Shown here piece after piece: positions 1 through 64,000 of a stretch of 64,000 nt of DNA (within the stretch, counting starts at the first letter, position 1; every line of letters starts with the position of its first letter). This stretch comes from Escherichia coli O157 typing phage 14, in the sequence record KP869112. The stretch is one strand, 5' to 3'. The position numbers and the translations under genes are program-made. A model generated the notes under the pieces. That model did no database searches, was not told the DNA's origin, and saw nothing but the letters and a program-made list of their open reading frames with translations.

Positions 1-43
1 ACTAATGTATTTTACCACAAAGATACATCAAAAGCAACAATTT

Positions 44-664
44 TTAAAAACTGCGTTTGCGTCTTGGGTGGCGAGGAGGTTGGTTATTTAGACCACTGAT
101 AGGTGTAATCCCCTGGACATCGAACGGTCCGTTGCTGTTTTCATTAAATTTAACCCGAATTCCTTCATCTACACGAACACCACCAATGATAATCATTCTG
201 CTGTAAGCATCTAGCTCAGAATCTACATAGTCTGGGTGTGCCAGCAGCCAATCAAGGAAATCTTTCCATTGGGCGTAGGAAGATCCACCACGAATCTCTA
301 TGGTCTCATCACCTATTTTTTCCAGACGGGAAGTTATACTTGCATTACCGCTGGACACTTCCTGCATCATTAGCCACCGCACAAGCTGCACAAGCACATT
401 GTACTTAAGCAGAGGTAGCTTATCAGGGTCTGCCGGATAATTTAGTTTCAACTTCTCCATGTCAAGGAATGTTTTAATTACCTCATCAGGGAGAGTTTCC
501 TCATCAACATTGCCGAGCAACAACCTCATAATATTAATAAGAGGTTGGTCTGGATCAGGTTCCGGAAGTACAGGATCTTCTTTTGGTGGTTCTTCTGGGG
601 TATCGACTACACCATCATGGTTAGGCGGTGACGGGATAATCTCTTCATCTTCATACCATGCCAT
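44..664 (-). CDS. hypothetical virion/morphogenesis protein
   Basis: Minus-strand ORF at the distal end of the head gene block; start moved to internal ATG at 664 (GAGGT 8 nt upstream). No recognisable motif. Confidence 0.4.
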   Translation of the reverse strand: MAWYEDEEIIPSPPNHDGVVDTPEEPPKEDPVLPEPDPDQPLINIMRLLLGNVDEETLPDEVIKTFLDMEKLKLNYPADPDKLPLLKYNVLVQLVRWLMMQEVSSGNASITSRLEKIGDETIEIRGGSSYAQWKDFLDWLLAHPDYVDSELDAYSRMIIIGGVRVDEGIRVKFNENSNGPFDVQGITPISGLNNQPPRHPRRKRSF

Positions 665-723
665 TTGAAAATACCTCGTAAAAATAAAGCCCCATTCCTG
701 ATTTGGAAGGGGCCTTAACAAAA

Positions 724-1572
724 TTATGCCAGTGCAGCCTCAAAATCTTTCATCATATTTTGGAAAGTTTTTGCCTTACTTAAGGTAACACCGTACTCTT
801 TAGCGAAGGTTTGGAGTGCATCTTTTGAACCACTTTTGTCATCTTCGTTGTTAAGAGCTGCGGCCTGTTTAAGGATTTCATCCTTATTCTCAATGGCTAC
901 AAATGAGGAAGAGGATACAGTCACATCTTGCGGATCTGCTACAGTAACTTCACCGTCACCACCAGGTTCAGTAGGACCTACAGGCGGCTCCGGCTCTGGT
1001 TCAGGCGGCTCCGGCTCTGGTTCAGGCGGTGGAGCTATCGTAGAGACCAGTCCAAGATTTACAACCTGAGAACGTTTCTTAGGCCACTCAATGGTGAAAG
1101 TTTGGGTATCTTCTTCATAAACAATGTTGCATTGCTCATCGTTTATGGTCACTTTTTTAGGCATCCCTACAGGATCCCACAGATGACCTTCTGCCACGGA
1201 AACCTTGAAAGCAGCATCTACCTCTTTAAACACTGACGGAGTGAGTGTGATATTGACATCCCCGCTTTGCAGTGTTAAAGTGCTTTCATCAAGGTTCTCT
1301 GTGAAGAACAGAAGAATAACACCCATACGGATAGTTGAAATACCAGTATCAATTGGCAGGCCTGTATGTTTTGCAATCTTCTCGAAGAAGTCTACAATCG
1401 TTCTGCACGGATAGTGAACACTGCCAATAACGAATTCTGTTGGTGGCAGCAGGGCTGATAAACCAACATTGATTTCTGGGTTATATTGTGCTAAAAATTG
1501 ATAAAAACTTAACTGATTGTTGAAAACTCTTAATAGAGGATCATACTCGACTGGGTAGACGGTTCGCTTCAC
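724..1572 (-). CDS. hypothetical structural protein with Pro-Glu repeat linker
   Basis: 282-aa ORF immediately downstream of the capsid gene; contains PEPEPEPPEPEPEPP encoded by a tandem DNA repeat near 976-1030. Confidence 0.5.
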   Translation of the reverse strand: MKRTVYPVEYDPLLRVFNNQLSFYQFLAQYNPEINVGLSALLPPTEFVIGSVHYPCRTIVDFFEKIAKHTGLPIDTGISTIRMGVILLFFTENLDESTLTLQSGDVNITLTPSVFKEVDAAFKVSVAEGHLWDPVGMPKKVTINDEQCNIVYEEDTQTFTIEWPKKRSQVVNLGLVSTIAPPPEPEPEPPEPEPEPPVGPTEPGGDGEVTVADPQDVTVSSSSFVAIENKDEILKQAAALNNEDDKSGSKDALQTFAKEYGVTLSKAKTFQNMMKDFEAALA

Positions 1573-1646
1573 GGGACACTCCTGTTAAACCCTAATAAAT
1601 AAAAAGGGGAGGGGGAGAACCCCCTCCCCATATGGGATGAATCACC

Positions 1647-2660
1647 TCAGTGATTACCACCTTTCAGAGTTGCTTTAACAACCAGCTCTGGACGGGTGTT
1701 AACTGCCAGCATGGAAGTTTCAGATTCAATCTTCTCTTCACGCAGGTATGCAGAGTGTTTATACCACATATACAGTTCCTGTGCTGGAGTGTTTGCTTCG
1801 TTAACATCGTCTGCCGGAGCAAAGTGCAGCTGGAACATCTGATCAATACCCATCGGCAGGATGCGAGCCTCTTTCTTAGGAATATTGCCAGAGATATCTT
1901 CGATAAAGGTGATACCTTTATGCTCAAACACACGGTATACGCTGTCTTGACCACCCGCACCCAGACGGCGACGCAGAGGTTCCTGAGCAGAGCCGTAATA
2001 GGTGTATGCCAGTTCTACCAGCGGGTGATGGGTAACAGCACTGAAGAACTCCGGTGAGCACAGGGCTACGATGCGATAGCCAGCTGCGTTATCACCAGCT
2101 TGCAGTGCGATGTGCAGACGAGCTTCTTCCAGAACCTCCATAGGATCCTGATCTGCTTTTGCAGGGTCAATCTCAACAGACTTCTGATCCACACCCCACA
2201 GAGTGTAGTAGTTATACTGGCAGGTAGCGTCACCAGGTGCATAGGATTTACCCAGAATAGCCTGGAACAGCGCTTTCTCACGCAGTGCTTCATGGGAAAC
2301 ACGGATACGGCGAACAACGCGGGTTACTACGTCCTGAACAGTTTTCGGAGCATCAGGAGTGAAGTAACGACGGAAGTTCTGAACATCTGCAGCAGTGATG
2401 CCTTTATCCAGAGGGAAGAACGGGATGTTCAGGTTTTTAACCTGAGCACGTTCATTACCAACGTAGTTACGCTCACCACCACGACGGCGTGCCGGAATGT
2501 CTGTTACAACTTCATCAACACGCTCGATCTGAGCAATTGTTGAGGTGCCGAGACGAGTTTCGAACAGATCCATACCAGTAATCAGGCGGAATTGACGCGG
2601 AACAAGGTCCAGAGTAGCACCTAAATCAACAATGCCAAATTCATCTTTACGAGTAATCAT
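1647..2660 (-). CDS. putative major capsid protein
   Basis: 337-aa ORF at the end of the order terminase-portal-scaffold-like-small head protein; size and position fit an HK97-fold coat protein. Assigned by synteny, not by motif. Confidence 0.55.
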   Translation of the reverse strand: MITRKDEFGIVDLGATLDLVPRQFRLITGMDLFETRLGTSTIAQIERVDEVVTDIPARRRGGERNYVGNERAQVKNLNIPFFPLDKGITAADVQNFRRYFTPDAPKTVQDVVTRVVRRIRVSHEALREKALFQAILGKSYAPGDATCQYNYYTLWGVDQKSVEIDPAKADQDPMEVLEEARLHIALQAGDNAAGYRIVALCSPEFFSAVTHHPLVELAYTYYGSAQEPLRRRLGAGGQDSVYRVFEHKGITFIEDISGNIPKKEARILPMGIDQMFQLHFAPADDVNEANTPAQELYMWYKHSAYLREEKIESETSMLAVNTRPELVVKATLKGGNH

Positions 2661-2708
2661 TTATTTCTCCAAAGTAAAACTTAAATATTTTCCCGAACAA
2701 TTTAGGAC

Positions 2709-3098
2709 TTACTCTTCCCCAAGAGTCTGGACGTGAACTTTGTTACCCAGAGCTTCCAGCTTTTCAAGAACAGCCTGCTTAGCTGCTTCACCGTCAGACC
2801 CCAGCAGCTTATCTTTTGCAAAGGTAACACCATGAACTGCAACAACCAGTTTATATTTCTGACCTGTTTTCAGAGGCTCAGCAAGATGAACTTTTCCTGC
2901 ATCTTTTACCAAAGCTCGGTCTACAAGAACACCATAAACGTCTGAGTCATCATCGTTAGCGATAGTGCCAGTTTTTGTTACAACAGTACCAGCATGATGG
3001 TGCTCTGTCAGTATAATTTCCATCTCTTTAAAATTGTAGCCAGCATCGCTAGAATCAACTTTGCCGAGCACGATATCAGAATATTGAGCGGTAATCAT
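2709..3098 (-). CDS. putative head decoration/accessory protein
   Basis: 129-aa ORF directly upstream of the capsid gene; positional inference only. Confidence 0.35.
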   Translation of the reverse strand: MITAQYSDIVLGKVDSSDAGYNFKEMEIILTEHHHAGTVVTKTGTIANDDDSDVYGVLVDRALVKDAGKVHLAEPLKTGQKYKLVVAVHGVTFAKDKLLGSDGEAAKQAVLEKLEALGNKVHVQTLGEE

Positions 3099-3118
3099 TT
3101 ATTTCCCCCGTTAATGTC

Positions 3119-4096
3119 TTATTTGGTAGATTCTGCACGTGCACGAGCAAGTGCTTTTGCAACGTTTTCAGCAAGAATTTCTTCTGCGGATTTTGCAATA
3201 TCATCCACAACAGGTTCGCCATCATTACCATGTTCAGTGGTGGCAAACTCTTCTTTGGTTTTATGCACCTCTGCTTCCAGCTCTTCAATTTTGGCCTGAG
3301 CTTTCTCCAGCATAGCTACGATAGGTTCGTTAGCTTTTTCCAGCATGAAGTCAACCAGGGTTGCATGATCTTCTTCACCAACAAAGCTTAAAGCTTGAGC
3401 CTTAGTCAGCATTTTAGCTTTTTCAACTTCAATCTGGGCTTTGATGATTTCTTCAGCTTTACTCTGGGTTGCTTTCAGCTCTTCTACTTGCTTCAGCAGA
3501 TCCAGATACTCTTTAGTTTTGGTTACGTCCACCGGATTCTCCTCGGTATTTGCGGATTTTGCAACATCATCCACCTCGGTAGTTTTATCCACCTCAGCAG
3601 GTTCCTGTACCGCCTTGATCAGGTTCCCTTCTTTATCGAAGAGATCAGCGGTTACTTGTTCAAAAATCTGTTGTGTTTTTAACAGGCTGTACTGATCTAC
3701 CACACTAAGCTGCTTGCCTTCTTTTGCAGCCTTATGAATGGTCACGTTATCACAACGCTCTTCCAGCCATGCAATACAAGACTCTGCGTCAGCTTGCGCC
3801 CATTCCCAATCAGGATGCTCTTTAGCCCAAGCCTCCTCTTCAATCTCAAAACCAAGCATGTGTGCAAGTGCTTTAGCATCATCATACCACATACCGAAGA
3901 AACGACGCAGGTATTCTTCAAAACTAAGCTCCACAGTAACTTGGCGAAGTGCCTTAACAATATCGTCTGTTAACTGCTCAGGCTTAAGATCACTCTTCAT
4001 CAAAAGAGATACAGGTCTGTTGTTAGCGCTATAGCCTTGCGCCTTATGGCACAGGGCAATCCCCTTCTCTTTAATAGTAATCGTTTTTTCAGACAT
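3119..4096 (-). CDS. putative scaffolding protein
   Basis: 325 aa, acidic, long Ala/Glu/Lys-rich predicted coiled-coil C-terminal half; lies between portal and capsid genes. Confidence 0.45.
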   Translation of the reverse strand: MSEKTITIKEKGIALCHKAQGYSANNRPVSLLMKSDLKPEQLTDDIVKALRQVTVELSFEEYLRRFFGMWYDDAKALAHMLGFEIEEEAWAKEHPDWEWAQADAESCIAWLEERCDNVTIHKAAKEGKQLSVVDQYSLLKTQQIFEQVTADLFDKEGNLIKAVQEPAEVDKTTEVDDVAKSANTEENPVDVTKTKEYLDLLKQVEELKATQSKAEEIIKAQIEVEKAKMLTKAQALSFVGEEDHATLVDFMLEKANEPIVAMLEKAQAKIEELEAEVHKTKEEFATTEHGNDGEPVVDDIAKSAEEILAENVAKALARARAESTK

Positions 4097-4500
4097 TATT
4101 CATTGCCCTCTTCTACAACACTGATCCCGAAGTTTACGTTGGTAATTTCACCAGTTTCTTCATCAACATTACCTGTTGCCTGAATGCTTAGGCCACCAAC
4201 AATGCCAGCCTTCTTAGCTTCCCATAATTCAGGATTATTGTATTTAACTTTAGCAACCCAAGAGCCAGCCTTGATGACCTGCTCAGTGCCAATTACTACA
4301 ACATCAAACTCTTCTTGAATCCACGTCTTTTCAATAGTGAAAGCATCTGTAGAGGTCAAGTGAAAAAGGTTTTCAGAAACTAGTCCTGCGGCGTAGGCTG
4401 CGTCCCAGTTATCTTTAGCCTTTTTGATGGTGTCTTTACTCATCCACTCACCGTGAGCATCTTTAGTGTCAGGTTCGTAGATGATTTCGTAGGAAATCAT
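4096..4500 (-). CDS. hypothetical head-module protein
   Basis: Between portal and scaffold-like gene. Start trimmed to ATG at 4500 (AGGAAG SD); the longer 4671 start would overlap the portal gene by about 90 nt. Confidence 0.35.
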   Translation of the reverse strand: MISYEIIYEPDTKDAHGEWMSKDTIKKAKDNWDAAYAAGLVSENLFHLTSTDAFTIEKTWIQEEFDVVVIGTEQVIKAGSWVAKVKYNNPELWEAKKAGIVGGLSIQATGNVDEETGEITNVNFGISVVEEGNE

Positions 4501-4582
4501 TTCTTCCTGTGGCATCTTATTCCCCATGTGGATTATTTTATCACGCCAAAGGAGGTTTTGCAACCCCCTGTGTTGATAATTT

Positions 4583-6139
4583 TTAATTTTCCATGTTGGA
4601 TATGGAATTATCTCTGGTTGATGATATCTTAGAAGTACCGTTGCCAGTGGATCCTGCAGCCATTCCATCACCAGCTCTACTGATGTCCTGGCCCAAGAGC
4701 TTCATCAGCTCTTCCTGATCCATATCCTCGTCAAATCTTTCATCAAACCCGCCTACTTCAAGAATCTTATTAATTACTGCAGGAGTTTTTGGCAAGTAAC
4801 CTACAGCACCGATCCTCTGAACAAACTTGGAGAAGCTCTCCATGTCCACTTCTTCAATCAGACCAGGTTTCAGTTTAGGCATATCATCATCTTCAAGGAT
4901 GATACCATTCAATGCCAGAAGCTGTGGTATAAGATCTTTATTGAAGGCCTCAGTGATAATATCTATATCACGCTGAACAAAATGACCATGGATAGACTGT
5001 TTTGACTCAGACAGAGAGAAAGATCCGACGTTATCGTTACCGAGGTTAATAAAGCCAGCACCGAAACGGTCAAGAATCGCCTTCTTACGGGCATCAATCA
5101 AATCTTTAGTGGAATACTGCTTACCCATACCGTCAACCCCCTTCAGGGTCATGGAGTAAAGCTCTTTACCAGACTTATCTCTATCAGACGGAAGTATAAA
5201 GAAACTTTGCTCACCACTATGGGCGTTTGCTGCGTCAAGCATAAGGTCTGCAACCATTCTCCCTTCCATTGAATTCGGGTCAATGCTTGCCTTGTTCAAA
5301 ATATTGGAAGGAATTTTCAGCTCAAGCACACCACCAAGGTCTTTGGAACAGCCAACAACCTCAAGGTTTTCAATCAGAACTTTCTCACGGAAAGATCTGT
5401 AGCAACCTATCATCGGTGATACACCTGCAGGGTTAGATTCTGTTCCTGACAGGGTCATGAGCATAAGCTTTTTAGCAGGGATGAAAATTTCAGGCTCATT
5501 AAAGCCTTTTGAAGGCATTGCAGCAAGAGGTCCAGCCCAGCGTGCATTCTGAGTGTTTAGAAATGCATTAGGTGACTGATAAATACCTGTCAGTGTTCTG
5601 CTATTCTTATCAAAAACAAACGGCTCTGATCTGGACAGGCTGGCCTGAGGTCGGAATGCAATTTTATCGATAAGGAGCATCCCGGCATATTTACCTTCTT
5701 TTTCTCTGCGGTATACTTTCTCAAACAGTGAAAAACCATACTCGTTAAAGGTAGCTGCGCTTCTTGCAATATCTCGAAGAGTTTGTTGGTTTGCCAAATT
5801 ACGCAAAGAATACTCTATAAGCTCGGCAGCTTTCTTAGAGTCTTCACTTTTAACATTATAAAGGATCTTAAAATCATTGAATGCTTTCGTGATGAAAACA
5901 TATTTTGTATCTAAGGCAGTAGCAACTGTGGAATCACATTTCATAGTCTCCACTGTGGCAATCAGCTGAGGCCAACGCAATTCCTCAACCATCATAGATT
6001 GCGATTCTGCCATAATTTGGGAAAGTGCGCCAGAACCGATCTCACTCATACGAACATTATGAGTTGGTGCGCCTGCGTTCCCAGATTTATTCACAGTTTT
6101 GGCTGTGGCGTTGTGTTTCCTGCGGTTCTTTTTGGACAC
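4583..6139 (-). CDS. putative portal protein
   Basis: 518-aa ORF immediately downstream of the large terminase gene; size and position typical of portal proteins. Confidence 0.55.
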   Translation of the reverse strand: MSKKNRRKHNATAKTVNKSGNAGAPTHNVRMSEIGSGALSQIMAESQSMMVEELRWPQLIATVETMKCDSTVATALDTKYVFITKAFNDFKILYNVKSEDSKKAAELIEYSLRNLANQQTLRDIARSAATFNEYGFSLFEKVYRREKEGKYAGMLLIDKIAFRPQASLSRSEPFVFDKNSRTLTGIYQSPNAFLNTQNARWAGPLAAMPSKGFNEPEIFIPAKKLMLMTLSGTESNPAGVSPMIGCYRSFREKVLIENLEVVGCSKDLGGVLELKIPSNILNKASIDPNSMEGRMVADLMLDAANAHSGEQSFFILPSDRDKSGKELYSMTLKGVDGMGKQYSTKDLIDARKKAILDRFGAGFINLGNDNVGSFSLSESKQSIHGHFVQRDIDIITEAFNKDLIPQLLALNGIILEDDDMPKLKPGLIEEVDMESFSKFVQRIGAVGYLPKTPAVINKILEVGGFDERFDEDMDQEELMKLLGQDISRAGDGMAAGSTGNGTSKISSTRDNSISNMEN

Positions 6140-6241
6140 AAGCTTTACCCCTCAAAACAGTATAACAAAATAGCCCTCTAACACGAGGGCTAGTATCTCC
6201 GATTACTCTATTCTACCACATCTAATTAAGATTGGCAACAC

Positions 6242-7363
6242 TTAGATAAAACGCTTGAACATAGAAGGTGATGAGATTGATGGAATCACACAAGGGAGTG
6301 CTACCTCCTCTTTCTCCAGGAAATTAATCGCAGAAGCTACACAGTCGGCCCAGTCGTCTTTTCTGTTAAATGTTGATCTTTCCCCGTTGAATTTTTCAAG
6401 TTCAGTCAGAAATGCTTCCAGAGTATCAGGATGGAAACTGGATTTTACAATCCTCACCATTCCTTGTTGTGCAAGATTGGCAAAAGGTGAGAACCTTGTC
6501 AGTTTAGATTTGTTGGAAGGCATTGGGTCTTCTTCAACCCTGAACCCTTCGGCGAGCAAGGATCTGGATGAGGTTAAGAACTCACTCTTACCTGCCTGAC
6601 CAGGGTCCACAGAGAATACGATTATGCAATCATCACCATCAAACTGCGCCTGTTTCCTGATGATCACATCTCGTTCACCAGCCTTTTTACAGAACTTGCC
6701 TTCCAGACCTGTGGAATACCTCCCGTCATCCACGTTCTCAGGACAATAATCACCGGACAGGTAATAAAAGCCGTCGCTATCTTTACTTACCTTAATACTG
6801 GCGGTAAAGTCAGGAAATTTATTACCGGAAGTTCTCTCGGTTCCTGCCTTATCCCATGCCCTGCAAGATACTGATCCAAGGGGTACTCTATCGGCATCAC
6901 GAAGGAAAGATCTTTGAAAATAGTTTGCACCCTCAGGCTTTGCAAACCAGTTGCCATGAAGAAGCTGGGCTTTTTCAAGCTCGGGCAGACCTTCAAGAAA
7001 AGCAAGGTATTCTGGGTTGTCTCTTAAGCAGACAGGATTATCGAATATTGTTGCTCCTATAAACGAGAATGACAACGGTCTTGGCTTGATCTCCACACCC
7101 AGCCCGTTAACCGTGGTGTATTTCTCTATCAACTCTTCTTTGGAGTCTCCCCATATAAATTCACCGTCGCGTCGGATAAAATATCTTTTCTTACCGCATT
7201 TCTCCGGATCTGGATACCCTTCATCGTCCAACCACCATCTAACCAGTTTGGCAAGCATGTGTTCTGAATCGGGGTTACAGCTGATAACCATTCTTGATGG
7301 ATACTTTGACTGAGATCGCAGACGAGACATCAGATAGTCTATCTGCTCCCATTCGAACTGTGT
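6242..7363 (-). CDS. terL: terminase large subunit, exon 2 (nuclease domain)
   Basis: Reading frame is open upstream of the annotated ATG back to 7363 (TQFEWEQIDYLMSRLRS...MVISCNPD); joins in frame to exon 1 after removal of intron 7364-8246. Confidence 0.75.
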   Translation of the reverse strand, partial: TQFEWEQIDYLMSRLRSQSKYPSRMVISCNPDSEHMLAKLVRWWLDDEGYPDPEKCGKKRYFIRRDGEFIWGDSKEELIEKYTTVNGLGVEIKPRPLSFSFIGATIFDNPVCLRDNPEYLAFLEGLPELEKAQLLHGNWFAKPEGANYFQRSFLRDADRVPLGSVSCRAWDKAGTERTSGNKFPDFTASIKVSKDSDGFYYLSGDYCPENVDDGRYSTGLEGKFCKKAGERDVIIRKQAQFDGDDCIIVFSVDPGQAGKSEFLTSSRSLLAEGFRVEEDPMPSNKSKLTRFSPFANLAQQGMVRIVKSSFHPDTLEAFLTELEKFNGERSTFNRKDDWADCVASAINFLEKEEVALPCVIPSISSPSMFKRFI

Positions 7364-8246
7364 CGTTTATGTTCGGGCAAGGTCGCTAGTCTTGCCCCGC
7401 CATTTTCAGGCAGCTGCATGTCTCCATGCAGACCAGACTATATCTTATGAATGTGTAAATACTCTGCCGCTCTAAGAATAGTTTCCTCATCTTCTTGGAA
7501 GAAACCTAAAGCTCTGTTGCATTTATCACAAAGCAACCCTCTTACAGCACCAGTTTTATGGTCATGATCAACACAAAAGAAATCTCTGTACCCTTGCGTC
7601 CTATACTCATTAAGAGATATTCTACAAATGGCACACTTATGATCTTGATCTGAGAGTAGACGATAGTATTCATCTTTTGTTATGTGAAATTTCTTCTCAA
7701 TCTGATAAAACTTTTCACACATCTTACACCTGTTCGTAACCAGATATACTTTACCATAGTCACGTTTTGTGTAAAAACTATCAGCGAGCATACTTTCATG
7801 ACAAGATTTGCATTCAAAAAGTTCACCTTTCTTCAGCAAGTCTTGAATAAACAATGCTGCGTCATCTCTCTTAACCATATTTTTGTTTTTACGAGATCCA
7901 CCCTTCCTGTAGTACATATAGCATTCCTTGCATGTGCCTGAGTATCCATCCTTGCTCTCAGATGATAAAAAGAAATCATCAATAGGCAGAACTCTTTGGC
8001 AATCCATACATTTTTTAGTATTACACATTCACCCTCCCGTTTCGAATCGCTTGATTCTACGTCTTTCGACTAGTCGTTGAACGTTCATCCTCTCGGATGC
8101 TTCGCTGCGGATTATCTAAATTAACACACTGTTACCATACCTTCGATCTCTCTTCGAAGCCTCTATTATGTTACCATAACAGGTTGGTGGTGTCAATAAT
8201 AAAGATTTCCCCGCAATTAGGGAGGTTTTACGAGAGCTACAAATTA
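7364..8246 (-). mobile_element. group I self-splicing intron interrupting terL
   Basis: On the minus-strand RNA all four conserved group I elements are present: P AAUUGCGGGGAAA (plus 8206-8218), Q AAUCCGCAGC (8104-8113), R GUUCAACGACUA (8071-8082), S AAGAUAUAGUCU (7435-7446). Exon 1 ends GAGGGU and pairs with intron GCUCUC as a P1 helix with U.G at the splice site; intron ends in G. Confidence 0.8.
7438..8028 (-). CDS. intron-encoded endonuclease VII-family (HNH-type) homing endonuclease
   Basis: 196 aa with CVDHDHKTGAVRGLLCDKCNRALG (the DHDH...RGLLC..CN signature of T4 endonuclease VII-like nucleases) and Cys-rich N-terminus; ORF lies between intron elements R and S and its last codons overlap S. 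Confidence 0.75.
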   Translation of the reverse strand: MCNTKKCMDCQRVLPIDDFFLSSESKDGYSGTCKECYMYYRKGGSRKNKNMVKRDDAALFIQDLLKKGELFECKSCHESMLADSFYTKRDYGKVYLVTNRCKMCEKFYQIEKKFHITKDEYYRLLSDQDHKCAICRISLNEYRTQGYRDFFCVDHDHKTGAVRGLLCDKCNRALGFFQEDEETILRAAEYLHIHKI

Positions 8247-8672
8247 ACCCTCATCGAAGCAAACCATGGTGTACTCAAGCCCCTGATGGTTAAGCTTATC
8301 TTGTACATACTCCATGTGGCAGTATTTTACAACAGCTCCCTTTTTGCTTCTATCCCACTTACCAGTGTTCGGATCAAACCGTGGAAAAATGAACTTATGA
8401 TCCTTCTCTCTGAACTTTGGCTTAATGTTTTCAGGCAGATCACTATAAATAGCTACTGCTTTAGGCCATAGTCCACCCTCACCTTCCAACTGTGGTGTTG
8501 TTCTTCGGAACATAACCACAGAGCTGTGGGGGTCATCAATAATTTTAAGTGGCATCAACTGCAAGAGGAACGACTTGCCAGACCCTGCGGCACCGCCGAT
8601 TACCAAAATATCTGCATCGTTTTCTAGGATCATCTTCTGCTTTTCAGAACACGGTCCGTAAATCTTAGACAT
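8247..8672 (-). CDS. terL: terminase large subunit, exon 1 (ATPase N-terminus)
   Basis: Walker A GGAAGSGKS and Walker B MVCFDEG; the stop codon right after FDEG lies inside the intron. Confidence 0.75.
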
Positions 8673-8959
8673 TAACCTCTCTCCTTTGGAAACAGTGTTC
8701 TAATATAGTCTTGCAAAATGATCAATTTAGCTCTATCATTGCTACAAGACAGATTATTATCCCTCATAATGCCAGAATTCACTGCATCTGGCGCACCTTT
8801 CTTCAAAGGCATAGCTTTAGCAGGTGGTTTCATGGCACCTTCTGGGGGTTTAACAATCAACCTTCCTACATCCGGAGGGTCAATCTTGTATTCTCTCTCA
8901 ACGCTGGTTACACACCCACATAATAACAAGCACACAATAAACAGTGTAGCAACTCTCAT
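8672..8959 (-). CDS. putative o-spanin (Rz1-like outer-membrane lipoprotein)
   Basis: 95 aa; N-terminal signal peptide with LLLCGC lipobox-like motif, then Pro-rich region (KPPEGAMKPPAKAMP); directly follows the i-spanin-like gene. Confidence 0.55.
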   Translation of the reverse strand: MRVATLFIVCLLLCGCVTSVEREYKIDPPDVGRLIVKPPEGAMKPPAKAMPLKKGAPDAVNSGIMRDNNLSCSNDRAKLIILQDYIRTLFPKERG

Positions 8960-9354
8960 CTACCCTCCTGATTAATACTCTCATTATAAATATCTATAAG
9001 CTGATCAGGGAGTGTTGACTTCTTACCTTCAGGGGATTGGAGGTAGATAATCTGCTTTTCTCTACCTGCCCTCTCAGCTATATTTAATTTATCCTGCAGA
9101 TCAGAAAGAGATTTTTCAAGGTTTTTAACCTCCTCTGCGTGGCCCATTTTAATCTTGTCGGCCTGCTTTTGTTGCTGATCAAGGATCCGTTCCCACTTTA
9201 ACTCTGTTACTGACACACCCTCCTGGTAGGCATCATTAAGCTTGGAGTTAAACCAATACACGGCCCCAAGATAAGCTGTACCTATCGCAGCTGCAAAAAC
9301 TAAACCTTTTATGATCCCTTTATACCTACTCAGCCATGTTAAAACTGAAATCAT
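8956..9354 (-). CDS. putative i-spanin (Rz-like)
   Basis: 132 aa; one N-terminal transmembrane helix (GLVFAAAIGTAYLGAVYWF) followed by a charged coiled-coil-like domain. Confidence 0.55.
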   Translation of the reverse strand: MISVLTWLSRYKGIIKGLVFAAAIGTAYLGAVYWFNSKLNDAYQEGVSVTELKWERILDQQQKQADKIKMGHAEEVKNLEKSLSDLQDKLNIAERAGREKQIIYLQSPEGKKSTLPDQLIDIYNESINQEGR

Positions 9355-9372
9355 TTTAAGGCTCCAGAAACG

Positions 9373-9410
9373 AAAAAACCCCGCAGCTATGCAGCTAACG
9401 GGGCGGGTTA
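9373..9410 (-). terminator. rho-independent terminator
   Basis: Minus-strand hairpin CCCCG...CGGGG followed by TTTTTT, downstream of the 9460-9729 gene. Confidence 0.5.
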
Positions 9411-9459
9411 AAATTGAGTAACCTAAATAGATCGAAACTAACTAAAAGGAGACTAATAC

Positions 9460-9729
9460 TTATCGAGGCACTCGGTGGATGATTCTAACAGTAACTGCAT
9501 TTTCATTCATCAAGTATGCATCTACATCTCTGTAAATATAAAACTTCTGCTCACTATCAACAACACAAGCTACCGCCCCTTCAGAGTTGTCTTCAAAAAA
9601 GACCACCACTGCATCGCAGCTGAGTTCATGATATGACTCTCGAAGATTTACAGCCAGAGGATTGAAATCGTCACGAAAATCTAAGGTATGGGTTGGATTT
9701 ACACGCTCTACAATTTTAAGTGTATACAT
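9460..9729 (-). CDS. hypothetical protein
   Basis: Start trimmed to ATG at 9729 (AAGGAA SD) because the longer ORF overlaps tRNA-Pro. Confidence 0.4.
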   Translation of the reverse strand: MYTLKIVERVNPTHTLDFRDDFNPLAVNLRESYHELSCDAVVVFFEDNSEGAVACVVDSEQKFYIYRDVDAYLMNENAVTVRIIHRVPR

Positions 9730-9775
9730 TTTAAAGGTTCCTTTTGTTTGTATATGTTTAAAGTATAACTGAAAG

Positions 9776-9852
9776 TGGTCTCCACGGAGTGATTCGAACA
9801 CTCGACCTCCTGATCCCAAATCAGGCGCTCTACCAAGCTGAGCTACGCGGAG
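9776..9852 (-). tRNA. tRNA-Pro (anticodon UGG)
   Basis: Hand-folded cloverleaf: 7-bp acceptor stem, T-loop TTCGAAT, anticodon loop UUUGGGA, encoded CCA. Confidence 0.75.
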
Positions 9853-9863
9853 TATTTATTATT

Positions 9864-9938
9864 TGGTGGCCCTGGGTGGAATTGAACCACCGTCTGGCGA
9901 TTATGAGTCGCTTGCTTGAACCTTCCAGCTACAGGGCC
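9864..9938 (-). tRNA. tRNA with CAU anticodon (Met or Ile2)
   Basis: Acceptor GGCCCTG/CAGGGCC, T-arm GGTGG-TTCAATT-CCACC, anticodon arm GCGACUCAUAAUCGC, encoded CCA. The anticodon arm resembles the E. coli ileX type as I recall it, so Ile2 is possible. Confidence 0.7.
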
Positions 9939-9939
9939 A

Positions 9940-10015
9940 TGGTGCTGATGGCAGGACTTGAACCTGCAACCTATTGATTACAAATCAATTGCACTACCAA
10001 TTGTGCTACATCAGC
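9940..10015 (-). tRNA. tRNA-Thr (anticodon UGU)
   Basis: Acceptor GCTGATG/CATCAGC, D-stem GCAC/GTGC, anticodon stem ATTGA/TCAAT with loop UUUGUAA, T-loop TTCAAGT, CCA. Confidence 0.75.
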
Positions 10016-10022
10016 AAAAAGG

Positions 10023-10119
10023 TGCTAGGTGATGGAATCGAACCACCTATGTATTCAACGACTACCTCGTCTATTTTCAGGATTAAAAATCCTCGCCCTT
10101 GCCAAAGGGCTTACCTAGC
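10023..10119 (-). tRNA. atypical tRNA-like gene (Lys-like UUU anticodon loop, 29-nt variable region)
   Basis: Perfect 7-bp acceptor GCTAGGT/ACCTAGC, D-arm GCCC-TTTGGCAA-GGGC, T-arm GGTGG-TTCGATT-CCATC; anticodon arm GAGGA-UUUUUAA-UCCUG (G-G mismatch at 27-43). About 29 nt sit between anticodon and T stems, including an ACGA/TCGT hairpin. No complete encoded CCA. Confidence 0.5.
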
Positions 10120-10216
10120 TCAGTATGTTGACCATGTTGCTAGTCGGCGATGACGACTGTAACATTTGATAATCCGGTTCTGCTTCCGGCTTTCGCTTAA
10201 TTACAAGGTCAACAAT

Positions 10217-10308
10217 ATGGCCGAGGGTAATGGAATCGAACCATCATCAAGTCATCCTCAACGGGACGGTTTTCAAGACCGCTTGAGCACCATTGCTCCC
10301 TACCCTCA
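10217..10308 (-). tRNA. tRNA-Ser (anticodon UGA)
   Basis: Class II tRNA, 92 nt: acceptor TGAGGGT/ACCCTCG, anticodon stem GCGGT/ACCGT with loop CUUGAAA, long variable arm, T-loop TTCGATT, CCA. Confidence 0.7.
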
Positions 10309-10422
10309 TTTATAAACAATACTGATAATGACACTGATTTTCGAGCAGTTAGTGACTAGTATAAACGACGATAAATATCAATGCCATTATCTGTATGATT
10401 TATGCATTTAAAACTATAAATT

Positions 10423-10509
10423 TGGTGGGGAGTGGTGGAGTCGAACCACCCGAGTCGCAATGACAATAGATTTACAGTCTACACCGCTACCTCTACGGGA
10501 TAACTCCCC
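10423..10509 (-). tRNA. tRNA-Tyr (anticodon GUA)
   Basis: Acceptor GGGGAGT/ACTCCCC, anticodon stem GTAGA/TCTAT with loop CUGUAAA, long variable arm (class II, bacterial Tyr type), T-arm GGTGG-TTCGACT-CCACC, CCA. Confidence 0.7.
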
Positions 10510-10513
10510 AATT

Positions 10514-10588
10514 TGGCACCCCGTACTGGACTCGAACCAGTGTCAACGGCTTAGAAGGCCGCTGCTTTATCCACTAAGCTAACAGGGC
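10514..10588 (-). tRNA. tRNA-Arg (anticodon UCU)
   Basis: Acceptor GCCCTGT/ACGGGGT (two G.U pairs), D-stem GCTT/AAGC, anticodon stem GCGGC/GCCGT with loop CUUCUAA, T-arm ACTGG-TTCGAGT-CCAGT, CCA. Confidence 0.7.
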
Positions 10589-10684
10589 ACTGGGTGGCTT
10601 TCTTTTACACCTTAGCCGCCAGAAAAGGTGGGAGACCATGTTTACAATATTACACTGTTAAGCAAAGTTTGTCAAGAAAATATT

Positions 10685-11023
10685 TTAGCTATTGCTAACA
10701 GGTTGTATTTCTGTGGTAAATGGCATAAAAGGTGCTGGTTTTTCAGCCTCTTCTACTACCACCTCTTCCTCTTCACCAAACATCTCATCATATTCTTCCT
10801 GCATTCGGTCTGCCTTATCAAGAACATACTCTGCAATGCTTTGACGAATATTTTGTTTGGTTTTCGGGTCCAACATCAGCTCTCTTAAAACTTTGTGAGC
10901 TTCTGGAACCATCGCTATAAAAGATTCCTTCATATCAAGGATGTTCTTCTCTAGCTGAATGGCGTTGGACTCCTCTTTCAGAGGTCTGCCTCTACGGCGA
11001 CGCTTTTTAGTTGTATCCGCCAT
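10685..11023 (-). CDS. hypothetical basic protein (possible DNA-binding)
   Basis: Start at internal ATG 11023 (GGAGG SD). N-terminus KKRRRRGRP, acidic C-terminus. Confidence 0.45.
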   Translation of the reverse strand: MADTTKKRRRRGRPLKEESNAIQLEKNILDMKESFIAMVPEAHKVLRELMLDPKTKQNIRQSIAEYVLDKADRMQEEYDEMFGEEEEVVVEEAEKPAPFMPFTTEIQPVSNS

Positions 11024-11367
11024 GTTTCCTCCATTATCACGTGATAGGTGGATTTTATCATAGCAAATACTGATTGTCAAGTTCGCCGCAGGGTGGTATT
11101 CCCTGCGACTTGTCCAGCGTCCTGGACCAGCAAGACCCAACAAGTGGGTTACCAGAGCCCATTACCGCGCTTTGGCTAGACCTTATTACAGGTTGGCTGG
11201 GGTCACATCGTCATGTGCTGGCTGCCCCTACCATTTTAAGTGTGGTGCACTATCAAGCCCTCTAAGGGGAACTCAGACTTCTCCGAACCCTGTTTCAAAG
11301 CATCCGGAGATAAAGCCATCAAATTCATCTTTAAATTGGATATTCATCATGATACACGAAAACAACC

Positions 11368-11610
11368 TCATTGTAAAGCACAAATAAATAAAACATACTT
11401 AATTTGTTTGTTATCGGGCTCAGGGTAGAAGTAGAAGATCTTGCTATCACCGATCTGAACACCACCATCCCAACAGCATAACCCATAACCAGTATTCATA
11501 CAAGCTAAGTCGTTGGCAAAATCTATTGCATCATCCAGTGCACGAAATTCACCTTCATCTTCTAAATAATCCTCATTCATGGAACGAAAAACGAGCTTAA
11601 CCTTAAACAT
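11368..11610 (-). CDS. hypothetical protein
   Basis: 80-aa minus-strand ORF in a co-oriented gene block; no motif recognised. Confidence 0.35.
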   Translation of the reverse strand: MFKVKLVFRSMNEDYLEDEGEFRALDDAIDFANDLACMNTGYGLCCWDGGVQIGDSKIFYFYPEPDNKQIKYVLFICALQ

Positions 11611-11686
11611 AGCATTACCTGTAGACCTCGTAAGTTAAAATTGTATCACATCATATTGCAGATCTTATCAGGTAACATTATTTTTG

Positions 11687-11896
11687 TCAACAGATTCCGG
11701 CCTTATCCCTCCTGTCTGCATATTCTTTAATCGCAACCTCATCTGCATTGGTTACTAAATCTTCAAAGTAACTCTCAAGCTCCTCGTCAATGTCAGGAAA
11801 CCAACTCTTTTTCCTGTCAGTGTGAATAGCAGACTTGTTGAATTTATTACAGTTCTTTGCTACCGGATTGTTCATTAATCGCCCCTCAGCGTTCAT
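11687..11896 (-). CDS. hypothetical protein
   Basis: 69-aa minus-strand ORF; no motif recognised. Confidence 0.3.
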   Translation of the reverse strand: MNAEGRLMNNPVAKNCNKFNKSAIHTDRKKSWFPDIDEELESYFEDLVTNADEVAIKEYADRRDKAGIC

Positions 11897-12464
11897 AGTA
11901 AATCTTATTTAACATTACCTCATCCTTTGCAGAAAGGATATCAAGATATGCATCACCAAATCTTCCTGCAACAACCTCTGCATGATACATCACTTCGTTA
12001 ACATCGTCAAGAGTGATAACCGGATGACCATATCTTTCTGAATATTGTCTCAGGGTGCGATGTAACGAGTCGTCATCATATGCAGACTTTTTAATATCAC
12101 AAACACGACGAATAGCCTTGATGTCGAAAAAACCTGTGCGATACCACCCAAGAAAAAGGTTTCGTGCAGTGTCAACATCTACATTGATACCATCAAGAAC
12201 CTTATCTACAAGATAGCTGTCATCCTTTGGACCAGCGTCCTTAGTGCGAATGTAGTTGCCATCTTTTCCAGGCGATAGCTCCTTCTCATCCCCAACCTGC
12301 ATGCCATCATTTGGCGGTGTTAGCCACTTATCCGGATGCTTACGATCACGAGCGTTAGAATGATTACGCTGGAAACCGGGCTTCCACTTGAAAGTTTTCT
12401 CCATCTGTTCTTCATTCTGATAACGTTTTGCAATCTTTTCACGGTCATCTTTGCGTGAACCCAT
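11886..12464 (-). CDS. hypothetical protein
   Basis: 192-aa ORF downstream of the 700-bp non-coding block; no motif recognised. Confidence 0.45.
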   Translation of the reverse strand: MGSRKDDREKIAKRYQNEEQMEKTFKWKPGFQRNHSNARDRKHPDKWLTPPNDGMQVGDEKELSPGKDGNYIRTKDAGPKDDSYLVDKVLDGINVDVDTARNLFLGWYRTGFFDIKAIRRVCDIKKSAYDDDSLHRTLRQYSERYGHPVITLDDVNEVMYHAEVVAGRFGDAYLDILSAKDEVMLNKIYYER

Positions 12465-12968
12465 AGCTGCCTCCTCTTCAAGTTATAGAAAAACTCACTG
12501 TATCGCTTTGTAACGAGCTTTTCTATCAAACTGGTGCGATTGCCTTACCTGGTATAGTTTATATAGCTGTGGGGCTATTTAGGGGCCTCCTTGTCCGTTT
12601 CCACACATAAACTTTATCCAAACTCGCGCGGGAGACTCTTAACCGACTCCTTACGGCGCTGGCAAGCTTTCGTCGGTGGTCCACATTAGTGCTCGGCCTT
12701 TGGCCTGCGCTATCGCTTCGCTCCCACACATGTTAACATACCTGCATGTATGCACTTCTGTTATTGTGTGCACTATGGAGGCCCGGCATCTCGCCCCTCG
12801 TAGGCGAGTGCCAATGAAGGGCCGACACTATCCATAGTAAGCAATAAATTTAAAACATGGTACTTAGGATCTAGTATATTCTACATAAGTTAAGTATATG
12901 TACTTTAGTACCATAAGTACTAGATCTTTTATTTTTTATTATTTAGTTATTTTAGTTATATTCTTTAT

Positions 12969-13093
12969 GTGTCCGTATCACGGACAGTTAGTGTCCGTAT
13001 TACGGGCAGATGTGTCCGCGTGACGGACAGTAGTGTCCGTATTACGGGCAGATGTGTCCGCGTGACGGACAGTGGTGTCCGTATCACGGACAG
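12969..13093. repeat. array of six 19-bp palindromic repeats (iteron/operator-like)
   Basis: Units at 12969, 12991, 13012, 13033, 13054 and 13075 with 21-22 bp period. Three variants: A gtgtccgtatcacggacag, B gtgtccgtattacgggcag, C gtgtccgcgtgacggacag, in order A-B-C-B-C-A. Each unit is an inverted repeat (TGTCCG...CGGACA). An AT-rich stretch flanks it at 12923-12968. Confidence 0.85.
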
Positions 13094-13167
13094 TTGATAG
13101 CTTCTGTCCCATATCGAACATAAAACATACGAATCCTTATAGTACAGATATTTAAGTTTTTACTGGT

Positions 13168-13518
13168 CTAACCAGTTGTTGACATTCGAATAACTTCTTC
13201 TGGTGGCAAAACTTTGGAAAATGTGCATCTTTTACCTCTCCCCTGTGTGGATGTTTCAACCACTCCTGCACATTCTAAAGTTTTAACGCACGCTGCTGCT
13301 TTTGTTTTCTTTATCCCAACATCTGCTGCAATTTTCCTTGTGCTGGGTGTGAAGCGTGAATTTCCTCCAAGTTTATACCAGTTGTGCAGGTAGCAGTATA
13401 CGATCTTGTCATACAAGTCAAGAACAACAACCTCCCCAGTTGTGTCATTCAAAACTTTTGACATAGACAGTATTTCAAGGGGGACTTTAAGATATAGCAG
13501 CTTATCCCCATCTTTCAT
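13168..13518 (-). CDS. hypothetical protein, possible winged-helix DNA-binding protein
   Basis: 116 aa; segment STRKIAADVGIKKTKAAACVKTLECAGVV looks like a helix-turn-helix. Sits beside the repeat array. Confidence 0.35.
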   Translation of the reverse strand: MKDGDKLLYLKVPLEILSMSKVLNDTTGEVVVLDLYDKIVYCYLHNWYKLGGNSRFTPSTRKIAADVGIKKTKAAACVKTLECAGVVETSTQGRGKRCTFSKVLPPEEVIRMSTTG

Positions 13519-13565
13519 ATCTCCTGATTCTCCTTGTGTGGCAATTTTCTTTAAAATAGCAGGGA

Positions 13566-14120
13566 TTACTCCCCGCTGTCAATAGCAAAACTCATTGCAA
13601 TACGGTATGCCTCTTCTAATGGTAAGAGTCTCCCCCACACATCCCAACCGACATCAAGCTGCCTGCCAAACAACTGTTGTGTGGTTCCGTGAGCATGACC
13701 GAACAGTTGGACTGATCCGTGAGGCTTTCTGTTCCACTTTGCAAATTGGTAATGGCTCATACAGATCAAATTCTTGTTGTGGCGAAGCTCGTAATAATCT
13801 ACAACCTCGTGATAGAACTCTTTCATAATTCTGACAGTCGTCCTTGTGTCATGGTTGCCACGAACAAGAATAATATGTCCGTTCAACATATTTAGAATAT
13901 CTGGAAGTAATTTGTTGATATTCTTATCATTAGTGCACGCAATATCTCCCAAGTGGAACACAGTGTCTGCAGGTGACACAACAGAGTTCCACTCGGCGAT
14001 GATTCCCGCATTCATACTGTCAAGATTGTGATCATACTGAGATCTGTGTTTTTGACATGAATCAAACTCCATGACCCGCTGGTGGAGAAAGTGTGTGTCG
14101 CTTGTTACAAAGTATTTCAT
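13566..14120 (-). CDS. calcineurin-like metallophosphoesterase (candidate RNA-end healing phosphatase)
   Basis: Motifs SDTHF, HLGDIA, GNHD and FGHAHG in the order typical of binuclear metallophosphoesterases; start at ATG 14120, just after the kinase stop. Confidence 0.65.
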   Translation of the reverse strand: MKYFVTSDTHFLHQRVMEFDSCQKHRSQYDHNLDSMNAGIIAEWNSVVSPADTVFHLGDIACTNDKNINKLLPDILNMLNGHIILVRGNHDTRTTVRIMKEFYHEVVDYYELRHNKNLICMSHYQFAKWNRKPHGSVQLFGHAHGTTQQLFGRQLDVGWDVWGRLLPLEEAYRIAMSFAIDSGE

Positions 14121-14127
14121 ACATTCC

Positions 14128-14538
14128 TCATTTAAGTTTAATGCAGTTTTTAAGCTGGCGTTCCATACGATCCACAACCTTGTCTGGAACATCATGAATG
14201 CTTTTATTACCGTGGCGGTTTTCAACCACGATCACGGTATAACTATACCCATGACTGATTGCCATGTCAACATATTCCTGCACATGTTTTTCTTTTGTAA
14301 ACGTATTACTTACCACGATACGGTCGTATCCCATACGCATCATATCTTCTACGTTATCTTTGCACCATTTTGCTGCGAGTGTTACTTTACTTGCATCCCA
14401 GTTGTAATTGCCGTCATCGTCATACCAGAACATGTCGTTCTCAAAATGTGGATACAGACCTTCTAAAGATAGCGCATTTGCCAGTGTTGATTTGCCAGAC
14501 CCTGGCAGACCACGCACGATATATAGCATTTTAGACAT
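14128..14538 (-). CDS. pnk: polynucleotide 5'-kinase (T4 Pnk kinase-domain-like)
   Basis: P-loop GLPGSGKST, then acidic NDMFWYDDDG, IVVSNTF and IHDVPDKVVDRM, matching the layout of the T4 polynucleotide kinase domain as I recall it. Confidence 0.65.
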   Translation of the reverse strand: MSKMLYIVRGLPGSGKSTLANALSLEGLYPHFENDMFWYDDDGNYNWDASKVTLAAKWCKDNVEDMMRMGYDRIVVSNTFTKEKHVQEYVDMAISHGYSYTVIVVENRHGNKSIHDVPDKVVDRMERQLKNCIKLK

Positions 14539-14638
14539 AGCAATCCTCCGTTTTAATTTTAATGATAGTATACCTAACTGTTTTGTTAATTTCAAGTGTT
14601 GACACTAGGTTATTTGTGTGGCAGGATAGACTGACAAA

Positions 14639-15574
14639 ATGACAAATGAGGAACGTATGATGAAGTATTTTAATGCAGATGACCTAGTAGACAAAGGTCT
14701 TGTAACCAGTCGGTATTATCCAGATCTTGGATTAAAGATCTATAAATATGCCAGAAAAGTATTCTACAACAATCTGTGGCATTTGTCTCCGCGTTTACTG
14801 GAGTGCCGAGGTATTGTTGTTGGCAATGAGGGGAATGTTGTGGCATGGCCTTTCACAAAAGTATTCAACTTAGGAGAAAACTCCACCAACCTACCGGACA
14901 GTAAACTTGTTACTGCGGTAGAGAAAAAGAACGGATTCCTCGGTGTGGTATCATCTCATAAAGGTGAACTATTGTTCTCAACAACCGGGTCTCTTGATTC
15001 TCCATATTGTAACCTTGCAAAGGAAACCATCCAAGAGCAATGTGGTAATTTAGATCTTATCAAGAAGGTTATGGGCAATGAAAACATGACATTCATGTTT
15101 GAAATTTGTCACCCTTCAGATCCGCATATTGTTCAAGAAGACCATGGCGCATATTTGATAGGTTGCAGATATAATGATTCTGGAATAATGCTACCAGAAG
15201 CAGCTTTAGATGGGATTGCCAAATACCTTGGTGCAAAACGTCCTCACACTGTGCGTGAAATCCCGTTCAGCTATGCAAAAGAATTAGCTGCAGAAACAAG
15301 GGGCGAAGGGTATATGATCCGTAAGCCTTACTACCCTTATGACCTGCAGCTGAAGATCAAGTCTCCATACTATTTGGCACGGAAGGCCGTAATGAGAGGT
15401 AAAGCATGGAAGATTTGGGATGACGATATTTTTAAACGTGTTGACGAGGAGTTTTACGGTATGGTAAAATTTATTCGTAGCAACTATACAGAAGATGTGT
15501 GGAATTGCTTATTAGAGCAGGAGCGTCGCGAGATACTGGACTGCTATTTCCACAACGAGGACTATATGCAATGA
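14639..15574 (+). CDS. rnlA: RNA ligase, T4 Rnl1 family
   Basis: LLECRGIVV, KVFNLGEN and the motif I lysine in VEKKNGFLGVV (KxNG) match the T4 RNA ligase 1 N-terminal region as recalled (ALECRGIMF, KFFNLNEN, TKEDGSL); also EGYMIR and KIKSP motifs. Confidence 0.8.
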   Translation: MTNEERMMKYFNADDLVDKGLVTSRYYPDLGLKIYKYARKVFYNNLWHLSPRLLECRGIVVGNEGNVVAWPFTKVFNLGENSTNLPDSKLVTAVEKKNGFLGVVSSHKGELLFSTTGSLDSPYCNLAKETIQEQCGNLDLIKKVMGNENMTFMFEICHPSDPHIVQEDHGAYLIGCRYNDSGIMLPEAALDGIAKYLGAKRPHTVREIPFSYAKELAAETRGEGYMIRKPYYPYDLQLKIKSPYYLARKAVMRGKAWKIWDDDIFKRVDEEFYGMVKFIRSNYTEDVWNCLLEQERREILDCYFHNEDYMQ

Positions 15575-15921
15575 AGAAGTGGATTGTGTGGCTTGATGAT
15601 TTTAGAGATCCGTCAGATTATGGACTCCCAGACGCTCTGTGGCTAAAGAATTCTTCTGAATTTATGGATTTTCTTAATGATAAGAGAAAGCTCTACAGAC
15701 GCGTATCTGAATGGTATTTTGACAATGATCTAGGTGAAGTTCTTGAAGGGTACGACTGCTTCTCTGCGCTAGAGGAGAAACTTGTATTCGGAAAGCCACC
15801 ACTTATTGACAACGTGATTATTTTCGTGCATACTTCTAATCCATCGGCAGCTCGTAAATTTATGCTTGCTGCTGACTCATTCAAGAAGTTTGGAATAGAG
15901 ATCAAACAAAACATCTACTAA
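15571..15921 (+). CDS. hypothetical protein
   Basis: Start at ATG 15571 overlapping the ligase stop (ATGA); no motif recognised. Confidence 0.4.
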   Translation: MKKWIVWLDDFRDPSDYGLPDALWLKNSSEFMDFLNDKRKLYRRVSEWYFDNDLGEVLEGYDCFSALEEKLVFGKPPLIDNVIIFVHTSNPSAARKFMLAADSFKKFGIEIKQNIY

Positions 15922-15929
15922 GGACATTT

Positions 15930-16691
15930 ATGCGACGACTTATTGTTATTTCTGGTGCTGGTTTGAGCGCAGAATCTGGTATTCCCACCTTCCGATCTGG
16001 TAGCACTGCAATGTGGGAGAATTTCAGCATCGATGAGGTGTGCAACATCCACACCTTTGCCAAGAACTACTATAAGGTGCATGACTTTTACAATGCACGT
16101 CGTGTAGCGCTGGGCAGTGTTGATCCTAACCTTGCACATCTTCGGATCGCTGAGTGGTATTCCCGCTGGTCTGGTCGTGTGATCAACCTTACCACCAATG
16201 TAGATGATTTGCTGGAGCGTGCTGGTGTAAAACATGAAGATATTTTACATGTCCACGGGTATTTGCCTGAAATCACCTACGAAGATGCTGAAGGTAATGA
16301 TGTAATTAAAAATATCGGATACACGGAGGTAGATACAGGCAAGTATACCTGGGTTAAGCCCAATGTAGTGTTCTTCGGCGAGGTTGCTCCTAAGTATACA
16401 GACATGTATGACCTGTTGACATCTCTCACCAGCAATGATATGGTGATCCTAGTGGGTTGTTCTAACACAGTTATTAATTTTAACTGGGAATTGTTTCCTG
16501 CTACTTGTAAAGGAACAAAACTGCTGATTGTAAACAAGTATGATTCGCAGAGTGCAGATGGAAGTGGCATTTCACGTAGCGACCTTTATCAATATGAGGA
16601 TCGCGGGATCCCTGTATGGTTTAACGGTGCTGTTGACGCTTTCTCTGATAAAGCATTTATTGAAACTGTAGAAAACTTTATGGAACTTTAA
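15930..16691 (+). CDS. Sir2-family (sirtuin-like) NAD-dependent protein
   Basis: Canonical sirtuin motifs GAGLSAESGIPTFR, TTNVDDL, HVHG and VVFFGE, but no Cys4 zinc ribbon between the HG and FGE motifs. Confidence 0.75.
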   Translation: MRRLIVISGAGLSAESGIPTFRSGSTAMWENFSIDEVCNIHTFAKNYYKVHDFYNARRVALGSVDPNLAHLRIAEWYSRWSGRVINLTTNVDDLLERAGVKHEDILHVHGYLPEITYEDAEGNDVIKNIGYTEVDTGKYTWVKPNVVFFGEVAPKYTDMYDLLTSLTSNDMVILVGCSNTVINFNWELFPATCKGTKLLIVNKYDSQSADGSGISRSDLYQYEDRGIPVWFNGAVDAFSDKAFIETVENFMEL

Positions 16692-16704
16692 AAGGAGACC
16701 TTTA

Positions 16705-17418
16705 ATGCTGAATACTAAACTGATCGACAACCTGGAAAAACTGTCTCAGCCTGAAAACTACCTTTGGTCTGCCAATTGGGTGGAAAACTGGAACCGTGTG
16801 GCAGCTAAAGTGAAAAAATCATACACACCATTCGAATTACAGCTTAGCTTCATTGAGGAAGAGTTCAATGAGGTTTTGGAAGAGCTGGAGAAAGGTGATG
16901 GTGGAGATCACCTGCTAAAAGAGGCCTGCGATCTTCACGTTGTCACAAGTTATGCCGCTTATCTTGTTAATGATAATCACGAAAAGTGGTCAAACCTGTT
17001 TGATAATCCGCGAGGTCTTAAGTTCAAGATCGGCGAGTTCTATGATACACTGATCGCTGCGAAAAACACCTCTAAGCAAAGAGCGTCTGCTTACCGCTTA
17101 GCAGAGTTGTCAACAGCTTTGCTGTTCCAGCTTCGCGGCGATGTGTGCGGGATGATGCGTAAGGTTCTCAAATCGAATGACAGCAAGTTTGCACGGGTCA
17201 ACCATCTACGGTATTCACACGGTGCCAGTGCAGATATGCCTGCTGAACAACTAATCGAGTTGGAGATTAAAGATCTTGAACGACGCTTTGATGGTCGATA
17301 TGAAGGTTTTGTTGCCAAGGAAGAATTCTACAACGGTAATAAAGTTATCATATTCCTTGACAGTAAAGGTAAGATCATGAAGCCTTCGAGCTTCAAGGAT
17401 GTAACAGAGTATATTTAA
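16705..17418 (+). CDS. MazG-like nucleotide pyrophosphohydrolase
   Basis: EExxE...ExxD pattern (FIEEEFNEVLEEL...KEACDLHVV) typical of all-alpha NTP pyrophosphatases. Confidence 0.5.
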   Translation: MLNTKLIDNLEKLSQPENYLWSANWVENWNRVAAKVKKSYTPFELQLSFIEEEFNEVLEELEKGDGGDHLLKEACDLHVVTSYAAYLVNDNHEKWSNLFDNPRGLKFKIGEFYDTLIAAKNTSKQRASAYRLAELSTALLFQLRGDVCGMMRKVLKSNDSKFARVNHLRYSHGASADMPAEQLIELEIKDLERRFDGRYEGFVAKEEFYNGNKVIIFLDSKGKIMKPSSFKDVTEYI

Positions 17419-17480
17419 CAACATAGCCGGGATTACCCGGCTTTACTTATTATGGAAAGTATGCAGTGAGGTAGTTAGTT

Positions 17481-17789
17481 ATGTACAAGCATTCCAGAGA
17501 TCTTGAAAAAGATGCTGTGTTTGGCGATCAGATGAAGGAGCTGATCAAACTTATAGGTAGAATGGAAGATAAGTTTGACACTAAAATCTACATCGATAGC
17601 AAGATCTTCAACCACAAAATATGGACAAATGTGTGTGTTGGGCTACATGGTGATAAAGATATTGTAAATTTGGTTGTAATAAAGTTCATAGTGTGGCAGA
17701 ATAGGACTATACGTTATTCCGATCCACACTTACTTGTTTATCCTATAAAAGACCTACTACAGAAGGAGGACTGCAATGCCGTTATTTAA
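17481..17789 (+). CDS. hypothetical protein
   Basis: 102-aa plus-strand ORF; no motif recognised. Confidence 0.35.
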   Translation: MYKHSRDLEKDAVFGDQMKELIKLIGRMEDKFDTKIYIDSKIFNHKIWTNVCVGLHGDKDIVNLVVIKFIVWQNRTIRYSDPHLLVYPIKDLLQKEDCNAVI

Positions 17790-18045
17790 TCTTGCTAAAC
17801 CTGTAGAAGCCCACCAGTTTGACGGAAGCTCTTCATCAGTAGCTGATCTGCAACGGTGGATTGATACAGGTGTGTTTACATCGTCACCTGTTCGGACCAG
17901 AGATATTCGTCGCATGTGTGAGCTTGTCGAGCCTTTTGGTAACCTTGTCTTGTACCAGGGAGATTGGCTAGTTGACTTTATGGGAGACTGGTTGGTAATG
18001 AGTAAAGAAGAGATGTTTAAAATTTTTAAGGAAGAGGCCGAGTAA
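17776..18045 (+). CDS. hypothetical protein
   Basis: 89-aa ORF abutting the ligase start; no motif recognised. Confidence 0.35.
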   Translation: MPLFNLAKPVEAHQFDGSSSSVADLQRWIDTGVFTSSPVRTRDIRRMCELVEPFGNLVLYQGDWLVDFMGDWLVMSKEEMFKIFKEEAE

Positions 18046-19328
18046 TGCATCAAATCAAAACAACACTGTACGCACTGAACAAAGATGGCAGCTACCAACA
18101 GTGGAAAGTATTCACGGATGGTGATAAGGTTATCGTAGAGTTTGGCAAGCTTGATGGTAAACTGCAATACAAAGAGACGATCTGCACACCTAAGAACGTT
18201 GGTCGCGCCAATGAAACTACAGCTGAGCAACAGGCCGAGCTGGAAGCGATCAGTAAGTGGGAAAAACAGGTCCGACTCGGGTACGTGGAGAGTATGGAAG
18301 ATTGTGAGCAAGGTGTTGATCTTTTACCCATGTTGGTGCATGACTACCTGAAGCGTGGCAAGGCACTTAAATTACCTTGCTGGATCTTGCGTAAGTTAGA
18401 TGGCCTTCGTCTACTTGTTGTTTTCCAGAATGGTGAGCCTAAATTTATTTCCCGTGGTAATAAATCCTACCCTATTCAAGGAAAGCTTCTGGAGCAACTT
18501 CGCTCTTTCCACCTAACCACCGGGATTAAACAGCTCGACGGAGAGCTCTATATTCATGGTCTGCCTCTGCAGAAAATAGTGTCTCTTGCTAAACGGTGGC
18601 GCACACAGGAAGAAATTCAGGCCGAGATCGATAAAGACTACGAGGCAGATAAAAAACGCCGTCAGGCTGCGATTAAGGCAGGTTTAGCAACATACAAAAA
18701 CTTCAACAAGATGGATATTCCTGTTGATGTTGAGCCTGTTCGTGATGATTTGCGTTACGGAGGGTACTGCAGCTACGACTTAGAGTATCATATTTTCGAT
18801 ATTCCTAGCGATAAGGTGTGGTGGGATCCTGAAACAGAGTCTGGACGCTGTAAGGATCTTATGGAGGCAAATGGTGCTATTGCTTCTTTGATGCTTGACC
18901 ATATTAAGGTTGTTGATGCAGAGCTTGCATACACAGTTGATCGGTGCGAAGAGTCTGTTGGTATATTTATGTCTGAGGGATATGAAGGTACCATTATGCG
19001 TAACTTCTGTGGTAAATATGAGTATGGTCAGCGAACATCTGAAGCATTGAAATGGAAAAAGTTCAACGACGCAGAGGTGAAAGTTATTGACGTTGAGAAA
19101 GATAAGAATGATGAAGGTGTTCTTATCTGTGTTGACAAGGAAGGTGTTGTTGTTAAAATGAAGATGAAAGGCACGCACGAGGAGCGTAGCTATGACAGGA
19201 TGCAGGAAATGATCGGCAAGTTTGTCACCTTCAAATATCAAGCAAGGACAGAAGACAACAACTACCAATTCCCTGTCGGTATCTGCGTCCGAAATGTTAA
19301 CCCAGACACTTGGGAGGTTCTGGAATGA
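18045..19328 (+). CDS. ATP-dependent DNA ligase
   Basis: 427 aa with nucleotidyltransferase motif I KLDG (LRKLDGLRLLVVF). Confidence 0.7.
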   Translation: MHQIKTTLYALNKDGSYQQWKVFTDGDKVIVEFGKLDGKLQYKETICTPKNVGRANETTAEQQAELEAISKWEKQVRLGYVESMEDCEQGVDLLPMLVHDYLKRGKALKLPCWILRKLDGLRLLVVFQNGEPKFISRGNKSYPIQGKLLEQLRSFHLTTGIKQLDGELYIHGLPLQKIVSLAKRWRTQEEIQAEIDKDYEADKKRRQAAIKAGLATYKNFNKMDIPVDVEPVRDDLRYGGYCSYDLEYHIFDIPSDKVWWDPETESGRCKDLMEANGAIASLMLDHIKVVDAELAYTVDRCEESVGIFMSEGYEGTIMRNFCGKYEYGQRTSEALKWKKFNDAEVKVIDVEKDKNDEGVLICVDKEGVVVKMKMKGTHEERSYDRMQEMIGKFVTFKYQARTEDNNYQFPVGICVRNVNPDTWEVLE

Positions 19329-19452
19329 TGTAGGATGGTTTAGTAGGTAACGGTAGCCAATTGAATGATGGTTTTTCAATTGGCACCTACATAACCACAC
19401 TATGCAGTGTTGTTGATCGGGTTAGTTATGAGTAAACTGGAGAGTATGAAAA

Positions 19453-19923
19453 ATGAAACTTGATAAAAATGTTCAACGAAAAGCTTTCTTGGATATGATC
19501 GCATATTCGGAAGGAACAGATAATGGTAGACAACCTACCAAGGATCGGGGATACGATGTAATAGTCGGAGGCAAGCTGTTCAGCGATTACAGCAAGCATC
19601 CCGGTGTTTACGTTAAGCTAAATGCTAAACTTACCTCCTCCGCTGCTGGGCGTTACCAGGTTTTGGAGAAGTTTGCTAAACACTACATGAAACAGTTAGG
19701 ATTACCAGATTTTGGCCCTGCCAGCCAGGACAATATTGCGTTGCAACTGATCCGTGAGTGCAAGGCTCTTGCCGACATTGACGAAGGTCGTATCCACGAA
19801 GCTATCCGCAAATGCCGTTCCCGCTGGGCTTCGTTACCTGGTGCTGGGTATGGTCAGCATGAACAGAAGATCGAGAAGTTGATCGAGGTGTTTAAAAAGG
19901 CAGGCGGCGTTGTCCTGGATTGA
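19453..19923 (+). CDS. endolysin, lambda R-like lytic transglycosylase
   Basis: Near-colinear with lambda R as recalled: QRKAFLDMIAYSEGTDNGRQ, YDVIVGG, AGRYQ, KQLGL.DF, WASLPGAGYGQ. Confidence 0.9.
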   Translation: MKLDKNVQRKAFLDMIAYSEGTDNGRQPTKDRGYDVIVGGKLFSDYSKHPGVYVKLNAKLTSSAAGRYQVLEKFAKHYMKQLGLPDFGPASQDNIALQLIRECKALADIDEGRIHEAIRKCRSRWASLPGAGYGQHEQKIEKLIEVFKKAGGVVLD

Positions 19924-19986
19924 TCATTGACATAACCACACGGACGTGGTATTGTTACCTCATAGAATGTTCGAGAGGGTTTAACC

Positions 19987-20193
19987 ATGAAAGATTTTCT
20001 GTTGGCAATTTTGTTCATGGCAGCATGTCTGGCCTGTGGTGTCGTGTTTGCAGGTGAAACAGCGTATCTTGTCGATGTATATCGGGACAATGGTAAACGT
20101 ATTTGCCTTTATGAGACAAGCCAAGGTGAGCTCTACGAGCTTGTGAAACAAGGCGAGGCTGGATCTTGTCCTCGCACCCATTTCTTTGAATGA
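19987..20193 (+). CDS. small secreted/membrane protein
   Basis: 68 aa with hydrophobic N-terminus (LLAILFMAACLACGVVFA) directly downstream of the endolysin gene; role in lysis is speculative. Confidence 0.35.
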   Translation: MKDFLLAILFMAACLACGVVFAGETAYLVDVYRDNGKRICLYETSQGELYELVKQGEAGSCPRTHFFE

Positions 20194-20202
20194 GGAGAAT
20201 AC

Positions 20203-20667
20203 GTGGAAGACGGACGTTTAATGAAGTCTGAACGCAGGCTTATTGTGCAACTGATCCCAGAAACAGCTTGGTATAATAACCTCCGGAACGCTGTGAAGAA
20301 GAGTGAGTGGGATAAGATCCGCAAGAAGTGCTATAGAGAAGCCAACTACACTTGTGAGGTGTGCGGCGGTAAAGGCAGCAAACACCCAGTGGAGTGTCAT
20401 GAACTTTACACTTTCGAAGAGGGAGTGATCCGGCTTGTCGGACTGATAGCGTTGTGCCCAGATTGTCACACATCGGTGCATCCTGGGTTAGCAAATATCC
20501 GTGGAAAGTATGCTCAAGCAGTTAATCAGTTGGCTAAGGTGAATAAGATCACCAAAGGTATGGCAGAGGCGTATTACCGAGACTGCTTTGCAGAGTGGCG
20601 TGAGCTTAGTAAAGTTCCAGAATGGAAGACTGACTTTTCGTGGATAGAGGGTTACCTTGATGGCTAA
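20203..20667 (+). CDS. zinc-binding HNH-like protein
   Basis: CEVCGG...HPVECHE...CPDCHTSVH (CxxC, H-H, CxxCH) resembles an HNH nuclease fold; GTG start after GAGGAG. Confidence 0.4.
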   Translation: MEDGRLMKSERRLIVQLIPETAWYNNLRNAVKKSEWDKIRKKCYREANYTCEVCGGKGSKHPVECHELYTFEEGVIRLVGLIALCPDCHTSVHPGLANIRGKYAQAVNQLAKVNKITKGMAEAYYRDCFAEWRELSKVPEWKTDFSWIEGYLDG

Positions 20668-20950
20668 GAGACCTGTAAAAGAGAAATTCGATAAGACAGC
20701 TTTTGTATTCGATACACCTCTGGACGATATCATCAGAGGTATGCAAGCCTTGTATCGGAAGGCTGAATCTGAGCAGTTGTCTGAATCAGAACTTTACTGG
20801 CTTGGTTGGTGGGAGTTAAACCTGCCTAAAGCTGAAAGTTCTTGTCTGAGAACTGTTAAAACGTGCGCCCAAGAAAACGCTGCACTTGGAATCTACCACA
20901 AAAGGAAAAGATCAACAAAAAGCTCTCCAAGAAAGACTAAAAAGTCTTGA
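20657..20950 (+). CDS. hypothetical protein
   Basis: 97 aa, basic C-terminus; no motif recognised. Confidence 0.35.
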   Translation: MMAKRPVKEKFDKTAFVFDTPLDDIIRGMQALYRKAESEQLSESELYWLGWWELNLPKAESSCLRTVKTCAQENAALGIYHKRKRSTKSSPRKTKKS

Positions 20951-20976
20951 CAAAAGTGTTATTAATCTGATATTAT
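20947..20976 (+). promoter_or_regulatory. sigma70-like promoter
   Basis: TTGACA, 18-nt spacer, TATTAT. Confidence 0.4.
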
Positions 20977-21009
20977 CGGTCAGATATCTATAAACTAGGA
21001 GAACTAGAT

Positions 21010-21318
21010 ATGCTTAAAATTTTTATTGTTGAAGATAAAGATATTGTCCAGTTGTATGCAAACGAGAATCATAAAGGTATGATTCTGAAGAAGGCAAGCA
21101 ACCTTCATGAAAACACAATTCAACCTGGCGATGTAATTAAGATCTGTGGTTATATGATACCAGACTCCTTGATGAAAATAACCCACCACTGGGGGTCTAA
21201 TCCGTTCCTTTTTGAAAAGTATTGGGATGTTGAGTCACTTATTGCAGAGAGTGATGATGCATTCCATTACAGCATCCAACCATCTTGCAGAATAACTAAC
21301 AGGAGGGTCTTTGAGTAG
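21010..21318 (+). CDS. hypothetical protein
   Basis: 102-aa ORF; no motif recognised. Confidence 0.35.
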   Translation: MLKIFIVEDKDIVQLYANENHKGMILKKASNLHENTIQPGDVIKICGYMIPDSLMKITHHWGSNPFLFEKYWDVESLIAESDDAFHYSIQPSCRITNRRVFE

Positions 21319-22450
21319 AGAATATCCACTTATTGAGTCCATAGATTGTCTGGCTGATCTTCTTGAACCTGACGCTATAGTTTATTATGACTTCGATCAG
21401 GTTGCATATCAAGCTGCAGCAAGTTGTGAAAAAAGGACAATTGAGGTAACACACAAAGCCTCCGGACGTAAGAAGATGTTTAAAACACGAACAGAGTTCT
21501 GGGGGCGGCAGAAGAACACCGTTGGTGGTTGGTTAAAAGCTGAGAATACCAACCGTGAAGCTGCATGTAAAAAGGCTGGCAAGGAGTTTATTCCGTGGAC
21601 ACGAGAAGATTTCGATGTCTTGGATATCCAAACCCCTGATCCTGTAGAGAACTGCTTGCACACAATTAAGTGTAAAGCTAATGCAGTCCTTAATTATCTC
21701 GGTATTCCGGAAGATCGGTGCGTGGGGGTACTTGGAGGCACAGGTAATTTCAGACTAGATCTTCCCATGCCGGAAAGATATAAAGCCAACCGTAACAATA
21801 CTCTTCGACCACTGCTGCTTGGAGATGCAAGACAGTATCTCCAAAAGCAGTATAATGCTCAAGTGATCAACGGTATCGAGGCTGACGACTGGTTAGCTAT
21901 TCAGCAATTTGAAGGTTGGAACCACTACCAAAAAACAGGTAAGTTCAACAAGTTTATTATCTCTATTGATAAGGACCAAAGAACACTACCTGGGCTTGTG
22001 TTCGATCCCATGCGAAACGATAAGGGGGATTTTGTAAGGGAAACCCCTATGCTGATCGATAACGGTATGGGTAACATCTTCATGAAGCCTAATGGAGAGG
22101 TTGGTGGTTACGGAATGCTGTTCTTCGGATACCAAATGCTGTGTGGTGACTCTGCTGACAACATTAAGCCGTATCAAGGACTTATCGGTAAGGGTAAGTT
22201 CGGAGATGCCTCAGCATTCTACCTACTGTCTCAGTGCAGCACTCCAAAGGAGATGTGGGTGGCTATTATTGATCAGTACAAGAAGTGGTTCCCGAAAGGT
22301 GTTGTTAAGTATACTGACTTCAATGGTGTTGATCGTAGAATTTCCGTAGGTCAATGGATGAGTATAATTTTTGACTGTTTGTATATGAAGCGAACATTCA
22401 ATGATCAAACAAAACTTGTTAACGTTCTTAGAAATGTTGGAGCAATCTGA
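21311..22450 (+). CDS. 5'-3' exonuclease / flap endonuclease (RNase H-like)
   Basis: GIEADDWLA and LCGDSADNIKPYQGLIGKG match the metal-binding and helix-3-turn-helix motifs of the FEN / T5 D15 / T4 RNase H family; TTG start after AGGAGGG. Confidence 0.6.
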   Translation: MSREYPLIESIDCLADLLEPDAIVYYDFDQVAYQAAASCEKRTIEVTHKASGRKKMFKTRTEFWGRQKNTVGGWLKAENTNREAACKKAGKEFIPWTREDFDVLDIQTPDPVENCLHTIKCKANAVLNYLGIPEDRCVGVLGGTGNFRLDLPMPERYKANRNNTLRPLLLGDARQYLQKQYNAQVINGIEADDWLAIQQFEGWNHYQKTGKFNKFIISIDKDQRTLPGLVFDPMRNDKGDFVRETPMLIDNGMGNIFMKPNGEVGGYGMLFFGYQMLCGDSADNIKPYQGLIGKGKFGDASAFYLLSQCSTPKEMWVAIIDQYKKWFPKGVVKYTDFNGVDRRISVGQWMSIIFDCLYMKRTFNDQTKLVNVLRNVGAI

Positions 22451-22782
22451 TGACTAAAAATGCTGTAGATAACGCAATTATGGAAGCTGTTTTTGAGGAT
22501 GATCATACAACAGGGACACTTAAAACAAAAAATACATTCGTTGTTGCCACAGGTATGTGGCGGTTGTATGAAGATGACACCATTTCATACATCCTGTACA
22601 CGGATGATTACGCAGATGACCGTGTATGGTCTGCTGTTTTAAAAGAGGATTGTGAACTGATTGAGGGCGAGCGGTTATGCATGTTCACCAGTGTGGAAAC
22701 AGATGTTAAGCTTTGCTCTCTCGTCTTGTTCAAAGATAAGGCTTATGCTCCTGATGAAGGAGAGGAGGATGAGGAAGCATGA
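22450..22782 (+). CDS. hypothetical acidic protein
   Basis: 110 aa with acidic C-terminus (EGEEDEEA). Confidence 0.35.
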   Translation: MTKNAVDNAIMEAVFEDDHTTGTLKTKNTFVVATGMWRLYEDDTISYILYTDDYADDRVWSAVLKEDCELIEGERLCMFTSVETDVKLCSLVLFKDKAYAPDEGEEDEEA

Positions 22783-23408
22783 GAGAGCGTCTATTATCCA
22801 TAGACCAGTCGTTGACACACACAGCTTGCGTTGTATGGGACGATGGAAAGCCTGTTCATAAGGTTGTATTACGAACTCAAAGCTCATCTGCAAAAGAGAA
22901 GAAACCAGGGACGGTTTCTTTTGCAACAGCTGCTGAGCGTATTGACTGGATCTGCAAACAGGTCAGATATTATATCCACACGCACGGAGTTGACACCGTG
23001 GTTATGGAAGGGCTTTCCTTTGGATCACGCGGGGATGCCACACGTGAACTGGCTGGGTTGTTTTACGGTCTTGAAGTTATGCTTTGGGATGCCTTAGCTG
23101 ATTGTGAAAATGACGGCCTGTTTAAGGTCCACACAGTGACACCAACAACTGCCAAAAAGTTTGCTCGTAGTCATCTTCCTGAGGAACTTGCTTTTGAGGA
23201 GAAGAAAAAGCTTGACAAAAAGACAGGTAAAGAGCATACTGTGAAGAAACCTGTTACGATGGATAAAAAGTTGATGGTTAAGGCCTGCGAAGTATCTGAA
23301 CCTGGGTTCCTAGATGGGATCAATTTGGTACAAGGTAAGGCCGATCTTGCAGATGCTTATTGGATAGGCAGGGCGCATCTGGAGGGATTATCGCAAAGCG
23401 TAAAATAA
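22779..23408 (+). CDS. RuvC-like Holliday junction resolvase (putative)
   Basis: RNase H-fold pattern: LSIDQSLTHTACVV, VVMEGLSFG, DLADAYWIGRAHL. Confidence 0.45.
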   Translation: MRERLLSIDQSLTHTACVVWDDGKPVHKVVLRTQSSSAKEKKPGTVSFATAAERIDWICKQVRYYIHTHGVDTVVMEGLSFGSRGDATRELAGLFYGLEVMLWDALADCENDGLFKVHTVTPTTAKKFARSHLPEELAFEEKKKLDKKTGKEHTVKKPVTMDKKLMVKACEVSEPGFLDGINLVQGKADLADAYWIGRAHLEGLSQSVK

Positions 23409-23965
23409 GAAAGAAAGCTGTCAAAGCTCCCGTTCATAACGGGTGGTTAAAAGATTCTAAGGACATAGCCAACTTTCGAAAAGAATTGTCAGAGGAGCAG
23501 GATGGTCTTGATCCAATCTTGTGCGAGCCACTTCGTAAGCCTTGTTTAGATCATGATCATCTGACTGGTCGTTGCAGGGGTGTTTTGTCTCAATGCACTA
23601 ATACCTTTGAGGGGTATGTGCTTAAATACTGGATGAAATACTGTAACGAGTATACAGATTGCAGTTTATCAGAGGCGTTGCGCCGGATGGCTGACTATTT
23701 GGAGAAAGACTACAGCGACTTCCCGCTCCACAAAAACTACAGAGATGATATGACAAAGTTCTTGAGGAGATGCTCTAAAGCTACGATTATTGCACGAGCA
23801 GAATCAGATCTCAATCTTGTCATTAATCCGGAGTGCACCAAGCATGAGGCTATTGAGTTCTACATGCAGGAGTTTATAAAGAAAACTGAGGAGAGAGATT
23901 TCTATGGGGATGAAAAAGGTATTCAATCCTTGCGACTCAGTCCTGATCAGGATGAAATACCGTAA
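23360..23965 (+). CDS. endonuclease VII-family nuclease
   Basis: CLDHDHLTGRCRGVLSQCTN signature; TTG start overlapping the upstream gene, so exact start is uncertain. Confidence 0.55.
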   Translation: MDRQGASGGIIAKRKIRKKAVKAPVHNGWLKDSKDIANFRKELSEEQDGLDPILCEPLRKPCLDHDHLTGRCRGVLSQCTNTFEGYVLKYWMKYCNEYTDCSLSEALRRMADYLEKDYSDFPLHKNYRDDMTKFLRRCSKATIIARAESDLNLVINPECTKHEAIEFYMQEFIKKTEERDFYGDEKGIQSLRLSPDQDEIP

Positions 23966-24125
23966 CTGGAAAGGTGTTGTTGCAGATCGCTGCGTTACTG
24001 AGCCTAATTTATGGTTTGGCTCTACAGAGTATCATAAAGAAGAGCAGTGGTTGATGCGTGCCTTCGATGTAGACAAGGGCGAATATCGTGACTTCGCTTT
24101 AAAAGACATTCTTCAGTTTTACTAA
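23904..24125 (+). CDS. hypothetical protein
   Basis: 73-aa ORF overlapping the preceding gene's 3' end; no motif recognised. Confidence 0.25.
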   Translation: MGMKKVFNPCDSVLIRMKYRNWKGVVADRCVTEPNLWFGSTEYHKEEQWLMRAFDVDKGEYRDFALKDILQFY

Positions 24126-24137
24126 GGAATCTTAACG

Positions 24138-25121
24138 ATGATGACAAAGTTAACTCTTGAGCAAATTTTAACACTAAAGCAACAGGGATACACTAATAGA
24201 CAAATTGCTCGTGAATTTTTAGGCCGTGAGTCACGTGAGAGCTGGATCCGACTACAGCTTAAACGTGCACAAGAGAATATGTCAGAGATTGTAGGAGAAG
24301 CAACGGAGCGCTTCCTTGAAGAGCACAAAGGCGCTAAAGTTTGGGTGTATGATACAGAGACATCCCCAACAAACGGCTGGTTCTTTGGGCACTATAAGAC
24401 CAACATTCAAACCTGTGGTATTGAAGTTATGCCTTATATGCTAACTTTCGCAGGTAAGTGGTTAGACAGCCCTAGTGTGGTTGACTGCGCTCTTCCCGAT
24501 TACAAAATGTGGGATGAGGATATTCACAATGATCTCGAATTGATTCAGGATTTGTGGTATTATCTGGATAAATGCGATGTCGCAGTAGCCCACAATTCAG
24601 GTTTTGACTGCGGGTGGGCCAACCAACGATTTGCATTTCACGGGTTGCCTCCAACAAGCCCCTACAAAGAGGTTGACACCCTTAAAATGATCAAGAAGGC
24701 ATTCCGTTTGAATGCAAACACTTTGGAGTATGCATGCAAATACTTCCAACTGGCCCGACAGAAACTGATTGATCACACATTTGAAATGTGGATCAAGTGT
24801 GTCCATGGCGATCTTGAGGCATTTAAACAGATGCGGGAGTATAATGTTGGTGATATCCTGTCTCTGGAAGGACTGTATTTGCTGGCTCGCCCGTTTGCTA
24901 AGCAGCACCCAAACATGTCATTGTACTACCAGGACGAGGAGCCAAAGGTTCGTTGCCCACGCTGTGGTGGAGAACACCTTCACGAGGAAGAAGCTTTGGC
25001 ATATACTCAGCTGAGTGCATTTAAAACATACCGCTGCGAAGGTTGTGGATCTGTTGTTCGTGACCGTAACAACATCCGTACCAGAGAAGAAATGAAAAAC
25101 ACCCTGATTCAGATAATCTAA
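24138..25121 (+). CDS. DnaQ-like 3'-5' exonuclease with N-terminal HTH and C-terminal zinc ribbon
   Basis: Exo motifs VWVYDTETSP, VAHNSGFDCGW, YNVGD; HTH-like YTNRQIAREFLG; C-terminal CPRCGG...CEGCG. Confidence 0.55.
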   Translation: MMTKLTLEQILTLKQQGYTNRQIAREFLGRESRESWIRLQLKRAQENMSEIVGEATERFLEEHKGAKVWVYDTETSPTNGWFFGHYKTNIQTCGIEVMPYMLTFAGKWLDSPSVVDCALPDYKMWDEDIHNDLELIQDLWYYLDKCDVAVAHNSGFDCGWANQRFAFHGLPPTSPYKEVDTLKMIKKAFRLNANTLEYACKYFQLARQKLIDHTFEMWIKCVHGDLEAFKQMREYNVGDILSLEGLYLLARPFAKQHPNMSLYYQDEEPKVRCPRCGGEHLHEEEALAYTQLSAFKTYRCEGCGSVVRDRNNIRTREEMKNTLIQII

Positions 25122-25129
25122 CAATTATA

Positions 25130-25157
25130 GGGAGGCTTGCGCCTCCCTTTTCCTTTT
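25130..25157 (+). terminator. rho-independent terminator
   Basis: GGGAGGC-ttgc-GCCTCCC hairpin followed by TTTTCCTTTT. Confidence 0.6.
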
Positions 25158-25166
25158 GGAGGCACT

Positions 25167-25985
25167 TTGAGCAAGAAAGAGTCCAACGACAAATATTACA
25201 CAAACCCTGAGTATGCAGAATATCTTGTTGGTAAAGTAAAAGATAACTATGGGAATTGTGCATACGTTGAGCCCTCTGCTGGGAGGGGTTCTTTTTCAAA
25301 ACTATTTTCAGAGATACTGTCGTACGATTTAGTACCAGATCCTGAATTTGAAGGGCCAACACCGTGCATTCAGGCAAACTTCTTGGAGGTGCACCCCAAG
25401 GCAGATGTCTTCATAGGTAACCCACCATTTGGCAAGAATTCATCTTTAGCTTGCAAATTCTTCAACCATTGTGCATCATTGCTAGAGCTTGGAGGGGCCA
25501 TAGCCTTCATCTTGCCACGGACATTTGAAAAAATATTTTTTGCAAACAAATTGGACATGTCGATGCACCTTGTCTACAGCGAAAGGTGCCCTAAGAATTC
25601 GTTTTTACTTAATGGCAAACCTTATGACGTGCCGTGTGTTTTCCAAATTTGGGAGAAAAAGGCGTGTAATAGGGATCCTGTAGAGATTGGAGAGAATAAG
25701 TTATTTTCTTTTAGCACTCCAGATGACTACGACTTCTGTGTAAGACGTGTTGGGTATAATGCTGGAAAAGTATTGGGGGATGATGACCCAAAATCTGAAG
25801 AATCGACATATTTCATAAAATCTTTAGTTGACGGTGTTGACAGAGTGTTTGCTGAATGCTATTCTTCTTTTCAAGAAGAAGCAGGTAAGACTGCCGGAAT
25901 GAAGAGTATAGGCAAGAAAGAACTACAATACATTTTGGAGACCAGGTATGATCAAAAGCATAGACTTGACCAAAGAACTCACTGA
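25167..25985 (+). CDS. DNA N6-adenine methyltransferase (putative)
   Basis: YYTNPEY, motif I-like SAGRGSFS, motif IV FIGNPPFG. Start placed at TTG 25167 after GGAGG because the longer ORF begins inside the terminator hairpin. Confidence 0.55.
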   Translation: MSKKESNDKYYTNPEYAEYLVGKVKDNYGNCAYVEPSAGRGSFSKLFSEILSYDLVPDPEFEGPTPCIQANFLEVHPKADVFIGNPPFGKNSSLACKFFNHCASLLELGGAIAFILPRTFEKIFFANKLDMSMHLVYSERCPKNSFLLNGKPYDVPCVFQIWEKKACNRDPVEIGENKLFSFSTPDDYDFCVRRVGYNAGKVLGDDDPKSEESTYFIKSLVDGVDRVFAECYSSFQEEAGKTAGMKSIGKKELQYILETRYDQKHRLDQRTH

Positions 25986-26406
25986 TGCGAAAGCTTTTGG
26001 TGAGACAGCGGTACAAAGGGGGCAGGCAATGGGACTGGCACTACCTTTCGTCTTAAAAGAGCACTTTACAGATTTTCAACTTATCAAGGGCGATAAGGGA
26101 ATGCTTATCCTGGAGCATAAGTTGAGTAAGAAACGCTACAAAGTTGTTTTTAATTCTAAAGCCCCAACAAAACTTGGATTCAGAACTTACAATCTCAACC
26201 CATCCTATACTAAGGGTGTTGGAAGGGTAGAACAACAGCATTTCAGTGCTAGAGCTTCTTTAGCCCCTTTGATGCTAAATTTCTCAGGGGTGGCTTTAGG
26301 ATACCTTGATAAGAAAAGAGTTCTTCATGTCCGTTTCACAGACTTTGTAACGCTTTTAGCTAACAACGAAGTTGATGAAAAGGGACGTGTAAAAACAAAC
26401 TTCTAA
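25948..26406 (+). CDS. hypothetical protein
   Basis: 152-aa ORF; no motif recognised. Confidence 0.4.
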   Translation: MIKSIDLTKELTDAKAFGETAVQRGQAMGLALPFVLKEHFTDFQLIKGDKGMLILEHKLSKKRYKVVFNSKAPTKLGFRTYNLNPSYTKGVGRVEQQHFSARASLAPLMLNFSGVALGYLDKKRVLHVRFTDFVTLLANNEVDEKGRVKTNF

Positions 26407-26421
26407 TAACGCATGGTATGA

Positions 26422-26625
26422 TTGGAGACCACAATGACACTAAAGTTAACAATTCCAGACAGTTTTTCAGAAAACTTTATCCCAGAAATGATGGGTAAGA
26501 TGCGATCATTGCTTGATCAGATTGAGGAAGCTGTTTGGGGAGACGATGCTGTAGTGGCTAACGAGCTGGTAGATAAGTGTAAAAGTATTATTGATGCAGT
26601 TGAAGAATACCACGGAGGTTTTTGA
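26422..26625 (+). CDS. hypothetical acidic protein
   Basis: 67-aa ORF; no motif recognised. Confidence 0.35.
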   Translation: METTMTLKLTIPDSFSENFIPEMMGKMRSLLDQIEEAVWGDDAVVANELVDKCKSIIDAVEEYHGGF

Positions 26626-27239
26626 TGGATATTATTGTTCTTAACGCCCCACCCAGCAGTGGTAAGGATCACATTGCAGATCTCTTGTTGGAAGCTATTC
26701 CTAACTCACACCACCGTGAGGTTAAGGAGATGCTCTTCAGCGTGGCAATTAAGGCAGCTGGTGTAACTCCTCAACTCTGGAATGCACTTTATGACCGCCA
26801 CTACAAAGAAGAGCCTTGCCCTTTCTTAATGATAGACGGCAAGCATGTTTCTCCGCGAGAATGGATGATCCATTGTAGTGAAAATCTGATTAAACCTATC
26901 TTTGGTGAAGATGCTTTCGGTAAGGCCGCAGTCACATCCTTGAAGAAAGATTTCCCTAAAGGTAAAGGGGTTGTTGTTTACTCCGATGGTGGATTCAAAG
27001 AGGAGCTGGCATGCCTTAGCGAGTACGCATACAGCACAGGTGGAGATCTGTTGTTGTTCCGTATTCACCGTGTCGGATATGACTGGGGAAATGATTCCAG
27101 AACCTATCTAAGTCTGGAAAAGAACGGAATAAAAGGGATTGAGTTCGATGTTGTAAACCCTGAAGGTGCACCTTGGGAGTGTGCATCGGAGATTGTGTGC
27201 AAGTATATTGATGCTAAAGAGGCCCAAGAAGAATGTTAA
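26622..27239 (+). CDS. deoxynucleoside monophosphate kinase (putative)
   Basis: P-loop variant NAPPSSGKD, similar to the SGKD P-loop of T4 gp1 dNMP kinase as recalled. Confidence 0.45.
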   Translation: MMDIIVLNAPPSSGKDHIADLLLEAIPNSHHREVKEMLFSVAIKAAGVTPQLWNALYDRHYKEEPCPFLMIDGKHVSPREWMIHCSENLIKPIFGEDAFGKAAVTSLKKDFPKGKGVVVYSDGGFKEELACLSEYAYSTGGDLLLFRIHRVGYDWGNDSRTYLSLEKNGIKGIEFDVVNPEGAPWECASEIVCKYIDAKEAQEEC

Positions 27240-27826
27240 TCGGAATTGATGTAGATTTGACACTGGTAGATTCAGGAACAGCATGGTGGGAGTGGTTGGA
27301 GCGTTTGTATGGTCCAGCCAGTAAGACAGTCGCTAAACCTTCTAATGGACTGATGTATTACGATCTGTCAAAGTATTGGCCTGATCGCCCCAAAGAAAAC
27401 ATCATAGGGCCTTTTGATTTCTGGAGTGACCCATTCCTCTACGACTTTCTTAAGCCTGAAGAGGGGGCTATTGAGGTTATGAAAGATTTGGTGGCTCGTG
27501 GTCACAAGCTTGCATTTATCTCGGTATGCAAGAAAGGTCACCTTGCATCTAAATCAAGGTTCTTAAAGCGTTGGACCAGTGATTTTATGGATCTGGACGA
27601 TCACACCCAGGGTCACGGCTTCTACGCCACACATTTCAAAGGAAATGTGGCTGTAGATGTTATAATTGACGACAGGCATGAATACCTTAACCAATTCGCT
27701 TCACGACCTGAAGTTATTAAAATCCTAAAAGATACGCCTTATGAGCAATTCGAGGAGTTAAAGGTCAGTGTTGACTATACCGCTAATAGTTGGTATAAAA
27801 TAGGAAAGTTTTTAGAAGGTATTTGA
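27233..27826 (+). CDS. HAD-family phosphatase, putative 5'(3')-deoxyribonucleotidase
   Basis: HAD motif I GIDVDLTLVD (DxDxT) plus downstream K and DD motifs. Confidence 0.5.
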   Translation: MLIGIDVDLTLVDSGTAWWEWLERLYGPASKTVAKPSNGLMYYDLSKYWPDRPKENIIGPFDFWSDPFLYDFLKPEEGAIEVMKDLVARGHKLAFISVCKKGHLASKSRFLKRWTSDFMDLDDHTQGHGFYATHFKGNVAVDVIIDDRHEYLNQFASRPEVIKILKDTPYEQFEELKVSVDYTANSWYKIGKFLEGI

Positions 27827-27827
27827 A

Positions 27828-28028
27828 ATGGGCAGATGTTCTAAAGGTGGCGATCCTGTAGTCAGATACGGTGACTGGCTGGAGGTATATGATCTGGGGG
27901 GTAAGCTAGTGTATGCCTCCAGGATCACCCAAGATATGTGCTCTGATATGTTTAACAGATACCTTGCATTTAAGGCCAATATAAACCCAGACGAAATTTC
28001 CAAAATTAAAACAAGGAGAGCTAAATAA
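27828..28028 (+). CDS. hypothetical protein
   Basis: 66-aa ORF; no motif recognised. Confidence 0.3.
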   Translation: MGRCSKGGDPVVRYGDWLEVYDLGGKLVYASRITQDMCSDMFNRYLAFKANINPDEISKIKTRRAK

Positions 28029-29011
28029 TGCTAAAACTGTGCACTGCAAAGATCATTGCTGACAGCATTTCCGAGAAAGGTAAGCGTATCACCACTTTTG
28101 AACTAGAGTATCCTCGAATTATTCACTCAGAGCTTATGACGCACCGAGTATTCAGCCGAAACGCCATGTCTTCCCGTGCAGTGCCTGTCGGCAAGATGCT
28201 GCAGCAGATTGTGGAGAATCCGGCAATGCCAGTTCGCTTCGGTGTAAATAAGCGAGGGATGGAAGATGGTGGGGAACACGATCAAAAGATCCGTGTAGAG
28301 TACACTGACATGGAGCTAACCCCTGAAGAGTTTTGGAAAGAAGCTGCAAAAAACGCCGCTTGGCATGCAGAGAAGTTCGCCCTTGCTGGTTACCATAAAC
28401 AAGTATGTAACCGCTTAGTGGAGCCGTTTCAGCGCATGAAAACAGTTGTAACAAGCACAGAGTGGAATAATTTTTTCCATCTCCGTTGCTGGCACGATGC
28501 GGATCCTACGATTCAGATGTTGGCTAATTGTATGTGGGAAGCTCTTGTGAATAGCACTCCTGAAATCCTTAAACCAGGTCAATGGCACACTCCATATGTA
28601 GAGCACGTTTATTTGGACGGAGAGTTTAACTACGCTGTACGTGACACAGAAGGAAAGCTCTGCATTCTTGATACTAAAGAAGCTCTGTCTATTAGTGCTA
28701 GTTGCTGTGCACAAGTATCTTATCGAAATATTGACAGCACGTTTGAAAAGGCAGACAGTGTGGCTAAAAAATTGATTGGTGGGGATCGTATTCATGCAAG
28801 CCCTTACGAACACCAGGCAACACCTATGGATCATGATAACGCAATGGAACGTTTAAACTACTACCTGTCTTCATGTGAAATCACACAAGACATTAGTACT
28901 TGGCAGGAAGGTGTAACCCATCAAGACCGTGATGGTAAATTCTGGTCTGCCAACTTTTGTGGGTGGGTTCAGCACAGACAACTGCTTAATAACCACTTCG
29001 TGAAAGGTTAA
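28028..29011 (+). CDS. thyX: ThyX-like flavin-dependent thymidylate synthase (putative)
   Basis: ELMTHRVFSRNAMSSRA resembles the ThyX RHRx7S motif, with T in place of the first R. Confidence 0.45.
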   Translation: MLKLCTAKIIADSISEKGKRITTFELEYPRIIHSELMTHRVFSRNAMSSRAVPVGKMLQQIVENPAMPVRFGVNKRGMEDGGEHDQKIRVEYTDMELTPEEFWKEAAKNAAWHAEKFALAGYHKQVCNRLVEPFQRMKTVVTSTEWNNFFHLRCWHDADPTIQMLANCMWEALVNSTPEILKPGQWHTPYVEHVYLDGEFNYAVRDTEGKLCILDTKEALSISASCCAQVSYRNIDSTFEKADSVAKKLIGGDRIHASPYEHQATPMDHDNAMERLNYYLSSCEITQDISTWQEGVTHQDRDGKFWSANFCGWVQHRQLLNNHFVKG

Positions 29012-29040
29012 TCCTATCACAGCGATAGGTAACTTTTGTG

Positions 29041-29069
29041 TTGACTAATAGTATCAGATAATCTATAAT
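29041..29069 (+). promoter_or_regulatory. sigma70-like promoter
   Basis: TTGACT, 17-nt spacer, TATAAT. Confidence 0.55.
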
Positions 29070-29109
29070 AATGGCTCACTTTGTTGGTGAGCCAGAAATG
29101 GAGACAGAT

Positions 29110-29571
29110 ATGAGTAATGTTATGATTCCTAAAAAGACATTTATTTCAGTTACTTTAGATTTCCTAGCTACCGTCCCTGGGTTTAACGTTCGCACACGAA
29201 ACGGTCTCCGAGCTGCACTCTTCGCCGTAGGGTTTGATTTAAAAAATATTGATGTTCTTCGTGGAAAAAACGTTAGATGCAAAAATAAGCCAACCCATTA
29301 TCGAAAGGCAGATGTATTTGCTGGTGTCATGCGTGCAGACTTTAGATACCCACAAATGTATAACGGTGTAGATATTTTAGATGTAGATAAAGCACCTGGT
29401 GAGGCAATGCTTGTTCAAGATCTTCCGTATGATATCCCTGTAGAGGATCGTGTTAATGTAAGAAAGTATACAAAACAATCTGAAAAGGCTGAAGATATTC
29501 ATATTGTTGATGAACCTTTCAATTTTGAAGATCTGCATCGCCTAGAAAAATTATTCGGTATTGAAAGCTAA
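29110..29571 (+). CDS. hypothetical protein
   Basis: Start moved to ATG 29110 (GGAG 7 nt upstream) because the longer ORF begins inside the promoter -10 region. Confidence 0.4.
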   Translation: MSNVMIPKKTFISVTLDFLATVPGFNVRTRNGLRAALFAVGFDLKNIDVLRGKNVRCKNKPTHYRKADVFAGVMRADFRYPQMYNGVDILDVDKAPGEAMLVQDLPYDIPVEDRVNVRKYTKQSEKAEDIHIVDEPFNFEDLHRLEKLFGIES

Positions 29572-29812
29572 GGTGGTGAAGATGAGTCATAACTCCAAGT
29601 GGAAGGATCTTGGTTTTGCAAGTCGGGCAGAATATGTTGGCTGGCTTTGGTTCAACGGCCTGACAAACGATATTAAAATGTATGATGATGTTTATTATGA
29701 CGAGTATACAGGTAAAATTATAAATATCTCTGTAGAAGAGGATACCTTTGTCCAGCAAGATACTGATACCTGCCTTGATAAATACGTTAATGAAGTGGAG
29801 GAAGCAAATTGA
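29561..29812 (+). CDS. hypothetical protein
   Basis: 83-aa ORF; no motif recognised. Confidence 0.35.
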   Translation: MKAKVVKMSHNSKWKDLGFASRAEYVGWLWFNGLTNDIKMYDDVYYDEYTGKIINISVEEDTFVQQDTDTCLDKYVNEVEEAN

Positions 29813-32124
29813 TCACCAAGGTAATTAAAAGCAACGGATGTGAAGTGGCATTCGATCCAGAACGTTTAAATAAGGCAGCTATTTTCGGTGACGACGGTAA
29901 CGGCAATTGGTCACACATTGCACTGGATGCATACAAACGACTGTATGATGGATGTACAACCAAAGAAGTTAACCAAGCTATCATAGACTCCTGTGTTAGC
30001 CGTAAAGACGAAGCACATTCCCGTATGGCTGGTCGTGTTCTTATTGGTCAGATTTATAAAGAGGCTTTTGGAGGGTTTACAAAGATCCCTTCCTTACCAT
30101 CCTTTTACAACGACATGGTTGAGAAAGGGTATTGGGAGGATATGGGTTATAGCTTTACCGAGTTAAACACTTTAGGCACGGTTATTGATCACAGTAAAGA
30201 TCTCGGTTATGGCTATGCAGTCCTTAAACAGTTTCGCGACAAATACGGGATCAAGGATACTCTTAAAGACACCTTGTTTGAATCTCCCCAGATGATGTTT
30301 ATGGGGATAGCAATGGCTGTCATGAAGAATATGCCGAAAGAACGTCGTATCAACGATGTTGTAAAATTATACACTTATCTGTCCGACTTAAAGATCAATG
30401 CCCCGACACCGTACTTAAACGGGCTGCGTACAGGTAAGACAGGGTATGCATCTTGTTGTGTAATAAAAGCTGATGATACAGCAAAATCTATTGGTGTGGC
30501 ACGTGAAGTTGCGTACACAATGACGGTTAACCAAGCAGGTATCGGCTACTATTTATCATCAAGATCTGCAGGCGATGGTGTTCGTGGTAACACTATTAAA
30601 CACATGGGTAAGATTCCATATTATCGAGGTATTGATGCTGGGGTTAAGGAGAACAGACAACAATCACGTGGCGGTTCTGCAACAGTATCATTCCTTGCAC
30701 TAGACCCGCAGATTGATGAGCTAATCCGTTTGAGAAACCCTATGACTGTTGCTTCAAAAAGAATCAACACCATGGACTACTCTATAGGTATTAATAGGTC
30801 GTTTATCAACCGTGTGGCTAAGAATTTAGATTGGATGCTTGTTTCTTATAAGCACGCGCCTCAACTGCATGAAGGTATCTTCACCATGTCTATGGAGGAG
30901 TTTGATGCAGAGGTTGATCGTATCGCTAAAGATGACAGTATTCCTAAAACATGGATCCGAGCTAGAGATCTTGCTGTTGAGCTGATCACGCAGCGTACCG
31001 AGGTGGGAAGACTGTACGTATACTGGACAGATGAGATGAATAGACATACACCTTTTAAAGATGTGATCTATTCAAGTAACCTGTGTGCAGAAATAGCCCT
31101 CCCGACAAAAGGCTATTCAGATATGCGTAATATCTTCAAGTACGATGTTGATGATGGTGAGGTTGCATTGTGCTTCCTGTCATCCCTTGTAGCTGGAAGG
31201 GTTACCCCAGAGGAGTATGAGGATGTTGCATACTACACGGTGCTTATGATTGACAATGTTATGGAAATCATGACATATCCGTATGAAAATATGGAGAGTA
31301 CTGTTAAAAAACGCAGATCCATCGGGGTTGGCCTTACCAATGTTGCACATTTTATTGCCAGCCACAAGGTTACTTACGGATCTCCTGAAAGTAAACAGCT
31401 TGTTCACGATCTTGCAGAACTTCACAGCTACAGCTTGCATAAGGCAAGTTTACGGTTGGCAAAAGAGCGTGGTGTCTGCGAGTGGATGCATAAGACAAAA
31501 TATCCAGAAGGTTGGTTACCAATCGACACCTATAACAAAGAGGTCGATAGCGTGGTGAAAGATCCTTCTCTTAAACAGGATTGGGAAGGGTTACGTAAAG
31601 AAATCATTGAAAATGGTGGGCTACGTAATAGCGTTCTTGAAGCATATATGCCTAATGAAAGCTCTTCGCTGGCAACAAACACCACTAACGGGGTCTATCC
31701 TGTCCGTGAGCACATTATCTTTAAAAAGTCGCCACAAGGGCAGGTGCTGTTTATCGTTCCTGACTATGATGAGTTGAAAGAGTATTACACTTCGGCTTGG
31801 GACGTTGATACTAACGACATGATCGATATGTATGCTGTGATTCAAAAATTCACAGGTCAGGCAATCAGCGCGGATTTGTACATAGACTACACCAAGTTGA
31901 AAGATGGTAAAATTTCAATGAAGGAGCAGCTAGGGTACCTTATCCGTGCCACTAAATTCGGGATGAAGACATGGTATTATTTAAACTCTAGGGTTGGTGC
32001 TGGTGACTCCTTGGCAGAGGAACTTCATGCCAAGAAACAGGCTGAAGATGAAACCAGAAAGAACTATCCTTTGATTGCAGATAGTTCAGTTGAAGATCCG
32101 TATTGCGAAAGCTGTGCACTATAA
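29809..32124 (+). CDS. nrdA: ribonucleoside-diphosphate reductase alpha subunit
   Basis: 771 aa; class I RNR active-site motif SNLCAEIALP, C-terminal Cys pair (YCESCAL); TTG start after GGAGGAAG. Confidence 0.85.
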   Translation: MITKVIKSNGCEVAFDPERLNKAAIFGDDGNGNWSHIALDAYKRLYDGCTTKEVNQAIIDSCVSRKDEAHSRMAGRVLIGQIYKEAFGGFTKIPSLPSFYNDMVEKGYWEDMGYSFTELNTLGTVIDHSKDLGYGYAVLKQFRDKYGIKDTLKDTLFESPQMMFMGIAMAVMKNMPKERRINDVVKLYTYLSDLKINAPTPYLNGLRTGKTGYASCCVIKADDTAKSIGVAREVAYTMTVNQAGIGYYLSSRSAGDGVRGNTIKHMGKIPYYRGIDAGVKENRQQSRGGSATVSFLALDPQIDELIRLRNPMTVASKRINTMDYSIGINRSFINRVAKNLDWMLVSYKHAPQLHEGIFTMSMEEFDAEVDRIAKDDSIPKTWIRARDLAVELITQRTEVGRLYVYWTDEMNRHTPFKDVIYSSNLCAEIALPTKGYSDMRNIFKYDVDDGEVALCFLSSLVAGRVTPEEYEDVAYYTVLMIDNVMEIMTYPYENMESTVKKRRSIGVGLTNVAHFIASHKVTYGSPESKQLVHDLAELHSYSLHKASLRLAKERGVCEWMHKTKYPEGWLPIDTYNKEVDSVVKDPSLKQDWEGLRKEIIENGGLRNSVLEAYMPNESSSLATNTTNGVYPVREHIIFKKSPQGQVLFIVPDYDELKEYYTSAWDVDTNDMIDMYAVIQKFTGQAISADLYIDYTKLKDGKISMKEQLGYLIRATKFGMKTWYYLNSRVGAGDSLAEELHAKKQAEDETRKNYPLIADSSVEDPYCESCAL

Positions 32125-32131
32125 TTTTAAA

Positions 32132-32150
32132 GGGGCTTCGGCCCCATTTT
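32132..32150 (+). terminator. intercistronic hairpin (possible terminator/attenuator)
   Basis: GGGGC-ttcg-GCCCC followed by ATTTT, between nrdA and nrdB. Confidence 0.4.
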
Positions 32151-32162
32151 AGAGGTAGAATA

Positions 32163-33251
32163 ATGGCTGTATTTAATGCTGAGAACACCGCTCATAAAAC
32201 TGGTGACTATCCGCTGTTTCTGGGACAGCAAATGGGTATGTACGACTCTATCAACAAAAAATATCCACAACTGTTCGAACTGTACAAAAAACAAAAAGAA
32301 CAAGACTGGGCAGAGGATGAAGTGGATTTGTCGCAATCTATTTCAGATTTTGTAACATGCTCAAAGTCAACTTATGACGTGATGGTGCAGACCTTGATGT
32401 GGCAATGGGAGGCTGATAGCGTTGCGGCAAGATCAATCATCTGCCTCTTTTCACCATTCATCACTAATAGTGAGCTTTTCACTCTATTGATGAAACAGTC
32501 AGAGATTGAAGTTCTTCACGCACTAACTTACTCAGAGATTGTTAGACAATGCCTCCCCAATGCCCGTGAGATTATAGAAGAGATTCAGGAAAACCAAAAC
32601 GTTCTGAGCAGATCTGGCGTTATTGTAAAATACATGCAAGAGCTTGAGATTATTGGTGCAAAATACCGACTGGATCCTTCTAGTGTTGAAGAAGATATTG
32701 TGCGGAAATGCATTCTTAGAGCGCTTTTTGCACTTTTAGCCCTGGAAAGTATTGAGTTTATTGCAAGTTTTGCATGCACTTTCGCAGTAGCTGAACAGGG
32801 TATTTTTGTTCAGGTGGCGCAGCTTGTTCAAAAAATCATGCTTGACGAAATGCTACACTCGAAAGGTGATTTTGCCATCATTGATATCCTGCTTAATGAT
32901 CCAGCATGGGAGAAAAGCTTCCTTGAGATAAAAGGGGAGTTAAAAGAGATTCTTGATGAAGTACGAACCAAAGAGTACGGTTGGAGTGACTATATTTTCA
33001 GCGAAGGAAGAGCGATTATAGGTCTTAACTCACCGTTGCTTAAAGAATGGGTTGACTATAACTGCTCACCGATTTATGATTACTACGGCATCGACAAAGA
33101 CTTTGTGCCGCCAACAAAGGACCCTCTACCGTTTATGCAGGTGTGGATGAAACCTTCATTGCAACAGACGGCGAACCAAGAAATGTCGAACACTGACTAC
33201 CGCGTCAACACAACTGTTAATGACGCTGAAGAAGAAATTTGGGAGTTTTAA
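32163..33251 (+). CDS. nrdB: ribonucleoside-diphosphate reductase beta subunit
   Basis: Follows nrdA; start set at ATG 32163 downstream of the hairpin rather than the overlapping 32103 start; ferritin-like features and C-terminal EEIWEF tail. Confidence 0.7.
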   Translation: MAVFNAENTAHKTGDYPLFLGQQMGMYDSINKKYPQLFELYKKQKEQDWAEDEVDLSQSISDFVTCSKSTYDVMVQTLMWQWEADSVAARSIICLFSPFITNSELFTLLMKQSEIEVLHALTYSEIVRQCLPNAREIIEEIQENQNVLSRSGVIVKYMQELEIIGAKYRLDPSSVEEDIVRKCILRALFALLALESIEFIASFACTFAVAEQGIFVQVAQLVQKIMLDEMLHSKGDFAIIDILLNDPAWEKSFLEIKGELKEILDEVRTKEYGWSDYIFSEGRAIIGLNSPLLKEWVDYNCSPIYDYYGIDKDFVPPTKDPLPFMQVWMKPSLQQTANQEMSNTDYRVNTTVNDAEEEIWEF

Positions 33252-33254
33252 TAC

Positions 33255-33533
33255 ATGAGCTGTGAAAAATCTTTTTTCTTTATTATTTACGGTAAAGATA
33301 ACTGCCCACATTGTGTAAGAGCAAAAGAATTTGCAGTCAGTAAGGGTCTGCCTTTTGTATATAAGACACTTGGCGAGGGTTACACAAAAGAAGAGCTTAT
33401 TGAGAAGTGCAGTCCAATCGTACCCAGAACGTTGCCGCAGATCTTCTTAGAAAGTAATCTTGAAAGTGTCCATATAGGCGGTGCCGACGATTTCATCTCT
33501 TTTGTTAAGAATGGTTTTGGAGAGAAAAAGTGA
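33255..33533 (+). CDS. glutaredoxin-like protein (NrdH/Grx)
   Basis: CPHC active-site motif near the N-terminus; sits between nrdB and nrdD. Confidence 0.7.
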   Translation: MSCEKSFFFIIYGKDNCPHCVRAKEFAVSKGLPFVYKTLGEGYTKEELIEKCSPIVPRTLPQIFLESNLESVHIGGADDFISFVKNGFGEKK

Positions 33534-35653
33534 AAGTTGTAAAACGGGACGGTAGAGAAGAGGTCTATAACGGAATTAAGGTGATCAAGGCGGCAGAGTC
33601 CGCCTTACTTGAGTCTGGACATACTGAAGAAGAAGCTTACCGGATCGCCTGCGCGGTTAATGAAGTTGTTGCTAACAATCTACCAACCGACCAGTGCACG
33701 ATCTCTGTAAAAAATATCCATATCCTTGTTGAAGACGCTCTTATGGATATGGGTTTAAAATGTGCAGCCAGAGAATACATCCAGTATAGGCAGACAAGAG
33801 ATAATAACAGAGAGGCAGGTGGAAAACTGCTTGCAGATATTAGTGGCTTCTTGGATCGCACTTGTGATGAATTTACAAAAGAAAACGCAAATAAGCCTAC
33901 CAATCATGTACACACTCATCGTGACCTGCTTGCAGGCATCCTTAGCAAACACCTTGCATCAACACAGATCCTGCCAGACCGTGTCTCAGAAGAGCACAAT
34001 AGAGGCTTCATCCATGTGCATGATCTTGACTACTTGATCAGTCCGTTAACAAACTGTTGTTTGGTAAATTATCCAGATATGTTGGAAAACGGATTCAACA
34101 TTGGTAACGCCCATGTCAGTAAGCCTAAGTCAATAGGGGTTGCAACAACAATCCTTAGCCAAATCTCTAGTGCAGTAGCTAGTGCTCAATATGGGGGTCA
34201 GACTATGAGCCATATTGATCATTATCTGGCACAGTATGCTGAAGCGACCTATGAGAAGAACCTTAAATTTTGCCAGGAACATTGGTTGCCAGATGCTGAG
34301 ACTGTTGCAATGCAAATGACAGATAAAGACGTATTTGACAGCATGCAGACTTTGCTCTATCAAATCAATACGTTAACTTCTGTCAACGGGCAAACTCCAT
34401 TCATCACATTAAGTTTAGGACTGGATACCTCGGTCTTTGGTAGAATGATTACCAAAAATTACTTGAAAGTCCACAAAATGGGTCTTGGTGAAGAACGTAT
34501 CACACCTGTGTTCCCTAAAGTGCTATTCTTCCTAGAAGAGGGTGTCAACATGAACCCTGGAGATCCTAACTATGATTTGAAACGATTAGCTCTGGAATGC
34601 TCTGCAGAGCGGATTTATCCTGACTTTGTTTCTGTTCCACTAAATCGTAAAGTGACAGGCTCGACAGATGGTAAAGTAACGAGCATGGGTTGCCGGAGTT
34701 TTCTTAGCAAATATAATGACTTGGAAACAGGCGAGGAGAAATACCTTGGCAGATTTAACTTAGGCGTTGTTAGCCTTAACCTACCAATGATTGCGGCAAA
34801 AGCTAAAACGGAAGGTGTTGATTTCTTTGCAGTTCTTGACGAATACCTGGATCTTGCATACGAGGCTCACCTTGTAAGGGTTAACCGTCTAAAAGGAACA
34901 AAGGCAGGGCAGAACCCTATCATGTGGTGTGAAGGCGCTCTTGCTCGCCTGGATCCTGAAGAGAGTATTGATAAACTCTTCTATGACGGGTACGCTTCCA
35001 TCAGTATTGGGTATATTGGTGTGTATGAAACCTGTCAGATTTTGGGCAGGGAGGGTGACAAGGCTTTAGCTCTTGGAATACTTCAGCACATGAGAGATGC
35101 TTGTGAGCGATACAAGAAGGAAAGTAGACTAGCGTTTAGCTTGTACGGCACCCCTTCTGAGAGTCTATGCTATAAAGCTGCAACCTGTCTGGATCGTGAA
35201 TATCCCGAAGTGTTGAAGCACGAGCATGAATATCTCACCAACAGTTTCCATCAGCCAGTATGGATCAATAGCTCTCCTTTTGATAAGTGGGAGTATGAGG
35301 AAGGTTTTGCTATGATCTCCTCTGGTGGCAACATCGGATATGTAGAGACACCAAATCTGAAAAACAACTTAGATGCTTTAGAGGCTCTTGTTGACTTCGG
35401 GTATAAACACATTATGTATTTTGGTATTAACCAACCTGTGGATAAATGTCTCAAGTGTGGTTTCTCTGGTGAGTTTAGTGCAACAGCTAAAGGCTTTGTA
35501 TGCCCAGAGTGTGGAAACCATGAAGAGGGAACGATCAGTGTAATTCGACGTGTGTCTGGATACCTTTCCAGTCCTAACTCCCGTCCTTATAATAAAGGTA
35601 AGCAAGCGGAAGTTATCGAGCGAGTTAAGCACTATGGAAGTTGTAGTTGCTGA
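33530..35653 (+). CDS. nrdD: anaerobic ribonucleoside-triphosphate reductase
   Basis: 707 aa; C-terminal glycyl-radical motif RRVSGYL and Zn site CLKCG...CPECG; GTG start overlapping the upstream stop. Confidence 0.85.
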   Translation: MKVVKRDGREEVYNGIKVIKAAESALLESGHTEEEAYRIACAVNEVVANNLPTDQCTISVKNIHILVEDALMDMGLKCAAREYIQYRQTRDNNREAGGKLLADISGFLDRTCDEFTKENANKPTNHVHTHRDLLAGILSKHLASTQILPDRVSEEHNRGFIHVHDLDYLISPLTNCCLVNYPDMLENGFNIGNAHVSKPKSIGVATTILSQISSAVASAQYGGQTMSHIDHYLAQYAEATYEKNLKFCQEHWLPDAETVAMQMTDKDVFDSMQTLLYQINTLTSVNGQTPFITLSLGLDTSVFGRMITKNYLKVHKMGLGEERITPVFPKVLFFLEEGVNMNPGDPNYDLKRLALECSAERIYPDFVSVPLNRKVTGSTDGKVTSMGCRSFLSKYNDLETGEEKYLGRFNLGVVSLNLPMIAAKAKTEGVDFFAVLDEYLDLAYEAHLVRVNRLKGTKAGQNPIMWCEGALARLDPEESIDKLFYDGYASISIGYIGVYETCQILGREGDKALALGILQHMRDACERYKKESRLAFSLYGTPSESLCYKAATCLDREYPEVLKHEHEYLTNSFHQPVWINSSPFDKWEYEEGFAMISSGGNIGYVETPNLKNNLDALEALVDFGYKHIMYFGINQPVDKCLKCGFSGEFSATAKGFVCPECGNHEEGTISVIRRVSGYLSSPNSRPYNKGKQAEVIERVKHYGSCSC

Positions 35654-35719
35654 TACTTGACAAAAGCCACAAGGATGTGGCACCCTTAGTTCAAAGACGA
35701 GAACTAAGAGGATTCAGCA

Positions 35720-36880
35720 GTGAGAAAACTTACAACCGAAGATTTTATAGAGGGGGCGAAAGCAGTTCATGGTGATAAATATGATTATTCCAAAGTCAAA
35801 TATGTGGGTGCACACACCAAGGTTGTAATTATATGCCCTGAGCATGGAGAATTTAAGAAAACTCTTGGAGATCACCTCCGTAAAAAACAGGGTTGCCCAA
35901 AATGTCAGATTGAAGCAGAAAGAGCGGCTTCTGCTGAAAAATTTAAAGCGGAGGCCGAGGCTAAGTATAATTATAAATATGATTACTCTAAGGTAGAGTA
36001 TGTAAATGCTAAAACTAAAGTTGTGATTGTTTGTCCTGTTCACGGCGAGTTTGAGCAAAAGCCTTATAACCATCTCCGCGAGGGGGGTTGCCGTAAGTGT
36101 GGAGGGACTGAGAGAAAGACTACTGAAGAGTGGATCGCTGAGGCAAAAGCGCTTCATGGCGATAAGTATGATTACTCTCTTGTAAATTATAAAACCTGTA
36201 ATGATAAAGTGGAGATAATCTGTAATACATGTGGTGCTCACTTCCCACAAAGACCTCATGACCATGCACCAAGTGGAAACGGTTGCCCCGAGTGCGGGAA
36301 GAAGAAGGTGGCCGAGGTTAGTAGGAAGACGCAGAGAAAGAAAGCATCTGAGGTAGCTAAAAGGTTTGAGGCAAGAGCCAGAGCTATCCATAAAGATAAA
36401 TACGATTATTCCAGGGTGGAATATGTTAATAGGGAGACAGAGGTCACTATCATCTGTCCGATTCACGGGGAGTTCACACAAAAACCGTTTGTCCACATCA
36501 ACCAAAAAGCTGGCTGTCAAAAATGTGCTAAAGTCGGCTTCTTATCTCATGAACATGGTAGCCTTTATATCATGGTTGACGATCTGGAAGTACCAACTAT
36601 GATGAAAATTGGTGTGAGTGTCCGGGTAGATGAACGAAGAAAAGATGTGTTAAAAAGAGCTAAAAAAGCTGGTGCTAGATTCTCTGATCTACATGTTATA
36701 AAAACTTGGGAAGGAACAACAGACGACATGCAAACTTTAGAAAAAGCTATGCACCAAGCCTTGAGCCAATACAAAATCAACTTCACAGAGAAGTTTGATG
36801 GCTGTCGAGAGTTCTTCTACTACAGACCGGAGGTATTCGAGCTAGTAGAAGAACATTTGAAGAAATTTGCTAATAAATAA
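35720..36880 (+). CDS. T5orf172 (GIY-YIG-like) domain protein with four tandem zinc-binding modules; candidate free-standing homing endonuclease
   Basis: Four repeats of HGDKYDYS.V.YV....KV.I.CP.HGEF...P..H....GC.KC, then a C-terminal SLYIMVDD...KIGVSVRVDERR region fitting the T5orf172 pattern; inserted between nrdD and nrdG. Confidence 0.55.
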   Translation: MRKLTTEDFIEGAKAVHGDKYDYSKVKYVGAHTKVVIICPEHGEFKKTLGDHLRKKQGCPKCQIEAERAASAEKFKAEAEAKYNYKYDYSKVEYVNAKTKVVIVCPVHGEFEQKPYNHLREGGCRKCGGTERKTTEEWIAEAKALHGDKYDYSLVNYKTCNDKVEIICNTCGAHFPQRPHDHAPSGNGCPECGKKKVAEVSRKTQRKKASEVAKRFEARARAIHKDKYDYSRVEYVNRETEVTIICPIHGEFTQKPFVHINQKAGCQKCAKVGFLSHEHGSLYIMVDDLEVPTMMKIGVSVRVDERRKDVLKRAKKAGARFSDLHVIKTWEGTTDDMQTLEKAMHQALSQYKINFTEKFDGCREFFYYRPEVFELVEEHLKKFANK

Positions 36881-36941
36881 TAACACACAAAGGGCCAGCT
36901 TTATTCTAGCCCTTCAGTCCGTTGTAAATTAAGGAGTTGTT

Positions 36942-37067
36942 ATGTCATCTGGTGGCTTTAAAGTAAAAATTTGTAAACACTGCGGTTGTAAGTGCAACCT
37001 TCGTTGGTGCAAGTCACTAGACGATTTTATTTGGCATTGCCCTAAATGTGATGCGGAGTATCTATGA
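36942..37067 (+). CDS. small Cys-rich zinc-ribbon protein (41 aa)
   Basis: AAGGAG SD 6 nt upstream of ATG; CKHCGCKC...CPKCD; stop overlaps the nrdG start (ATGA). Below the 60-aa ORF-track cutoff. Confidence 0.45.
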   Translation: MSSGGFKVKICKHCGCKCNLRWCKSLDDFIWHCPKCDAEYL

Positions 37068-37537
37068 ACATTGTCGGATACACAGAAATATCTTACACCG
37101 AAGGGCCAGGTATTAGAACTGCCTTGTGGGTATCTGGGTGCCCACACGCTTGCCCTGGTTGCTTTAATCAGGCATTTTGGTCAAAAGATAAGGGGAGGGA
37201 GTTCACTGAAGAAGATTTGCAAAAAATCTTGTCAGATTTAGATAACCCGTCTGTGTGCGGTATCTCTCTGCTGGGTGGAGAACCCTTAGCCTACTATAAT
37301 GAGCCAGATATTATTAGCCTGATGGAGAAAATTAAGGAAAAATTTGGTGACAAGAAAACTATTCTTGTATATACTGGGTTCACATTTGATCATATCTCTA
37401 GTGATGTTCTTAAACTGGCTGATATCATCATTGACGGTAAGTATGTAAAAGATTTACCAACCAAGAAACCGTTCCGAGGTAGCGATAACCAAAGAATGTT
37501 TAAAAAAGTAGCAGGCGGTTGGGTTCAGGTAGACTAG
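37064..37537 (+). CDS. nrdG: anaerobic ribonucleotide reductase activating protein (radical SAM)
   Basis: CPHACPGC (Cx3Cx2C) radical-SAM cluster motif. Confidence 0.8.
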   Translation: MNIVGYTEISYTEGPGIRTALWVSGCPHACPGCFNQAFWSKDKGREFTEEDLQKILSDLDNPSVCGISLLGGEPLAYYNEPDIISLMEKIKEKFGDKKTILVYTGFTFDHISSDVLKLADIIIDGKYVKDLPTKKPFRGSDNQRMFKKVAGGWVQVD

Positions 37538-37540
37538 TTG

Positions 37541-37570
37541 TTGACAAAGCTTTGTTTAGATAGGTATAAT
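37541..37570 (+). promoter_or_regulatory. sigma70-like promoter
   Basis: TTGACA, 18-nt spacer, TATAAT, upstream of the small basic ORF. Confidence 0.55.
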
Positions 37571-37601
37571 TATCGTAAAATGAAAGCAGAGGAGGTGCCA
37601 A

Positions 37602-37715
37602 ATGGCTAAAAAAGCCTTGAAGAAGGCGTACAAAAAAGAGATTGCGCTTGAGCTTAAGAAAAAACACAAGCGTGAAAAGAAATATCATGAGGATGAAGAG
37701 GGGGTGCAACAGTGA
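37602..37715 (+). CDS. small Lys-rich protein (37 aa)
   Basis: AGGAGG SD then ATG; MAKKALKKAYKKEIALELKKKHKREKKYHEDEEGVQQ; below ORF-track cutoff. Confidence 0.4.
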   Translation: MAKKALKKAYKKEIALELKKKHKREKKYHEDEEGVQQ

Positions 37716-38062
37716 CACAAGAACGTATCGATTTGGCTAATAAGTTTGTAGATCTCATTTTGCCACGGTTAGTTACTCAACATGCAGACGCTATTTCTAC
37801 TAATCTTGATGGCTTACGCCTAATGCTGAATCGCACAGATGATCCTCGTATTCGAGCTGATTTAGAAGCCTCTGCCAACAAACTGGAAAAGTTCTTGCAA
37901 GTAGATACGCAAGAAGCCTTACACAAGATTATGGTGGAAGGTTTCTCTAAAGAATTTACCATTAAAGAGCTTAAGGAGCTGATCCACCAAGAAGAGATGA
38001 ATATCCGAGTTCAGGCTGTTGCAAGCAGCATGGAAGCGGCTATTGAAAAACTGTTGCAGTAA
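37712..38062 (+). CDS. hypothetical protein
   Basis: 116-aa ORF with GTG start overlapping the preceding small ORF. Confidence 0.4.
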   Translation: MTQERIDLANKFVDLILPRLVTQHADAISTNLDGLRLMLNRTDDPRIRADLEASANKLEKFLQVDTQEALHKIMVEGFSKEFTIKELKELIHQEEMNIRVQAVASSMEAAIEKLLQ

Positions 38063-38100
38063 AAGTACTTGGCACATCTCAATCTGAAAGGAGTCCCAAC

Positions 38101-38889
38101 ATGGGTCGAGCTAAAGAAACAAAACGCATGCGTGATGAAGCTAGAGAGGCTCGCAAATCTGATCGCCTGCGTAAGGCTGCTGAGAAATTTGCTGACGAAC
38201 GAGAGCACACCGCTCCAGCTCTCCGACCAATGAATAAAAAGCAGCAAAAGTATCTTGATTATCTAGGGTCACGTAAGATTATTATTGTAAACGGTGTGTT
38301 TGGATCCGGTAAGACATTCATGGCATCTGCATATGCAGGTGATCTTCTGCGTAAGAATGAGATTGATAAGATCATTGTTGCACGTCCTTATGTACAGACC
38401 GGAAAATCAAGCGGATACAAACCGGGAACGTCAATGCAGAAGCTTTGGCCTTACCTTCGTAGTATGATGGACACTATTTGTCGTCGTGTTGGCAAAGGTG
38501 CTTTTGCCGCAATGCTGGGAGATGGTCAGAACAGCCGTATCGAGATTTGTGAAGTTGAAAGCATTCGTGGTCGTAGTTTCGATGAGCGATGCTTTGTCCT
38601 GATTGACGAGGCACAGCAAACTAACCCTGAAGAAATGTTGTCAATTATTACAAGGATCTCTGATCAGGCCACCCTTGTAATTATGGGTGATAATAGTCAA
38701 CGTGACATCCCTGGTAAATCTGGCCTTGCATGGGTGACGGATTTCTTTACTCGTCATCCAGATCCTGAGGTTGGAATGATCAGCTTTGATAGTCCAGACG
38801 ATGTCGTTCGTTCCGGGTTGGGCCGTCAGATTGCTCTCAATCTTATAGAGGATCGTGCAAATCATATTTGGACCCCTGTTTCCGAGTAA
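38101..38889 (+). CDS. phoH: PhoH-like ATPase
   Basis: Walker A GVFGSGKTFMA, Walker B FVLIDEAQ. Confidence 0.8.
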   Translation: MGRAKETKRMRDEAREARKSDRLRKAAEKFADEREHTAPALRPMNKKQQKYLDYLGSRKIIIVNGVFGSGKTFMASAYAGDLLRKNEIDKIIVARPYVQTGKSSGYKPGTSMQKLWPYLRSMMDTICRRVGKGAFAAMLGDGQNSRIEICEVESIRGRSFDERCFVLIDEAQQTNPEEMLSIITRISDQATLVIMGDNSQRDIPGKSGLAWVTDFFTRHPDPEVGMISFDSPDDVVRSGLGRQIALNLIEDRANHIWTPVSE

Positions 38890-38933
38890 TACAGAAGGGT
38901 GGTTATTCCACCCTTAAATATCTAAAACAGTTG

Positions 38934-38962
38934 TTGACAAACAGGTAAGCTTTAGATATTAT
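38934..38962 (+). promoter_or_regulatory. sigma70-like promoter
   Basis: TTGACA, 17-nt spacer, TATTAT. Confidence 0.45.
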
Positions 38963-38992
38963 TATCGGACAAGACAAGTAGAAGGAGATAGT

Positions 38993-39304
38993 ATGGCTAC
39001 AATACAAGAAAGACTGAATAAAATATACTGCCTGTTTGTCTATAAAGGCGAGACAATTTTGGCAAATAAAGGATACAAGAATGTGTGGATCAAGGACAGT
39101 GGTGGTAATATAATCAACTTAGCGTTGCTACGTGAGCGCCGACACAGATTCTTTATCGAGTCTCGGATTATTGAAAGCAGCACCTGCTACAGAACCGGCG
39201 ATAAAGTAATTGTTGACAATGATACGTGGTATGTGGTAGACTGGCAATCATTGAGCTGTGATGCTTCTGACAATCGTAAGTATTCCCTAGTGATTGCTAA
39301 ATAA
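38993..39304 (+). CDS. hypothetical protein
   Basis: 103-aa ORF; no motif recognised. Confidence 0.4.
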   Translation: MATIQERLNKIYCLFVYKGETILANKGYKNVWIKDSGGNIINLALLRERRHRFFIESRIIESSTCYRTGDKVIVDNDTWYVVDWQSLSCDASDNRKYSLVIAK

Positions 39305-39364
39305 AGGTAAATGTGAATCAGGTTTAAATAAATAGCTTTCAACTTCCAATATTAAGGATTTCTC

Positions 39365-40414
39365 ATGAATTTAACACCTCGCAGCACCATGGTACACGGC
39401 ATGAAAGAAAAACAGAACGGTTTCGAACCTATGAGTAATAAAATGTTTGGTATGCCGGGTGGTATTATGGAAACATACAGCTACCCAACACCTGTTGTTG
39501 ACCACGTTCTTTATATCGACGATTTGGAAGACTTACAAGATCATATGTCTCGTCTGCAGACGATCCGTATGGCTCAGCCGGAAGAAAGCATTCGGGTGAT
39601 CATCAATAGCCCTGGGGGTTGCGTGCACATTGCAATGGCTTATCTGCAGGCATTCCGCGAGTCTCAGGCAAGCGTTGTTGCACATGCTGAAGGGATGTGC
39701 TGCTCTGCTGGAACAATCTTATGGCTTGGTTGTAAAGAACGTACTGTGGCTCCGGACACAGAATTTATGTTCCACTACTATCAAGGTGGCACTTATGGTA
39801 ACGGTGTGAACATGAATACTCAGGTCAGCTACTGGAAAAAACGTTTTGAACGCCTGATCGAAAAATACTACGGTGGGGTGCTGACAGAAGATGAGATCGC
39901 ATCCATCACAGCTGGTGGCGAAGTGTGGTTGGACGGAGAAGAGCTGGCAGCACGCACTGGAGCTATTATTCTGGATGAAGGCAACATACAACGCATCCAG
40001 AACGGACAAAAACCGAAAAAGCTTCTGGCAAAAGGTGATGAAGAGGGCGTGTTAGGTGAAGCAGGTCTTCCGGAGATTCACCAGTGCACATCTTTAGATG
40101 AGTTAGTTCATGCTGTTGAATCTGCAAAAGCGGGTGGTTCGAAAGGTGATGTTCACACTGTGTTCCTGAATCTGCAGATGGAAAGTGGCGAGACCGTCCG
40201 AATTGCCCTGGGTGAGATTACTTCAGAAGATCTGCAGAGATTCTCTGTCGTTGAACTTCAGGATATTCTGTCTCAATTGAAGACTACTCTGAACGGCGGT
40301 GAAGAGGTTAAGGTGAAAGATAAGACTCGCAAGCGTCTGGTGGATAATATTATTAAAACAGCAAAAGAGCTCAATGAAAAAATCCTGGGCGCAGGAATTG
40401 TCGAAGAAGTTTAA
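39365..40414 (+). CDS. ClpP-like serine peptidase (S14/S49 family) with long acidic C-terminal extension
   Basis: IINSPGG and GMCCSAGTILW resemble the ClpP nucleophile region; C-terminal half about 170 aa, acidic. Confidence 0.5.
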   Translation: MNLTPRSTMVHGMKEKQNGFEPMSNKMFGMPGGIMETYSYPTPVVDHVLYIDDLEDLQDHMSRLQTIRMAQPEESIRVIINSPGGCVHIAMAYLQAFRESQASVVAHAEGMCCSAGTILWLGCKERTVAPDTEFMFHYYQGGTYGNGVNMNTQVSYWKKRFERLIEKYYGGVLTEDEIASITAGGEVWLDGEELAARTGAIILDEGNIQRIQNGQKPKKLLAKGDEEGVLGEAGLPEIHQCTSLDELVHAVESAKAGGSKGDVHTVFLNLQMESGETVRIALGEITSEDLQRFSVVELQDILSQLKTTLNGGEEVKVKDKTRKRLVDNIIKTAKELNEKILGAGIVEEV

Positions 40415-40426
40415 ACATTAATTCTA

Positions 40427-40450
40427 AAGCCCTCTTCGGAGGGCTTTTAT
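40427..40450 (+). terminator. rho-independent terminator
   Basis: AAAGCCCTC-ttcg-GAGGGCTTTT. Confidence 0.6.
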
Positions 40451-40465
40451 GATCTGGAGATTTGC

Positions 40466-40999
40466 ATGACTTGTGCTAGAAAACCTGATGAACAACGTAA
40501 CGCCTACGATGAGTATGTGACACCGGAGTGGTGTGCAGAAGGGCTGTATGACCTTATTCCGTTCCCAGAAGACTGGACCTACTTAGAGCCTTGCAGGAAT
40601 AGTGCCTCAGGTGTGTTCTACTCCCGTATGCCGTTAGGATCTGCATGGGGAGAAATCCAAGAAGGTGTTGACTATCTGAATACAGAATACAACCATGTTG
40701 ACTGTATTATCACCAACCCACCATACAGCTTGGCTCGTGAGTTTGTAGACAAGGCGTTGAAAGATGCTGACGTAGTTATTATGCTTTTACGTCTTAATTT
40801 TCTGGAAAGCAAAGCCAGATTTGAATGGTGGCTTGATAATGCACCTACCACTGTGATCACAATATCTAAGCGTCCGTCATTTCAATCAAATGGCAGAACT
40901 GACGGGCAAGCATATGCATATTTTGTGTGGGATAAGAAAAACCGTTTAGGCTTGCCGCCATTTATGTGGTTGGCACCCCCAGAGGTAGACCTGAAATGA
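40466..40999 (+). CDS. DNA N6-adenine methyltransferase (small phage Dam-like)
   Basis: 177 aa with motif IV ITNPPY. Confidence 0.6.
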   Translation: MTCARKPDEQRNAYDEYVTPEWCAEGLYDLIPFPEDWTYLEPCRNSASGVFYSRMPLGSAWGEIQEGVDYLNTEYNHVDCIITNPPYSLAREFVDKALKDADVVIMLLRLNFLESKARFEWWLDNAPTTVITISKRPSFQSNGRTDGQAYAYFVWDKKNRLGLPPFMWLAPPEVDLK

Positions 41000-41280
41000 A
41001 AATGAGTGCTAAGGACAAATTACACCAGTTAGCGCTAAAATGTCCTGTAACGCTCCCTGACGAGCTTAACTCCATTTATGATGCGATTGTAGGGGAGATA
41101 CAAAATAAAGCGTTAGCAGGCTTTCTGGGATGCGGATTTTCGATAAATCTACCCTCGCATCTCTCAGATTACTTCCCGCATATTGTTGGGGATTTGAGGG
41201 CAGGAGGTCTGCAGGTAGATGTTGTTGGCATCTCTCCAGAGAAAAATAATACGGTTGCCTACTTGACAGTAACCTGGTAG
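40996..41280 (+). CDS. hypothetical protein
   Basis: Start at ATG overlapping the methyltransferase stop. Confidence 0.35.
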   Translation: MKMSAKDKLHQLALKCPVTLPDELNSIYDAIVGEIQNKALAGFLGCGFSINLPSHLSDYFPHIVGDLRAGGLQVDVVGISPEKNNTVAYLTVTW

Positions 41281-41287
41281 TAGTGTA

Positions 41288-41554
41288 TTGTTGTTCTCAA
41301 CAAGGGGGTCATTTATGTACAAGTCATTTTCAATTTACTCAAGACAGGCGAAACACTACACAGAGATCCTGATTACTCAGAAAAAATCTGTAGAAGGTGA
41401 GTGGGAATATCACCATAAAATGTTGCGTCCAGATTGGGTTTTTGATAGACTTATTGCCATGATCCCTCTTGGGGAAGTATACCCTCTGACAGGTGGGAGG
41501 GATGCTTGGGATTTAATTGATTACATAGATTCATTTAAGGAGCCCAGTGTATGA
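41288..41554 (+). CDS. hypothetical protein
   Basis: 88-aa ORF; no motif recognised. Confidence 0.35.
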   Translation: MLFSTRGSFMYKSFSIYSRQAKHYTEILITQKKSVEGEWEYHHKMLRPDWVFDRLIAMIPLGEVYPLTGGRDAWDLIDYIDSFKEPSV

Positions 41555-41949
41555 AGATTGAGATCACTAAAGAAGGTAAGAAAGTGTCTGGAGACTATGC
41601 AACAGTAATTCGAGATTTAATGTTTGAAACCACCAAGTTCGGCACATCTAAAGTTGGTCAAACTGTTAGTGTGCAAGGCAATATCACCACAGGGGAGAAG
41701 ATAATCATTGTAATCAAAGGGCAGGATCCTGTGGAAGGAACAGTGGGCCGAGGAGGATACCTGTGCATTTCTGAAGAGCCACGTATGCTGGTGGCTGACC
41801 ACACTACAGGTGGGAAACGTGTGTGCGAGGCGAATGAGGTAATGATTATTCAACCTGTTGATCCAGATGATCCAGCAACTTGGGTGGTAGGAAATGAAAT
41901 CTTCTCCTTAGAAGAGTTATCCTTCCCAGCCCCACGCTCTGTTCAGTAA
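41551..41949 (+). CDS. hypothetical protein
   Basis: 132-aa ORF; no motif recognised. Confidence 0.4.
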   Translation: MKIEITKEGKKVSGDYATVIRDLMFETTKFGTSKVGQTVSVQGNITTGEKIIIVIKGQDPVEGTVGRGGYLCISEEPRMLVADHTTGGKRVCEANEVMIIQPVDPDDPATWVVGNEIFSLEELSFPAPRSVQ

Positions 41950-41988
41950 TAATTTATCTTACCATGGACGGTAGAAGCAGGAGGTAGC

Positions 41989-42222
41989 ATGAAAGTTAAA
42001 TTTCTTACAGATTTAGGGTACCCTTCCTTGGTTGACTGCATTGGTAAAATTGTGGAAGCAAAACGGCTATCTGCAAACGATAATGTTGTCATGGTTAAGG
42101 GAAAAGATTTATTAGCTGCAGGTGCAGAGTCTGGCAGGATCTCTCCTGACTATACATATTACTTATCTTTAAGTAATCTACCAGAACGAGGCGGCAAAGG
42201 CCTTGAAGTTGTGGAGGAGTGA
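41989..42222 (+). CDS. small acidic protein, paralog family member
   Basis: MKVKFL..., VVMVKGKDLLAAGAE, C-terminal GLEVVEE; shares these with 45388, 45605, 47477 and 47745. Confidence 0.5.
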   Translation: MKVKFLTDLGYPSLVDCIGKIVEAKRLSANDNVVMVKGKDLLAAGAESGRISPDYTYYLSLSNLPERGGKGLEVVEE

Positions 42223-42764
42223 CAGGTATGCTTCTGATTAACTGGGAAGACCTCTATGGGGACAAAGACCCTGTTGCGTTTGTTGATCGTAGATGGAGAT
42301 ACACTGAAGAACAACTGGCTGCAAAAAATTTAACTGCGAAACGCAGAAAGATCATCCAGTGCAAGTACAAATACGCACAATTTGCTGCAAAAGTGTCTCC
42401 ACAAATCGAGAGTTTTGTACTTAAATTGTATGACGAATACCTCAAGTTCAAATTGGATTTTGTACAGGTGTACCGTGCACAGGTACGCCCAGATACCAAC
42501 ATATGTAGATGGAAGGTTGTTTGTGACGGTAAAGATTTGCCGCTCAGCTTGACAATTGAGTGGCGTTATGGGTATCATGAGTGTGGTCTGTATGATATTT
42601 GGGATGTCATTGTAGATCCTGCTAAGTACCTGAACACAGAGGAGCTGGAATATATCAATAAGGTTATTCTCGATATGTTTTTCAGATACACCCGTGAAAA
42701 CTCTGAGAAAGAACGGGATGATTTTCTTGACACCATCAGCAACCATCTGCAGTATACAATTTAA
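42219..42764 (+). CDS. hypothetical protein
   Basis: 181-aa ORF; no motif recognised. Confidence 0.4.
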   Translation: MTGMLLINWEDLYGDKDPVAFVDRRWRYTEEQLAAKNLTAKRRKIIQCKYKYAQFAAKVSPQIESFVLKLYDEYLKFKLDFVQVYRAQVRPDTNICRWKVVCDGKDLPLSLTIEWRYGYHECGLYDIWDVIVDPAKYLNTEELEYINKVILDMFFRYTRENSEKERDDFLDTISNHLQYTI

Positions 42765-42782
42765 CCTACAAAGGGAGGGCTA

Positions 42783-43019
42783 ATGAGTATAAATGTTGTG
42801 CTAATAGGCTACCTGGTAATAGCCGTTATAACAGCGGTATTCTTGACAGGTATATGCATCGTGTCTAGACGAAAGGTGAAGTTTGATGATTTTATCACCA
42901 TCATCACTGCTGCACCTTTTTGGCCTATTGTTATCTTCATCGTAATAATGTGCCTAGTTGATTACTACAAGAATATTCGTAAGGAGAAAAAGGAGAGTAG
43001 GGATGGAGACCGCACCTAA
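42783..43019 (+). CDS. small membrane protein
   Basis: Two hydrophobic segments (LIGYLVIAVITAVFL, FWPIVIFIVIMCL). Confidence 0.4.
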   Translation: MSINVVLIGYLVIAVITAVFLTGICIVSRRKVKFDDFITIITAAPFWPIVIFIVIMCLVDYYKNIRKEKKESRDGDRT

Positions 43020-43132
43020 AGCTGTTTATACTGTTCTTAAAGAGATTGCGTTCTACGCAGATCTTAGCCAGGCACCTTTATGGGAAAAGAGCATGTATTT
43101 AAAATGGTGCGTTAATTTAGGGAGACCTTCCA

Positions 43133-43621
43133 GTGTTTCAAGCCATGTTTATTGAGATGCTATCTGGGGTATTGTTACTGGTAGCCATCTTAGGTGGTGC
43201 AGTTCTGATGTATAACTATCTTGAAAAAGGAGAAATTTTAACAAAATCTGGAAAGATAACTTTGATACCTCTTGATAGTAAAGGTAAAGACCCGTCACGA
43301 CTTGTTATAGATGATTACGTTACAGGTGTGACGTTCGAGGTCTCTGTGGAGAGGTTAATACGCAGAGCTGGCGGCCCTTATGACCGAAGAGAGTATGTTT
43401 TCGATTCCGTTACAGAGATGGGGGAGCATCCGTCTTTAATGTTCAGGATGGTAATCAGGGATATGAGGTCATCTATAGATAGGATCGTAAAGGACATTAA
43501 GGAACCTTTTAGGGTAAAAGTTAAGAAGTTTTTTGATTCTAAGATTAACATACTTGCTGTTGTGCTAGGCGTAATTCAACTTCTGTTAATTTTGCACTAT
43601 TTTGAACTGTTGTTTAAGTAG
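43133..43621 (+). CDS. membrane protein
   Basis: Hydrophobic helices at N- and C-termini. Confidence 0.4.
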   Translation: MFQAMFIEMLSGVLLLVAILGGAVLMYNYLEKGEILTKSGKITLIPLDSKGKDPSRLVIDDYVTGVTFEVSVERLIRRAGGPYDRREYVFDSVTEMGEHPSLMFRMVIRDMRSSIDRIVKDIKEPFRVKVKKFFDSKINILAVVLGVIQLLLILHYFELLFK

Positions 43622-43681
43622 TGTGCAACAAGGCACAAAGGATGTGCCATAATTAAACAAATTAAGAAAGAGGTAGAGAGA

Positions 43682-44029
43682 ATGTCAAAGATTAAATCGA
43701 TATTAATGTGGGTAGCTGTTGTGGCTTTTGTAGGATACTGGACTTGGGAAACTGAATTAAAAGATATCGGATATACCAGTCTTGAGAGCAAGGCATGCAT
43801 TGGCATAACCGATGCATTCAGGCAAAATGCTATGGATCACGAATGTGTCGATGCAGATATAGATGAGAAACTATCTAAGGACAAGGATTTTTACCATGGT
43901 CATGCCTTGCTTGATAGTGGTGACACTGTAGAATTCTGGTCGTGGTTCCGTGAAGATGGAACAATAAAGACAGCAGTAAAGATTTCCAACAAAGAGTTAA
44001 TGCTGTTGCAGCAGAAGGAGGCTCAATGA
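43682..44029 (+). CDS. hypothetical protein with N-terminal transmembrane segment
   Basis: ILMWVAVVAFVGYWTW. Confidence 0.4.
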   Translation: MSKIKSILMWVAVVAFVGYWTWETELKDIGYTSLESKACIGITDAFRQNAMDHECVDADIDEKLSKDKDFYHGHALLDSGDTVEFWSWFREDGTIKTAVKISNKELMLLQQKEAQ

Positions 44030-44313
44030 TCTGGATATCTTATACTGATGGCACCATGCTGTATACTGCAGGTACCAGATATGAAGTTCAGGAGAACGAT
44101 AAAAAATTTATCGTAAGAACATTTGACAAGGACGACAACCTTTTGCTAGAATTGACTTACAAGGTTGGAGAGGTATCCAATATCCAATTGGATTGTGGTC
44201 ATAAAGATAATCCACTCAAAAAACCTGGAATAGGCAAGGCTTCAGAAGAACGTTTGTCTCGTATTGCAGAAAGCGTTTCTCCCCAAAAATCCAAGAAGAG
44301 GATTAGAAAATGA
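44026..44313 (+). CDS. hypothetical protein
   Basis: 95-aa ORF, start overlaps upstream stop. Confidence 0.35.
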   Translation: MIWISYTDGTMLYTAGTRYEVQENDKKFIVRTFDKDDNLLLELTYKVGEVSNIQLDCGHKDNPLKKPGIGKASEERLSRIAESVSPQKSKKRIRK

Positions 44314-44510
44314 GTGACAAAATTCTTAAATTTAATACCTACTATGAGAATGATTTGAACGATCTGTATTATATAGTGCGTAGCGAAAACCCAAATGTAG
44401 TTCTGTTTTGCCGAGAACCTTTCAAAAAAGAGGAGATTGAATCTACCATGAATGTGGATCAGATTTCACACCTGCTGCTCCTTGGATCATTAAAAGAGGC
44501 AGTATTCTAA
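44310..44510 (+). CDS. hypothetical protein
   Basis: 66-aa ORF, start overlaps upstream stop. Confidence 0.3.
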   Translation: MSDKILKFNTYYENDLNDLYYIVRSENPNVVLFCREPFKKEEIESTMNVDQISHLLLLGSLKEAVF

Positions 44511-44529
44511 ACCAGGGTGGAGGGTTTTT

Positions 44530-44715
44530 ATGAAGCATTATTGTCTGTCTGGTAGATTGGGTGCAGATTGTGATTGGGTTTTCTTAAAACTTGTCAGCAT
44601 TCGAGAGTCCATCTCAGAAGAAGAGCAAGAAAGTGAGCTGATGTCATGGATCAACCATTACGGTAACACTTTTCGGCATGTTAAGGTAGAAGAGTTGCCA
44701 AGCGAGGCTGATTGA
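44530..44715 (+). CDS. hypothetical protein
   Basis: 61-aa ORF. Confidence 0.3.
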   Translation: MKHYCLSGRLGADCDWVFLKLVSIRESISEEEQESELMSWINHYGNTFRHVKVEELPSEAD

Positions 44716-44810
44716 CTATGATTGCATCAATATTAACGTTTATGGGTGGCGTGGCATTCGGATTCATTGTTTGCCTGTTTATAGTGATTATGTCTATGCG
44801 AGGCTGAATT

Positions 44811-45107
44811 ATGAAACTTTTTGAGTGGTTTAAAAAGTTTAAATATAAAGCTGTAGCCATCGTGCCGTGGTCCATTCAGTGGGTTGATGAAGGTGGTCTA
44901 CCAATACCTGGTGACAAAGATACTGGGTACTGGATTATGATGGAGAACGGGTTTGGAAAGCGAAAGTATACGTGCACAAACTCTACTCGATCTGCGCTTA
45001 ATAGAGTGCCTGGTTACAAACTTATGGTTGTGTGGAAAATGTCAGGCGTGCCTCCAGCTAATGCTCAATTTCTTACTGACAATCCGACCACGGTAGAGGG
45101 AGATTGA
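44811..45107 (+). CDS. hypothetical protein
   Basis: 98-aa ORF. Confidence 0.35.
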   Translation: MKLFEWFKKFKYKAVAIVPWSIQWVDEGGLPIPGDKDTGYWIMMENGFGKRKYTCTNSTRSALNRVPGYKLMVVWKMSGVPPANAQFLTDNPTTVEGD

Positions 45108-45391
45108 TAATGAAAAAGATTAACAGTGGTGAAGTTGAGTTTAAACTTGTCGGGAAAGGCACTTACTGGGAAGTTCGTCAAAAGGTATATTTGTTCGGTC
45201 TTATTCCCTATTGGTCTAAATTCTACTGGGGAGCTAACGAGTGGGGAAGATACGCCACCAAATCAATGGCACTTATTGGTATAGCAGAGTACATTGCAGC
45301 CAGAGATAGGGTTGGAGACACTTATTACTATACTGCGGACGATATTCGTAACAGTGTTTACGTCCCACAACCACCTGATGGAGACCGTTGA
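45104..45391 (+). CDS. hypothetical protein
   Basis: 95-aa ORF. Confidence 0.35.
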   Translation: MIMKKINSGEVEFKLVGKGTYWEVRQKVYLFGLIPYWSKFYWGANEWGRYATKSMALIGIAEYIAARDRVGDTYYYTADDIRNSVYVPQPPDGDR

Positions 45392-45615
45392 TGAAAGTTA
45401 AAGTTTTAGATTCAAGCTTCTATATTGGTCAGGAGCCTTTAGTAGGAAAAGTGTTTACTGCTGTCCCTAACGAAGATTACCCTGACCTTTTAAAAATAAA
45501 AGGAGCAGATCTTATTGCCGCTGGTGCATCTCAGGAATGCTTTGACAGTCAGTGGACCTACAACTTTGCCCTAGGTGAGGATGTAGAGGTAGTGGAGGAC
45601 GATCATGAAGGTTAA
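45388..45615 (+). CDS. small acidic protein, paralog family member
   Basis: MMKVKVLDSSFYIGQ..., LLKIKGADLIAAGAS, EDVEVVEDD. Confidence 0.5.
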   Translation: MMKVKVLDSSFYIGQEPLVGKVFTAVPNEDYPDLLKIKGADLIAAGASQECFDSQWTYNFALGEDVEVVEDDHEG

Positions 45616-45859
45616 AATTCTTGATTCTAACGTCTACTTGGGACAATCCTTCCTGAATGGAAAGGTCGTTCCTGCGGTATACTTTGAAGGGTTGCCGTGG
45701 GATGATCCTGTGCGGCAACATCACAGTTATGTAGGCCACAACGTGGTGTTTATCTTGGGATCAGACCTGATCACCGCTGGTGCACCTGAATATTATTTCG
45801 GGGAAGAGTCCTACTATGCCTTTGGGGTAGGGTCAGATGCAGATATTGTAGAGCTGTGA
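45605..45859 (+). CDS. small acidic protein, paralog family member
   Basis: MKVKILDSNVYLGQ..., VVFILGSDLITAGAP, DADIVEL. Confidence 0.5.
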   Translation: MKVKILDSNVYLGQSFLNGKVVPAVYFEGLPWDDPVRQHHSYVGHNVVFILGSDLITAGAPEYYFGEESYYAFGVGSDADIVEL

Positions 45860-45871
45860 TGGGTAACCGTT

Positions 45872-46270
45872 GTGAAAAATAAACTGTTTAAAGTTACAAT
45901 GAAAATTCGCGGGGCTTGGAGCGTAAAGCAAGGGCGTATTCCAGAATTTGAGAAAGACTTCTACGTAGTCTCCACCTCGGAGGAGGCTGCATGCTGGCAG
46001 GCTGGCTATGCCTATGCAAGAACCTGGTACGAAGGATACCAGACTGGGGGCTATGACGGAGAAATTATCAGCAAGGGTGTAGAAGAAATTAATGTGTTGA
46101 CAAGTGAAAAAGTTTTTGTTATAGTGCATCCAGATTCCAGAGTGAAGCATTACTGGAATGCCAGAACAAAAACTTGGACACCGTTTGCAGATTCTGCTAC
46201 GCCACTTTTAAACCAGAAAGCTCTTGACTCTGCCCCAAGTTATGGGGTTGTTGAAGAAAAGCTAAACTGA
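45872..46270 (+). CDS. hypothetical protein (second paralog pair, with 48077)
   Basis: Shares HYWNARTKTWTP / YYWDVLNNEWTP and overall layout with 48077-48472. Confidence 0.4.
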   Translation: MKNKLFKVTMKIRGAWSVKQGRIPEFEKDFYVVSTSEEAACWQAGYAYARTWYEGYQTGGYDGEIISKGVEEINVLTSEKVFVIVHPDSRVKHYWNARTKTWTPFADSATPLLNQKALDSAPSYGVVEEKLN

Positions 46271-46287
46271 AACAGTGAGGTGTCACC

Positions 46288-46578
46288 ATGATGGATTTAA
46301 TTCTAAATATTGATAACGCAGGAGAGTTTAAAGACGAGGGTGTAACAAGCATGGACAAACCCTGCTCTGCTAAGGTTGACTCAAAATGGACCTACAAGTT
46401 TGACGGAGAGATCTTCGCAAATGATGAGAAGGTTGTAGATGCTGCAGCCATTTTAAACGCTCTAGGGTACGACCCTGTGAATTCTTTGATCAAGGATCCT
46501 GTTGAGTTTGCAGAGTATGTTCGAAAAATGGCAGATCTTGCTGTGGATATTTTAAAAACTATCGACAACAAGCTGTAA
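46288..46578 (+). CDS. hypothetical protein
   Basis: 96-aa ORF. Confidence 0.35.
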   Translation: MMDLILNIDNAGEFKDEGVTSMDKPCSAKVDSKWTYKFDGEIFANDEKVVDAAAILNALGYDPVNSLIKDPVEFAEYVRKMADLAVDILKTIDNKL

Positions 46579-46584
46579 AAACTG

Positions 46585-46613
46585 TTGACACAACGCTTCA
46601 GATTTAGTATCAT
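46585..46613 (+). promoter_or_regulatory. sigma70-like promoter
   Basis: TTGACA, 17-nt spacer, TATCAT, upstream of the hpf-like gene. Confidence 0.4.
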
Positions 46614-46660
46614 TGTTTTCAAAGATGGTTTGGTTCCCTCTTCTTTAAAAGGAACACGTT

Positions 46661-46978
46661 ATGCAAATTGAAATCACTGGCAACGTAGAAATCACTGAAG
46701 GTATGGTGTCTTTCATTTCCCACAAAATGTCTAAGCTGGAGCGTTTGCACCCCTCTGCCAACTATGCACGTGTGAGTGTAAAAGTTGAAAATGATCACCA
46801 GGAAGTTATGGCGCTCATTTTTGACAATTCTGGAAAAGAAGTTATTGCCAAGGCTAAAGGTAGTGATGCTTACGAGGCAACTGACCGTATGGTAGATGTT
46901 GCAGCACGTCAGCTGGCTAAATGCGGTGGAAAGAAAGGTAAGGGGAAAGGCAAAGTAAAGATTGACTTTGGAGAATGA
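46661..46978 (+). CDS. hpf: ribosome hibernation promoting factor homolog (HPF/RaiA/YfiA family)
   Basis: MQIEITGNVEITEGM...SKLERL...VSVKVEN...GKEVIAKAKGSDAYEATDRMVDVAARQLAK aligns along its length with E. coli HPF as recalled; Lys/Gly-rich tail. Confidence 0.8.
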   Translation: MQIEITGNVEITEGMVSFISHKMSKLERLHPSANYARVSVKVENDHQEVMALIFDNSGKEVIAKAKGSDAYEATDRMVDVAARQLAKCGGKKGKGKGKVKIDFGE

Positions 46979-47115
46979 GGTGCTACAATGGGCGTGATTA
47001 AGAAACTAGTCCCAAATGTAGAGATTGCATGCTTTGAAATTATGTTTGCAATCGCAGTTGTAGTTAATGTGTTAGGTTACGGCTATTAATATCAAATAAT
47101 TGAGGAGACCTCTAA

Positions 47116-47385
47116 ATGAAAATTAAATTATTCAAAACTGAGCTGGCAGACAAAAACTGTGGACTGGTTGAAGGCATGATTGTCGAAGCACAACCAGTTG
47201 ACTATATGAAGGTGGTTCGTGATGCCCTGGGTGAAGGTTTTGATCTGATGGAGCCAGCTCTGCGAGAAGATGTTATCGAGATGGCTAAAAAGCACACACC
47301 TGAAGGAATGGTGGTGTTTGTTGCACCAGGTAACGGAGAAGAGTTGATTGTAACTCCGGATGTGTATGAGATTGTAGAGGAATAA
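47116..47385 (+). CDS. small acidic protein, probable distant paralog family member
   Basis: MKIKLF..., MVVFVAPGNGEEL, C-terminal VYEIVEE. Confidence 0.4.
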   Translation: MKIKLFKTELADKNCGLVEGMIVEAQPVDYMKVVRDALGEGFDLMEPALREDVIEMAKKHTPEGMVVFVAPGNGEELIVTPDVYEIVEE

Positions 47386-47476
47386 TCCTGCTTGGATTAG
47401 CATACTTCCTCGACAAGGAAGGTTTGTAATTATTTGTGGGAAAGGAATCCCAATCTCTTACCATAGGTGATACTAT

Positions 47477-47740
47477 ATGATTGTTTATTTTAAAACTTCA
47501 GGTGGATACCCTGATTCTCAAAGCTTGATCGGAAAAACGTGCACAGCATACTCACCTCTTGATGAGGAGGTAGGCGATATTCTACGAAATATGTATCGGA
47601 TTGATCCCCAAGAAGCCTTTGATCAAAACCTTGTATTTGTCAAGGGCTCAGACATGAAGTCTTTGGGAGCATTCCCTGAAGCAGATGATGATGCCGTTTA
47701 TTCGTTCATGACCCCTTTTGAAGCTATGGTTGTCGGGTGA
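47477..47740 (+). CDS. small acidic protein, paralog family member
   Basis: LVFVKGSDMKSLGAFPE. Confidence 0.45.
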   Translation: MIVYFKTSGGYPDSQSLIGKTCTAYSPLDEEVGDILRNMYRIDPQEAFDQNLVFVKGSDMKSLGAFPEADDDAVYSFMTPFEAMVVG

Positions 47741-47744
47741 TAAT

Positions 47745-48077
47745 ATGAAAGTACGCTTTATTGGTGAAACAATTCCTGTGCATCTCCGGTCGCCTGAGGA
47801 TTCTGCAGATCTTGCATCTCAGAAAGCGAGAGGCTATGATAAGAAAGTAACCTCAACCGGTGTAGTGCTTGAGGCTACTAGTCTACCTGACCCTGCTGCA
47901 TTCTTTAATCATTATGGGTACTATTTCAGCAATCTTATGAATATCGGTGAGCTTGTGTTTATTAGTGGTGGAGAGATTGTTAGCAAGCTTGGCGGCGATC
48001 CGGATGTCTTTCATGAAACCTGTCCTTTTGCATTTGTGGTAGGTTCAGATGTGGAAGTTATTGAGGAGGTGCGGTAA
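47745..48077 (+). CDS. small acidic protein, paralog family member
   Basis: Start at internal ATG (MKVRFIG); LVFISGGEIVSKLGG, VVGSDVEVIEEV. Confidence 0.45.
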   Translation: MKVRFIGETIPVHLRSPEDSADLASQKARGYDKKVTSTGVVLEATSLPDPAAFFNHYGYYFSNLMNIGELVFISGGEIVSKLGGDPDVFHETCPFAFVVGSDVEVIEEVR

Positions 48078-48472
48078 TGGTAAGCCTATACCGTGTTGAG
48101 TATAGCTCAGATACTGTATACAACGTAAGAAGCAAAGATCGCAGCAACAGAGTGCAAGAAATGTATGTTCTTGCCGACAGTCCGTTATCTGCAGCGTTCA
48201 AGGCAGGGGCTCTTGCATCTCGTTGGAAATTTGAAGGCGGATCTTTCTATGAAGAAACCCTTGAAGATTCTGTTGTTATTTCTTCTGTAGAGGTTTCAGA
48301 TGACTACGAAGGGAAAAAGTTCGTAATGCGGCACCCACACAGCAACATTGCGTACTACTGGGATGTTCTGAACAACGAGTGGACCCCAGATCTTCAGAAG
48401 GCCACTGTGCTAACACCGTTTTTGGCAGATAAGTTCCCACCAGAAGGTAATTTATCCGCACTGTTTCAGTAA
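48077..48472 (+). CDS. hypothetical protein (paralog of 45872)
   Basis: YYWDVLNNEWTP region shared with 45872-46270. Confidence 0.4.
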   Translation: MVSLYRVEYSSDTVYNVRSKDRSNRVQEMYVLADSPLSAAFKAGALASRWKFEGGSFYEETLEDSVVISSVEVSDDYEGKKFVMRHPHSNIAYYWDVLNNEWTPDLQKATVLTPFLADKFPPEGNLSALFQ

Positions 48473-48548
48473 TTTTCTTGCACACAGGTGTTGACAACAC
48501 CAACCCTGTGTGAAATAATACCTTCATCTTAACAAGACGGGAGACTGA

Positions 48549-48809
48549 TTGATGAAGATTAAACTGAAAAACCTTGAAATGGCAGAGATTCAGGATGGTG
48601 TTGATTTCCGCTCTAAAGATGGTGACATCTTAGAGGTAAATCTTCCAACCTACGAGCTGATTAAAGGTTTTGGCAACGTTCAGGAAGAGGATATTCCAGA
48701 AATTCTTATGATGTTGATTCTTGACGGAACTGTGTTTGTAGGTGAAGGTGAGAACGCTATTGCAATCCCAGGCCATTTTTATGAAGTAGTTGACGAAGAG
48801 GTGCTGTAA
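48549..48809 (+). CDS. small acidic protein, probable distant paralog family member
   Basis: MMKIKLKNLE..., TVFVGEGENA, YEVVDEEVL. Confidence 0.4.
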   Translation: MMKIKLKNLEMAEIQDGVDFRSKDGDILEVNLPTYELIKGFGNVQEEDIPEILMMLILDGTVFVGEGENAIAIPGHFYEVVDEEVL

Positions 48810-49160
48810 ATGAAAGTAGAAATTACTGGTTTTGATGTTAGTGTGGTTCCGGAAGATATTTTAGCTAACTTACCGGAAGGTTTTGGTAACGGTGTTGTGG
48901 TGGATGCTGTTCCTCCTACCAAAGACATTCTGCTGCAGTATGGTGTAGCAGAGGAAGATGTCGATAAAGTTCTTACAATGATGGCAATCGATCGTGTTGT
49001 CGTTGTTAAAGGTCTCGATAATTTTGAGAGTGATCCTCTGATTATTCGCGGAGATGACTACAAAATCATCGATAATGAAGGCCAAGAGTTCTATGAGCCT
49101 TGTGCAGAAGATATTCTTAACTTATTACTGGAAGCAGGCACCGAAGAGGAGGACGAATAA
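48810..49160 (+). CDS. small acidic protein
   Basis: MKVEITGF..., VVVVKGLDNF, acidic tail. Confidence 0.4.
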   Translation: MKVEITGFDVSVVPEDILANLPEGFGNGVVVDAVPPTKDILLQYGVAEEDVDKVLTMMAIDRVVVVKGLDNFESDPLIIRGDDYKIIDNEGQEFYEPCAEDILNLLLEAGTEEEDE

Positions 49161-49489
49161 TGAAGATTGACCAGTTACTGAAGGCTCGTGCAGAAAAAGC
49201 GTACACCATTAAGCTGACCAACCTGGTTCCTACTTGTCATCCGGATGTAGGTTGGCCCGAAGGTCTGGTAGAGGGAACTGTAACAGCTGCATACCTTCCT
49301 AACATCAAGTACCTTATGGAGATCTTAGAGATGGATGAGGAAACTGCAGAACAGTTCCAGTTAGATATGAAACAGAGTGGGACTCTGGTTATTCACGGGT
49401 GGTATAATACTAAAGATGCAGAAGACCCTCTGGTAACTTCTAATCTGGCATATGAAATCTTAGGGCCTTTGAACCTGGAGGAAGACTAA
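49160..49489 (+). CDS. small acidic protein
   Basis: 109-aa ORF, C-terminal AYEILGP. Confidence 0.35.
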   Translation: MKIDQLLKARAEKAYTIKLTNLVPTCHPDVGWPEGLVEGTVTAAYLPNIKYLMEILEMDEETAEQFQLDMKQSGTLVIHGWYNTKDAEDPLVTSNLAYEILGPLNLEED

Positions 49490-49776
49490 TGAAAGATCTG
49501 GTTAAGATTAAGATTAAAGATACCAATGGAGAACTCAGCCATTTTGGAATTAATGATGGTGACGAGCTGATCGCACACCTGCCTACTAAGGAGGTTGTAA
49601 GCAAAGCAGTTGCAGGAGAAGAAGCTGCAATGCAGGCTGCAGGTGTGGATGAAAACTATGTAGCTATGTGCATGTGCCGAGATCAGGTTGTTCTGTATAA
49701 AGCGTATCGACCAAACGGAGCCACGGAGTGGCTTGTATTCCGACCCGAAGGATATGAAATCTTAGAGGCACTATGA
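49489..49776 (+). CDS. small acidic protein
   Basis: 95-aa ORF, C-terminal GYEILEAL. Confidence 0.35.
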   Translation: MKDLVKIKIKDTNGELSHFGINDGDELIAHLPTKEVVSKAVAGEEAAMQAAGVDENYVAMCMCRDQVVLYKAYRPNGATEWLVFRPEGYEILEAL

Positions 49777-49865
49777 TAAATCTTGCCAAGGTTGCAACGG
49801 CACTGCTAATTATTTGCTGGTCAGTAACCTTAACACTGTGTCTTGTATTTCAGTGAGGTGCTTGT

Positions 49866-50129
49866 ATGAACATCCTGATGTGGGTTATAGCAGTGGCGTT
49901 TGTTGCATGTTTTTGCTGCTGGGTTGCGGTGAGGATTTCTGTAGCTACCCTTCGGAAGTTGGGGTTCTCAGAATGGGATATTAATATCCTTTCTTTTCGC
50001 AATGAAACAATCTCAGCCGCCCTGCTTTGTAAGAAATTCAAGTGGGAACCTTGTGAGGTCATGAGCTATCTAAGAACAGGCGATATCCCTGAAAGATTTA
50101 AAAAAGTTCTTGACGGCAAGGATAAATGA
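49866..50129 (+). CDS. small membrane protein
   Basis: N-terminal hydrophobic helix ILMWVIAVAFVACFCCWVAV. Confidence 0.4.
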   Translation: MNILMWVIAVAFVACFCCWVAVRISVATLRKLGFSEWDINILSFRNETISAALLCKKFKWEPCEVMSYLRTGDIPERFKKVLDGKDK

Positions 50130-50284
50130 CAGTATAGTGACTAACAAGAGGTGAGGAGTGACTGATTTTACTGAAGCTTTAATGATGGCCTTGTCTGTTT
50201 TAGCGCTATCGGTGTGTTTTGGGGCGTTATTCACATCTCTGGTTAAAGTTTTACATACAATATTATTACCCAAGGAGCGCAGTA

Positions 50285-50536
50285 ATGACGAAGATTGACT
50301 TGAATGCTGGCGATCATGTTGTTGTCAAATGCATTGGAGATTATCTTGGATTCACAATCGGCAATACTTACGAGGCGGTAGTGGCGAAGGTTTATCATGA
50401 TAAAGTCCTCAGTCTTGTATTTGACTGCGATGATGATGGGGATGACCGATACGTCTGTGAGGTGCTGGCACGAGACGATAGTGAAGACCAGAAATTTCTG
50501 GTTATTGAACTGAACGGTATTTTTGTAGAACGTTAA
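50285..50536 (+). CDS. hypothetical protein
   Basis: Start at internal ATG (MTKIDLNAGDH). Confidence 0.35.
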   Translation: MTKIDLNAGDHVVVKCIGDYLGFTIGNTYEAVVAKVYHDKVLSLVFDCDDDGDDRYVCEVLARDDSEDQKFLVIELNGIFVER

Positions 50537-50564
50537 TTTAAAACAACATAAGGAGACTCTTACT

Positions 50565-50870
50565 ATGGCTAAATCTAAAGTTGAACTGTTCACCTCTCTT
50601 CCTTCTGACACTGCAGAGCGTGATCGCCTTCGCAAAACAATCGAAGAACTGGTGGAACTCCAACTTCAGATTAAAGATCTGAAAGATGCCATTAAGGATA
50701 TCATTCTTGTTGAGAAGCAGGATCATTTGTATTCTCCTAAATTCATCAAATCTCTGGTGGCTACCGAGTTCGATATTCGATATGAGGCTGAAAAACGTCG
50801 AGCTAAAATCGAAGAAGAGGTTGAGCACATGTCTGAGGCAGACATTCTGTTCAAACGCTCTGTAGAATAA
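50565..50870 (+). CDS. hypothetical protein
   Basis: 101 aa, charged; followed by a terminator. Confidence 0.4.
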   Translation: MAKSKVELFTSLPSDTAERDRLRKTIEELVELQLQIKDLKDAIKDIILVEKQDHLYSPKFIKSLVATEFDIRYEAEKRRAKIEEEVEHMSEADILFKRSVE

Positions 50871-50876
50871 TGACAA

Positions 50877-50904
50877 AGAGGGGGGGCTTAGGCCCCTCTT
50901 TTTA
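50877..50904 (+). terminator. rho-independent terminator
   Basis: AGAGGGG...CCCCTCT hairpin followed by TTTTT. Confidence 0.6.
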
Positions 50905-50926
50905 CTATCTATGAAGGAGATTTGAG

Positions 50927-51259
50927 ATGGGCATGCCGATCACTGTAAAAGAATTGAATGAACGTGATGCAGGTGGTCTATGGCCTGCACGAAAAATCCG
51001 TTGCATCCGTATGAAAGAGAACCTTGAACATCTTGAGCAACAGAAACGGATTGAGGTTGGTGATATTTTCGAAGTATTTTATTCTGATCGCCGTAACTGG
51101 GAAACCATTCAACCTTCCGGTCTTGTTCTTGCTAAGCTTGACACTGGAGAAGTGATTGTTCCTGGGTTGGATATTGTCTTCGAAATTATCCAGGAGTGGG
51201 ATCCGGACAAGATTAGATACGAAGAGTTATTCGGTAAAGGTATTATCAAACCTGTGTGA
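50927..51259 (+). CDS. hypothetical protein
   Basis: 110-aa ORF. Confidence 0.4.
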   Translation: MGMPITVKELNERDAGGLWPARKIRCIRMKENLEHLEQQKRIEVGDIFEVFYSDRRNWETIQPSGLVLAKLDTGEVIVPGLDIVFEIIQEWDPDKIRYEELFGKGIIKPV

Positions 51260-51567
51260 GGTGGATTATGTCTACAAAGGCGGCTAAATACTCCTACATA
51301 CCATCAACCTCTGCAGAGGTAGACTTTAGTTTCGATGTGTTTCCACTGTTTGAGGTGGTTCTGGCATACCCAACAATACTATCTACTCCTGAGTCACTTG
51401 TGCCTGTTAAGTTGCAGAACGCTATGCATTCTATGCACTACAACAATAAATGTAGGCACAGATGGTGTCAGGACGAGGAAAAAGATCTGGATAGTTTGAG
51501 AGATTTTGACAATCACCTTTTGACACCTTTCAGCTACTCCAACCTTGATAAGCCCTCATGGGTATAG
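51256..51567 (+). CDS. hypothetical protein
   Basis: 103-aa ORF. Confidence 0.35.
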   Translation: MRWIMSTKAAKYSYIPSTSAEVDFSFDVFPLFEVVLAYPTILSTPESLVPVKLQNAMHSMHYNNKCRHRWCQDEEKDLDSLRDFDNHLLTPFSYSNLDKPSWV

Positions 51568-51592
51568 CAAAATATCAAATTTAAGACACCTA

Positions 51593-51618
51593 GGACGCTC
51601 TGTGGCGTCCTTTTCTTT
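51593..51618 (+). terminator. rho-independent terminator
   Basis: GGACGC-tctgtg-GCGTCC followed by TTTTCTTT. Confidence 0.55.
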
Positions 51619-51780
51619 ATCTGGTGCACGATTGCATACCTTTGACAGATAATCTCATTACAGAGCGTTTAAGAGCTTCCTACAAACAAATCTCTCTTTC
51701 GAGCGTAGCGAGAACGCACGTCCGTTTTGACCCAAATCACCATACGCTCGGATTTTAACCAAACCCTCGCGGCGTTTCTA

Positions 51781-51809
51781 TTGACACATTACCGCTCCAG
51801 TGATAATAT
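51781..51809 (+). promoter_or_regulatory. sigma70-like promoter
   Basis: TTGACA, 17-nt spacer, TAATAT. Confidence 0.5.
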
Positions 51810-51841
51810 CCACACATAGTTTGTAGAATATGGGGTACACT

Positions 51842-51931
51842 ATGAGAACATTGTCCGAAGTTTTGGTGGTGATCCTGATGATCATTACGTCCATAGCGGC
51901 TGTTGCCGGAATACTCACGGGTGGAACATGA
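51842..51931 (+). CDS. small hydrophobic peptide (29 aa)
   Basis: MRTLSEVLVVILMIITSIAAVAGILTGGT; downstream of the promoter; stop overlaps the next ORF start. Confidence 0.3.
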   Translation: MRTLSEVLVVILMIITSIAAVAGILTGGT

Positions 51932-52140
51932 TAAACACACATGCATCTGAAGAGACATCCAAAGGAGTGACTATATGTCCCTTGGCTGAGCCAGTGAAAG
52001 AGGAAAACTTCGATTCTGAAGATTCTCCATCTTCGCTCCAGGTAGATCCTGAGGCTGATGACCTAACGTGGGAAGACATCGTAGATATCTGGTTCTCTAT
52101 TATGCCTGAGCACGAAGAGTTCAGGGGTGGTAGACTATGA
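51928..52140 (+). CDS. hypothetical acidic protein
   Basis: 70-aa ORF. Confidence 0.3.
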   Translation: MINTHASEETSKGVTICPLAEPVKEENFDSEDSPSSLQVDPEADDLTWEDIVDIWFSIMPEHEEFRGGRL

Positions 52141-52261
52141 AGCACCGAGCCCACACAGGTTCCTCATGCTAAAGCATGGCCTGAAGAGGCAAACGTGCAT
52201 AATTCCTGTACATTGGGACGTATAAAACCCTGTTCACATTCTCATTTCCAGAGGAGATTTC

Positions 52262-52477
52262 ATGAAGATAGAAATATTTGGTGGAGCTGACAATACTCGT
52301 GGCCTGATTTACCTTGAATTCGATGAATCATACCTGCCAGAGGTGTTAAATATGGACTCTGTTGCTGATGCTTTGGGAGTAAGTCCTAAAGATCTCTACT
52401 CTGGTGCTGAGATTGATGGTTGGGAGGAGACCATGAACATTGATTTCAGTGAAGTAGGTGATGAACCACTGGACTGA
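52262..52477 (+). CDS. hypothetical acidic protein
   Basis: 71-aa ORF with GGAG SD; last plus-strand gene before the non-coding region. Confidence 0.35.
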   Translation: MKIEIFGGADNTRGLIYLEFDESYLPEVLNMDSVADALGVSPKDLYSGAEIDGWEETMNIDFSEVGDEPLD

Positions 52478-54020
52478 CACACAATTAGCTACCCGGCTAA
52501 AGTGCTGGGAGCACCTATAACACATCTTTCAACTAAATTTCCTACCACCACAATCACTTACCTCCCACACATGACTGTTTGCTTGTTTAGTGAGCAGTCA
52601 TGCCTTGACATTCTTGCCTATCCTGATAAAATTAAGTTCTTCTCTTTTCTTTTACCGAGTAATTCGGGTTTTCTGTTCTCTTCGGTTTGAAGGGGTATGG
52701 AGATACACCTGAGTGAACAGGGTGAACAACCGAACCATTGGCTATGGCATTAGCATGGCGAAGCGGACGGGTGACGAAAGAGGGGCCGGAGGACACCAGT
52801 CACTGCCATATGATATATAGGTGATAACCTGAAGAGTCTGAATAAGTGTTTAAGTACCAGTCAGAGGAAAAGGTGAATGGTAGCCGAAGGGGGAGGGGGG
52901 TTTCTTGTATCTTTAATTTGTATATTATGTATACACTTGTAAACCAACACCATCTGAATTTGCTTACCACACAAAGCGGATAGAGACAAATATTACCTAT
53001 TAAACTTGAATTATTTATAGAAAATACCACAACACCACTTAAGTCTTTGATTTTACACATAAATCCTACAGATATTCACCCTCCATATTTAACATACTTG
53101 TAACATATCTATACCCAACCTGTCTGATCAACTCACCCAACTACATCCTCCATATTTCCCCTGTCTGTACTACCCCTGCCCAGCCGGGAGTCCCGTCATA
53201 TCTGGCTTTCCAGCAAATATCACACCCACAAATATCATTGCCTGAAGAGGGTTTCATCCCATAATACATGCCTTACCTGAAGAGCGCTTCATACACCACG
53301 TAAATTTTTTAATTGACCTGCAATTTTCCCGTCATGACCCCCTGCCCCGCCAGAGAGGTTGACTTTTCCCACACAGACCTGAAGAGCCAGCCAGAAATAT
53401 CTGAACAGGTCCAGTTATACCACGATTTTGACCTGACCGACAGGAGTGCCTCCCTGTCAGGAGCCGGTAGCGACTGGAGTGCTGCCAGGCGGACGAAATG
53501 GGAATACTTCTCATTCTTATAATAATTCTCAAATATCGAGGCAGTGAGGCAAATTAATAGGTGAGGCCGTTCACACAGTGGCACAACATTTGCAACCTAT
53601 CTTGTGGGGTGAATGAGAATACCTATCATTGTGAGAATAGTTATCATTACGGGCAATTTAACATAATACCCATTATGCGCACCACTGGCGATACATACAG
53701 GGGTTGATAACATGAGTTACTGTTTACGCACATAACAATTATATTTCTTACTATTTGTGTGGGATATAGTTAGCAGCCGATAGATTAGATATTGACCTGT
53801 AGACTTCCAACCGTCTAGACGTCTAAACGCCCACACAACAAGGCTTATACATACATCACTGAATGTAAACAGGACCGCAAAAATGCTACCATACAAGCTT
53901 GTAAATTTTTCATGCAGCACTTGACAAAGAGGAGGAAAACTTGTCTGACACACTGGGCACAACATAACATACTGCAGCACAATATGACACAATAACGACT
54001 GTTATTATTTCATGTTTCAC

Positions 54021-54080
54021 TGTTCACGTATAGATTGTTCCCGCATAGACTGTTTACGCCTGGATAGTTCACGCATAGAT
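54021..54080. repeat. four tandem ~15-bp direct repeats
   Basis: tgttcacgtatagat, tgttcccgcatagac, tgtttacgcctggatag, ttcacgcatagat in tandem. Confidence 0.7.
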
Positions 54081-54086
54081 GATAAG

Positions 54087-54317
54087 CCATGCCATTCGTT
54101 TGCATGACAATAATTAACTTGTTTACAATAGATGACATAATATAAAAGCAGGGCAACTATTAGAAGATCATAGTTGCCTTGCTTGTTATGTCATGATTAA
54201 CTAAATACAAGGCAACTATGATCTGATTAATAGATTGCAGACAAACTATCACGGGGGTGATTGTTACTGCTTTTATATTATGTCGCGACTCCGTCGCGCC
54301 ATGCCATTCGTTTGCAT
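54087..54317. repeat. nested repeat structure: 19-bp direct repeats flanking a 17-bp inverted-repeat pair
   Basis: ccatgccattcgtttgcat at 54087-54105 and 54299-54317; acataatataaaagcag at 54135-54151 with exact reverse complement at 54268-54284; internal palindrome ggcaactat...atagttgcc (54151-54177). Confidence 0.8.
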
Positions 54318-54981
54318 AGTTGCCTTATTGTTACAGATAAAATAATTGTATTGTTAATTATTTCTTATCTTTCTATTAGTCATCTAATGATTTCAGTTAG
54401 TATAGTAACGTACAGTAAACATTAGACGACTAAAGATTTCTCTGCTTATAATAACCTAACGTGACAATTCCGGACTGTTTACGAAAAATGTTGACACCTG
54501 AGCTGATTTATGTTATGCAGTTTACACGAATAATTATTTTATGCAGGTATTGACTATTCTGTTATTCTATGGTTGGAATAAATACTTAGCAGGCTATAGA
54601 ATGGTGAGCGTACGTAAATTCTAAGATCTGGCGGCTATAGTTATGCCCGATTTTTCACGTAGAAAACGCTTTTATGAGTGTGTAAGTGTATGACTTATAA
54701 AGATTTTTAGTTGTTGACAAGATACTGAAGATGTGCATCAGGTTAAATTTTGTGCAATAGCGGCATTACGTGCAATTTTGGAAGGAAAAACGTGTAAAAA
54801 ATGGCGCTGCTACCACACAATGAAAGATTATGCAATAGCTATTTTACATGTATGTTTGTACAGTGGTGGTAATTGATGGCTTGTCGATTATTCCACTTGC
54901 CAGGCTGGGCCGTTTGTGGTAGGGGAAATACAGACAAAAAGAAAGGGGCCTTTTAAAGCCCCTGATAGTTTAGTTAATAAA

Positions 54982-55401
54982 TTATAATGATTCGTATATT
55001 TCAAAAATCCGATTTGCCAGGTCGTTACGGTACCGGAATTTTTCTTCACGTTTGATCATTAGATCTTTGAAGCCGTATTCTTTAAGCACTTCATTAACTT
55101 TATAGCGGCATACCCTCATATTGTCTTGCGCGTCACCGATAAACTTGTTGCTATGGTGCATGGCTTTAATTTCTTCTTCCAGGACCAGGGCAACTATGCG
55201 GACCGGATCAAGCTGATAGGCGGTAACATCCATGCGGCATTGTAAACGGCTTTTTACGTCTGCCACCGGGTATACTGCAACCTCTTCCCCGTCAACATTG
55301 ACAATAATTAGTTTACCATCGATTTCGAATCCTTTCGCCGCCGGACCGTGACAAAAAGCGTTATCAAAGCTATATGCCGGATTATTAGATTTGATGTTCA
55401 T
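54982..55401 (-). CDS. hypothetical protein
   Basis: 139-aa ORF with AAGAGG SD and an upstream sigma70-like promoter. Confidence 0.45.
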   Translation of the reverse strand: MNIKSNNPAYSFDNAFCHGPAAKGFEIDGKLIIVNVDGEEVAVYPVADVKSRLQCRMDVTAYQLDPVRIVALVLEEEIKAMHHSNKFIGDAQDNMRVCRYKVNEVLKEYGFKDLMIKREEKFRYRNDLANRIFEIYESL

Positions 55402-55450
55402 GGTGTTTTTACCTCTTAGTTAATTTTCTTACAACTTCCCTTCAAAAAAG

Positions 55451-55479
55451 AATATAGCAAAACTGCCGATCCTTGTCAA
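55451..55479 (-). promoter_or_regulatory. sigma70-like promoter (minus strand)
   Basis: On the minus strand: TTGACA, 17-nt spacer, TATATT, upstream of the 54982-55401 gene. Confidence 0.45.
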
Positions 55480-55548
55480 CCAAGGATAGCATAATTTTTA
55501 TGTGATCAAGGGGCTTTATTGCCCCCTCTGATCGTGCAACTTGTTGTA

Positions 55549-55812
55549 TTATTTGTTGCTCATCCAGTTTTCCCAGGCTGCCTGATAATCTGCCTCACTG
55601 CGGCGGATCTCTTCTTGCTCTTCAAGTCGGATCTCTTCTTCCAGGTACCCCAAGATGTCAGCCTTTTTGGTCTGGCGTAGCATCCAGTCATCTTTTTTGC
55701 GGGTAAAGATCTTATAAGCTTTCTCGCAAACCTCTTTTTTGCTACCTTTTTGGACTTCAAGAATTCTGTAGGCCATGTACTGAACTAATTTAAGCTGATC
55801 CAGACGTTTCAT
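55549..55812 (-). CDS. hypothetical protein
   Basis: 87 aa; AAAGAGGAAA SD. Confidence 0.4.
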   Translation of the reverse strand: MKRLDQLKLVQYMAYRILEVQKGSKKEVCEKAYKIFTRKKDDWMLRQTKKADILGYLEEEIRLEEQEEIRRSEADYQAAWENWMSNK

Positions 55813-55889
55813 GATGTTTCCTCTTTATGTGGTTCGTTTTGATTAGTTGATAATACAGCAGTTCGCAGATCAGTCTTTAGCAATTCATG

Positions 55890-56108
55890 CTATTTACTCA
55901 CAAGGGTGTCGAAAACAAATTTTTCTTTATTGTCTAAACTCACGTATCCGATTCGACCACGCAAGCCGCAAGTAGTGCCGTACTCGTAACCATTAAGGCC
56001 TTTAACCTTCCAATCCGTACCCATTAAAACCGCATTATATTCCTGACCAACTACAAAAGCGCCCCCAGTCGATTCAATGCAAACAACTTTAATTTTACGG
56101 GTTGTCAT
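55890..56108 (-). CDS. hypothetical protein
   Basis: 72 aa; preceded by GGGCC-aaaa-GGCCC hairpin and AAAGAGAGAAAG SD. Confidence 0.4.
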   Translation of the reverse strand: MTTRKIKVVCIESTGGAFVVGQEYNAVLMGTDWKVKGLNGYEYGTTCGLRGRIGYVSLDNKEKFVFDTLVSK

Positions 56109-56168
56109 TTTCTTTCTCTCTTTGTGTGGTTCTGATTAGTGGGCCTTTTGGCCCGTGTCATTATCTTA

Positions 56169-56441
56169 TTACTTGCGGCGGCAGAATTCAAGCGTTTTTA
56201 ATTGATAATCTTCCTCAGCCTGGAGTACGACCGCCTCGATCATTTCGTTGGCATTGTTAAAGCCATAACCTTTAGCGAACTCATCCGCGCCACCTTCGTG
56301 ATCATGTTCTGCGTTCATCGCTTCCACAAAATGGAATTCCAAATTGTTGAGGTAGGGGCTTGATGTTCCGTCCTCTTTTTCGATGAGATCCCAAATAGCA
56401 TTAAAACGTGATTCGACTTCTTGATTAATCCAGCTTGACAT
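56169..56441 (-). CDS. hypothetical acidic protein
   Basis: 90 aa; preceded by a GC hairpin and GAAGAGAGGAAA SD. Confidence 0.4.
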   Translation of the reverse strand: MSSWINQEVESRFNAIWDLIEKEDGTSSPYLNNLEFHFVEAMNAEHDHEGGADEFAKGYGFNNANEMIEAVVLQAEEDYQLKTLEFCRRK

Positions 56442-56652
56442 AATGTTTTCCTCTCTTCTGGTTGTTGTGTGGGCACTTTTGCCCCTTCAAGATAAATGTT
56501 ACCCCACCCCCTGGCAGATGTCAACGGTTTTTATAGTTCTTATATGACAGGCACCCCCGGTGATTGTCTCCCCCCGTCGCCAGGTGCCTGCCGTGGAATA
56601 AGTATAACAAAAAACAGGACCATTGCAAGCCCTGTTTTGTAGTTTATAAATA

Positions 56653-56844
56653 TTATATTTTTTCGCCTATGTAGTCCGGTCGGTTTTTCTCTGTCATGCG
56701 CTTTAGCAATTCTTGAATAATCCATATTGCGGTCAATGTCTCATCTTCACGCTTTGAGTCAACATAATCAGGATCGTTTATAACCTTTGTTTGATTATGA
56801 TATCTCAATACCGCCAACACTTTTACAGCTTCATCAGTGGTCAT
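56653..56844 (-). CDS. hypothetical protein
   Basis: 63-aa ORF. Confidence 0.3.
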   Translation of the reverse strand: MTTDEAVKVLAVLRYHNQTKVINDPDYVDSKREDETLTAIWIIQELLKRMTEKNRPDYIGEKI

Positions 56845-56989
56845 TATCGCACCTAAAACAATGAGTTAATATATAACACCAGATCGCTGACCACTAGAAT
56901 AACACTGATCAGCACATACCTAACCATAAGGGGAAAGAGCGCCAATATTGCCACCACAATCCCCAAGGTGATGATTATCTTTTTCATGG

Positions 56990-57274
56990 TTAACGGTTCA
57001 CGTAAGTTTTCCCGTTCACGGTTATGGGCAGATCCTCCAGGTCTGGGTCTTCCTTAAGGTCGCGAGCAAGCTCACCGCACCGGATACCCTCGAATCCGTA
57101 GTACTCTGTTGTACCGTCATTAAAAGTTTTAGCGGCAAGGCATAAGCGATAAGTAACCCCGATTTGATTGACGGCATGGATATCCGTTAGATCAACCTCT
57201 TTTGCCAGCTCTTTAGCCATTACAGGCGCATTAAGTCCAACAACCAGGGCAACCACTGCGATCATCTTTTTCAT
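56990..57274 (-). CDS. secreted/periplasmic protein
   Basis: N-terminal signal peptide MKKMIAVVALVVGLNAPVMA. Confidence 0.45.
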   Translation of the reverse strand: MKKMIAVVALVVGLNAPVMAKELAKEVDLTDIHAVNQIGVTYRLCLAAKTFNDGTTEYYGFEGIRCGELARDLKEDPDLEDLPITVNGKTYVNR

Positions 57275-57365
57275 TGTGTCTATCCTCTTTCTGCTACGTT
57301 TAAGGCGGCGGTAACCGCCTGTTTATGCTTTGTTGGTTAATTTTCAGGTATCTGTATAAATTAAA

Positions 57366-57590
57366 CTATGCTGTACGCTCAACTATAACAACGGTTTGGG
57401 GGATCTCACCTTCCACCACTAGTAAGGCCTTTTTCTGCGTGATGGATATCTTTACCCGTTGCAGCGTGGCGGTGAAGTCTTTCATTTCGTCACGTGGTGT
57501 TTTAGTGCAATGCCAGATCTCAGGCTTACCTATTTGCAAGCCGCGTAAAAATTCTGTTTTACCTGTCTTATTCGTGATCATTTTATTCAC
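57366..57590 (-). CDS. hypothetical protein
   Basis: 74-aa ORF. Confidence 0.35.
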   Translation of the reverse strand: MNKMITNKTGKTEFLRGLQIGKPEIWHCTKTPRDEMKDFTATLQRVKISITQKKALLVVEGEIPQTVVIVERTA

Positions 57591-57592
57591 CT

Positions 57593-57695
57593 TAACCGAT
57601 ACCGTGGGAAGATAGGATCATGTTAGCCATAGTTGCAACCACTCCAACCGATAATGCCAGGCCAACTACTACAACCGTGAAAATTTTCTCTAACA
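57593..57695 (-). CDS. small hydrophobic peptide (about 33 aa)
   Basis: Hand-translated: MLEKIFTVVVVGLALSVGVVATMANMILSSHG..., GAGGGT SD; below ORF-track cutoff; coordinates approximate. Confidence 0.3.
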
Positions 57696-57782
57696 TGATT
57701 CTACCCTCATTAATGGGCGTTGCCTTATTGCCCCGCCCTACGAAATACATTCTACCCGATTTGTAATTGTTGTCAAACTATT

Positions 57783-57962
57783 TTAACGATAATCATCATA
57801 TGCTTTATTTACCTGGCGAATATAACATTCAAAAGCCAGATCAATAGATTTATATTCACGAATATACTCACCATAGGAAACCACATACATTTCTATAGCT
57901 TCCTCATATGCGAGGAGAATAGAATCTAAGCCTACGATCTCAGTCTTTGCAATAATAGCCAT
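57783..57962 (-). CDS. hypothetical protein (59 aa) missing from the ORF track
   Basis: Hand-translated: MAIIAKTEIVGLDSILLAYEEAIEMYVVSYGEYIREYKSIDLAFECYIRQVNKAYDDYR; preceded by a GC hairpin and AAAGAGGA SD. Confidence 0.45.
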   Translation of the reverse strand: MAIIAKTEIVGLDSILLAYEEAIEMYVVSYGEYIREYKSIDLAFECYIRQVNKAYDDYR

Positions 57963-58038
57963 GATTTTTATCCTCTTTGTGGTTGGTGGGGCTTGTTGCC
58001 CCCCTTTGATTTATATATTACAGTCTTATATGGTCATG

Positions 58039-58272
58039 TCAACTATTTTCAAAAAATTTTTCTGCTGTGATATTTTTCCCGGTCGGATTCGCTACTTTCA
58101 AAATTTTATCATGTACTGGACGCCCAAAAGAATAAGATCCGTATACAGTAAACCAATAATCGCCGTCAGGCTGTACTATTACCGCCGCATATGGTACGCC
58201 TTTTTCGTTTTTGCTGACAAAATAGATCACATTGCCATTAATAGCCTCAGCGCGTTTAATTTGTTCCATCAT
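58039..58272 (-). CDS. hypothetical protein
   Basis: 77 aa; preceded by a GC hairpin and AAAGAGAGG SD. Confidence 0.4.
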   Translation of the reverse strand: MMEQIKRAEAINGNVIYFVSKNEKGVPYAAVIVQPDGDYWFTVYGSYSFGRPVHDKILKVANPTGKNITAEKFFENS

Positions 58273-58326
58273 GATGATTTACCTCTCTTTATTTTCATAA
58301 TTGGGGCCTTTTCGGCCCCGCCAGGT

Positions 58327-58611
58327 TTATTTATTGATAGCGTGCAGCGGGAAAGGTACGCCAGGTTGATAGATAACTTTTACAACCTCATCAGGGCAAA
58401 AGAAATTGCAGAATTCCCCCTGATAAGCCTCATCCTCTTTCAATTCTTCATCAACATACTCAAAAAAGTAGTCAACACTTGGATAATCTTGCCCTGGGTT
58501 ATAGTCAACCATTGTCAGGACCAGTTCAAGATCGTTGCGTAGGATATGCATACCCGCTTTTAAGTATTTTGCTTCCATTTCTACTACATCGCCAGCGGTA
58601 ACAATAGCCAT
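58327..58611 (-). CDS. hypothetical acidic protein
   Basis: 94 aa; upstream TATGGATAAT extended -10-like motif and GGGGGG...CCCCCC hairpin. Confidence 0.4.
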   Translation of the reverse strand: MAIVTAGDVVEMEAKYLKAGMHILRNDLELVLTMVDYNPGQDYPSVDYFFEYVDEELKEDEAYQGEFCNFFCPDEVVKVIYQPGVPFPLHAINK

Positions 58612-58813
58612 GGTTTTAACTCCTATCTATCCGGTTAATGATTGGGGGGCCTCCCCCCTGACACGTCCTATTATCCATATTGTAGGGCTTGATGCAAGTA
58701 CTTCTTTAAAAAATTTTTAAGCGCCTTGGGGCCGCTGTAACGCTAAAATAATAAAGGCCATGCAACCGCATAGCCTTTATGTGATTATATCACTGCAGGA
58801 CCTGCTAGAGGCC

Positions 58814-59164
58814 TTATTTTGCATTCTTGCCTGTATTGCCGCCACGGTACCAGCGTTTGCGGTGAAAATGGTAATAATCACCCTCGGCATTAAACATCAG
58901 ATGATTTTCAATAACCAGCTTACGAAGGTGGGCCGGATCTTGTTCCATTCTTGCCAGATTCCGGCGGCTGTTACGTAAGCGTATAAATTCCATATTCAGG
59001 CCGTTGATTGCAGCATGGATGTCAAAGTAACCACCTTTGAGACGTTCACGCATGGCGTTAAGCTCAACACAATATACAGATTTCTCACAAATCAAGGTAT
59101 TAGCTAGGGCGCGGACCTGGGCAAGGGGGTTAAGCTCATTAAGGTAATATAGTTTGACTTTCAT
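58814..59164 (-). CDS. hypothetical basic protein
   Basis: 116-aa ORF. Confidence 0.4.
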   Translation of the reverse strand: MKVKLYYLNELNPLAQVRALANTLICEKSVYCVELNAMRERLKGGYFDIHAAINGLNMEFIRLRNSRRNLARMEQDPAHLRKLVIENHLMFNAEGDYYHFHRKRWYRGGNTGKNAK

Positions 59165-59181
59165 AAAATCGCCTGCTGAAA

Positions 59182-59481
59182 TTAGTTTGAGAAAACATCG
59201 TTCACAATAGCGATCACAATGCCGCCCACCTTGTCACGGTCAACAATGCACAAATCACCATGGATCATGCGGTAGTCTGGATGATCTTTCACAGAATAGT
59301 CAATAAGTGTTTTCTTGTCGTCCAGCTTCGTAACTTCCATTCTCATAACGATATGAGAATCATCAAAGGCATTATTCCGAAAAGTCATAGCCTGACCGCC
59401 AGGGCACCCGGTGATCTCCACTTCCACACCATCTACGATCTGACCATCAAAGAAATAAAGATTATTAGCCTGGATAAACAT
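59182..59481 (-). CDS. hypothetical protein
   Basis: Start at ATG 59481 (AAGGA SD). Confidence 0.4.
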   Translation of the reverse strand: MFIQANNLYFFDGQIVDGVEVEITGCPGGQAMTFRNNAFDDSHIVMRMEVTKLDDKKTLIDYSVKDHPDYRMIHGDLCIVDRDKVGGIVIAIVNDVFSN

Positions 59482-59574
59482 GTCTATCACTCCTTGTTAA
59501 CTGCGTGGTATTTTAACAGGGTTTAAATTTACTTTATTGATGGCCCTGGAGTCAAGGCCATCTAAAAATAAATT

Positions 59575-59775
59575 TTACAGGCCTACAATCTCTTTGATTC
59601 GTTTAACCGCTGCCTCAGCGCCTTGGGGGTAAAAATTATGGTAACCAATCACGCGAGTGATACTAATCGCCGTTTGATGATCTTCATAGTCGCCCTTGAA
59701 GATTTCTTGACCGTCAATCAGCACGGCAATTTTTTCTTCTTTTTTGAAGTTAATAACGCGGATATTGTTGCTCAT
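59575..59775 (-). CDS. hypothetical protein
   Basis: 66 aa; upstream TATGGATAAT motif and GGGGA...TCCCC hairpin. Confidence 0.4.
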   Translation of the reverse strand: MSNNIRVINFKKEEKIAVLIDGQEIFKGDYEDHQTAISITRVIGYHNFYPQGAEAAVKRIKEIVGL

Positions 59776-60030
59776 TTTGTTTCTCCTTTCTGGTTTTTGT
59801 GTTGGTGGGGATGTTTCCCCGTTGATTGTTATTATCCATATTGCGGACCAGATTGCAACACCCTGGAAGAAAAATTTTTTGAAAAAGTTAAGCCCCCCAT
59901 GATCGGGGGCGTTATCAGTTACTTATAGCAATAAAGTACATTCCTACCCCTAACAATATTTCAAGGGCGATGATCTCAAGCCATACCATAACCTGGCGCA
60001 CCTTATCGGTGCGGGGCTTATCCTTGGTTG

Positions 60031-60276
60031 TCATCGTCTCCCCCTTTCCTCCTGGTAGTAGTGACGTAGTTTACAATGGCCCCCAGGAGTACCATCACCA
60101 CGCACATCATAAGAAAAATTATCTCTGTCGTTGTTCGATCCATTGTTATAAAATTCCTCAAGATCAGGCCTGAAAATAAAGCGTTCGTTATTGAATCCAT
60201 CACGCCAGGCGGCTGGCTTCAAATCTTCATTAAAGGGATTAATTAACGTGGTATTATTTAAACGGCTGGCCCACAT
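60031..60276 (-). CDS. hypothetical protein
   Basis: Start at ATG 60276 (GAGAGGAA SD); overlaps the upstream gene's 3' end by about 22 nt, so uncertain. Confidence 0.3.
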   Translation of the reverse strand: MWASRLNNTTLINPFNEDLKPAAWRDGFNNERFIFRPDLEEFYNNGSNNDRDNFSYDVRGDGTPGGHCKLRHYYQEERGRR

Positions 60277-60625
60277 ATTTTCTATTCCTCTCAAATAGGC
60301 GATCCGCCTCAGTTAAACATATCTCATGGGCTTGATCTCTGGTTTTAGCCTCATCAAAAACTTGTTGTGCCAGGCTGCAGCGCAAGGAGACCGGAAGATC
60401 ACTATAATAGGCGTTAACAAAAGTTTGGGCGTCATACAGGTCGGAAAATACTTTACCCTTCTTATTATTATCCTTGTCAACAATTGCAAGGATAACTAGT
60501 ACAATGGTTGCAACCACCCCCAAGAAAATAGATATAATAAACCATAAAAAGGCGGATCTACCCATCTTGCCAGCTATCCAGGCGTTGAACAAGGCAACTA
60601 CTACAGCCAAAATAATAAATTCCAT
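60254..60625 (-). CDS. membrane protein
   Basis: Start at internal ATG 60625 (AAGAGG SD); two transmembrane helices (ILAVVVALFNAWIAG, LWFIISIFLGVVATIVLVILAIV). Confidence 0.45.
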   Translation of the reverse strand: MEFIILAVVVALFNAWIAGKMGRSAFLWFIISIFLGVVATIVLVILAIVDKDNNKKGKVFSDLYDAQTFVNAYYSDLPVSLRCSLAQQVFDEAKTRDQAHEICLTEADRLFERNRKYVGQPFK

Positions 60626-60692
60626 TCTATGTACCTCTTTTGCAGTTCTGTTTAACAATAAGGCGGCAAATATGCCGCCGCCTGTTACCTGA

Positions 60693-61073
60693 TTAAAAAC
60701 TATCGCCGTAAATCTTCCCGCTTTCTGCCCACACCACCACGCGGGGCATACTATCCCACACATCTTGTTTTAGATTGAGCGCGTGCAATTCTTCGATGGT
60801 GCCCATACCGGGCACGGGCTGATTGTATACTGCAAAACGACCACCCGCATAATCATAGGCTAGAATTAAATCACACTGGATCATCTTTTTGATCATGGCA
60901 TTAAGCATGGCGTTAGCCGCATACTGATCACGTTTTAAAGGCAACTCTTTGATTAGTTTGCGATAGTTTTCGATATGGTCGCACACTGTTTCACGCGGAA
61001 GATCTTTCATATCCTCGCGAAAGGTAACCAGGTTAAACATAACGGTGTAAATAGCTTTGGTAGTGTTTTTCAT
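60693..61073 (-). CDS. hypothetical protein
   Basis: 126 aa; upstream minus-strand promoter-like TTGCAA, 17-nt spacer, TATATT. Confidence 0.4.
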   Translation of the reverse strand: MKNTTKAIYTVMFNLVTFREDMKDLPRETVCDHIENYRKLIKELPLKRDQYAANAMLNAMIKKMIQCDLILAYDYAGGRFAVYNQPVPGMGTIEELHALNLKQDVWDSMPRVVVWAESGKIYGDSF

Positions 61074-61162
61074 GATGTTTTCCTCTTTGTTTTGTGTGGG
61101 GGCAAACGTCTTGCCCCTTGAGTTTTAATATAGCAGGTTTTTAGGTTATTGCAACACTTTAT

Positions 61163-61786
61163 TTATGAAAAAGTCATCTCGCCATATTCATCCACATCAA
61201 ACCGCCAATCATTGGCCTCGATAAGGCCGATCAGGTTTTCGGTGGTGAATTGTTCAAGATAGGCTTGCTCCAGGTCTACGTAAACCTTGCGGGATAACTC
61301 CCGTACCGTCTCGGTGATCAGCTCTTCCAGCTCTTCAACTTTATCCTCTTGCTTGGTGGTCAGGTCTAGCCAATTGGTATCGATGCACCCGCCTATTGTG
61401 TTTTCGTGATGATAATGGCTAAACGGGATACGTTCAACGCTGGCTGACAGTTCGCCATCATGCATTGTGCCGAACAAGTGTCTAATTAAGCGGAATTTTG
61501 TAAGCGCTTTAACCTTACGCAAGAATTTTTCTAAGTTTACATTTTCAGCGCTAATTGATGCGCCGTCGCCTTGACACCAAAAGCCGGACCAATGTATTTC
61601 GGTATCTTCAAGGCCATACTCTGGAAAAACATATTCTTTATAGTACTCAATTACACTTTCTGCAAAAAAGTTATCCCCGCTGTGTTCTTCTCTTTCGCGG
61701 ACCATTTCAACAGCTTTTTCTTTTTGTTCGTCGGTCAGCACGTCGAAAGATAAATTGTAACCTGTAGTAATGTTAACGGTGGTCAT
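61163..61786 (-). CDS. hypothetical acidic protein
   Basis: 207-aa ORF ending about 35 nt before the N run. Confidence 0.45.
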   Translation of the reverse strand: MTTVNITTGYNLSFDVLTDEQKEKAVEMVREREEHSGDNFFAESVIEYYKEYVFPEYGLEDTEIHWSGFWCQGDGASISAENVNLEKFLRKVKALTKFRLIRHLFGTMHDGELSASVERIPFSHYHHENTIGGCIDTNWLDLTTKQEDKVEELEELITETVRELSRKVYVDLEQAYLEQFTTENLIGLIEANDWRFDVDEYGEMTFS

Positions 61787-61820
61787 GATATTTTCTCCTA
61801 TTTTCTTTGTTAGTGGCGGG

Positions 61821-62094
61821 NNNNNNNNNNNNNNNNNNNNNNNNNNNNNNNNNNNNNNNNNNNNNNNNNNNNNNNNNNNNNNNNNNNNNNNNNNNNNNNN
61901 NNNNNNNNNNNNNNNNNNNNNNNNNNNNNNNNNNNNNNNNNNNNNNNNNNNNNNNNNNNNNNNNNNNNNNNNNNNNNNNNNNNNNNNNNNNNNNNNNNNN
62001 NNNNNNNNNNNNNNNNNNNNNNNNNNNNNNNNNNNNNNNNNNNNNNNNNNNNNNNNNNNNNNNNNNNNNNNNNNNNNNNNNNNNNNNNNNNNNN
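61821..62094. other. assembly gap (run of 274 N)
   Basis: Uninterrupted N characters. Confidence 0.99.
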
Positions 62095-62247
62095 TTTAAT
62101 CACTGGACGGCCTTGCCAGTGCCCTTGGAGAAAGCGCGCTTTAACTTTATCGGTGGAACTATCACGCCACCAAACGGCTTTATTATTGCAGTAGTAAAAA
62201 TTATTCAGGACAACATCGACTTTATCAAAATTTTTTAATTTACGCAT
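62095..62247 (-). CDS. hypothetical protein, 3' end lost in the gap
   Basis: Minus-strand ORF starts at 62247 (MRKLKNFDKVDVVLNNFYYCNNK...) and runs into the N run. Confidence 0.3.
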
Positions 62248-62450
62248 GGCGTTTACTCCTTCCTTCTTGCTTTGATGTGGTTAGTATATCCGGACTATCC
62301 CAAGGTGTCAAGCTTTAAATAGAATCACTGTCAATAATATTTTTAACGCCATAAAACGGCCCTAGACGCTGTTTTCAGGTTAAGAAAGGGGATTGCATAG
62401 GTAGGGGCCTTTATGGCGCTTGTAGGGCCAACCAGGGGCGCTATCGGCGG

Positions 62451-62484
62451 GATAGAAATAAAAAGCCCCGCACAATGGCGGGGC
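62451..62484 (-). terminator. rho-independent terminator (minus strand)
   Basis: Minus strand: GCCCCGC-cattgt-GCGGGGC followed by TTTTATTTC. Confidence 0.6.
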
Positions 62485-62492
62485 GTTGGTTG

Positions 62493-62714
62493 CTATTTGT
62501 CTTTGTGGCGGTATCGTTCCGCCTGTCGTTCACGTTCCAAAAGCAGGCCCGGTAATTTGCGATCATAGTGATTTCTCCAGATCTTCCCGAACCTTTTCGG
62601 TTTATTCGGTTTATTGTTACGCTGGCGGCGTTCCGGCAGCTCTTCGGAATCGTGGGGGCGCTTTACAATTTTTTCGAAATTAATTTTCATAAACGCCCCC
62701 TTTACTGATCTCAA
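62493..62714 (-). CDS. hypothetical basic protein
   Basis: 73 aa, Arg/Lys-rich. Confidence 0.4.
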   Translation of the reverse strand: MRSVKGAFMKINFEKIVKRPHDSEELPERRQRNNKPNKPKRFGKIWRNHYDRKLPGLLLERERQAERYRHKDK

Positions 62715-63051
62715 TATTTGCCTGAATCGCCCGGATACGACGTTTTATAGTCTCCTGATCCTTGCAATCATATCCCCAAAAGTCTACGATTTTTGCGCCG
62801 CCAGCCTTTAAGCGGTATAATGTTTCTTGCATCTTGTAAGCTGGGATCGGTCTCGGTGTTACCTGGTCCCCTTTCTCATCCTTGTACTTGATAATGTAGT
62901 CTTCATTGTCGTTGAATACCCAAAATGGGTATTCTGTAAGCGCGTTGCTCTCTTTTTCGTTTTTGGATTGGATCTTGTTTACAATTAAAGCCGTAGCAAT
63001 AGCGCCAATAATAAAACTTGCCCCGCTGATCATGTTACTTTCTCCTTTCAT
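62680..63051 (-). CDS. hypothetical protein with N-terminal transmembrane segment
   Basis: ISGASFIIGAIATALIV then soluble domain. Confidence 0.4.
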   Translation of the reverse strand: MKGESNMISGASFIIGAIATALIVNKIQSKNEKESNALTEYPFWVFNDNEDYIIKYKDEKGDQVTPRPIPAYKMQETLYRLKAGGAKIVDFWGYDCKDQETIKRRIRAIQANIEISKGGVYEN

Positions 63052-63109
63052 TGTGCTGATAAACTATCTTTATAGATGGCCCTGCTACCAGGACCACCGA
63101 AAAAACAGT

Positions 63110-63355
63110 TTATTTGACGATACCGACAAAACAGATCCCGCCTTCCCCTATATAGGCAACATCGGTAATTTTATAATTTGTCAAGATCCGCGTGTTCAGA
63201 TCATTAATAAAATCGGTCATCGCGTTGGTGTAGTTGTCTTCCGTGTCTAAGGCATAATCCCAGGTGTAAACCTTTTTACGTCCGAAGCCTTTTACCATGA
63301 TACGGGCGCTTTTGGTGTTGGTAGGGGCATAATATTTGGTGATTAGTGCTGCCAT
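63110..63355 (-). CDS. hypothetical protein
   Basis: 81-aa ORF. Confidence 0.4.
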   Translation of the reverse strand: MAALITKYYAPTNTKSARIMVKGFGRKKVYTWDYALDTEDNYTNAMTDFINDLNTRILTNYKITDVAYIGEGGICFVGIVK

Positions 63356-63444
63356 GGTTTTAACTCCTCTGAATTAGTTCAGTGTTAACAGTATAAAGTT
63401 TACTTTATTGATGGCCCTGAAGTCAAGGCCATCTAAAAATAATC

Positions 63445-63786
63445 TTACTCGTTTTCTTCCAGCTCTGCAAGCTCTTCTTTTGCTTCTTCTAACTCTGTCT
63501 GTAGTTCCTGGTATTCTTCATCGTCCTCAATATCCAGGCTGTCGATGTAGTCGCTAAATCCGCAGCGGTAAGCGATAGGATCTAGCTCCTCGAGGATACG
63601 CGACGGAAGAAAAGAAATGTTTCCGATCATAATTTCGCCGTAGATCTCGTCTAACCATTCATCATAGTTTTCGTCGTACTTGTCCTCGTCGATTTCAAAG
63701 TTATCGATCTTATTCTCAAGGTCTGCGATCTGTTTTTTCAGCGCGGCGATCTGCATGGCTTTTTCTGCGGCGGTCATAGTAGTCAT
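63445..63786 (-). CDS. hypothetical acidic coiled-coil protein
   Basis: 113 aa, very acidic. Confidence 0.4.
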   Translation of the reverse strand: MTTMTAAEKAMQIAALKKQIADLENKIDNFEIDEDKYDENYDEWLDEIYGEIMIGNISFLPSRILEELDPIAYRCGFSDYIDSLDIEDDEEYQELQTELEEAKEELAELEENE

Positions 63787-63864
63787 GGTGTTTTTCTCCT
63801 TTTGTGTGTTCTGGGAAGTTTTCCCGTCTATGTGTTTAGTATACTGATCTAAGTTAGCTTGTCA

Positions 63865-63984
63865 ATTAAAAGTTTAAGAAAAATTTTGCGATACCGTTGG
63901 CGCTACCCATCAACATTTGCGCCAGGATGTAACCAATGATGCAAACGATAATAGTTACCTTTGTGTGCTGGCGTGTAGTACTCA
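63865..63984 (-). CDS. small hydrophobic peptide (about 39 aa)
   Basis: Hand-translated: MSTTRQHTKVTIIVCIIGYILAQMLMGSANGIAKFFLNF; AAGGGGG SD; coordinates approximate. Confidence 0.3.
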
Positions 63985-64000
63985 TCTTTAAGCCCCCTTT

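Follow-up and report, generated by a model that had tools for sequence, protein, structure and literature searches.

The window, that is, the whole 64-kb stretch of DNA analysed here, is by its sequence that of a Vequintavirus, an rV5-like myophage of E. coli. An earlier note on this DNA had claimed that plus-strand genes ending at 52477 and minus-strand genes ending at 54982 leave a gap between them. This gap is real: it spans 2.5 kb, and the biggest mechanical ORFs within it in the open reading frame listing are of 91 aa. The features in and around it are as follows.

52262-52477, plus strand: last plus-strand ORF, left boundary of the gap, with its stop at 52477
52569-52601, plus strand: hairpin CATGACTG...CAGTCATG with an 8-bp stem, read from the sequence, directly upstream of the promoter
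52605-52632, plus strand: sigma-70 promoter TTGACA-16-TGaTAAAAT with an extended -10, predicted start at about 52639-52642
52638-52902, plus strand: ultraconserved purine-rich block, carrying CCTGAAGAG at 52828-52836 and ending in a G5AG6 tract (52889-52900)
52906-53487, plus strand: unique DNA immediately interior to the right genome end, C-rich, G-poor and Rho-utilisation-like, GC skew -0.27 to -0.67
53488-53945, no strand: direct terminal repeat of 458 bp; the left physical end begins GGCGGACGAAATGGG and the right physical end finishes ...GAAAACTTGTC
53614-53648, plus strand: tandem 18-bp repeat containing TGAGAATA, within the terminal repeat (TRF score 56)
53946-54080, plus strand: hypervariable short-repeat zone adjoining the right edge of the terminal repeat, with degenerate TGACAYA-type repeats and then iterons
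54021-54080, plus strand: four 15-bp iterons TGTTYACGCATAGAT (TRF score 71)
54086-54317, no strand: palindrome cluster between 20-bp direct repeats, with outer 18-bp and inner 17- and 15-bp inverted repeats
54341-54943, no strand: AT-rich spacer at the left genome end, 28-36% GC
54944-54963, minus strand: intrinsic terminator serving the minus-strand genes, AGGGGCTTTAAAAGGCCCCT and then a run of T
54982-55401, minus strand: last minus-strand ORF, right boundary of the gap

The gap region is found in relatives with 86-95% identity across about 120 records, and annotation is absent in most of them. In the rV5 paper (Kropinski et al. 2013, PMC3606486) a box labelled 'non-coding', without ORFs, stands at the junction of genes 163 and 164. 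The ORFs that flank the gap gave no Pfam match, and promoter-like sites across the gap were not significantly above chance (20 found vs 12.8 +/- 4.2 expected). The window also holds a run of N at 61821-62094, which is the second gap mentioned in the earlier note and is unrelated to the gene-free region. The link that had been proposed between repeat collapse and this run is not relevant because the run sits 7 kb away.

Our results show that the gene-free gap very probably contains the genome ends (the concatemer junction) of a phage whose terminal repeats are short and direct. In the HdK5 record the first 459 bp are 100% identical to the last 459 bp, and both map to 53488-53945. Terminal redundancies of 458 bp have been reported for EdH4 and HdK5 (Korf et al. 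2019, PMC6563267). YN3, HdK5, Gotham and EdH4 each hold the repeat at two places, and its coordinates coincide exactly with the start or end of nine records, namely these four, those of four 'bov' phages and that of Pr121LW; the Gotham record carries the annotation repeat_region 1-459. Comparison of the 64-kb stretch with itself finds 53488-53945 only once. As read from the assembly, this single copy is a collapsed repeat in a circularly permuted contig, and we infer the ends of this particular phage from relatives whose repeat is 95-97% identical. The terminal region with a collapsed terminal repeat that had been put forward from the letters alone is hence strongly supported, 53488-53945 being the 458-bp vequintavirus repeat in single copy.

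Both repeat-edge motifs are kept in the sister clade and in Klebsiella phage KPP-1, for which a 514-bp repeat was mapped independently by PhageTerm and by double (2x) coverage (PMC9862379). The published repeat of KPP-1, a Mydovirus, falls in the equivalent convergent gap, and the left and right edges, set independently in HdK5 and KPP-1, share alignment columns within the conserved motifs. In two papers PhageTerm classed vequintaviruses as 'circularly permuted' or 'headful', which conflicts with fixed ends; one record set with such calls now begins exactly at the repeat. According to the PhageTerm paper, transposase libraries lose termini, and phages whose repeat is made at fixed sites yield assemblies that start at an arbitrary position. 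In CM1 the tandem unit is of 553 bp, not 458 bp, so the right repeat edge may be variable or mis-assembled. Within the repeat, the 53614-53648 tandem is annotated as a repeat_region in Danish records and may bind a protein; the terminal repeat of KPP-1 likewise contains ATGAGAATA repeats. An iteron-like extra copy lies in the present repeat at 53721-53735.

Vequintavirus virion DNA is linear, with its left end at 53488, its right end at 53945 and the repeat at both ends. The genome ends appear in the middle of the window because the repeat copies collapse in assembly and the contig was opened at an arbitrary place. Likewise, transcription seems to converge on the gene-free stretch because both gene blocks read outwards to the genome ends. 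By analogy with T7-type phages, replicating concatemers would carry one repeat per junction, terminase would recognise sequences around it and cut at both edges, and fill-in synthesis would duplicate the repeat. Candidate terminase signals are the edge motifs GTGCT..A|GRCGGAC and CTTGACAArGAG..TGT|, the AAATATC and CCTGAAGAG boxes and the TGAGAATA repeats.

The unique DNA to the left of the repeat contains CCTGAAGAG at 53241, 53276 and 53378, AAATATC at 53215, 53230 and 53395, and C5TGC4 at 53338-53348, with an indel hot spot at 53330-53480. Four copies of CCTGAAGAG had been noted before; those at 52828, 53241 and 53378 stand, the third lies at 53276 instead of 53277, and there is a fifth at 52180. 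The motif occurs eight times per 64 kb, always on the plus strand, against 0.43 expected. Three of the eight copies lie in genes as Pro-Glu-Glu codons, so that the real enrichment consists of the five copies in 52180-53386. The divergent sister clade also has five copies with the layout preserved, and the joint layout of CCTGAAGAG and AAATATC is conserved in that clade and partly in KPP-1. The CCTCCATATTT pair was recovered at 53080-53090 and 53147-53157 (family D6), although a two-copy family of this kind may be due to chance. Overall, every repeat listed in the earlier note was found, with corrections of 1 or 2 bases and this one pair possibly fortuitous.

To the right of the repeat, TRF returned the four tandem 15-bp repeats at 54021-54080 just as they had been described. 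Sequence and copy number in the iteron zone differ among close relatives: rV5, Murica (L012) and L003 have many more units, and FFH2 lacks part of the array. The direct repeats further right are present and 100% identical (54086-54105 and 54298-54317) but are 20 bp long, not 19. The 17-bp inverted repeats between them were also found (54165-54181 and 54208-54224), and they are nested within a further 18-bp pair (54134-54151 and 54267-54284). The motif GGCAACTAT occurs in four copies of alternating orientation in 54152-54324 (five per 64 kb vs 0.40 expected), and these four boxes compose the inner inverted repeats of the cluster. Its hairpins are ATCAC-GGGG-GTGAT and GCGAC-TCC-GTCGC, and the two strands of the cluster fold with equal stability (-87 and -89 kcal/mol). 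In FV3 precisely the 212 bp enclosed by the direct repeats are missing, a state best read as a deletion between them, and the palindrome cluster cannot be essential because this phage does without it. We considered that the 212-bp segment might be a mobile element and rejected this, since equivalent palindromes, with different arm sequences, are found in the sister clade and in KPP-1. In the AT-rich spacer, the sister clade conserves an island at 54631-54740. The position matching 54944-54963 bears a terminator annotation in the records of Murica and HdK5. Iterons, palindromes and the AT-rich DNA of the left end may have a replication role or serve as insulators.

The most conserved part of the gap lies at its left. 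The promoter at 52605-52632 is the top plus-strand site of the scan, with 11 of 12 matches plus the TG. In L003 its spacer is altered and the -35 and -10 elements are retained, and the sister clade has TTGCAA-17-TGcTATAAT at the equivalent position. Upstream of it, the sister clade carries a different 8-bp hairpin, ATACCTAC...GTAGGTAT, again at the equivalent position; the hairpin at 52569-52601 probably shields the promoter from read-through of the plus-strand gene block. Downstream of the promoter, the purine-rich stretch with G-tracts claimed at about 52690-52910 is real (GC skew +0.25 to +0.33) and coincides with the ultraconserved block. This block is 261-268 nt long (about 265) and varies at 13 of 268 columns with no gaps, its pi being 0.012 vs 0.05 and 0.14 in the flanking genes. 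Its conservation extends from the start site to the G-tract, and the G-tract is retained in both clades while the adjoining sequence has diverged. No clear intrinsic terminator follows the block; the zone downstream is C-rich and G-poor (Rho-type).

We found no conserved ORF in the block: an ATG is missing from three relatives, and sister-clade indels are not multiples of 3. A small protein was rejected as an explanation, the candidate ATG and GTG ORFs being broken in relatives. With RNAalifold the plus strand gave z = -3.82 (0 of 200 shuffles as low) vs -1.74 for the minus strand. Pairing is seen in 99.2% of cells of the block structure, and both sides have changed in 10 pairs vs 0-2 with slid partners. 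The helix TATGGCA/TGCCATA becomes TATCGCA/TGCGATG in the sister clade. This covariation evidence rests on two clades, and every covariation is a single event. Single-sequence folding energy was not significant on either strand (z -0.26), and the clades folded separately have 9 pairs in common and agree at the 5' hairpin only. Support for a plus-strand structure of the block is weak to moderate.

The Rfam search that the earlier note had recommended gave no family match in the gap: at gathering thresholds the whole 64-kb stretch contains tRNAs only, and these lie elsewhere, and the top hit obtained in the gap region under permissive filters (E = 0.29, on the terminator) is sub-threshold noise. 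The block is single-copy in the window. A covariance model matches it only in Vequintavirus and in one uncultured sister clade; it was not found in KPP-1 or L005, no cultured member of the sister clade was present in the phage collection, and no homologues appeared farther afield in IMG/VR and one metagenome scan, where 40 of 51 metagenome matches were chance. Other readings were discarded: the block has no E. coli match that would make it host-derived, GGA motifs are not enriched as expected of a CsrA sponge (6 observed vs 7 expected), and the longest complementarity to the rest of the stretch, 12 nt, equals the shuffled expectation, contrary to an antisense regulator. A literature search revealed no evident transcriptome study of a vequintavirus. 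The non-coding RNA genes that had been suggested for the gap are thus plausible for the sub-element 52638-52902, which has a promoter, extreme conservation, no ORF and some structure, although the Rfam match is absent. The block with its promoter probably encodes a novel non-coding RNA or else an origin transcript that forms a primer. The strong host-type promoter, about 850 nt inside the right end, would probably transcribe the block up to G5AG6, and in our preferred reading the transcript would be a structured non-coding RNA of early infection; alternatively, it would prime replication or run into the junction.

That the gap is mainly a replication origin is possible but doubtful, and such an origin could coexist with the terminal repeat. 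In one version, a phage or host initiator would act on the 15-bp iterons, which adjoin DNA of 28-35% GC at 54100-54450; the AT-rich spacer may be the DNA-unwinding region if the origin is located here. In the other, transcription from the promoter at 52605 would produce a G-rich transcript that stalls at G5AG6 and forms an R-loop or G-quadruplex from which DNA synthesis is primed. The cumulative GC skew peaks at about 52-53 kb and the rV5 paper remarks on a skew change at the gap, but its authors match this change to the switch in transcription direction (PMC3606486). Three perfect DnaA boxes lie within the presumed repeat of the sister clade, yet such a cluster was not found in the 64-kb stretch. 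Iteron number and sequence drift freely, FFH2 does without part of the array, and no initiator gene adjoins the region. The second version draws on the resemblance of G5AG6 followed by T residues to the CSBII motif G5-6AG7-8, on the retention of the G-tract by both clades despite divergent neighbouring sequence, and on the family-A polymerase and gp4-type primase-helicase of rV5 (PMC3606486); the mitochondrial CSBII G-tract ends transcription and forms a primer R-loop. However, 265 invariant bases exceed the need of a primer role alone, and a fork moving rightward from 52900 on linear DNA would reach the end within 1 kb. Its most specific form, in which promoter and invariant 265-nt block ending in G5AG6 would constitute a transcription-primed origin with a G-quadruplex-stabilised R-loop priming a T7-like replisome, we consider unlikely. 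In a weaker form of this novel-origin reading, the block may represent a novel type of non-coding RNA, made early by the phage and acting in trans.

Packaging sites of 200-270 bp occur in other phages, and the block could in the same way be a DNA signal and not an RNA, a large site of cos or pac type at which the small subunit of terminase, or some other DNA-binding complex, would direct the cutting of the repeat edges. It lies within 600-1050 bp of both cut sites, includes a CCTGAAGAG box resembling the ones closer to the repeat, and its structure has weak thermodynamic support. We nonetheless judge this quite unlikely: a conserved consensus promoter, its spacer free to vary, sits exactly at the left conservation boundary, helices with G-U pairs point to the plus strand (z -3.8 vs -1.7), the CCTGAAGAG part of the block is deleted in several sister-clade genomes, and KPP-1 has an equivalent terminal-repeat architecture with the block absent. 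It is very improbable that the gap represents coding sequence that has decayed into pseudogenes or a set of unannotated small genes, with functionless repeats. Several GenBank records annotate small hypothetical proteins in it, and a minus-strand ORF of 38-64 aa recurs at 53141-53269, but this ORF varies in length, start and frame across 16 relatives and is disrupted in L017, and a different frame is kept in the sister clade. No ORF in the gap is conserved across the 16 relatives and the sister clade, the small annotated ones shifting in length and frame. The most conserved block is itself without an ORF, and the gene-free gap persists in a second genus.

A genome-end region with short direct repeats remains our preferred explanation of the gap. 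The collapsed 458-bp repeat is ordinary for this phage group, and the main explanation is known from relatives; the 265-nt element with its promoter is undescribed in Rfam and in the literature as far as searched. The long-noted 'non-coding box' of rV5-like phages is thereby explained as a physical genome end, not a convergence terminator zone or junk. This gives the right start coordinates for vequintavirus records, most of those listed having been opened elsewhere, and is useful for the engineering and rebooting of therapy-candidate phages. It also explains assembly oddities at the locus, such as the duplications in CM1 and I29, and points to candidate terminase recognition and cut sites conserved across genera. 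Should the block prove to specify an early RNA or a primer-forming origin, a group of phages in wide use would have a functional element not known before.

The closest systems are HdK5 and EdH4, of the same genus, whose 458-bp repeat is 95-97% identical with identical edges (Korf et al. 2019, PMC6563267), and rV5, in whose equivalent gene-free box, between genes 163 and 164, the repeat is located (PMC3606486). The portions of these two papers covered by our search do not place the repeat in the non-coding box, nor do they describe the edge motifs, the flanking repeats or the promoter-driven block. KPP-1 (Mydovirus, Vequintavirinae) has its repeat in a matching convergent gene-free gap and shares the left edge GTGCTA|GACGGAC and the right edge CTTGACAAgGAG..TGTgtt|, together with an AAATATC box at +43, repeats of ATGAGAATA and, farther right, a large palindrome. 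It differs in that its DNA similarity is undetectable by BLAST and that the ultraconserved block and the tandem 15-bp iterons are absent.

The locus also resembles the T7/T3 junction in its short exact terminal repeat, fixed ends, adjoining arrays and strong promoter directed into the repeat. In T7, SRL and SRR arrays flank the repeat and a hairpin intermediate is formed; RNA polymerase pausing at the concatemer junction has been linked to packaging. In contrast to T7/T3, the present phage is a myovirus of 137 kb with a repeat three times longer, its promoter is of the host sigma-70 type instead of the phage-polymerase type, its genes read towards the ends and not inwards from the left end, and there is no sequence similarity. 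The pRNA of phi29 is a structured packaging RNA encoded next to the genome end and expressed from an early promoter. The candidate RNA would be similar to it as a structured RNA of 170-270 nt near a terminus with an early promoter; on the other hand, the ends of phi29 are protein-primed and not terminal repeats, and the block is without a match in Rfam, which presumably includes the pRNA family. Finally, the order of promoter and G5-6AG6-8 tract at a fixed distance on the non-template strand is that of mitochondrial LSP-CSBII and of ColE1 RNA II, the CSBII tract acting in termination, in a G-quadruplex-stabilised R-loop and in priming, and the replisomes of phage and mitochondrion are both T7-like. 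This likeness consists of a single tract of 12 nt, promoter and tract are about 265 nt apart here vs about 120 nt, and transcription of the putative hybrid or primer would here be by E. coli RNA polymerase. If such an origin did operate, the mitochondrial LSP-CSBII origin would have its counterpart in a bacterial virus, next to a genome end.

A similarity search gave 86-95% identity between this region with its flanks and ~120 GenBank phage records, every one of them a Vequintavirus, that is, one of the rV5-like E. coli myophages of ~137 kb. In most of these records the gene-free gap carries no annotation. Its limits are those described in the earlier note, plus-strand genes stopping at 52477 and minus-strand genes at 54982, and the largest ORF in between is of 91 aa. 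Some submitters have annotated small ORFs there, conservation of which was not found in 16 relatives and a sister clade of uncultured relatives; the recurrent one (53141-53269, minus strand) varies in length, start and frame across the 16 relatives, and a different frame is kept in the sister clade. The rV5 genome paper draws the stretch as an ORF-free grey 'non-coding' box at the gene 163/164 junction, ascribes the change of GC skew at this box to the switch of transcription direction, and reports that an origin was not found (PMC3606486).

Main features of the gap
52477-54982: gene-free gap between converging plus- and minus-strand gene blocks
52638-52902, plus strand: conserved block
53488-53945: 458-bp direct repeat, here called the terminal repeat

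Similarity searches showed that the records of several relatives begin or stop within the gap. The HdK5 record opens and closes with the same 459 bp, whose counterpart in the window is the terminal repeat; used as a query, the terminal repeat is found in two places each in YN3, HdK5, Gotham and EdH4. Record starts or ends coincide exactly with its edges in these four phages, in four 'bov' phages and in Pr121LW, and the Gotham record annotates a repeat region at positions 1-459. The window has only one copy, and we therefore read its assembly as circularly permuted, the two end copies of the repeat having collapsed into one, as commonly happens with phages of this type (PhageTerm paper). Judging from the relatives, the genome ends sit within the gap. 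The proposal of a terminal region with collapsed terminal repeats was thus right, as the identical ends of HdK5, the two-place records and the single copy in the window indicate. Each arm of the linear genome is transcribed towards its own end, hence the apparent convergence on a gene-free stretch. The collapse had also been tied to the run of N at 61821-62094, which is unrelated to the gap; it is an assembly gap of 274 N within the minus-strand early-gene block.

The strongest evidence for fixed ends comes from the comparison of sequences across two genera. Klebsiella phage KPP-1 (Mydovirus, same subfamily) has a 514-bp direct terminal repeat at 116,316-116,829, supported by doubled coverage and PhageTerm (PMC9862379), and this repeat occupies a gap like that of the window, between convergent small-gene blocks. 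BLAST similarity between the two gaps was not found. Despite this, the published KPP-1 edges align with the window edges, inside conserved motifs, and an AAATATC box is invariant 42-43 nt inward of the left edge. The sister clade (L004 and relatives, from IMG/VR and gut metagenomes) has the same edge motifs as the window. Since edges set independently by two groups align in conserved motifs, the cuts were placed at homologous positions in both genera.

Edge motifs (repeat edge marked by a slash) and C-rich tract
Left edge motif: window, GTGCTGCCA / GGCGGACGAA; KPP-1, GGTGCTA / GACGGACAGC
Right edge motif: window, CTTGACAAAGAGGAGGAAAACTTGTC /; KPP-1, CTTGACAAGGAGAGAGAATTGTGTT /
C5-x-C4/5 tract: window, 53338-53348; L079, about 2670-2691; L004, about 8385-8405

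For vequintaviruses, two papers report that PhageTerm called the ends 'permuted' or 'headful'. Termini are known to be lost in transposase libraries (PhageTerm paper), and the 'bov' records, since revised, now have the terminal repeat at their start. In Shigella phage CM1 (L014, 1-2438) a 553-bp unit starting at the left repeat edge, 53488, is present twice in tandem, and in phage I29 (L013, 1346-2438) the segment 53111-53702 is duplicated and joined via a perfect inverted copy. These duplications are probably mis-assemblies from doubled end coverage, or real variation at the ends or right edge. The terminal repeat itself is already known for relatives, and its link to the rV5 non-coding box was not found in the papers searched. 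What is new is the set of edge motifs and boxes shared across genera, together with an ultraconserved promoter-driven block.

In the 16-genome alignment the terminal repeat is well conserved (variability pi of 0.063), with indel hot spots directly outside both edges (53330-53480 and 53950-54230). To its left the plus strand is rich in C and poor in G, the skew falling to -0.67, and carries CCTGAAGAG and AAATATC boxes whose layout is the same in the sister clade; KPP-1 retains the AAATATC boxes. The C5-x-C4/5 tract, which reads as paired G-runs in the minus strand, is found 130-150 nt outside the left edge in all three clades. Every repeat family named in the earlier note was found in the gap, with corrections of one or two bases. 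CCTGAAGAG has eight copies in the window, on the plus strand only, against 0.43 expected; three of them are Pro-Glu-Glu codons within genes, and the real cluster is formed by five copies at 52180-53386. On the right side, degenerate TGACAYA repeats are followed by 15-bp iterons, the number of which varies even among close relatives (many more in rV5, Murica (L012) and L003, fewer in FFH2). Beyond them, a palindrome cluster lies between 20-bp direct repeats and folds equally well on both strands; GGCAACTAT occurs four times with alternating orientation at 54152-54324. The cluster has equivalents in the sister clade and KPP-1 with different arm sequences. FV3 lacks exactly 212 bp between the 20-bp repeats (window 54106-54317), apparently through recombination between them, and with it the whole cluster, which is therefore dispensable: it is conserved as a structure, and is not essential. 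Three GC-rich hairpins (CTTTCGCTGGCTATGCCAGGTGACCTTTGGTCACCCCTTCGGGTGTTTCT) form a module of ~64 nt that is absent from the window and is inserted at window position 54131 in L008-L010, L012, L015 and L017-L021. Its sister-clade versions (L026, L029) show compensatory stem changes, and the module could represent a cluster of terminators or else a small element, mobile or structured. What remains of the gap is an AT-rich spacer and, after it, the terminator of the minus-strand genes. In T7-type phages terminal repeats are generated at fixed sites (PhageTerm paper) and packaging is coupled to transcription into the concatemer junction; by analogy, the boxes flanking the repeat and the edge motifs are likely candidates for terminase signals.

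The conserved block has 13 variable columns out of 268, none gapped, and a pi of 0.012, as compared with 20% and 52% variable columns and pi of 0.05 and 0.14 in the flanking genes. Conservation begins at a consensus sigma-70 promoter (TTGACA-16-TGaTAAAAT; 11/12 matches and an extended -10), of which L003 retains both hexamers with a changed spacer and the sister clade has an equivalent (TTGCAA-17-TGcTATAAT), and it ends at a G5AG6 tract followed by TT/TTT. Directly 5' of the promoter is a hairpin, in place of which the sister clade has a different perfect one. At 17-45 nt past the predicted start, a small hairpin precedes a U-rich run (52655-52667; CCGAgtaatTCGG) and may serve as a signal for pausing or attenuation; its sister-clade counterpart, CCAGAAtacgcTTCTGG, is a compensatory change. 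A conserved ORF was not found in the block, one ATG being absent from three relatives and the sister-clade indels not being multiples of three. The block had no match in Rfam and no homologue was found in E. coli. Scans of IMG/VR and metagenomes recovered it only in Vequintavirus and one sister clade, and a covariance model detected it once in each genome, with KPP-1 giving no hit.

The most likely reading, to which we give about an even chance, is that the block would be a transcribed, structured non-coding RNA. RNAalifold on 11 sequences pairs the 3' G-tract with the 5' polypyrimidine leader and the two most conserved segments with each other (CUGAGUG with UACCAG, UGAAC with GUUUA), and compensatory change is seen in a 7-bp helix (TATGGCA/TGCCATA versus TATCGCA/TGCGATG). 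On this fold, derived from the same alignment and from two clades only, 99.2% of cells are paired and both sides change at 10 pairs, versus 0-2 with slid partners. Column shuffling gave z of -3.82 for the plus strand as against -1.74 for the minus strand. Against structure, the single-sequence z is -0.26, and when the clades were folded separately the only common element was the 5' hairpin. Tests for specific functions gave nothing: GGA motifs are not enriched, and an antisense target was not found within the window.

Elsewhere in the window, a gap of ~700 bp separates two minus-strand ORFs, 11886-12464 and 13168-13518, and in it, at 12967-13093, a 21-bp palindromic unit (GTGTCCGyrTyACGGrCAG) is repeated six times in tandem; the arrangement resembles that of operators or iterons. 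On the minus strand at 10021-10119, ARAGORN calls a 99-nt tRNA of unassigned identity with a four-base anticodon, 'atcc'; it belongs to a cluster of seven tRNAs (9776-10588) and its Rfam score is only 35.5 bits.

Three perfect DnaA boxes, TTATCCACA, lie within the presumed terminal repeat of L004 (7845-7884); a DnaA-box cluster was not found in the window. L004 also carries an HNH_3 homing-endonuclease ORF (8716-9486), absent from the window, inserted directly after the conserved block. The G5AG6 tract is kept in both clades; the window has only one other double G-run of this kind on its plus strand. With its TT/TTT end the tract is similar to G5-6AG7-8, the CSBII tract of mitochondria. There, transcripts started at the light-strand promoter are terminated, and an R-loop stabilised by a G-quadruplex arises and primes DNA synthesis. 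The replisome of rV5-like phages is T7-like (PMC3606486). On account of the DnaA boxes of the sister clade, the T7-like replisome and the likeness to CSBII, a possible origin at the genome ends or close to them is kept as a lead.

Follow-up and report, generated by a model that had tools for sequence, protein, structure and literature searches.

The window analysed here, 64,000 nucleotides of Escherichia coli O157 typing phage 14 (record KP869112), carries toward its right-hand end a block of small genes on the minus strand, the strand on which all features described below lie. The phage is a Vequintavirus (rV5-like); it is about 94-96% identical to phage rV5 (ORF164-193), and rV5, naswa and EmilHeitz cover the region to 92-97% at 93-96% identity. 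The 20 block proteins tested have matches in PHROG families of unknown function only, and none has a Pfam match at or above the curated cut-off; with every block protein thus of unknown function, the "host-takeover module" of the original prediction finds no support. Early expression of the genes is plausible, by analogy with T4-like phages and from the host-type promoters. Three small open reading frames, described in that prediction as unannotated, are already annotated in rV5, EmilHeitz and other GenBank records, and their conservation indicates that they are real genes, with two of the coordinate pairs corrected by one base. They encode 59 amino acids (57783-57962; rV5 ORF174, EmilHeitz bas49_0124, phrog_9374), with 5-6 synonymous vs. 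0 non-synonymous changes in close relatives, a hydrophobic 34-aa peptide (57592-57696; rV5 ORF173 region, EmilHeitz bas49_0126) that has two allelic forms among relatives, and a hydrophobic 39-aa peptide (63866-63985; rV5 ORF193, EmilHeitz bas49_0109).

Eight visible cassettes, before the genes starting at 63786, 61073, 59775, 58611, 57962, 57696, 56441 and 56108, share one order of parts: a TTGACA-like -35, 16-17 nt, a -10, 8-12 nt, a GC hairpin, an A/C-rich spacer, a strong SD and the ATG. The promoter-like elements, GC hairpins and SDs quoted previously were all found. The cassette of gene 63445-63786 (63784-63865) has TTGACA (63865-63860), N16, TATACT (63843-63838) and, after 12 nt, the hairpin GGGAAaacTTCCC (63825-63813), an A/C-rich spacer, the SD AAGGAG (63801-63796) and the ATG at 63786; its hairpin is weak (-5.5 kcal/mol) and lies 12 nt past the -10, which counts against the explanation favored below. 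A ninth cassette, of gene 61163-61786, is half hidden by the N-run 61821-62094, which covers its promoter and 5' arm; what remains (61784-61820) is the 3' arm CCCGCC (61820-61815), the spacer actaacaaagaaaat, the SD AGGAG and the ATG at 61786, and in rV5, WalterGehring and EPFV3 the masked part reads TTGACA-16-TATACT/TATAAT-taaacacaca-GGCGGGAAaaCTTCCCGCC. Upstream of gene 60693-61073 (61071-61154) are TTGCAA (61154-61149), N16, TATATT (61132-61127), 9 nt, the hairpin GGGGCAAGacgTTTGCCCC (61117-61099, -12.1 kcal/mol), cacacaaaacaa, the SD AGAGG and the ATG at 61073. The cassettes of genes 59575-59775 (59773-59858) and 58327-58611 (58609-58697) both place GATAAT (59836-59831 and 58675-58670) 16 nt after a -35, TTGCAA (59858-59853) and TTGCAT (58697-58692), respectively; the former continues with 10 nt, the hairpin GGGGAaacaTCCCC (59820-59807), accaacacaaaaaccaga, the SD AAGGAG and the ATG at 59775, the latter with 11 nt, the hairpin GGGGGGaggCCCCCC (58658-58644), the SD AGGAG and the ATG at 58611. 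In both, GATAAT lies within the 14-mer CAATATGGATAATA, which occurs exactly where it had been reported (59843-59830 and 58682-58669); its description as extended -10-like holds only approximately, the TG being one base nearer GATAAT than in the canonical element.

The 59-aa gene 57783-57962 (cassette 57960-58042) is preceded by TTGACA (58042-58037), N16, TAATAT (58020-58015), 10 nt, the hairpin GGGGGGCaacaaGCCCC(acc) (58004-57985), accaaccacaa, the SD AGAGG and the ATG at 57962, and the 34-aa membrane peptide gene 57592-57696 (57694-57776) by TTGACA (57776-57771), N16, TAGAAT (57754-57749), 10 nt, the interrupted hairpin GGGCGgggcaataaggcaaCGCCC (57738-57715, -14.9 kcal/mol), the SD GAGGG and the ATG at 57696. 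For gene 56169-56441 (56439-56524) the parts are TTGACA (56524-56519), N17, TAACAT (56501-56496), 11 nt, the hairpin GGGCAaaagTGCCC (56484-56471), acacaacaaccaga, the SD AGAGAGG and the ATG at 56441. Gene 55890-56108 (56106-56191) has a weak promoter that overlaps the upstream stop codon (TTGAAT 56191-56186, N17, TAAGAT 56168-56163), followed by 8 nt, the hairpin GGGCCaaaaGGCCC (56154-56141), actaatcagaaccacacaa, the SD AGAGAG and the ATG at 56108; this hairpin and that at 58658-58644 are the two given as examples in the original prediction. The TTGACA...TATATT promoter named there is also present, as TTGACA-17-TATATT at 55479-55451, with an SD and the ATG at 55401 of gene 54982-55401, but 55399-55479 is not a full cassette, what hairpin there is being weak and of A/U-G type. 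Another promoter (62245-62337) has tandem -35 boxes (62337-62332 and 62311-62306), the -10 TATACT (62288-62283), a CA-rich leader lacking a hairpin, an SD and the ATG at 62247. The promoters at 62311 and 55479 are thus good ones without a stable hairpin, an observation that counts against the favored explanation.

In the eight visible cassettes the hairpin starts 8-12 nt past the -10, at about +2 to +6 of the predicted transcript, with fold energies of -5.5 to -14.9 kcal/mol. When the 48 nt 3' of the -10 were shuffled for 12 gene-proximal promoters, 0.30 hairpins were expected at +8 to +13 past the -10 and 7 were observed (Poisson-binomial P = 8.6e-11). Of 65 hairpin-bearing Vequintavirus promoter sites in an unbiased scan, 31 have the hairpin start at +9 to +12, and of 39 Phapecoctavirus sites 35 have it at +8 to +14. 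No promoter-proximal hairpin is followed by a U-tract; the tract that does follow (6-19 nt) is 85% A+C vs. 52% for the background (p ~3e-13). The SDs (AAAGAGG, AGAGAGG or AAGGAG) lie 7-10 nt 5' of each ATG, and the 20 nt 5' of the -35 are 65-90% A+T. In five cassettes the ribosome site is predicted to be mostly unpaired (mean P(unpaired) 0.74-0.86), with values of 0.45-0.54 in those of 58611 and 57696. Given the position relative to a sigma-70 start and the missing U-tracts, the computed features agree better with 5'-UTR elements than with intrinsic terminators, as had been proposed.

Other hairpins of the block are of several sorts. A 47-nt repeat, TTATTTTTA-GATGGCCTTGACTTCAGGGCCATC-AATAAAGTAAAC, lies at 63396-63442, 5' of gene 63110-63355; its hairpin (-17.8 kcal/mol) bears the -35-like TTGACT, with TAAACT 18 nt further on, and corresponds to the PeSL (promoter-early stem-loop) subclass with the stem-loop over the -35. 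A second copy (59525-59571), 96% identical to the first, is 5' of gene 59182-59481, and a third, diverged copy (63061-63107; 70%, GGTGGTCCTGgtagCAGGGCCATC) is 5' of gene 62680-63033. At 56601-56638 is a composite terminator and promoter: the hairpin AAAACAGGGCTtgcaatGGTCCTGTTTT has TTGCAA in its loop and is followed by a T-tract and TATACT. Six hairpins of the block look like ordinary terminators and have T-tracts (62484, 60683, 59910, 58780, 56638 and 54963): apart from the composite one these are GCCCCGCcattgtGCGGGGC (62465-62484), intrinsic terminator-like and followed by TTTTTATTT; a hairpin at 59892-59910 followed by TTAACTTTTT; a 13-bp hairpin at 58751-58780 followed by TATTTT; AGGGGCTTtaaaAGGCCCCT (54944-54963), followed by TTCTTTTTG, at the end of the block; and AGGCGGCGGcatatTTGCCGCCT (60661-60683), only weakly terminator-like, followed by TATTGTT and situated before gene 60254-60625. 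The last of these, GGGGCCgaaaaGGCCCC (58303-58319; -14.7 kcal/mol, 30 nt 5' of the ATG at 58272) and AGGCGGTtaccGCCGCCT (57303-57320, before gene 56990-57274) resemble cassette hairpins with no recognizable promoter, and therefore can be 5'-terminal only after RNA processing; they too count against the favored explanation. A further hairpin, AGGGGGCaataaaGCCCCTT (55508-55527), lies 3' of gene 55549-55812.

Among nine Vequintavirus relatives, differing cells amount to 0 of 348 (0%) for the -35 hexamers, 3.4% for the -10, 2.4% for the SD, 6.6% for the stems, 10.4% for the spacers and 23.4% for the loops. The hexamers and SD are thus the most conserved intergenic positions, and the units, as predicted, look independently transcribed on these computed grounds. 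The stem at 58658 passes among relatives from GGGGGG/CCCCCC through GGGGGT/GCCTCC to GGAGGT/GCCTCC, one of its pairs going from GC through GT to AT; the stem at 61117 is extended by a G in one arm and a C in the opposite arm, and that of the masked cassette (61786) changes from CG to TG, pairing being kept in all three. Orthologous covariation is nevertheless thin (one two-sided compensatory pair, a few one-sided changes and a few disruptions), which counts against the favored explanation. The 47 distinct stem sequences found at the same cassette position came from a detector that requires pairing, and are therefore not independent proof of structure.

The cassette parts, which make up the top direct-repeat families of the block, are also, by sequence comparison, the junctions, with 11-36 nt of shared sequence, at which whole genes have been inserted, deleted or replaced between relatives. 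EmilHeitz and naswa carry a 470-nt insertion of two genes, each with its cassette, between repeats TAGAMTgtatttcgtaGGGCGG, the junction being the cassette of 57592-57696. The unit of gene 55890-56108 is missing in Murica, WalterGehring, EPFV3 and L004 through an exchange between two gaaccacaYaaagag leaders; L003 lacks gene 54982-55401 through an exchange between two GGGGC..GCCCC hairpins (those at 55508-55527 and 54944-54963); and L004 has a 536-nt insertion at 62329-62339, between the tandem TTGACA boxes. In the unrelated siphovirus Pandora71, two copies of aaccacatcGGGAGGCaatacYGCCTCCC, the first of which carries TTGCAA-17-TATATT, flank a homologue of gene 56169-56441; in Phapecoctavirus single homologous genes occur in another order behind that group's own cassette type. 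Against this, one deletion that recurs (58825-59173) and portions of three further events end outside cassette parts, and intergenic junctions would be expected in any case, because selection removes gene-disrupting events.

These cassettes are not a new kind: they match the PeSL cassettes defined and studied experimentally in T4-like phages (Arbiol 2010, Comeau 2014; PMC2839356, PMC4122927), in which indel junctions between relatives likewise sit within cassette parts. Neither this membership nor the role of cassette parts as gain and loss junctions had been noticed in the original prediction. In phage phi1 the hairpin starts at -25/-24 and -16/-14, whereas here it starts about 10 nt past the -10, and so inside the transcript. 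We consider it probable that the leftward transcription unit of this rV5-like phage has its variable, small-gene end in this block, which would be built from PeSL-type regulatory cassettes with roles such as the following. Host RNA polymerase would start 6-9 nt past the -10, giving a transcript that begins 2-6 nt before the hairpin. E. coli mRNAs are stabilized by 5' secondary structure, since neither RppH nor RNase E can do without a single-stranded 5' end (PMC3997798), and a base-paired 5' end would hinder RppH and 5'-end-dependent RNase E, so that the hairpin would act as a stabilizer of the mRNA 5' end and not as a transcription terminator. The G/U-poor leader could not compete with the stem, and the ribosome site would stay open; a protected 5' end and an open ribosome site would together yield stable, well-translated short early mRNAs regardless of the gene downstream. 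As short stretches of sequence are common to all cassettes, the phage recombination system could swap, delete and insert cassette-plus-gene units, keeping the region hyperplastic. The B. subtilis RppH enzyme needs at least two unpaired nucleotides, and with 2-6 nt of predicted 5' overhang the transcripts may remain open to RppH, which counts against the stabilizer role.

A terminator or insulator role for PeSLs has been proposed, and partly shown, in RB49 and phi1; in the PeSL paper one stem-loop (PeSL211/210) reduced lacZ expression to an extent similar to rrnB T1. The hairpins here might likewise be mainly terminators or attenuators that insulate cassettes from upstream read-through, their 5'-UTR position having no function of its own. 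The composite terminator-promoter at 56638-56601, the weak T-rich tail at 60683 and the labelling of the 47-nt repeats as terminators by the annotators of phage Murica all favor this, but we regard it as unlikely: the promoter-proximal hairpins run into A+C and not a U-tract, an efficient terminator 10 nt past the -10 would halt its own transcript after some 20 nt, separate canonical terminators already delimit units in the block, and the type tested in phi1 differs from the one here in lying within the promoter, with the T-rich -10 box after it. It is also improbable, and a little more so, that the RNA is incidental and the hairpins serve purely as inverted repeats in the DNA, either as recombination hot spots or, in cruciform or single-strand form, as sites recognized by a DNA-binding or recombination protein. 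Deletion junctions do lie within or directly beside hairpins, promoterless hairpins persist (58319, 57320), the Pandora71 gene is flanked by two copies of one hairpin, and the PeSL authors speculated on a protein targeting GGGG..CCCC. Yet the hairpins keep to a narrow range of distances from the -10 (mode 10-11 nt), which a recombination site would not require. Several junctions are in leaders or -35 boxes and not in hairpins, both the composition of the spacer and the G-arm-first, strand-specific orientation speak for a constraint on the RNA, and no recombinase or integrase was seen in the records examined.

Several of the hairpins, with a GC stem of 5-6 bp and purine-rich loops (GAAAA, AAAA, AAAG), are like lambda boxB in size and loop, and could be RNA sites for a regulatory protein, acting in boxB-like antitermination or as an operator through which a phage translational repressor or nuclease shuts off the early genes together. 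The Phapecoctavirus element is conserved in sequence as well (gtaGGGCGGCaatggTGCCGCtc in many copies), which gene conversion between cassettes could explain, and in T4 RegB and RegA act on early ribosome sites (PMC3014915). We nonetheless give this reading only a slim chance: stems differ wholly between cassettes, and loops are the part that evolves fastest (23% differing cells) in the window and among close relatives, which speaks against a sequence-specific ligand. Nor was any boxA-like partner motif seen, and there are no Rfam family matches. Hardly credible at all is a reading in which there is no cassette design and the pattern simply follows from base composition and from ordinary promoters and terminators. 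Promoter-like hexamer pairs are indeed common in AT-rich phage DNA (41 found vs. 27.7 expected in 12 kb), but this reading is contradicted by the hairpin-position test, by the conservation of the promoter hexamers among relatives and by the recurrence of the design in three other groups of phages; in Phapecoctavirus it fills the corresponding region.

By its similarity to sequenced phages, the window is a segment of a Vequintavirus genome, since region 55000-63990 matches rV5, naswa, EmilHeitz, FFH2 and about 250 other records at 92-97% coverage and 93-96% identity. The run of small minus-strand genes lying here (the block) is the counterpart of rV5 ORF164-193, also on the minus strand, and its gene content varies between relatives that are 91-96% identical. 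The rV5 genome paper puts these genes in a leftward unit, 'genes 10-1-238-164', and predicts 33 sigma-70 promoters and 20 terminators in silico; hairpins following the promoters go unmentioned there (PMC3606486). Four of the promoters annotated in rV5 (P164, P168, P186 and P192) coincide with promoters identified in the block.

Read from the minus strand, with the 120 nt before every start codon lined up, the genes of the block are preceded by a recurring cassette: an AT-rich tract; a -35 of TTGACA, TTGCAA or TTGCAT; 16-17 nt; a -10 (TATACT, TATATT, GATAAT, TAATAT, TAGAAT, TAACAT or TAAGAT); 8-12 nt that close with a C/A-rich patch; a hairpin of GC pairs with a G-rich 5' arm; an A/C-rich spacer; a Shine-Dalgarno sequence (SD; AGAGG, AGAGAGG or AAGGAG); and, 7-10 nt further, the ATG. 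The original prediction of a repeated promoter, hairpin, SD and ORF layout is thus borne out, with eight fully visible minus-strand cassettes (gene starts 63786, 61073, 59775, 58611, 57962, 57696, 56441 and 56108) and a ninth (gene start 61786) that is interrupted by a run of Ns at 61821-62094 and shows only its 3' arm CCCGCC and leader. The hidden part of that cassette reads TTGACA-16-TATACT-taaacacaca-GGCGGGAAaaCTTCCCGCC in the relatives. The ten gene-proximal predicted promoters score 8-11 out of 12, with spacings of 16-17 nt; the stems are of the GGGG..CCCC type, 5-8 bp long, at -5.5 to -17.8 kcal/mol; and the 20 nt upstream of six cassettes are 65-90% A+T (for example gaaaaattttttgaaaatag). 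Two promoters, at 62311-62283 and 55479-55451, have no stable hairpin. The 14-mer CAATATGGATAATA does occur precisely where it had been noticed, at 58669-58682 and 59830-59843, but it is not a canonical extended -10, its TG being at -14/-13 and not at -15/-14.

The N-run itself is 274 nt long, while its rV5 counterpart has 148 nt, so that there is either extra sequence relative to rV5 or a mask of unfaithful length. Masked by it are the 3' portion of the gene with start 62247 (the homologue of rV5 ORF186) and, in the cassette that follows, the promoter together with the 5' arm of the hairpin.

The closest known parallel is with the promoter-early stem-loops (PeSLs) described in the T4-like phages RB49 and phi1 by Arbiol et al. 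2010. Each of these has an AT-rich tract, an early sigma-70 promoter of consensus type, a GGGG..CCCC stem-loop that can take any of five positions, an SD and an ATG; they occupy hyperplastic regions, where they separate genes whose function is unknown (PMC2839356). Further T4-like phages were added by Comeau et al. 2014 (PMC4122927), the phages concerned in the two papers being RB49/phi1, PST/T4 and nt-1/KVP40 (PMC2839356, PMC4122927). The block shares with them the AT tract, the near-consensus hexamers, the stem-loop, a CA-rich leader, a strong SD and the ATG, as well as the setting in a variable region between small genes of unknown function and the presence of indel junctions within cassettes; phi1 cassettes are alike even in the style of the CA-rich leader (acacacatcaaaacgaaac..GGAG). 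PeSL-like hairpin positions other than the usual one are also found in the window: upstream of the -35 (minus strand, 11109-11085, outside the block, where hairpin GTCGCAGGGaataccaCCCTGCGGC lies just before TTGACA-17-TAAAAT), over the -35 (63433, and a minus-strand terminator at 56638-56601 that holds a -35 in its loop and whose T-tract runs into the -10), and between the -35 and -10 (minus strand, 13577-13558, outside the block, TTGACA-GCGGGGAgtaaTCCCTGC-TATTTT). On sequence grounds, then, the cassettes of the block are of the PeSL type. PeSL hosts are T4-like (Straboviridae), the only group described, whereas this phage belongs to the Vequintavirinae, a subfamily for which we found no earlier description in the literature and no paper tying PeSLs to rV5-like phages.

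The design appears to reach further still. In the equivalent region of the Phapecoctavirus phages Ro121c4YLVW and EP57 there are more than 20 cassettes of nearly one sequence, TTGACA-N16/17-TAAGAT/TAAACT-gtatcacrta-GGGCGGCaatggTGCCGCtc-acaacagaAGAGAG-ATG, whose stem variants keep their pairing; single genes homologous to those of the block recur there, differently ordered and behind cassettes of the local type. The 44.7-kb siphovirus Pandora71 has, in its region 29687-30030, a 51% identical homologue of gene 56169-56441, flanked by two copies of a 29-nt hairpin repeat (aaccacatcGGGAGGCaatacYGCCTCCC), the only copies in that genome, with TTGCAA-17-TATATT preceding the first. The gene has the look of one carried on a cassette, whether it was taken up from large myoviruses or is common to them and the siphovirus, and its place between two hairpin copies is an indirect hint of recombination between cassettes. 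As judged from these sequences, occurrence in Phapecoctavirus and in a siphovirus widens the range of phages carrying a PeSL-type design and does not exclude the block from membership.

Where the groups differ is in the position of the hairpin. The scan of promoter-plus-SD sites began 25 nt ahead of the -35 and ran to 55 nt past the -10, with positions counted from the end of the -10. In Krischvirus phi1 the stem-loops mainly start 14-25 nt before that point, in the promoter (at -25/-24, in the spacer, and at -16/-14, over the -10), whereas those of Vequintavirus and Phapecoctavirus predominantly start 8-14 nt after it, in the predicted transcript (+9 to +12 in 31 of the 65 hairpin-bearing Vequintavirus sites, +8 to +14 in 35 of 39 in Phapecoctavirus). 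A further 21 Vequintavirus sites have starts at -38/-37; these represent a 47-nt repeat, present on the minus strand of the window at 63396-63442 and 59525-59571, with a diverged copy at 63061-63107 and an extra copy that relatives carry just past the window end, in which a 10-bp hairpin contains a -35-like TTGACT and a -10-like box follows 18 nt further. Sigma-70 transcripts start 6-9 nt after the -10, so the dominant hairpin should be part of the cassette's own predicted RNA, about 0-6 nt from its 5' end. This consistent positional twist suggests a role in the 5'-UTR, and to that extent agrees with the original prediction of 5'-UTR elements: the hairpins do lack a U-tract and start 8-12 nt after the -10, while their placement within a transcript is itself a prediction from sequence.

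Gene gain and loss were surveyed by BLAST of the block against 10 Vequintavirus relatives, which yielded nine distinct indel or replacement events. Four of the nine have junctions with 11-36 nt of overlapping homology inside cassette parts and a further three or four have at least one end in such a part; the recurrent deletion of 58825-59173 ends outside them. EmilHeitz and naswa carry 470 nt more than the window, two cassette-plus-gene units lying between two copies of TAGAMTgtatttcgtaGGGCGG (57733-57754), and in the window the first unit's promoter is joined to the third unit's hairpin. Gene 55890-56108 has been lost from four relatives by exchange between the leaders gaaccacaCaaagag and gaaccacaTaaagag (junction overlap of 55812-55847 with 56105-56140), and gene 54982-55401 from the relative L003 by exchange between two GGGGC..GCCCC hairpins (54944-54965 with 55508-55527); Gotham likewise lacks the latter gene, with no junction overlap. 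Another relative, L004, has 536 nt extra, with three small ORFs, between tandem TTGACA boxes at 62329-62339. In an unbiased repeat search the top dispersed direct repeats of the block were cassette parts. The sequence shared at the junctions is a stronger argument than their location, because selection would make junctions intergenic in any case.

Eight cassettes were compared by alignment with the orthologous ones of nine Vequintavirus relatives, and for each part the share of cells that differ was counted. No differences were seen in the -35 hexamer (0.0%, 0/348), followed by 2.4% in the SD, 3.4% in the -10 hexamer, 4.3% from SD to ATG, 6.4% in the A/C-rich spacer, 6.6% in the stem arms, 6.8% from -10 to hairpin, 10.4% in the promoter spacer, 10.5% upstream of the -35 and 23.4% in the hairpin loop; in sequence comparison, promoters and ribosome sites that function, together with a structure that leaves its loop unconstrained, would be expected to leave such a footprint. 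Changes in orthologous stems mostly preserve pairing, a terminal pair being broken in a few: in the 58658 stem a single pair goes from GC through GT to AT across relatives, and the 61117 stem is longer in three relatives, by a G in one arm and a C in the opposite arm. Such evidence for pairing is supportive but thin. Since the stem variants were collected with a detector that demands pairing, a covariance model would be circular, and orthologous comparisons and positional statistics were used in its place.

Several other explanations of the hairpins deserve weighing, among them chance. When the 48 nt after the -10 of 12 gene-proximal promoters were shuffled, hairpins of 5 bp or more, with three or more GC pairs and a start 8-13 nt past the -10, were expected 0.30 times; 7 are observed (P = 8.6e-11), an eighth promoter-proximal hairpin being an interrupted stem beyond the seven counted. 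The hairpins might instead be terminators or attenuators, and for RB49/phi1 PeSLs both promoter activity and, for one stem-loop, terminator activity have been demonstrated (PMC2839356). The phi1 stem-loops, however, obtain a T-rich tail from the -10 box, while the promoter-proximal hairpins of the block have no such tail and no U-tract, their 3' flank being A/C-rich, and terminator activity is therefore doubtful for them. Canonical terminators do occur in the block, at 62484, 59910, 58780 and 54963, where they split it into about six units.

The hairpins could also be binding sites for a protein. They resemble lambda boxB in having a GC stem of 5-6 bp and an A-rich loop of 4-5 nt near the start of presumably early transcripts; an example is GGGGCCgaaaaGGCCCC at 58319-58303. 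Unlike in the lambda nut sites, a boxA was not seen, the copies differ from one another in loop and stem, and there are many copies rather than two; no N-like protein is known from these phages. Sites acting purely at the DNA level in recombination are a further alternative, one against which the fixed position of the hairpins after the -10 speaks. Rfam 15 at gathering threshold gave only tRNAs across the whole window, and by E-value the best matches in the block were 0.44 and 0.92, far under gathering scores.

We consider it probable that the cassettes serve, as PeSLs do, in both expression and recombination. Host RNA polymerase would transcribe each unit independently soon after infection, and the short shared sequences would let the phage recombination machinery move cassette-plus-gene units. 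PeSL-PeSL recombination is known to give indels and, in infected cells and virions, mini-circles (PMC2839356). A specific role of the hairpin as a 5' stabiliser within that scheme is a more tentative proposal, which we would put at rather under an even chance. Here the base-paired 5' end would slow RppH and 5'-end-dependent RNase E, and the G/U-poor leader would be unable to invade the stem, leaving the ribosome site open. The promoter-proximal hairpins have folding energies of -5.5 to -14.9 kcal/mol, and the hairpin-to-SD spacer is 85% A+C against 52% for the whole strand (p ~3e-13). When whole predicted leaders were folded, the ribosome site was largely unpaired, with a mean P(unpaired) of 0.74-0.86 in five cassettes and a lower one, 0.45-0.54, in cassettes 58611 and 57696. 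Stem-loop stabilisers at the 5' terminus are known from E. coli ompA and papA (Emory, Bouvet and Belasco 1992; Arnold 1998; reviewed in PMC3997798), the long-known effect of such structures being due to the requirement of both RppH and RNase E for single-stranded 5' termini (PMC3997798). Stabilisers of the ompA type have their hairpin within about 0-4 unpaired nt of the mRNA 5' end, to be compared with a predicted overhang of about 0-6 nt in the block. The block resembles such elements in having a stable hairpin a few nt from the predicted 5' end and then an open ribosome site; ompA-type elements, however, belong to single cellular genes with measured half-lives, whereas the block has a repeated, exchangeable module with predicted 5' ends, and the likeness is one of functional analogy, not homology.

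Two further comparisons bear on gene exchange. The morons of lambdoid phages (Hendrix et al. 2000, as discussed in PMC2839356) are, like the Pandora71 gene, single extra genes with their own promoter and hairpin in otherwise unrelated phages, but they have no shared repeated linker and are thought to move by illegitimate recombination, whereas the flanks in the block are repeated cassette parts with homology at the junctions. Integron attC cassettes are similar in being single promoterless or short genes bounded by imperfect inverted repeats, a comparison also drawn by the PeSL authors (PMC2839356); in contrast to integrons, no integrase was seen, the repeats of the block carry promoters, and the junctions show plain homology rather than site-specific crossover.

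Three small ORFs that had been thought unannotated, at 57783-57962 (59 aa), 57592-57696 (34 aa) and 63866-63985 (39 aa), keep an open frame in every relative compared and are real genes, but they are not new: they are rV5 ORF174, ORF173 and ORF193, are annotated in EmilHeitz as well, and were absent only from the 60-aa ORF track used for the original prediction. The 59-aa ORF shows 5-6 synonymous and no non-synonymous differences in most close relatives, and in Phapecoctavirus its product is 83% identical, with 16 synonymous and 10 non-synonymous changes; the protein matches phrog_9374. For 20 proteins of the block, all PHROG families matched are without an assigned function, and Pfam gave nothing at the curated cut-off and two sub-threshold matches, a result that speaks neither for nor against a host-takeover role. 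An IMG/VR search with the protein of gene 58327-58611 found three loci only, and relatives were taken from GenBank phage records; a tblastn check on a similarity of rV5 ORF167 to RB49 gave no RB49 match among the matches listed, and nothing was built on that similarity. The original interpretation, an independently transcribed early or host-takeover module, is supported in part. The presumed early timing of the genes is argued from promoter type and analogy with T4-like phages, the literature on the rV5-like group having yielded no transcript data.

If the PeSL-type reading is right, the most variable part of the genomes of rV5-like phages, which are widely used in phage therapy and biocontrol collections, would be organized by a small reusable unit of expression and recombination. 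Cassettes could then serve in annotation as a rule for real small genes and transcription units, including those below the usual length cut-offs, and in comparative genomics as predictors of sites of gene gain and loss; for engineering they would mark natural insertion sites and supply compact promoter-leader parts of graded strength. Their occurrence outside the T4-like phages supports the view of PeSL-type linkers as a general route of gene exchange among coliphages. One may speculate, though we think it unlikely, that the promoter, the GC hairpin at the 5' terminus and the A/C-rich leader jointly act as a portable 'self' mark of early messages. That would mean a module common to unrelated coliphages (T4-like, rV5-like, Phapecoctavirus and at least one siphovirus), which shields early mRNAs from 5'-end-dependent decay while the phage speeds the decay of host mRNA, and a common homology by which individual genes move from one phage family to another. 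T4 Srd stimulates RNase E. A homologue of it is reported in rV5 (PMC3606486), and the argument draws on that paper only, because the divergent region at about 14 kb, where a Srd homologue was sought in the window, encodes other proteins instead. On the minus strand these are a phosphoesterase at 13566-14225 and, at 14128-14595, a kinase-like ATPase or polynucleotide kinase; an RNA ligase is encoded on the plus strand at 14639-15574. Together they resemble an RNA repair set, and the divergent gene pair region as a whole, 13566-16691, also has a 253-aa ORF at 15930-16691.

The window has several other elements worth recording. Between the convergent plus- and minus-strand units, at about 52300-54980, lie some 2.6 kb with no convincing genes, corresponding to the 'non-coding' box of the rV5 paper (PMC3606486); they include four copies of a 15-nt repeat (54021-54080) and two of an 18-nt one (53614-53648). 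The Gotham record begins here, with a 459-bp terminal repeat at about 53.5-53.95 kb of the window, so the small-gene block abuts a physical genome end. rV5 lacks gene 58814-59164 (window 58814-59481 against 5327-5641 of the rV5 record, L001), and its annotation has two short ORFs, ORF177 and ORF178, for the 99-aa gene 59182-59481, which suggests a frameshift or a sequencing difference in one record.

Three GC hairpins, at 58319, 57320 and 60683, have no promoter. At 56530-56628 (minus) there is a promoter-like TTGCAA-16-TATACT with a TG in front of it and, 8 nt further on, a hairpin of about 50 nt (GGCAGGCACC...GGTGCCTGTC, -25.6 kcal/mol, z = -2.9), with no convincing ORF ahead of the next promoter at 56524, though some records annotate a 90-nt ORF; the element could be a small RNA or a decayed cassette. 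Immediately downstream of a 116-aa gene (13168-13518), a six-unit array of 21-nt units (ATGTGTCCGTATCACGGACAG) at 12967-13093, each with an inverted repeat TGTCCGT..ACGGACA, is reminiscent of iterons or of an array bound by a protein, and may mark a replication origin. In an exact search of public viral contigs the Phapecoctavirus hairpin was present in relatives of about 150 kb, and its 21-mer GTAGGGCGGCAATGGTGCCGC occurs once each in three IMG/VR contigs of 36-61 kb (L018, L019 and L023), which are mutually similar, GC-rich and of no detectable similarity to these phages; there it comes after a conserved stretch ending gtgaagttggg, a different context, and may be a coincidence or an unrelated use of the same hairpin. 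Finally, an identical 18-nt stretch, AGGAGTTAAAACCATGGC, running from the SD to the fifth coding base, is found at 58607-58624 and 63351-63368 in two otherwise different genes, and is possibly another crossover patch.
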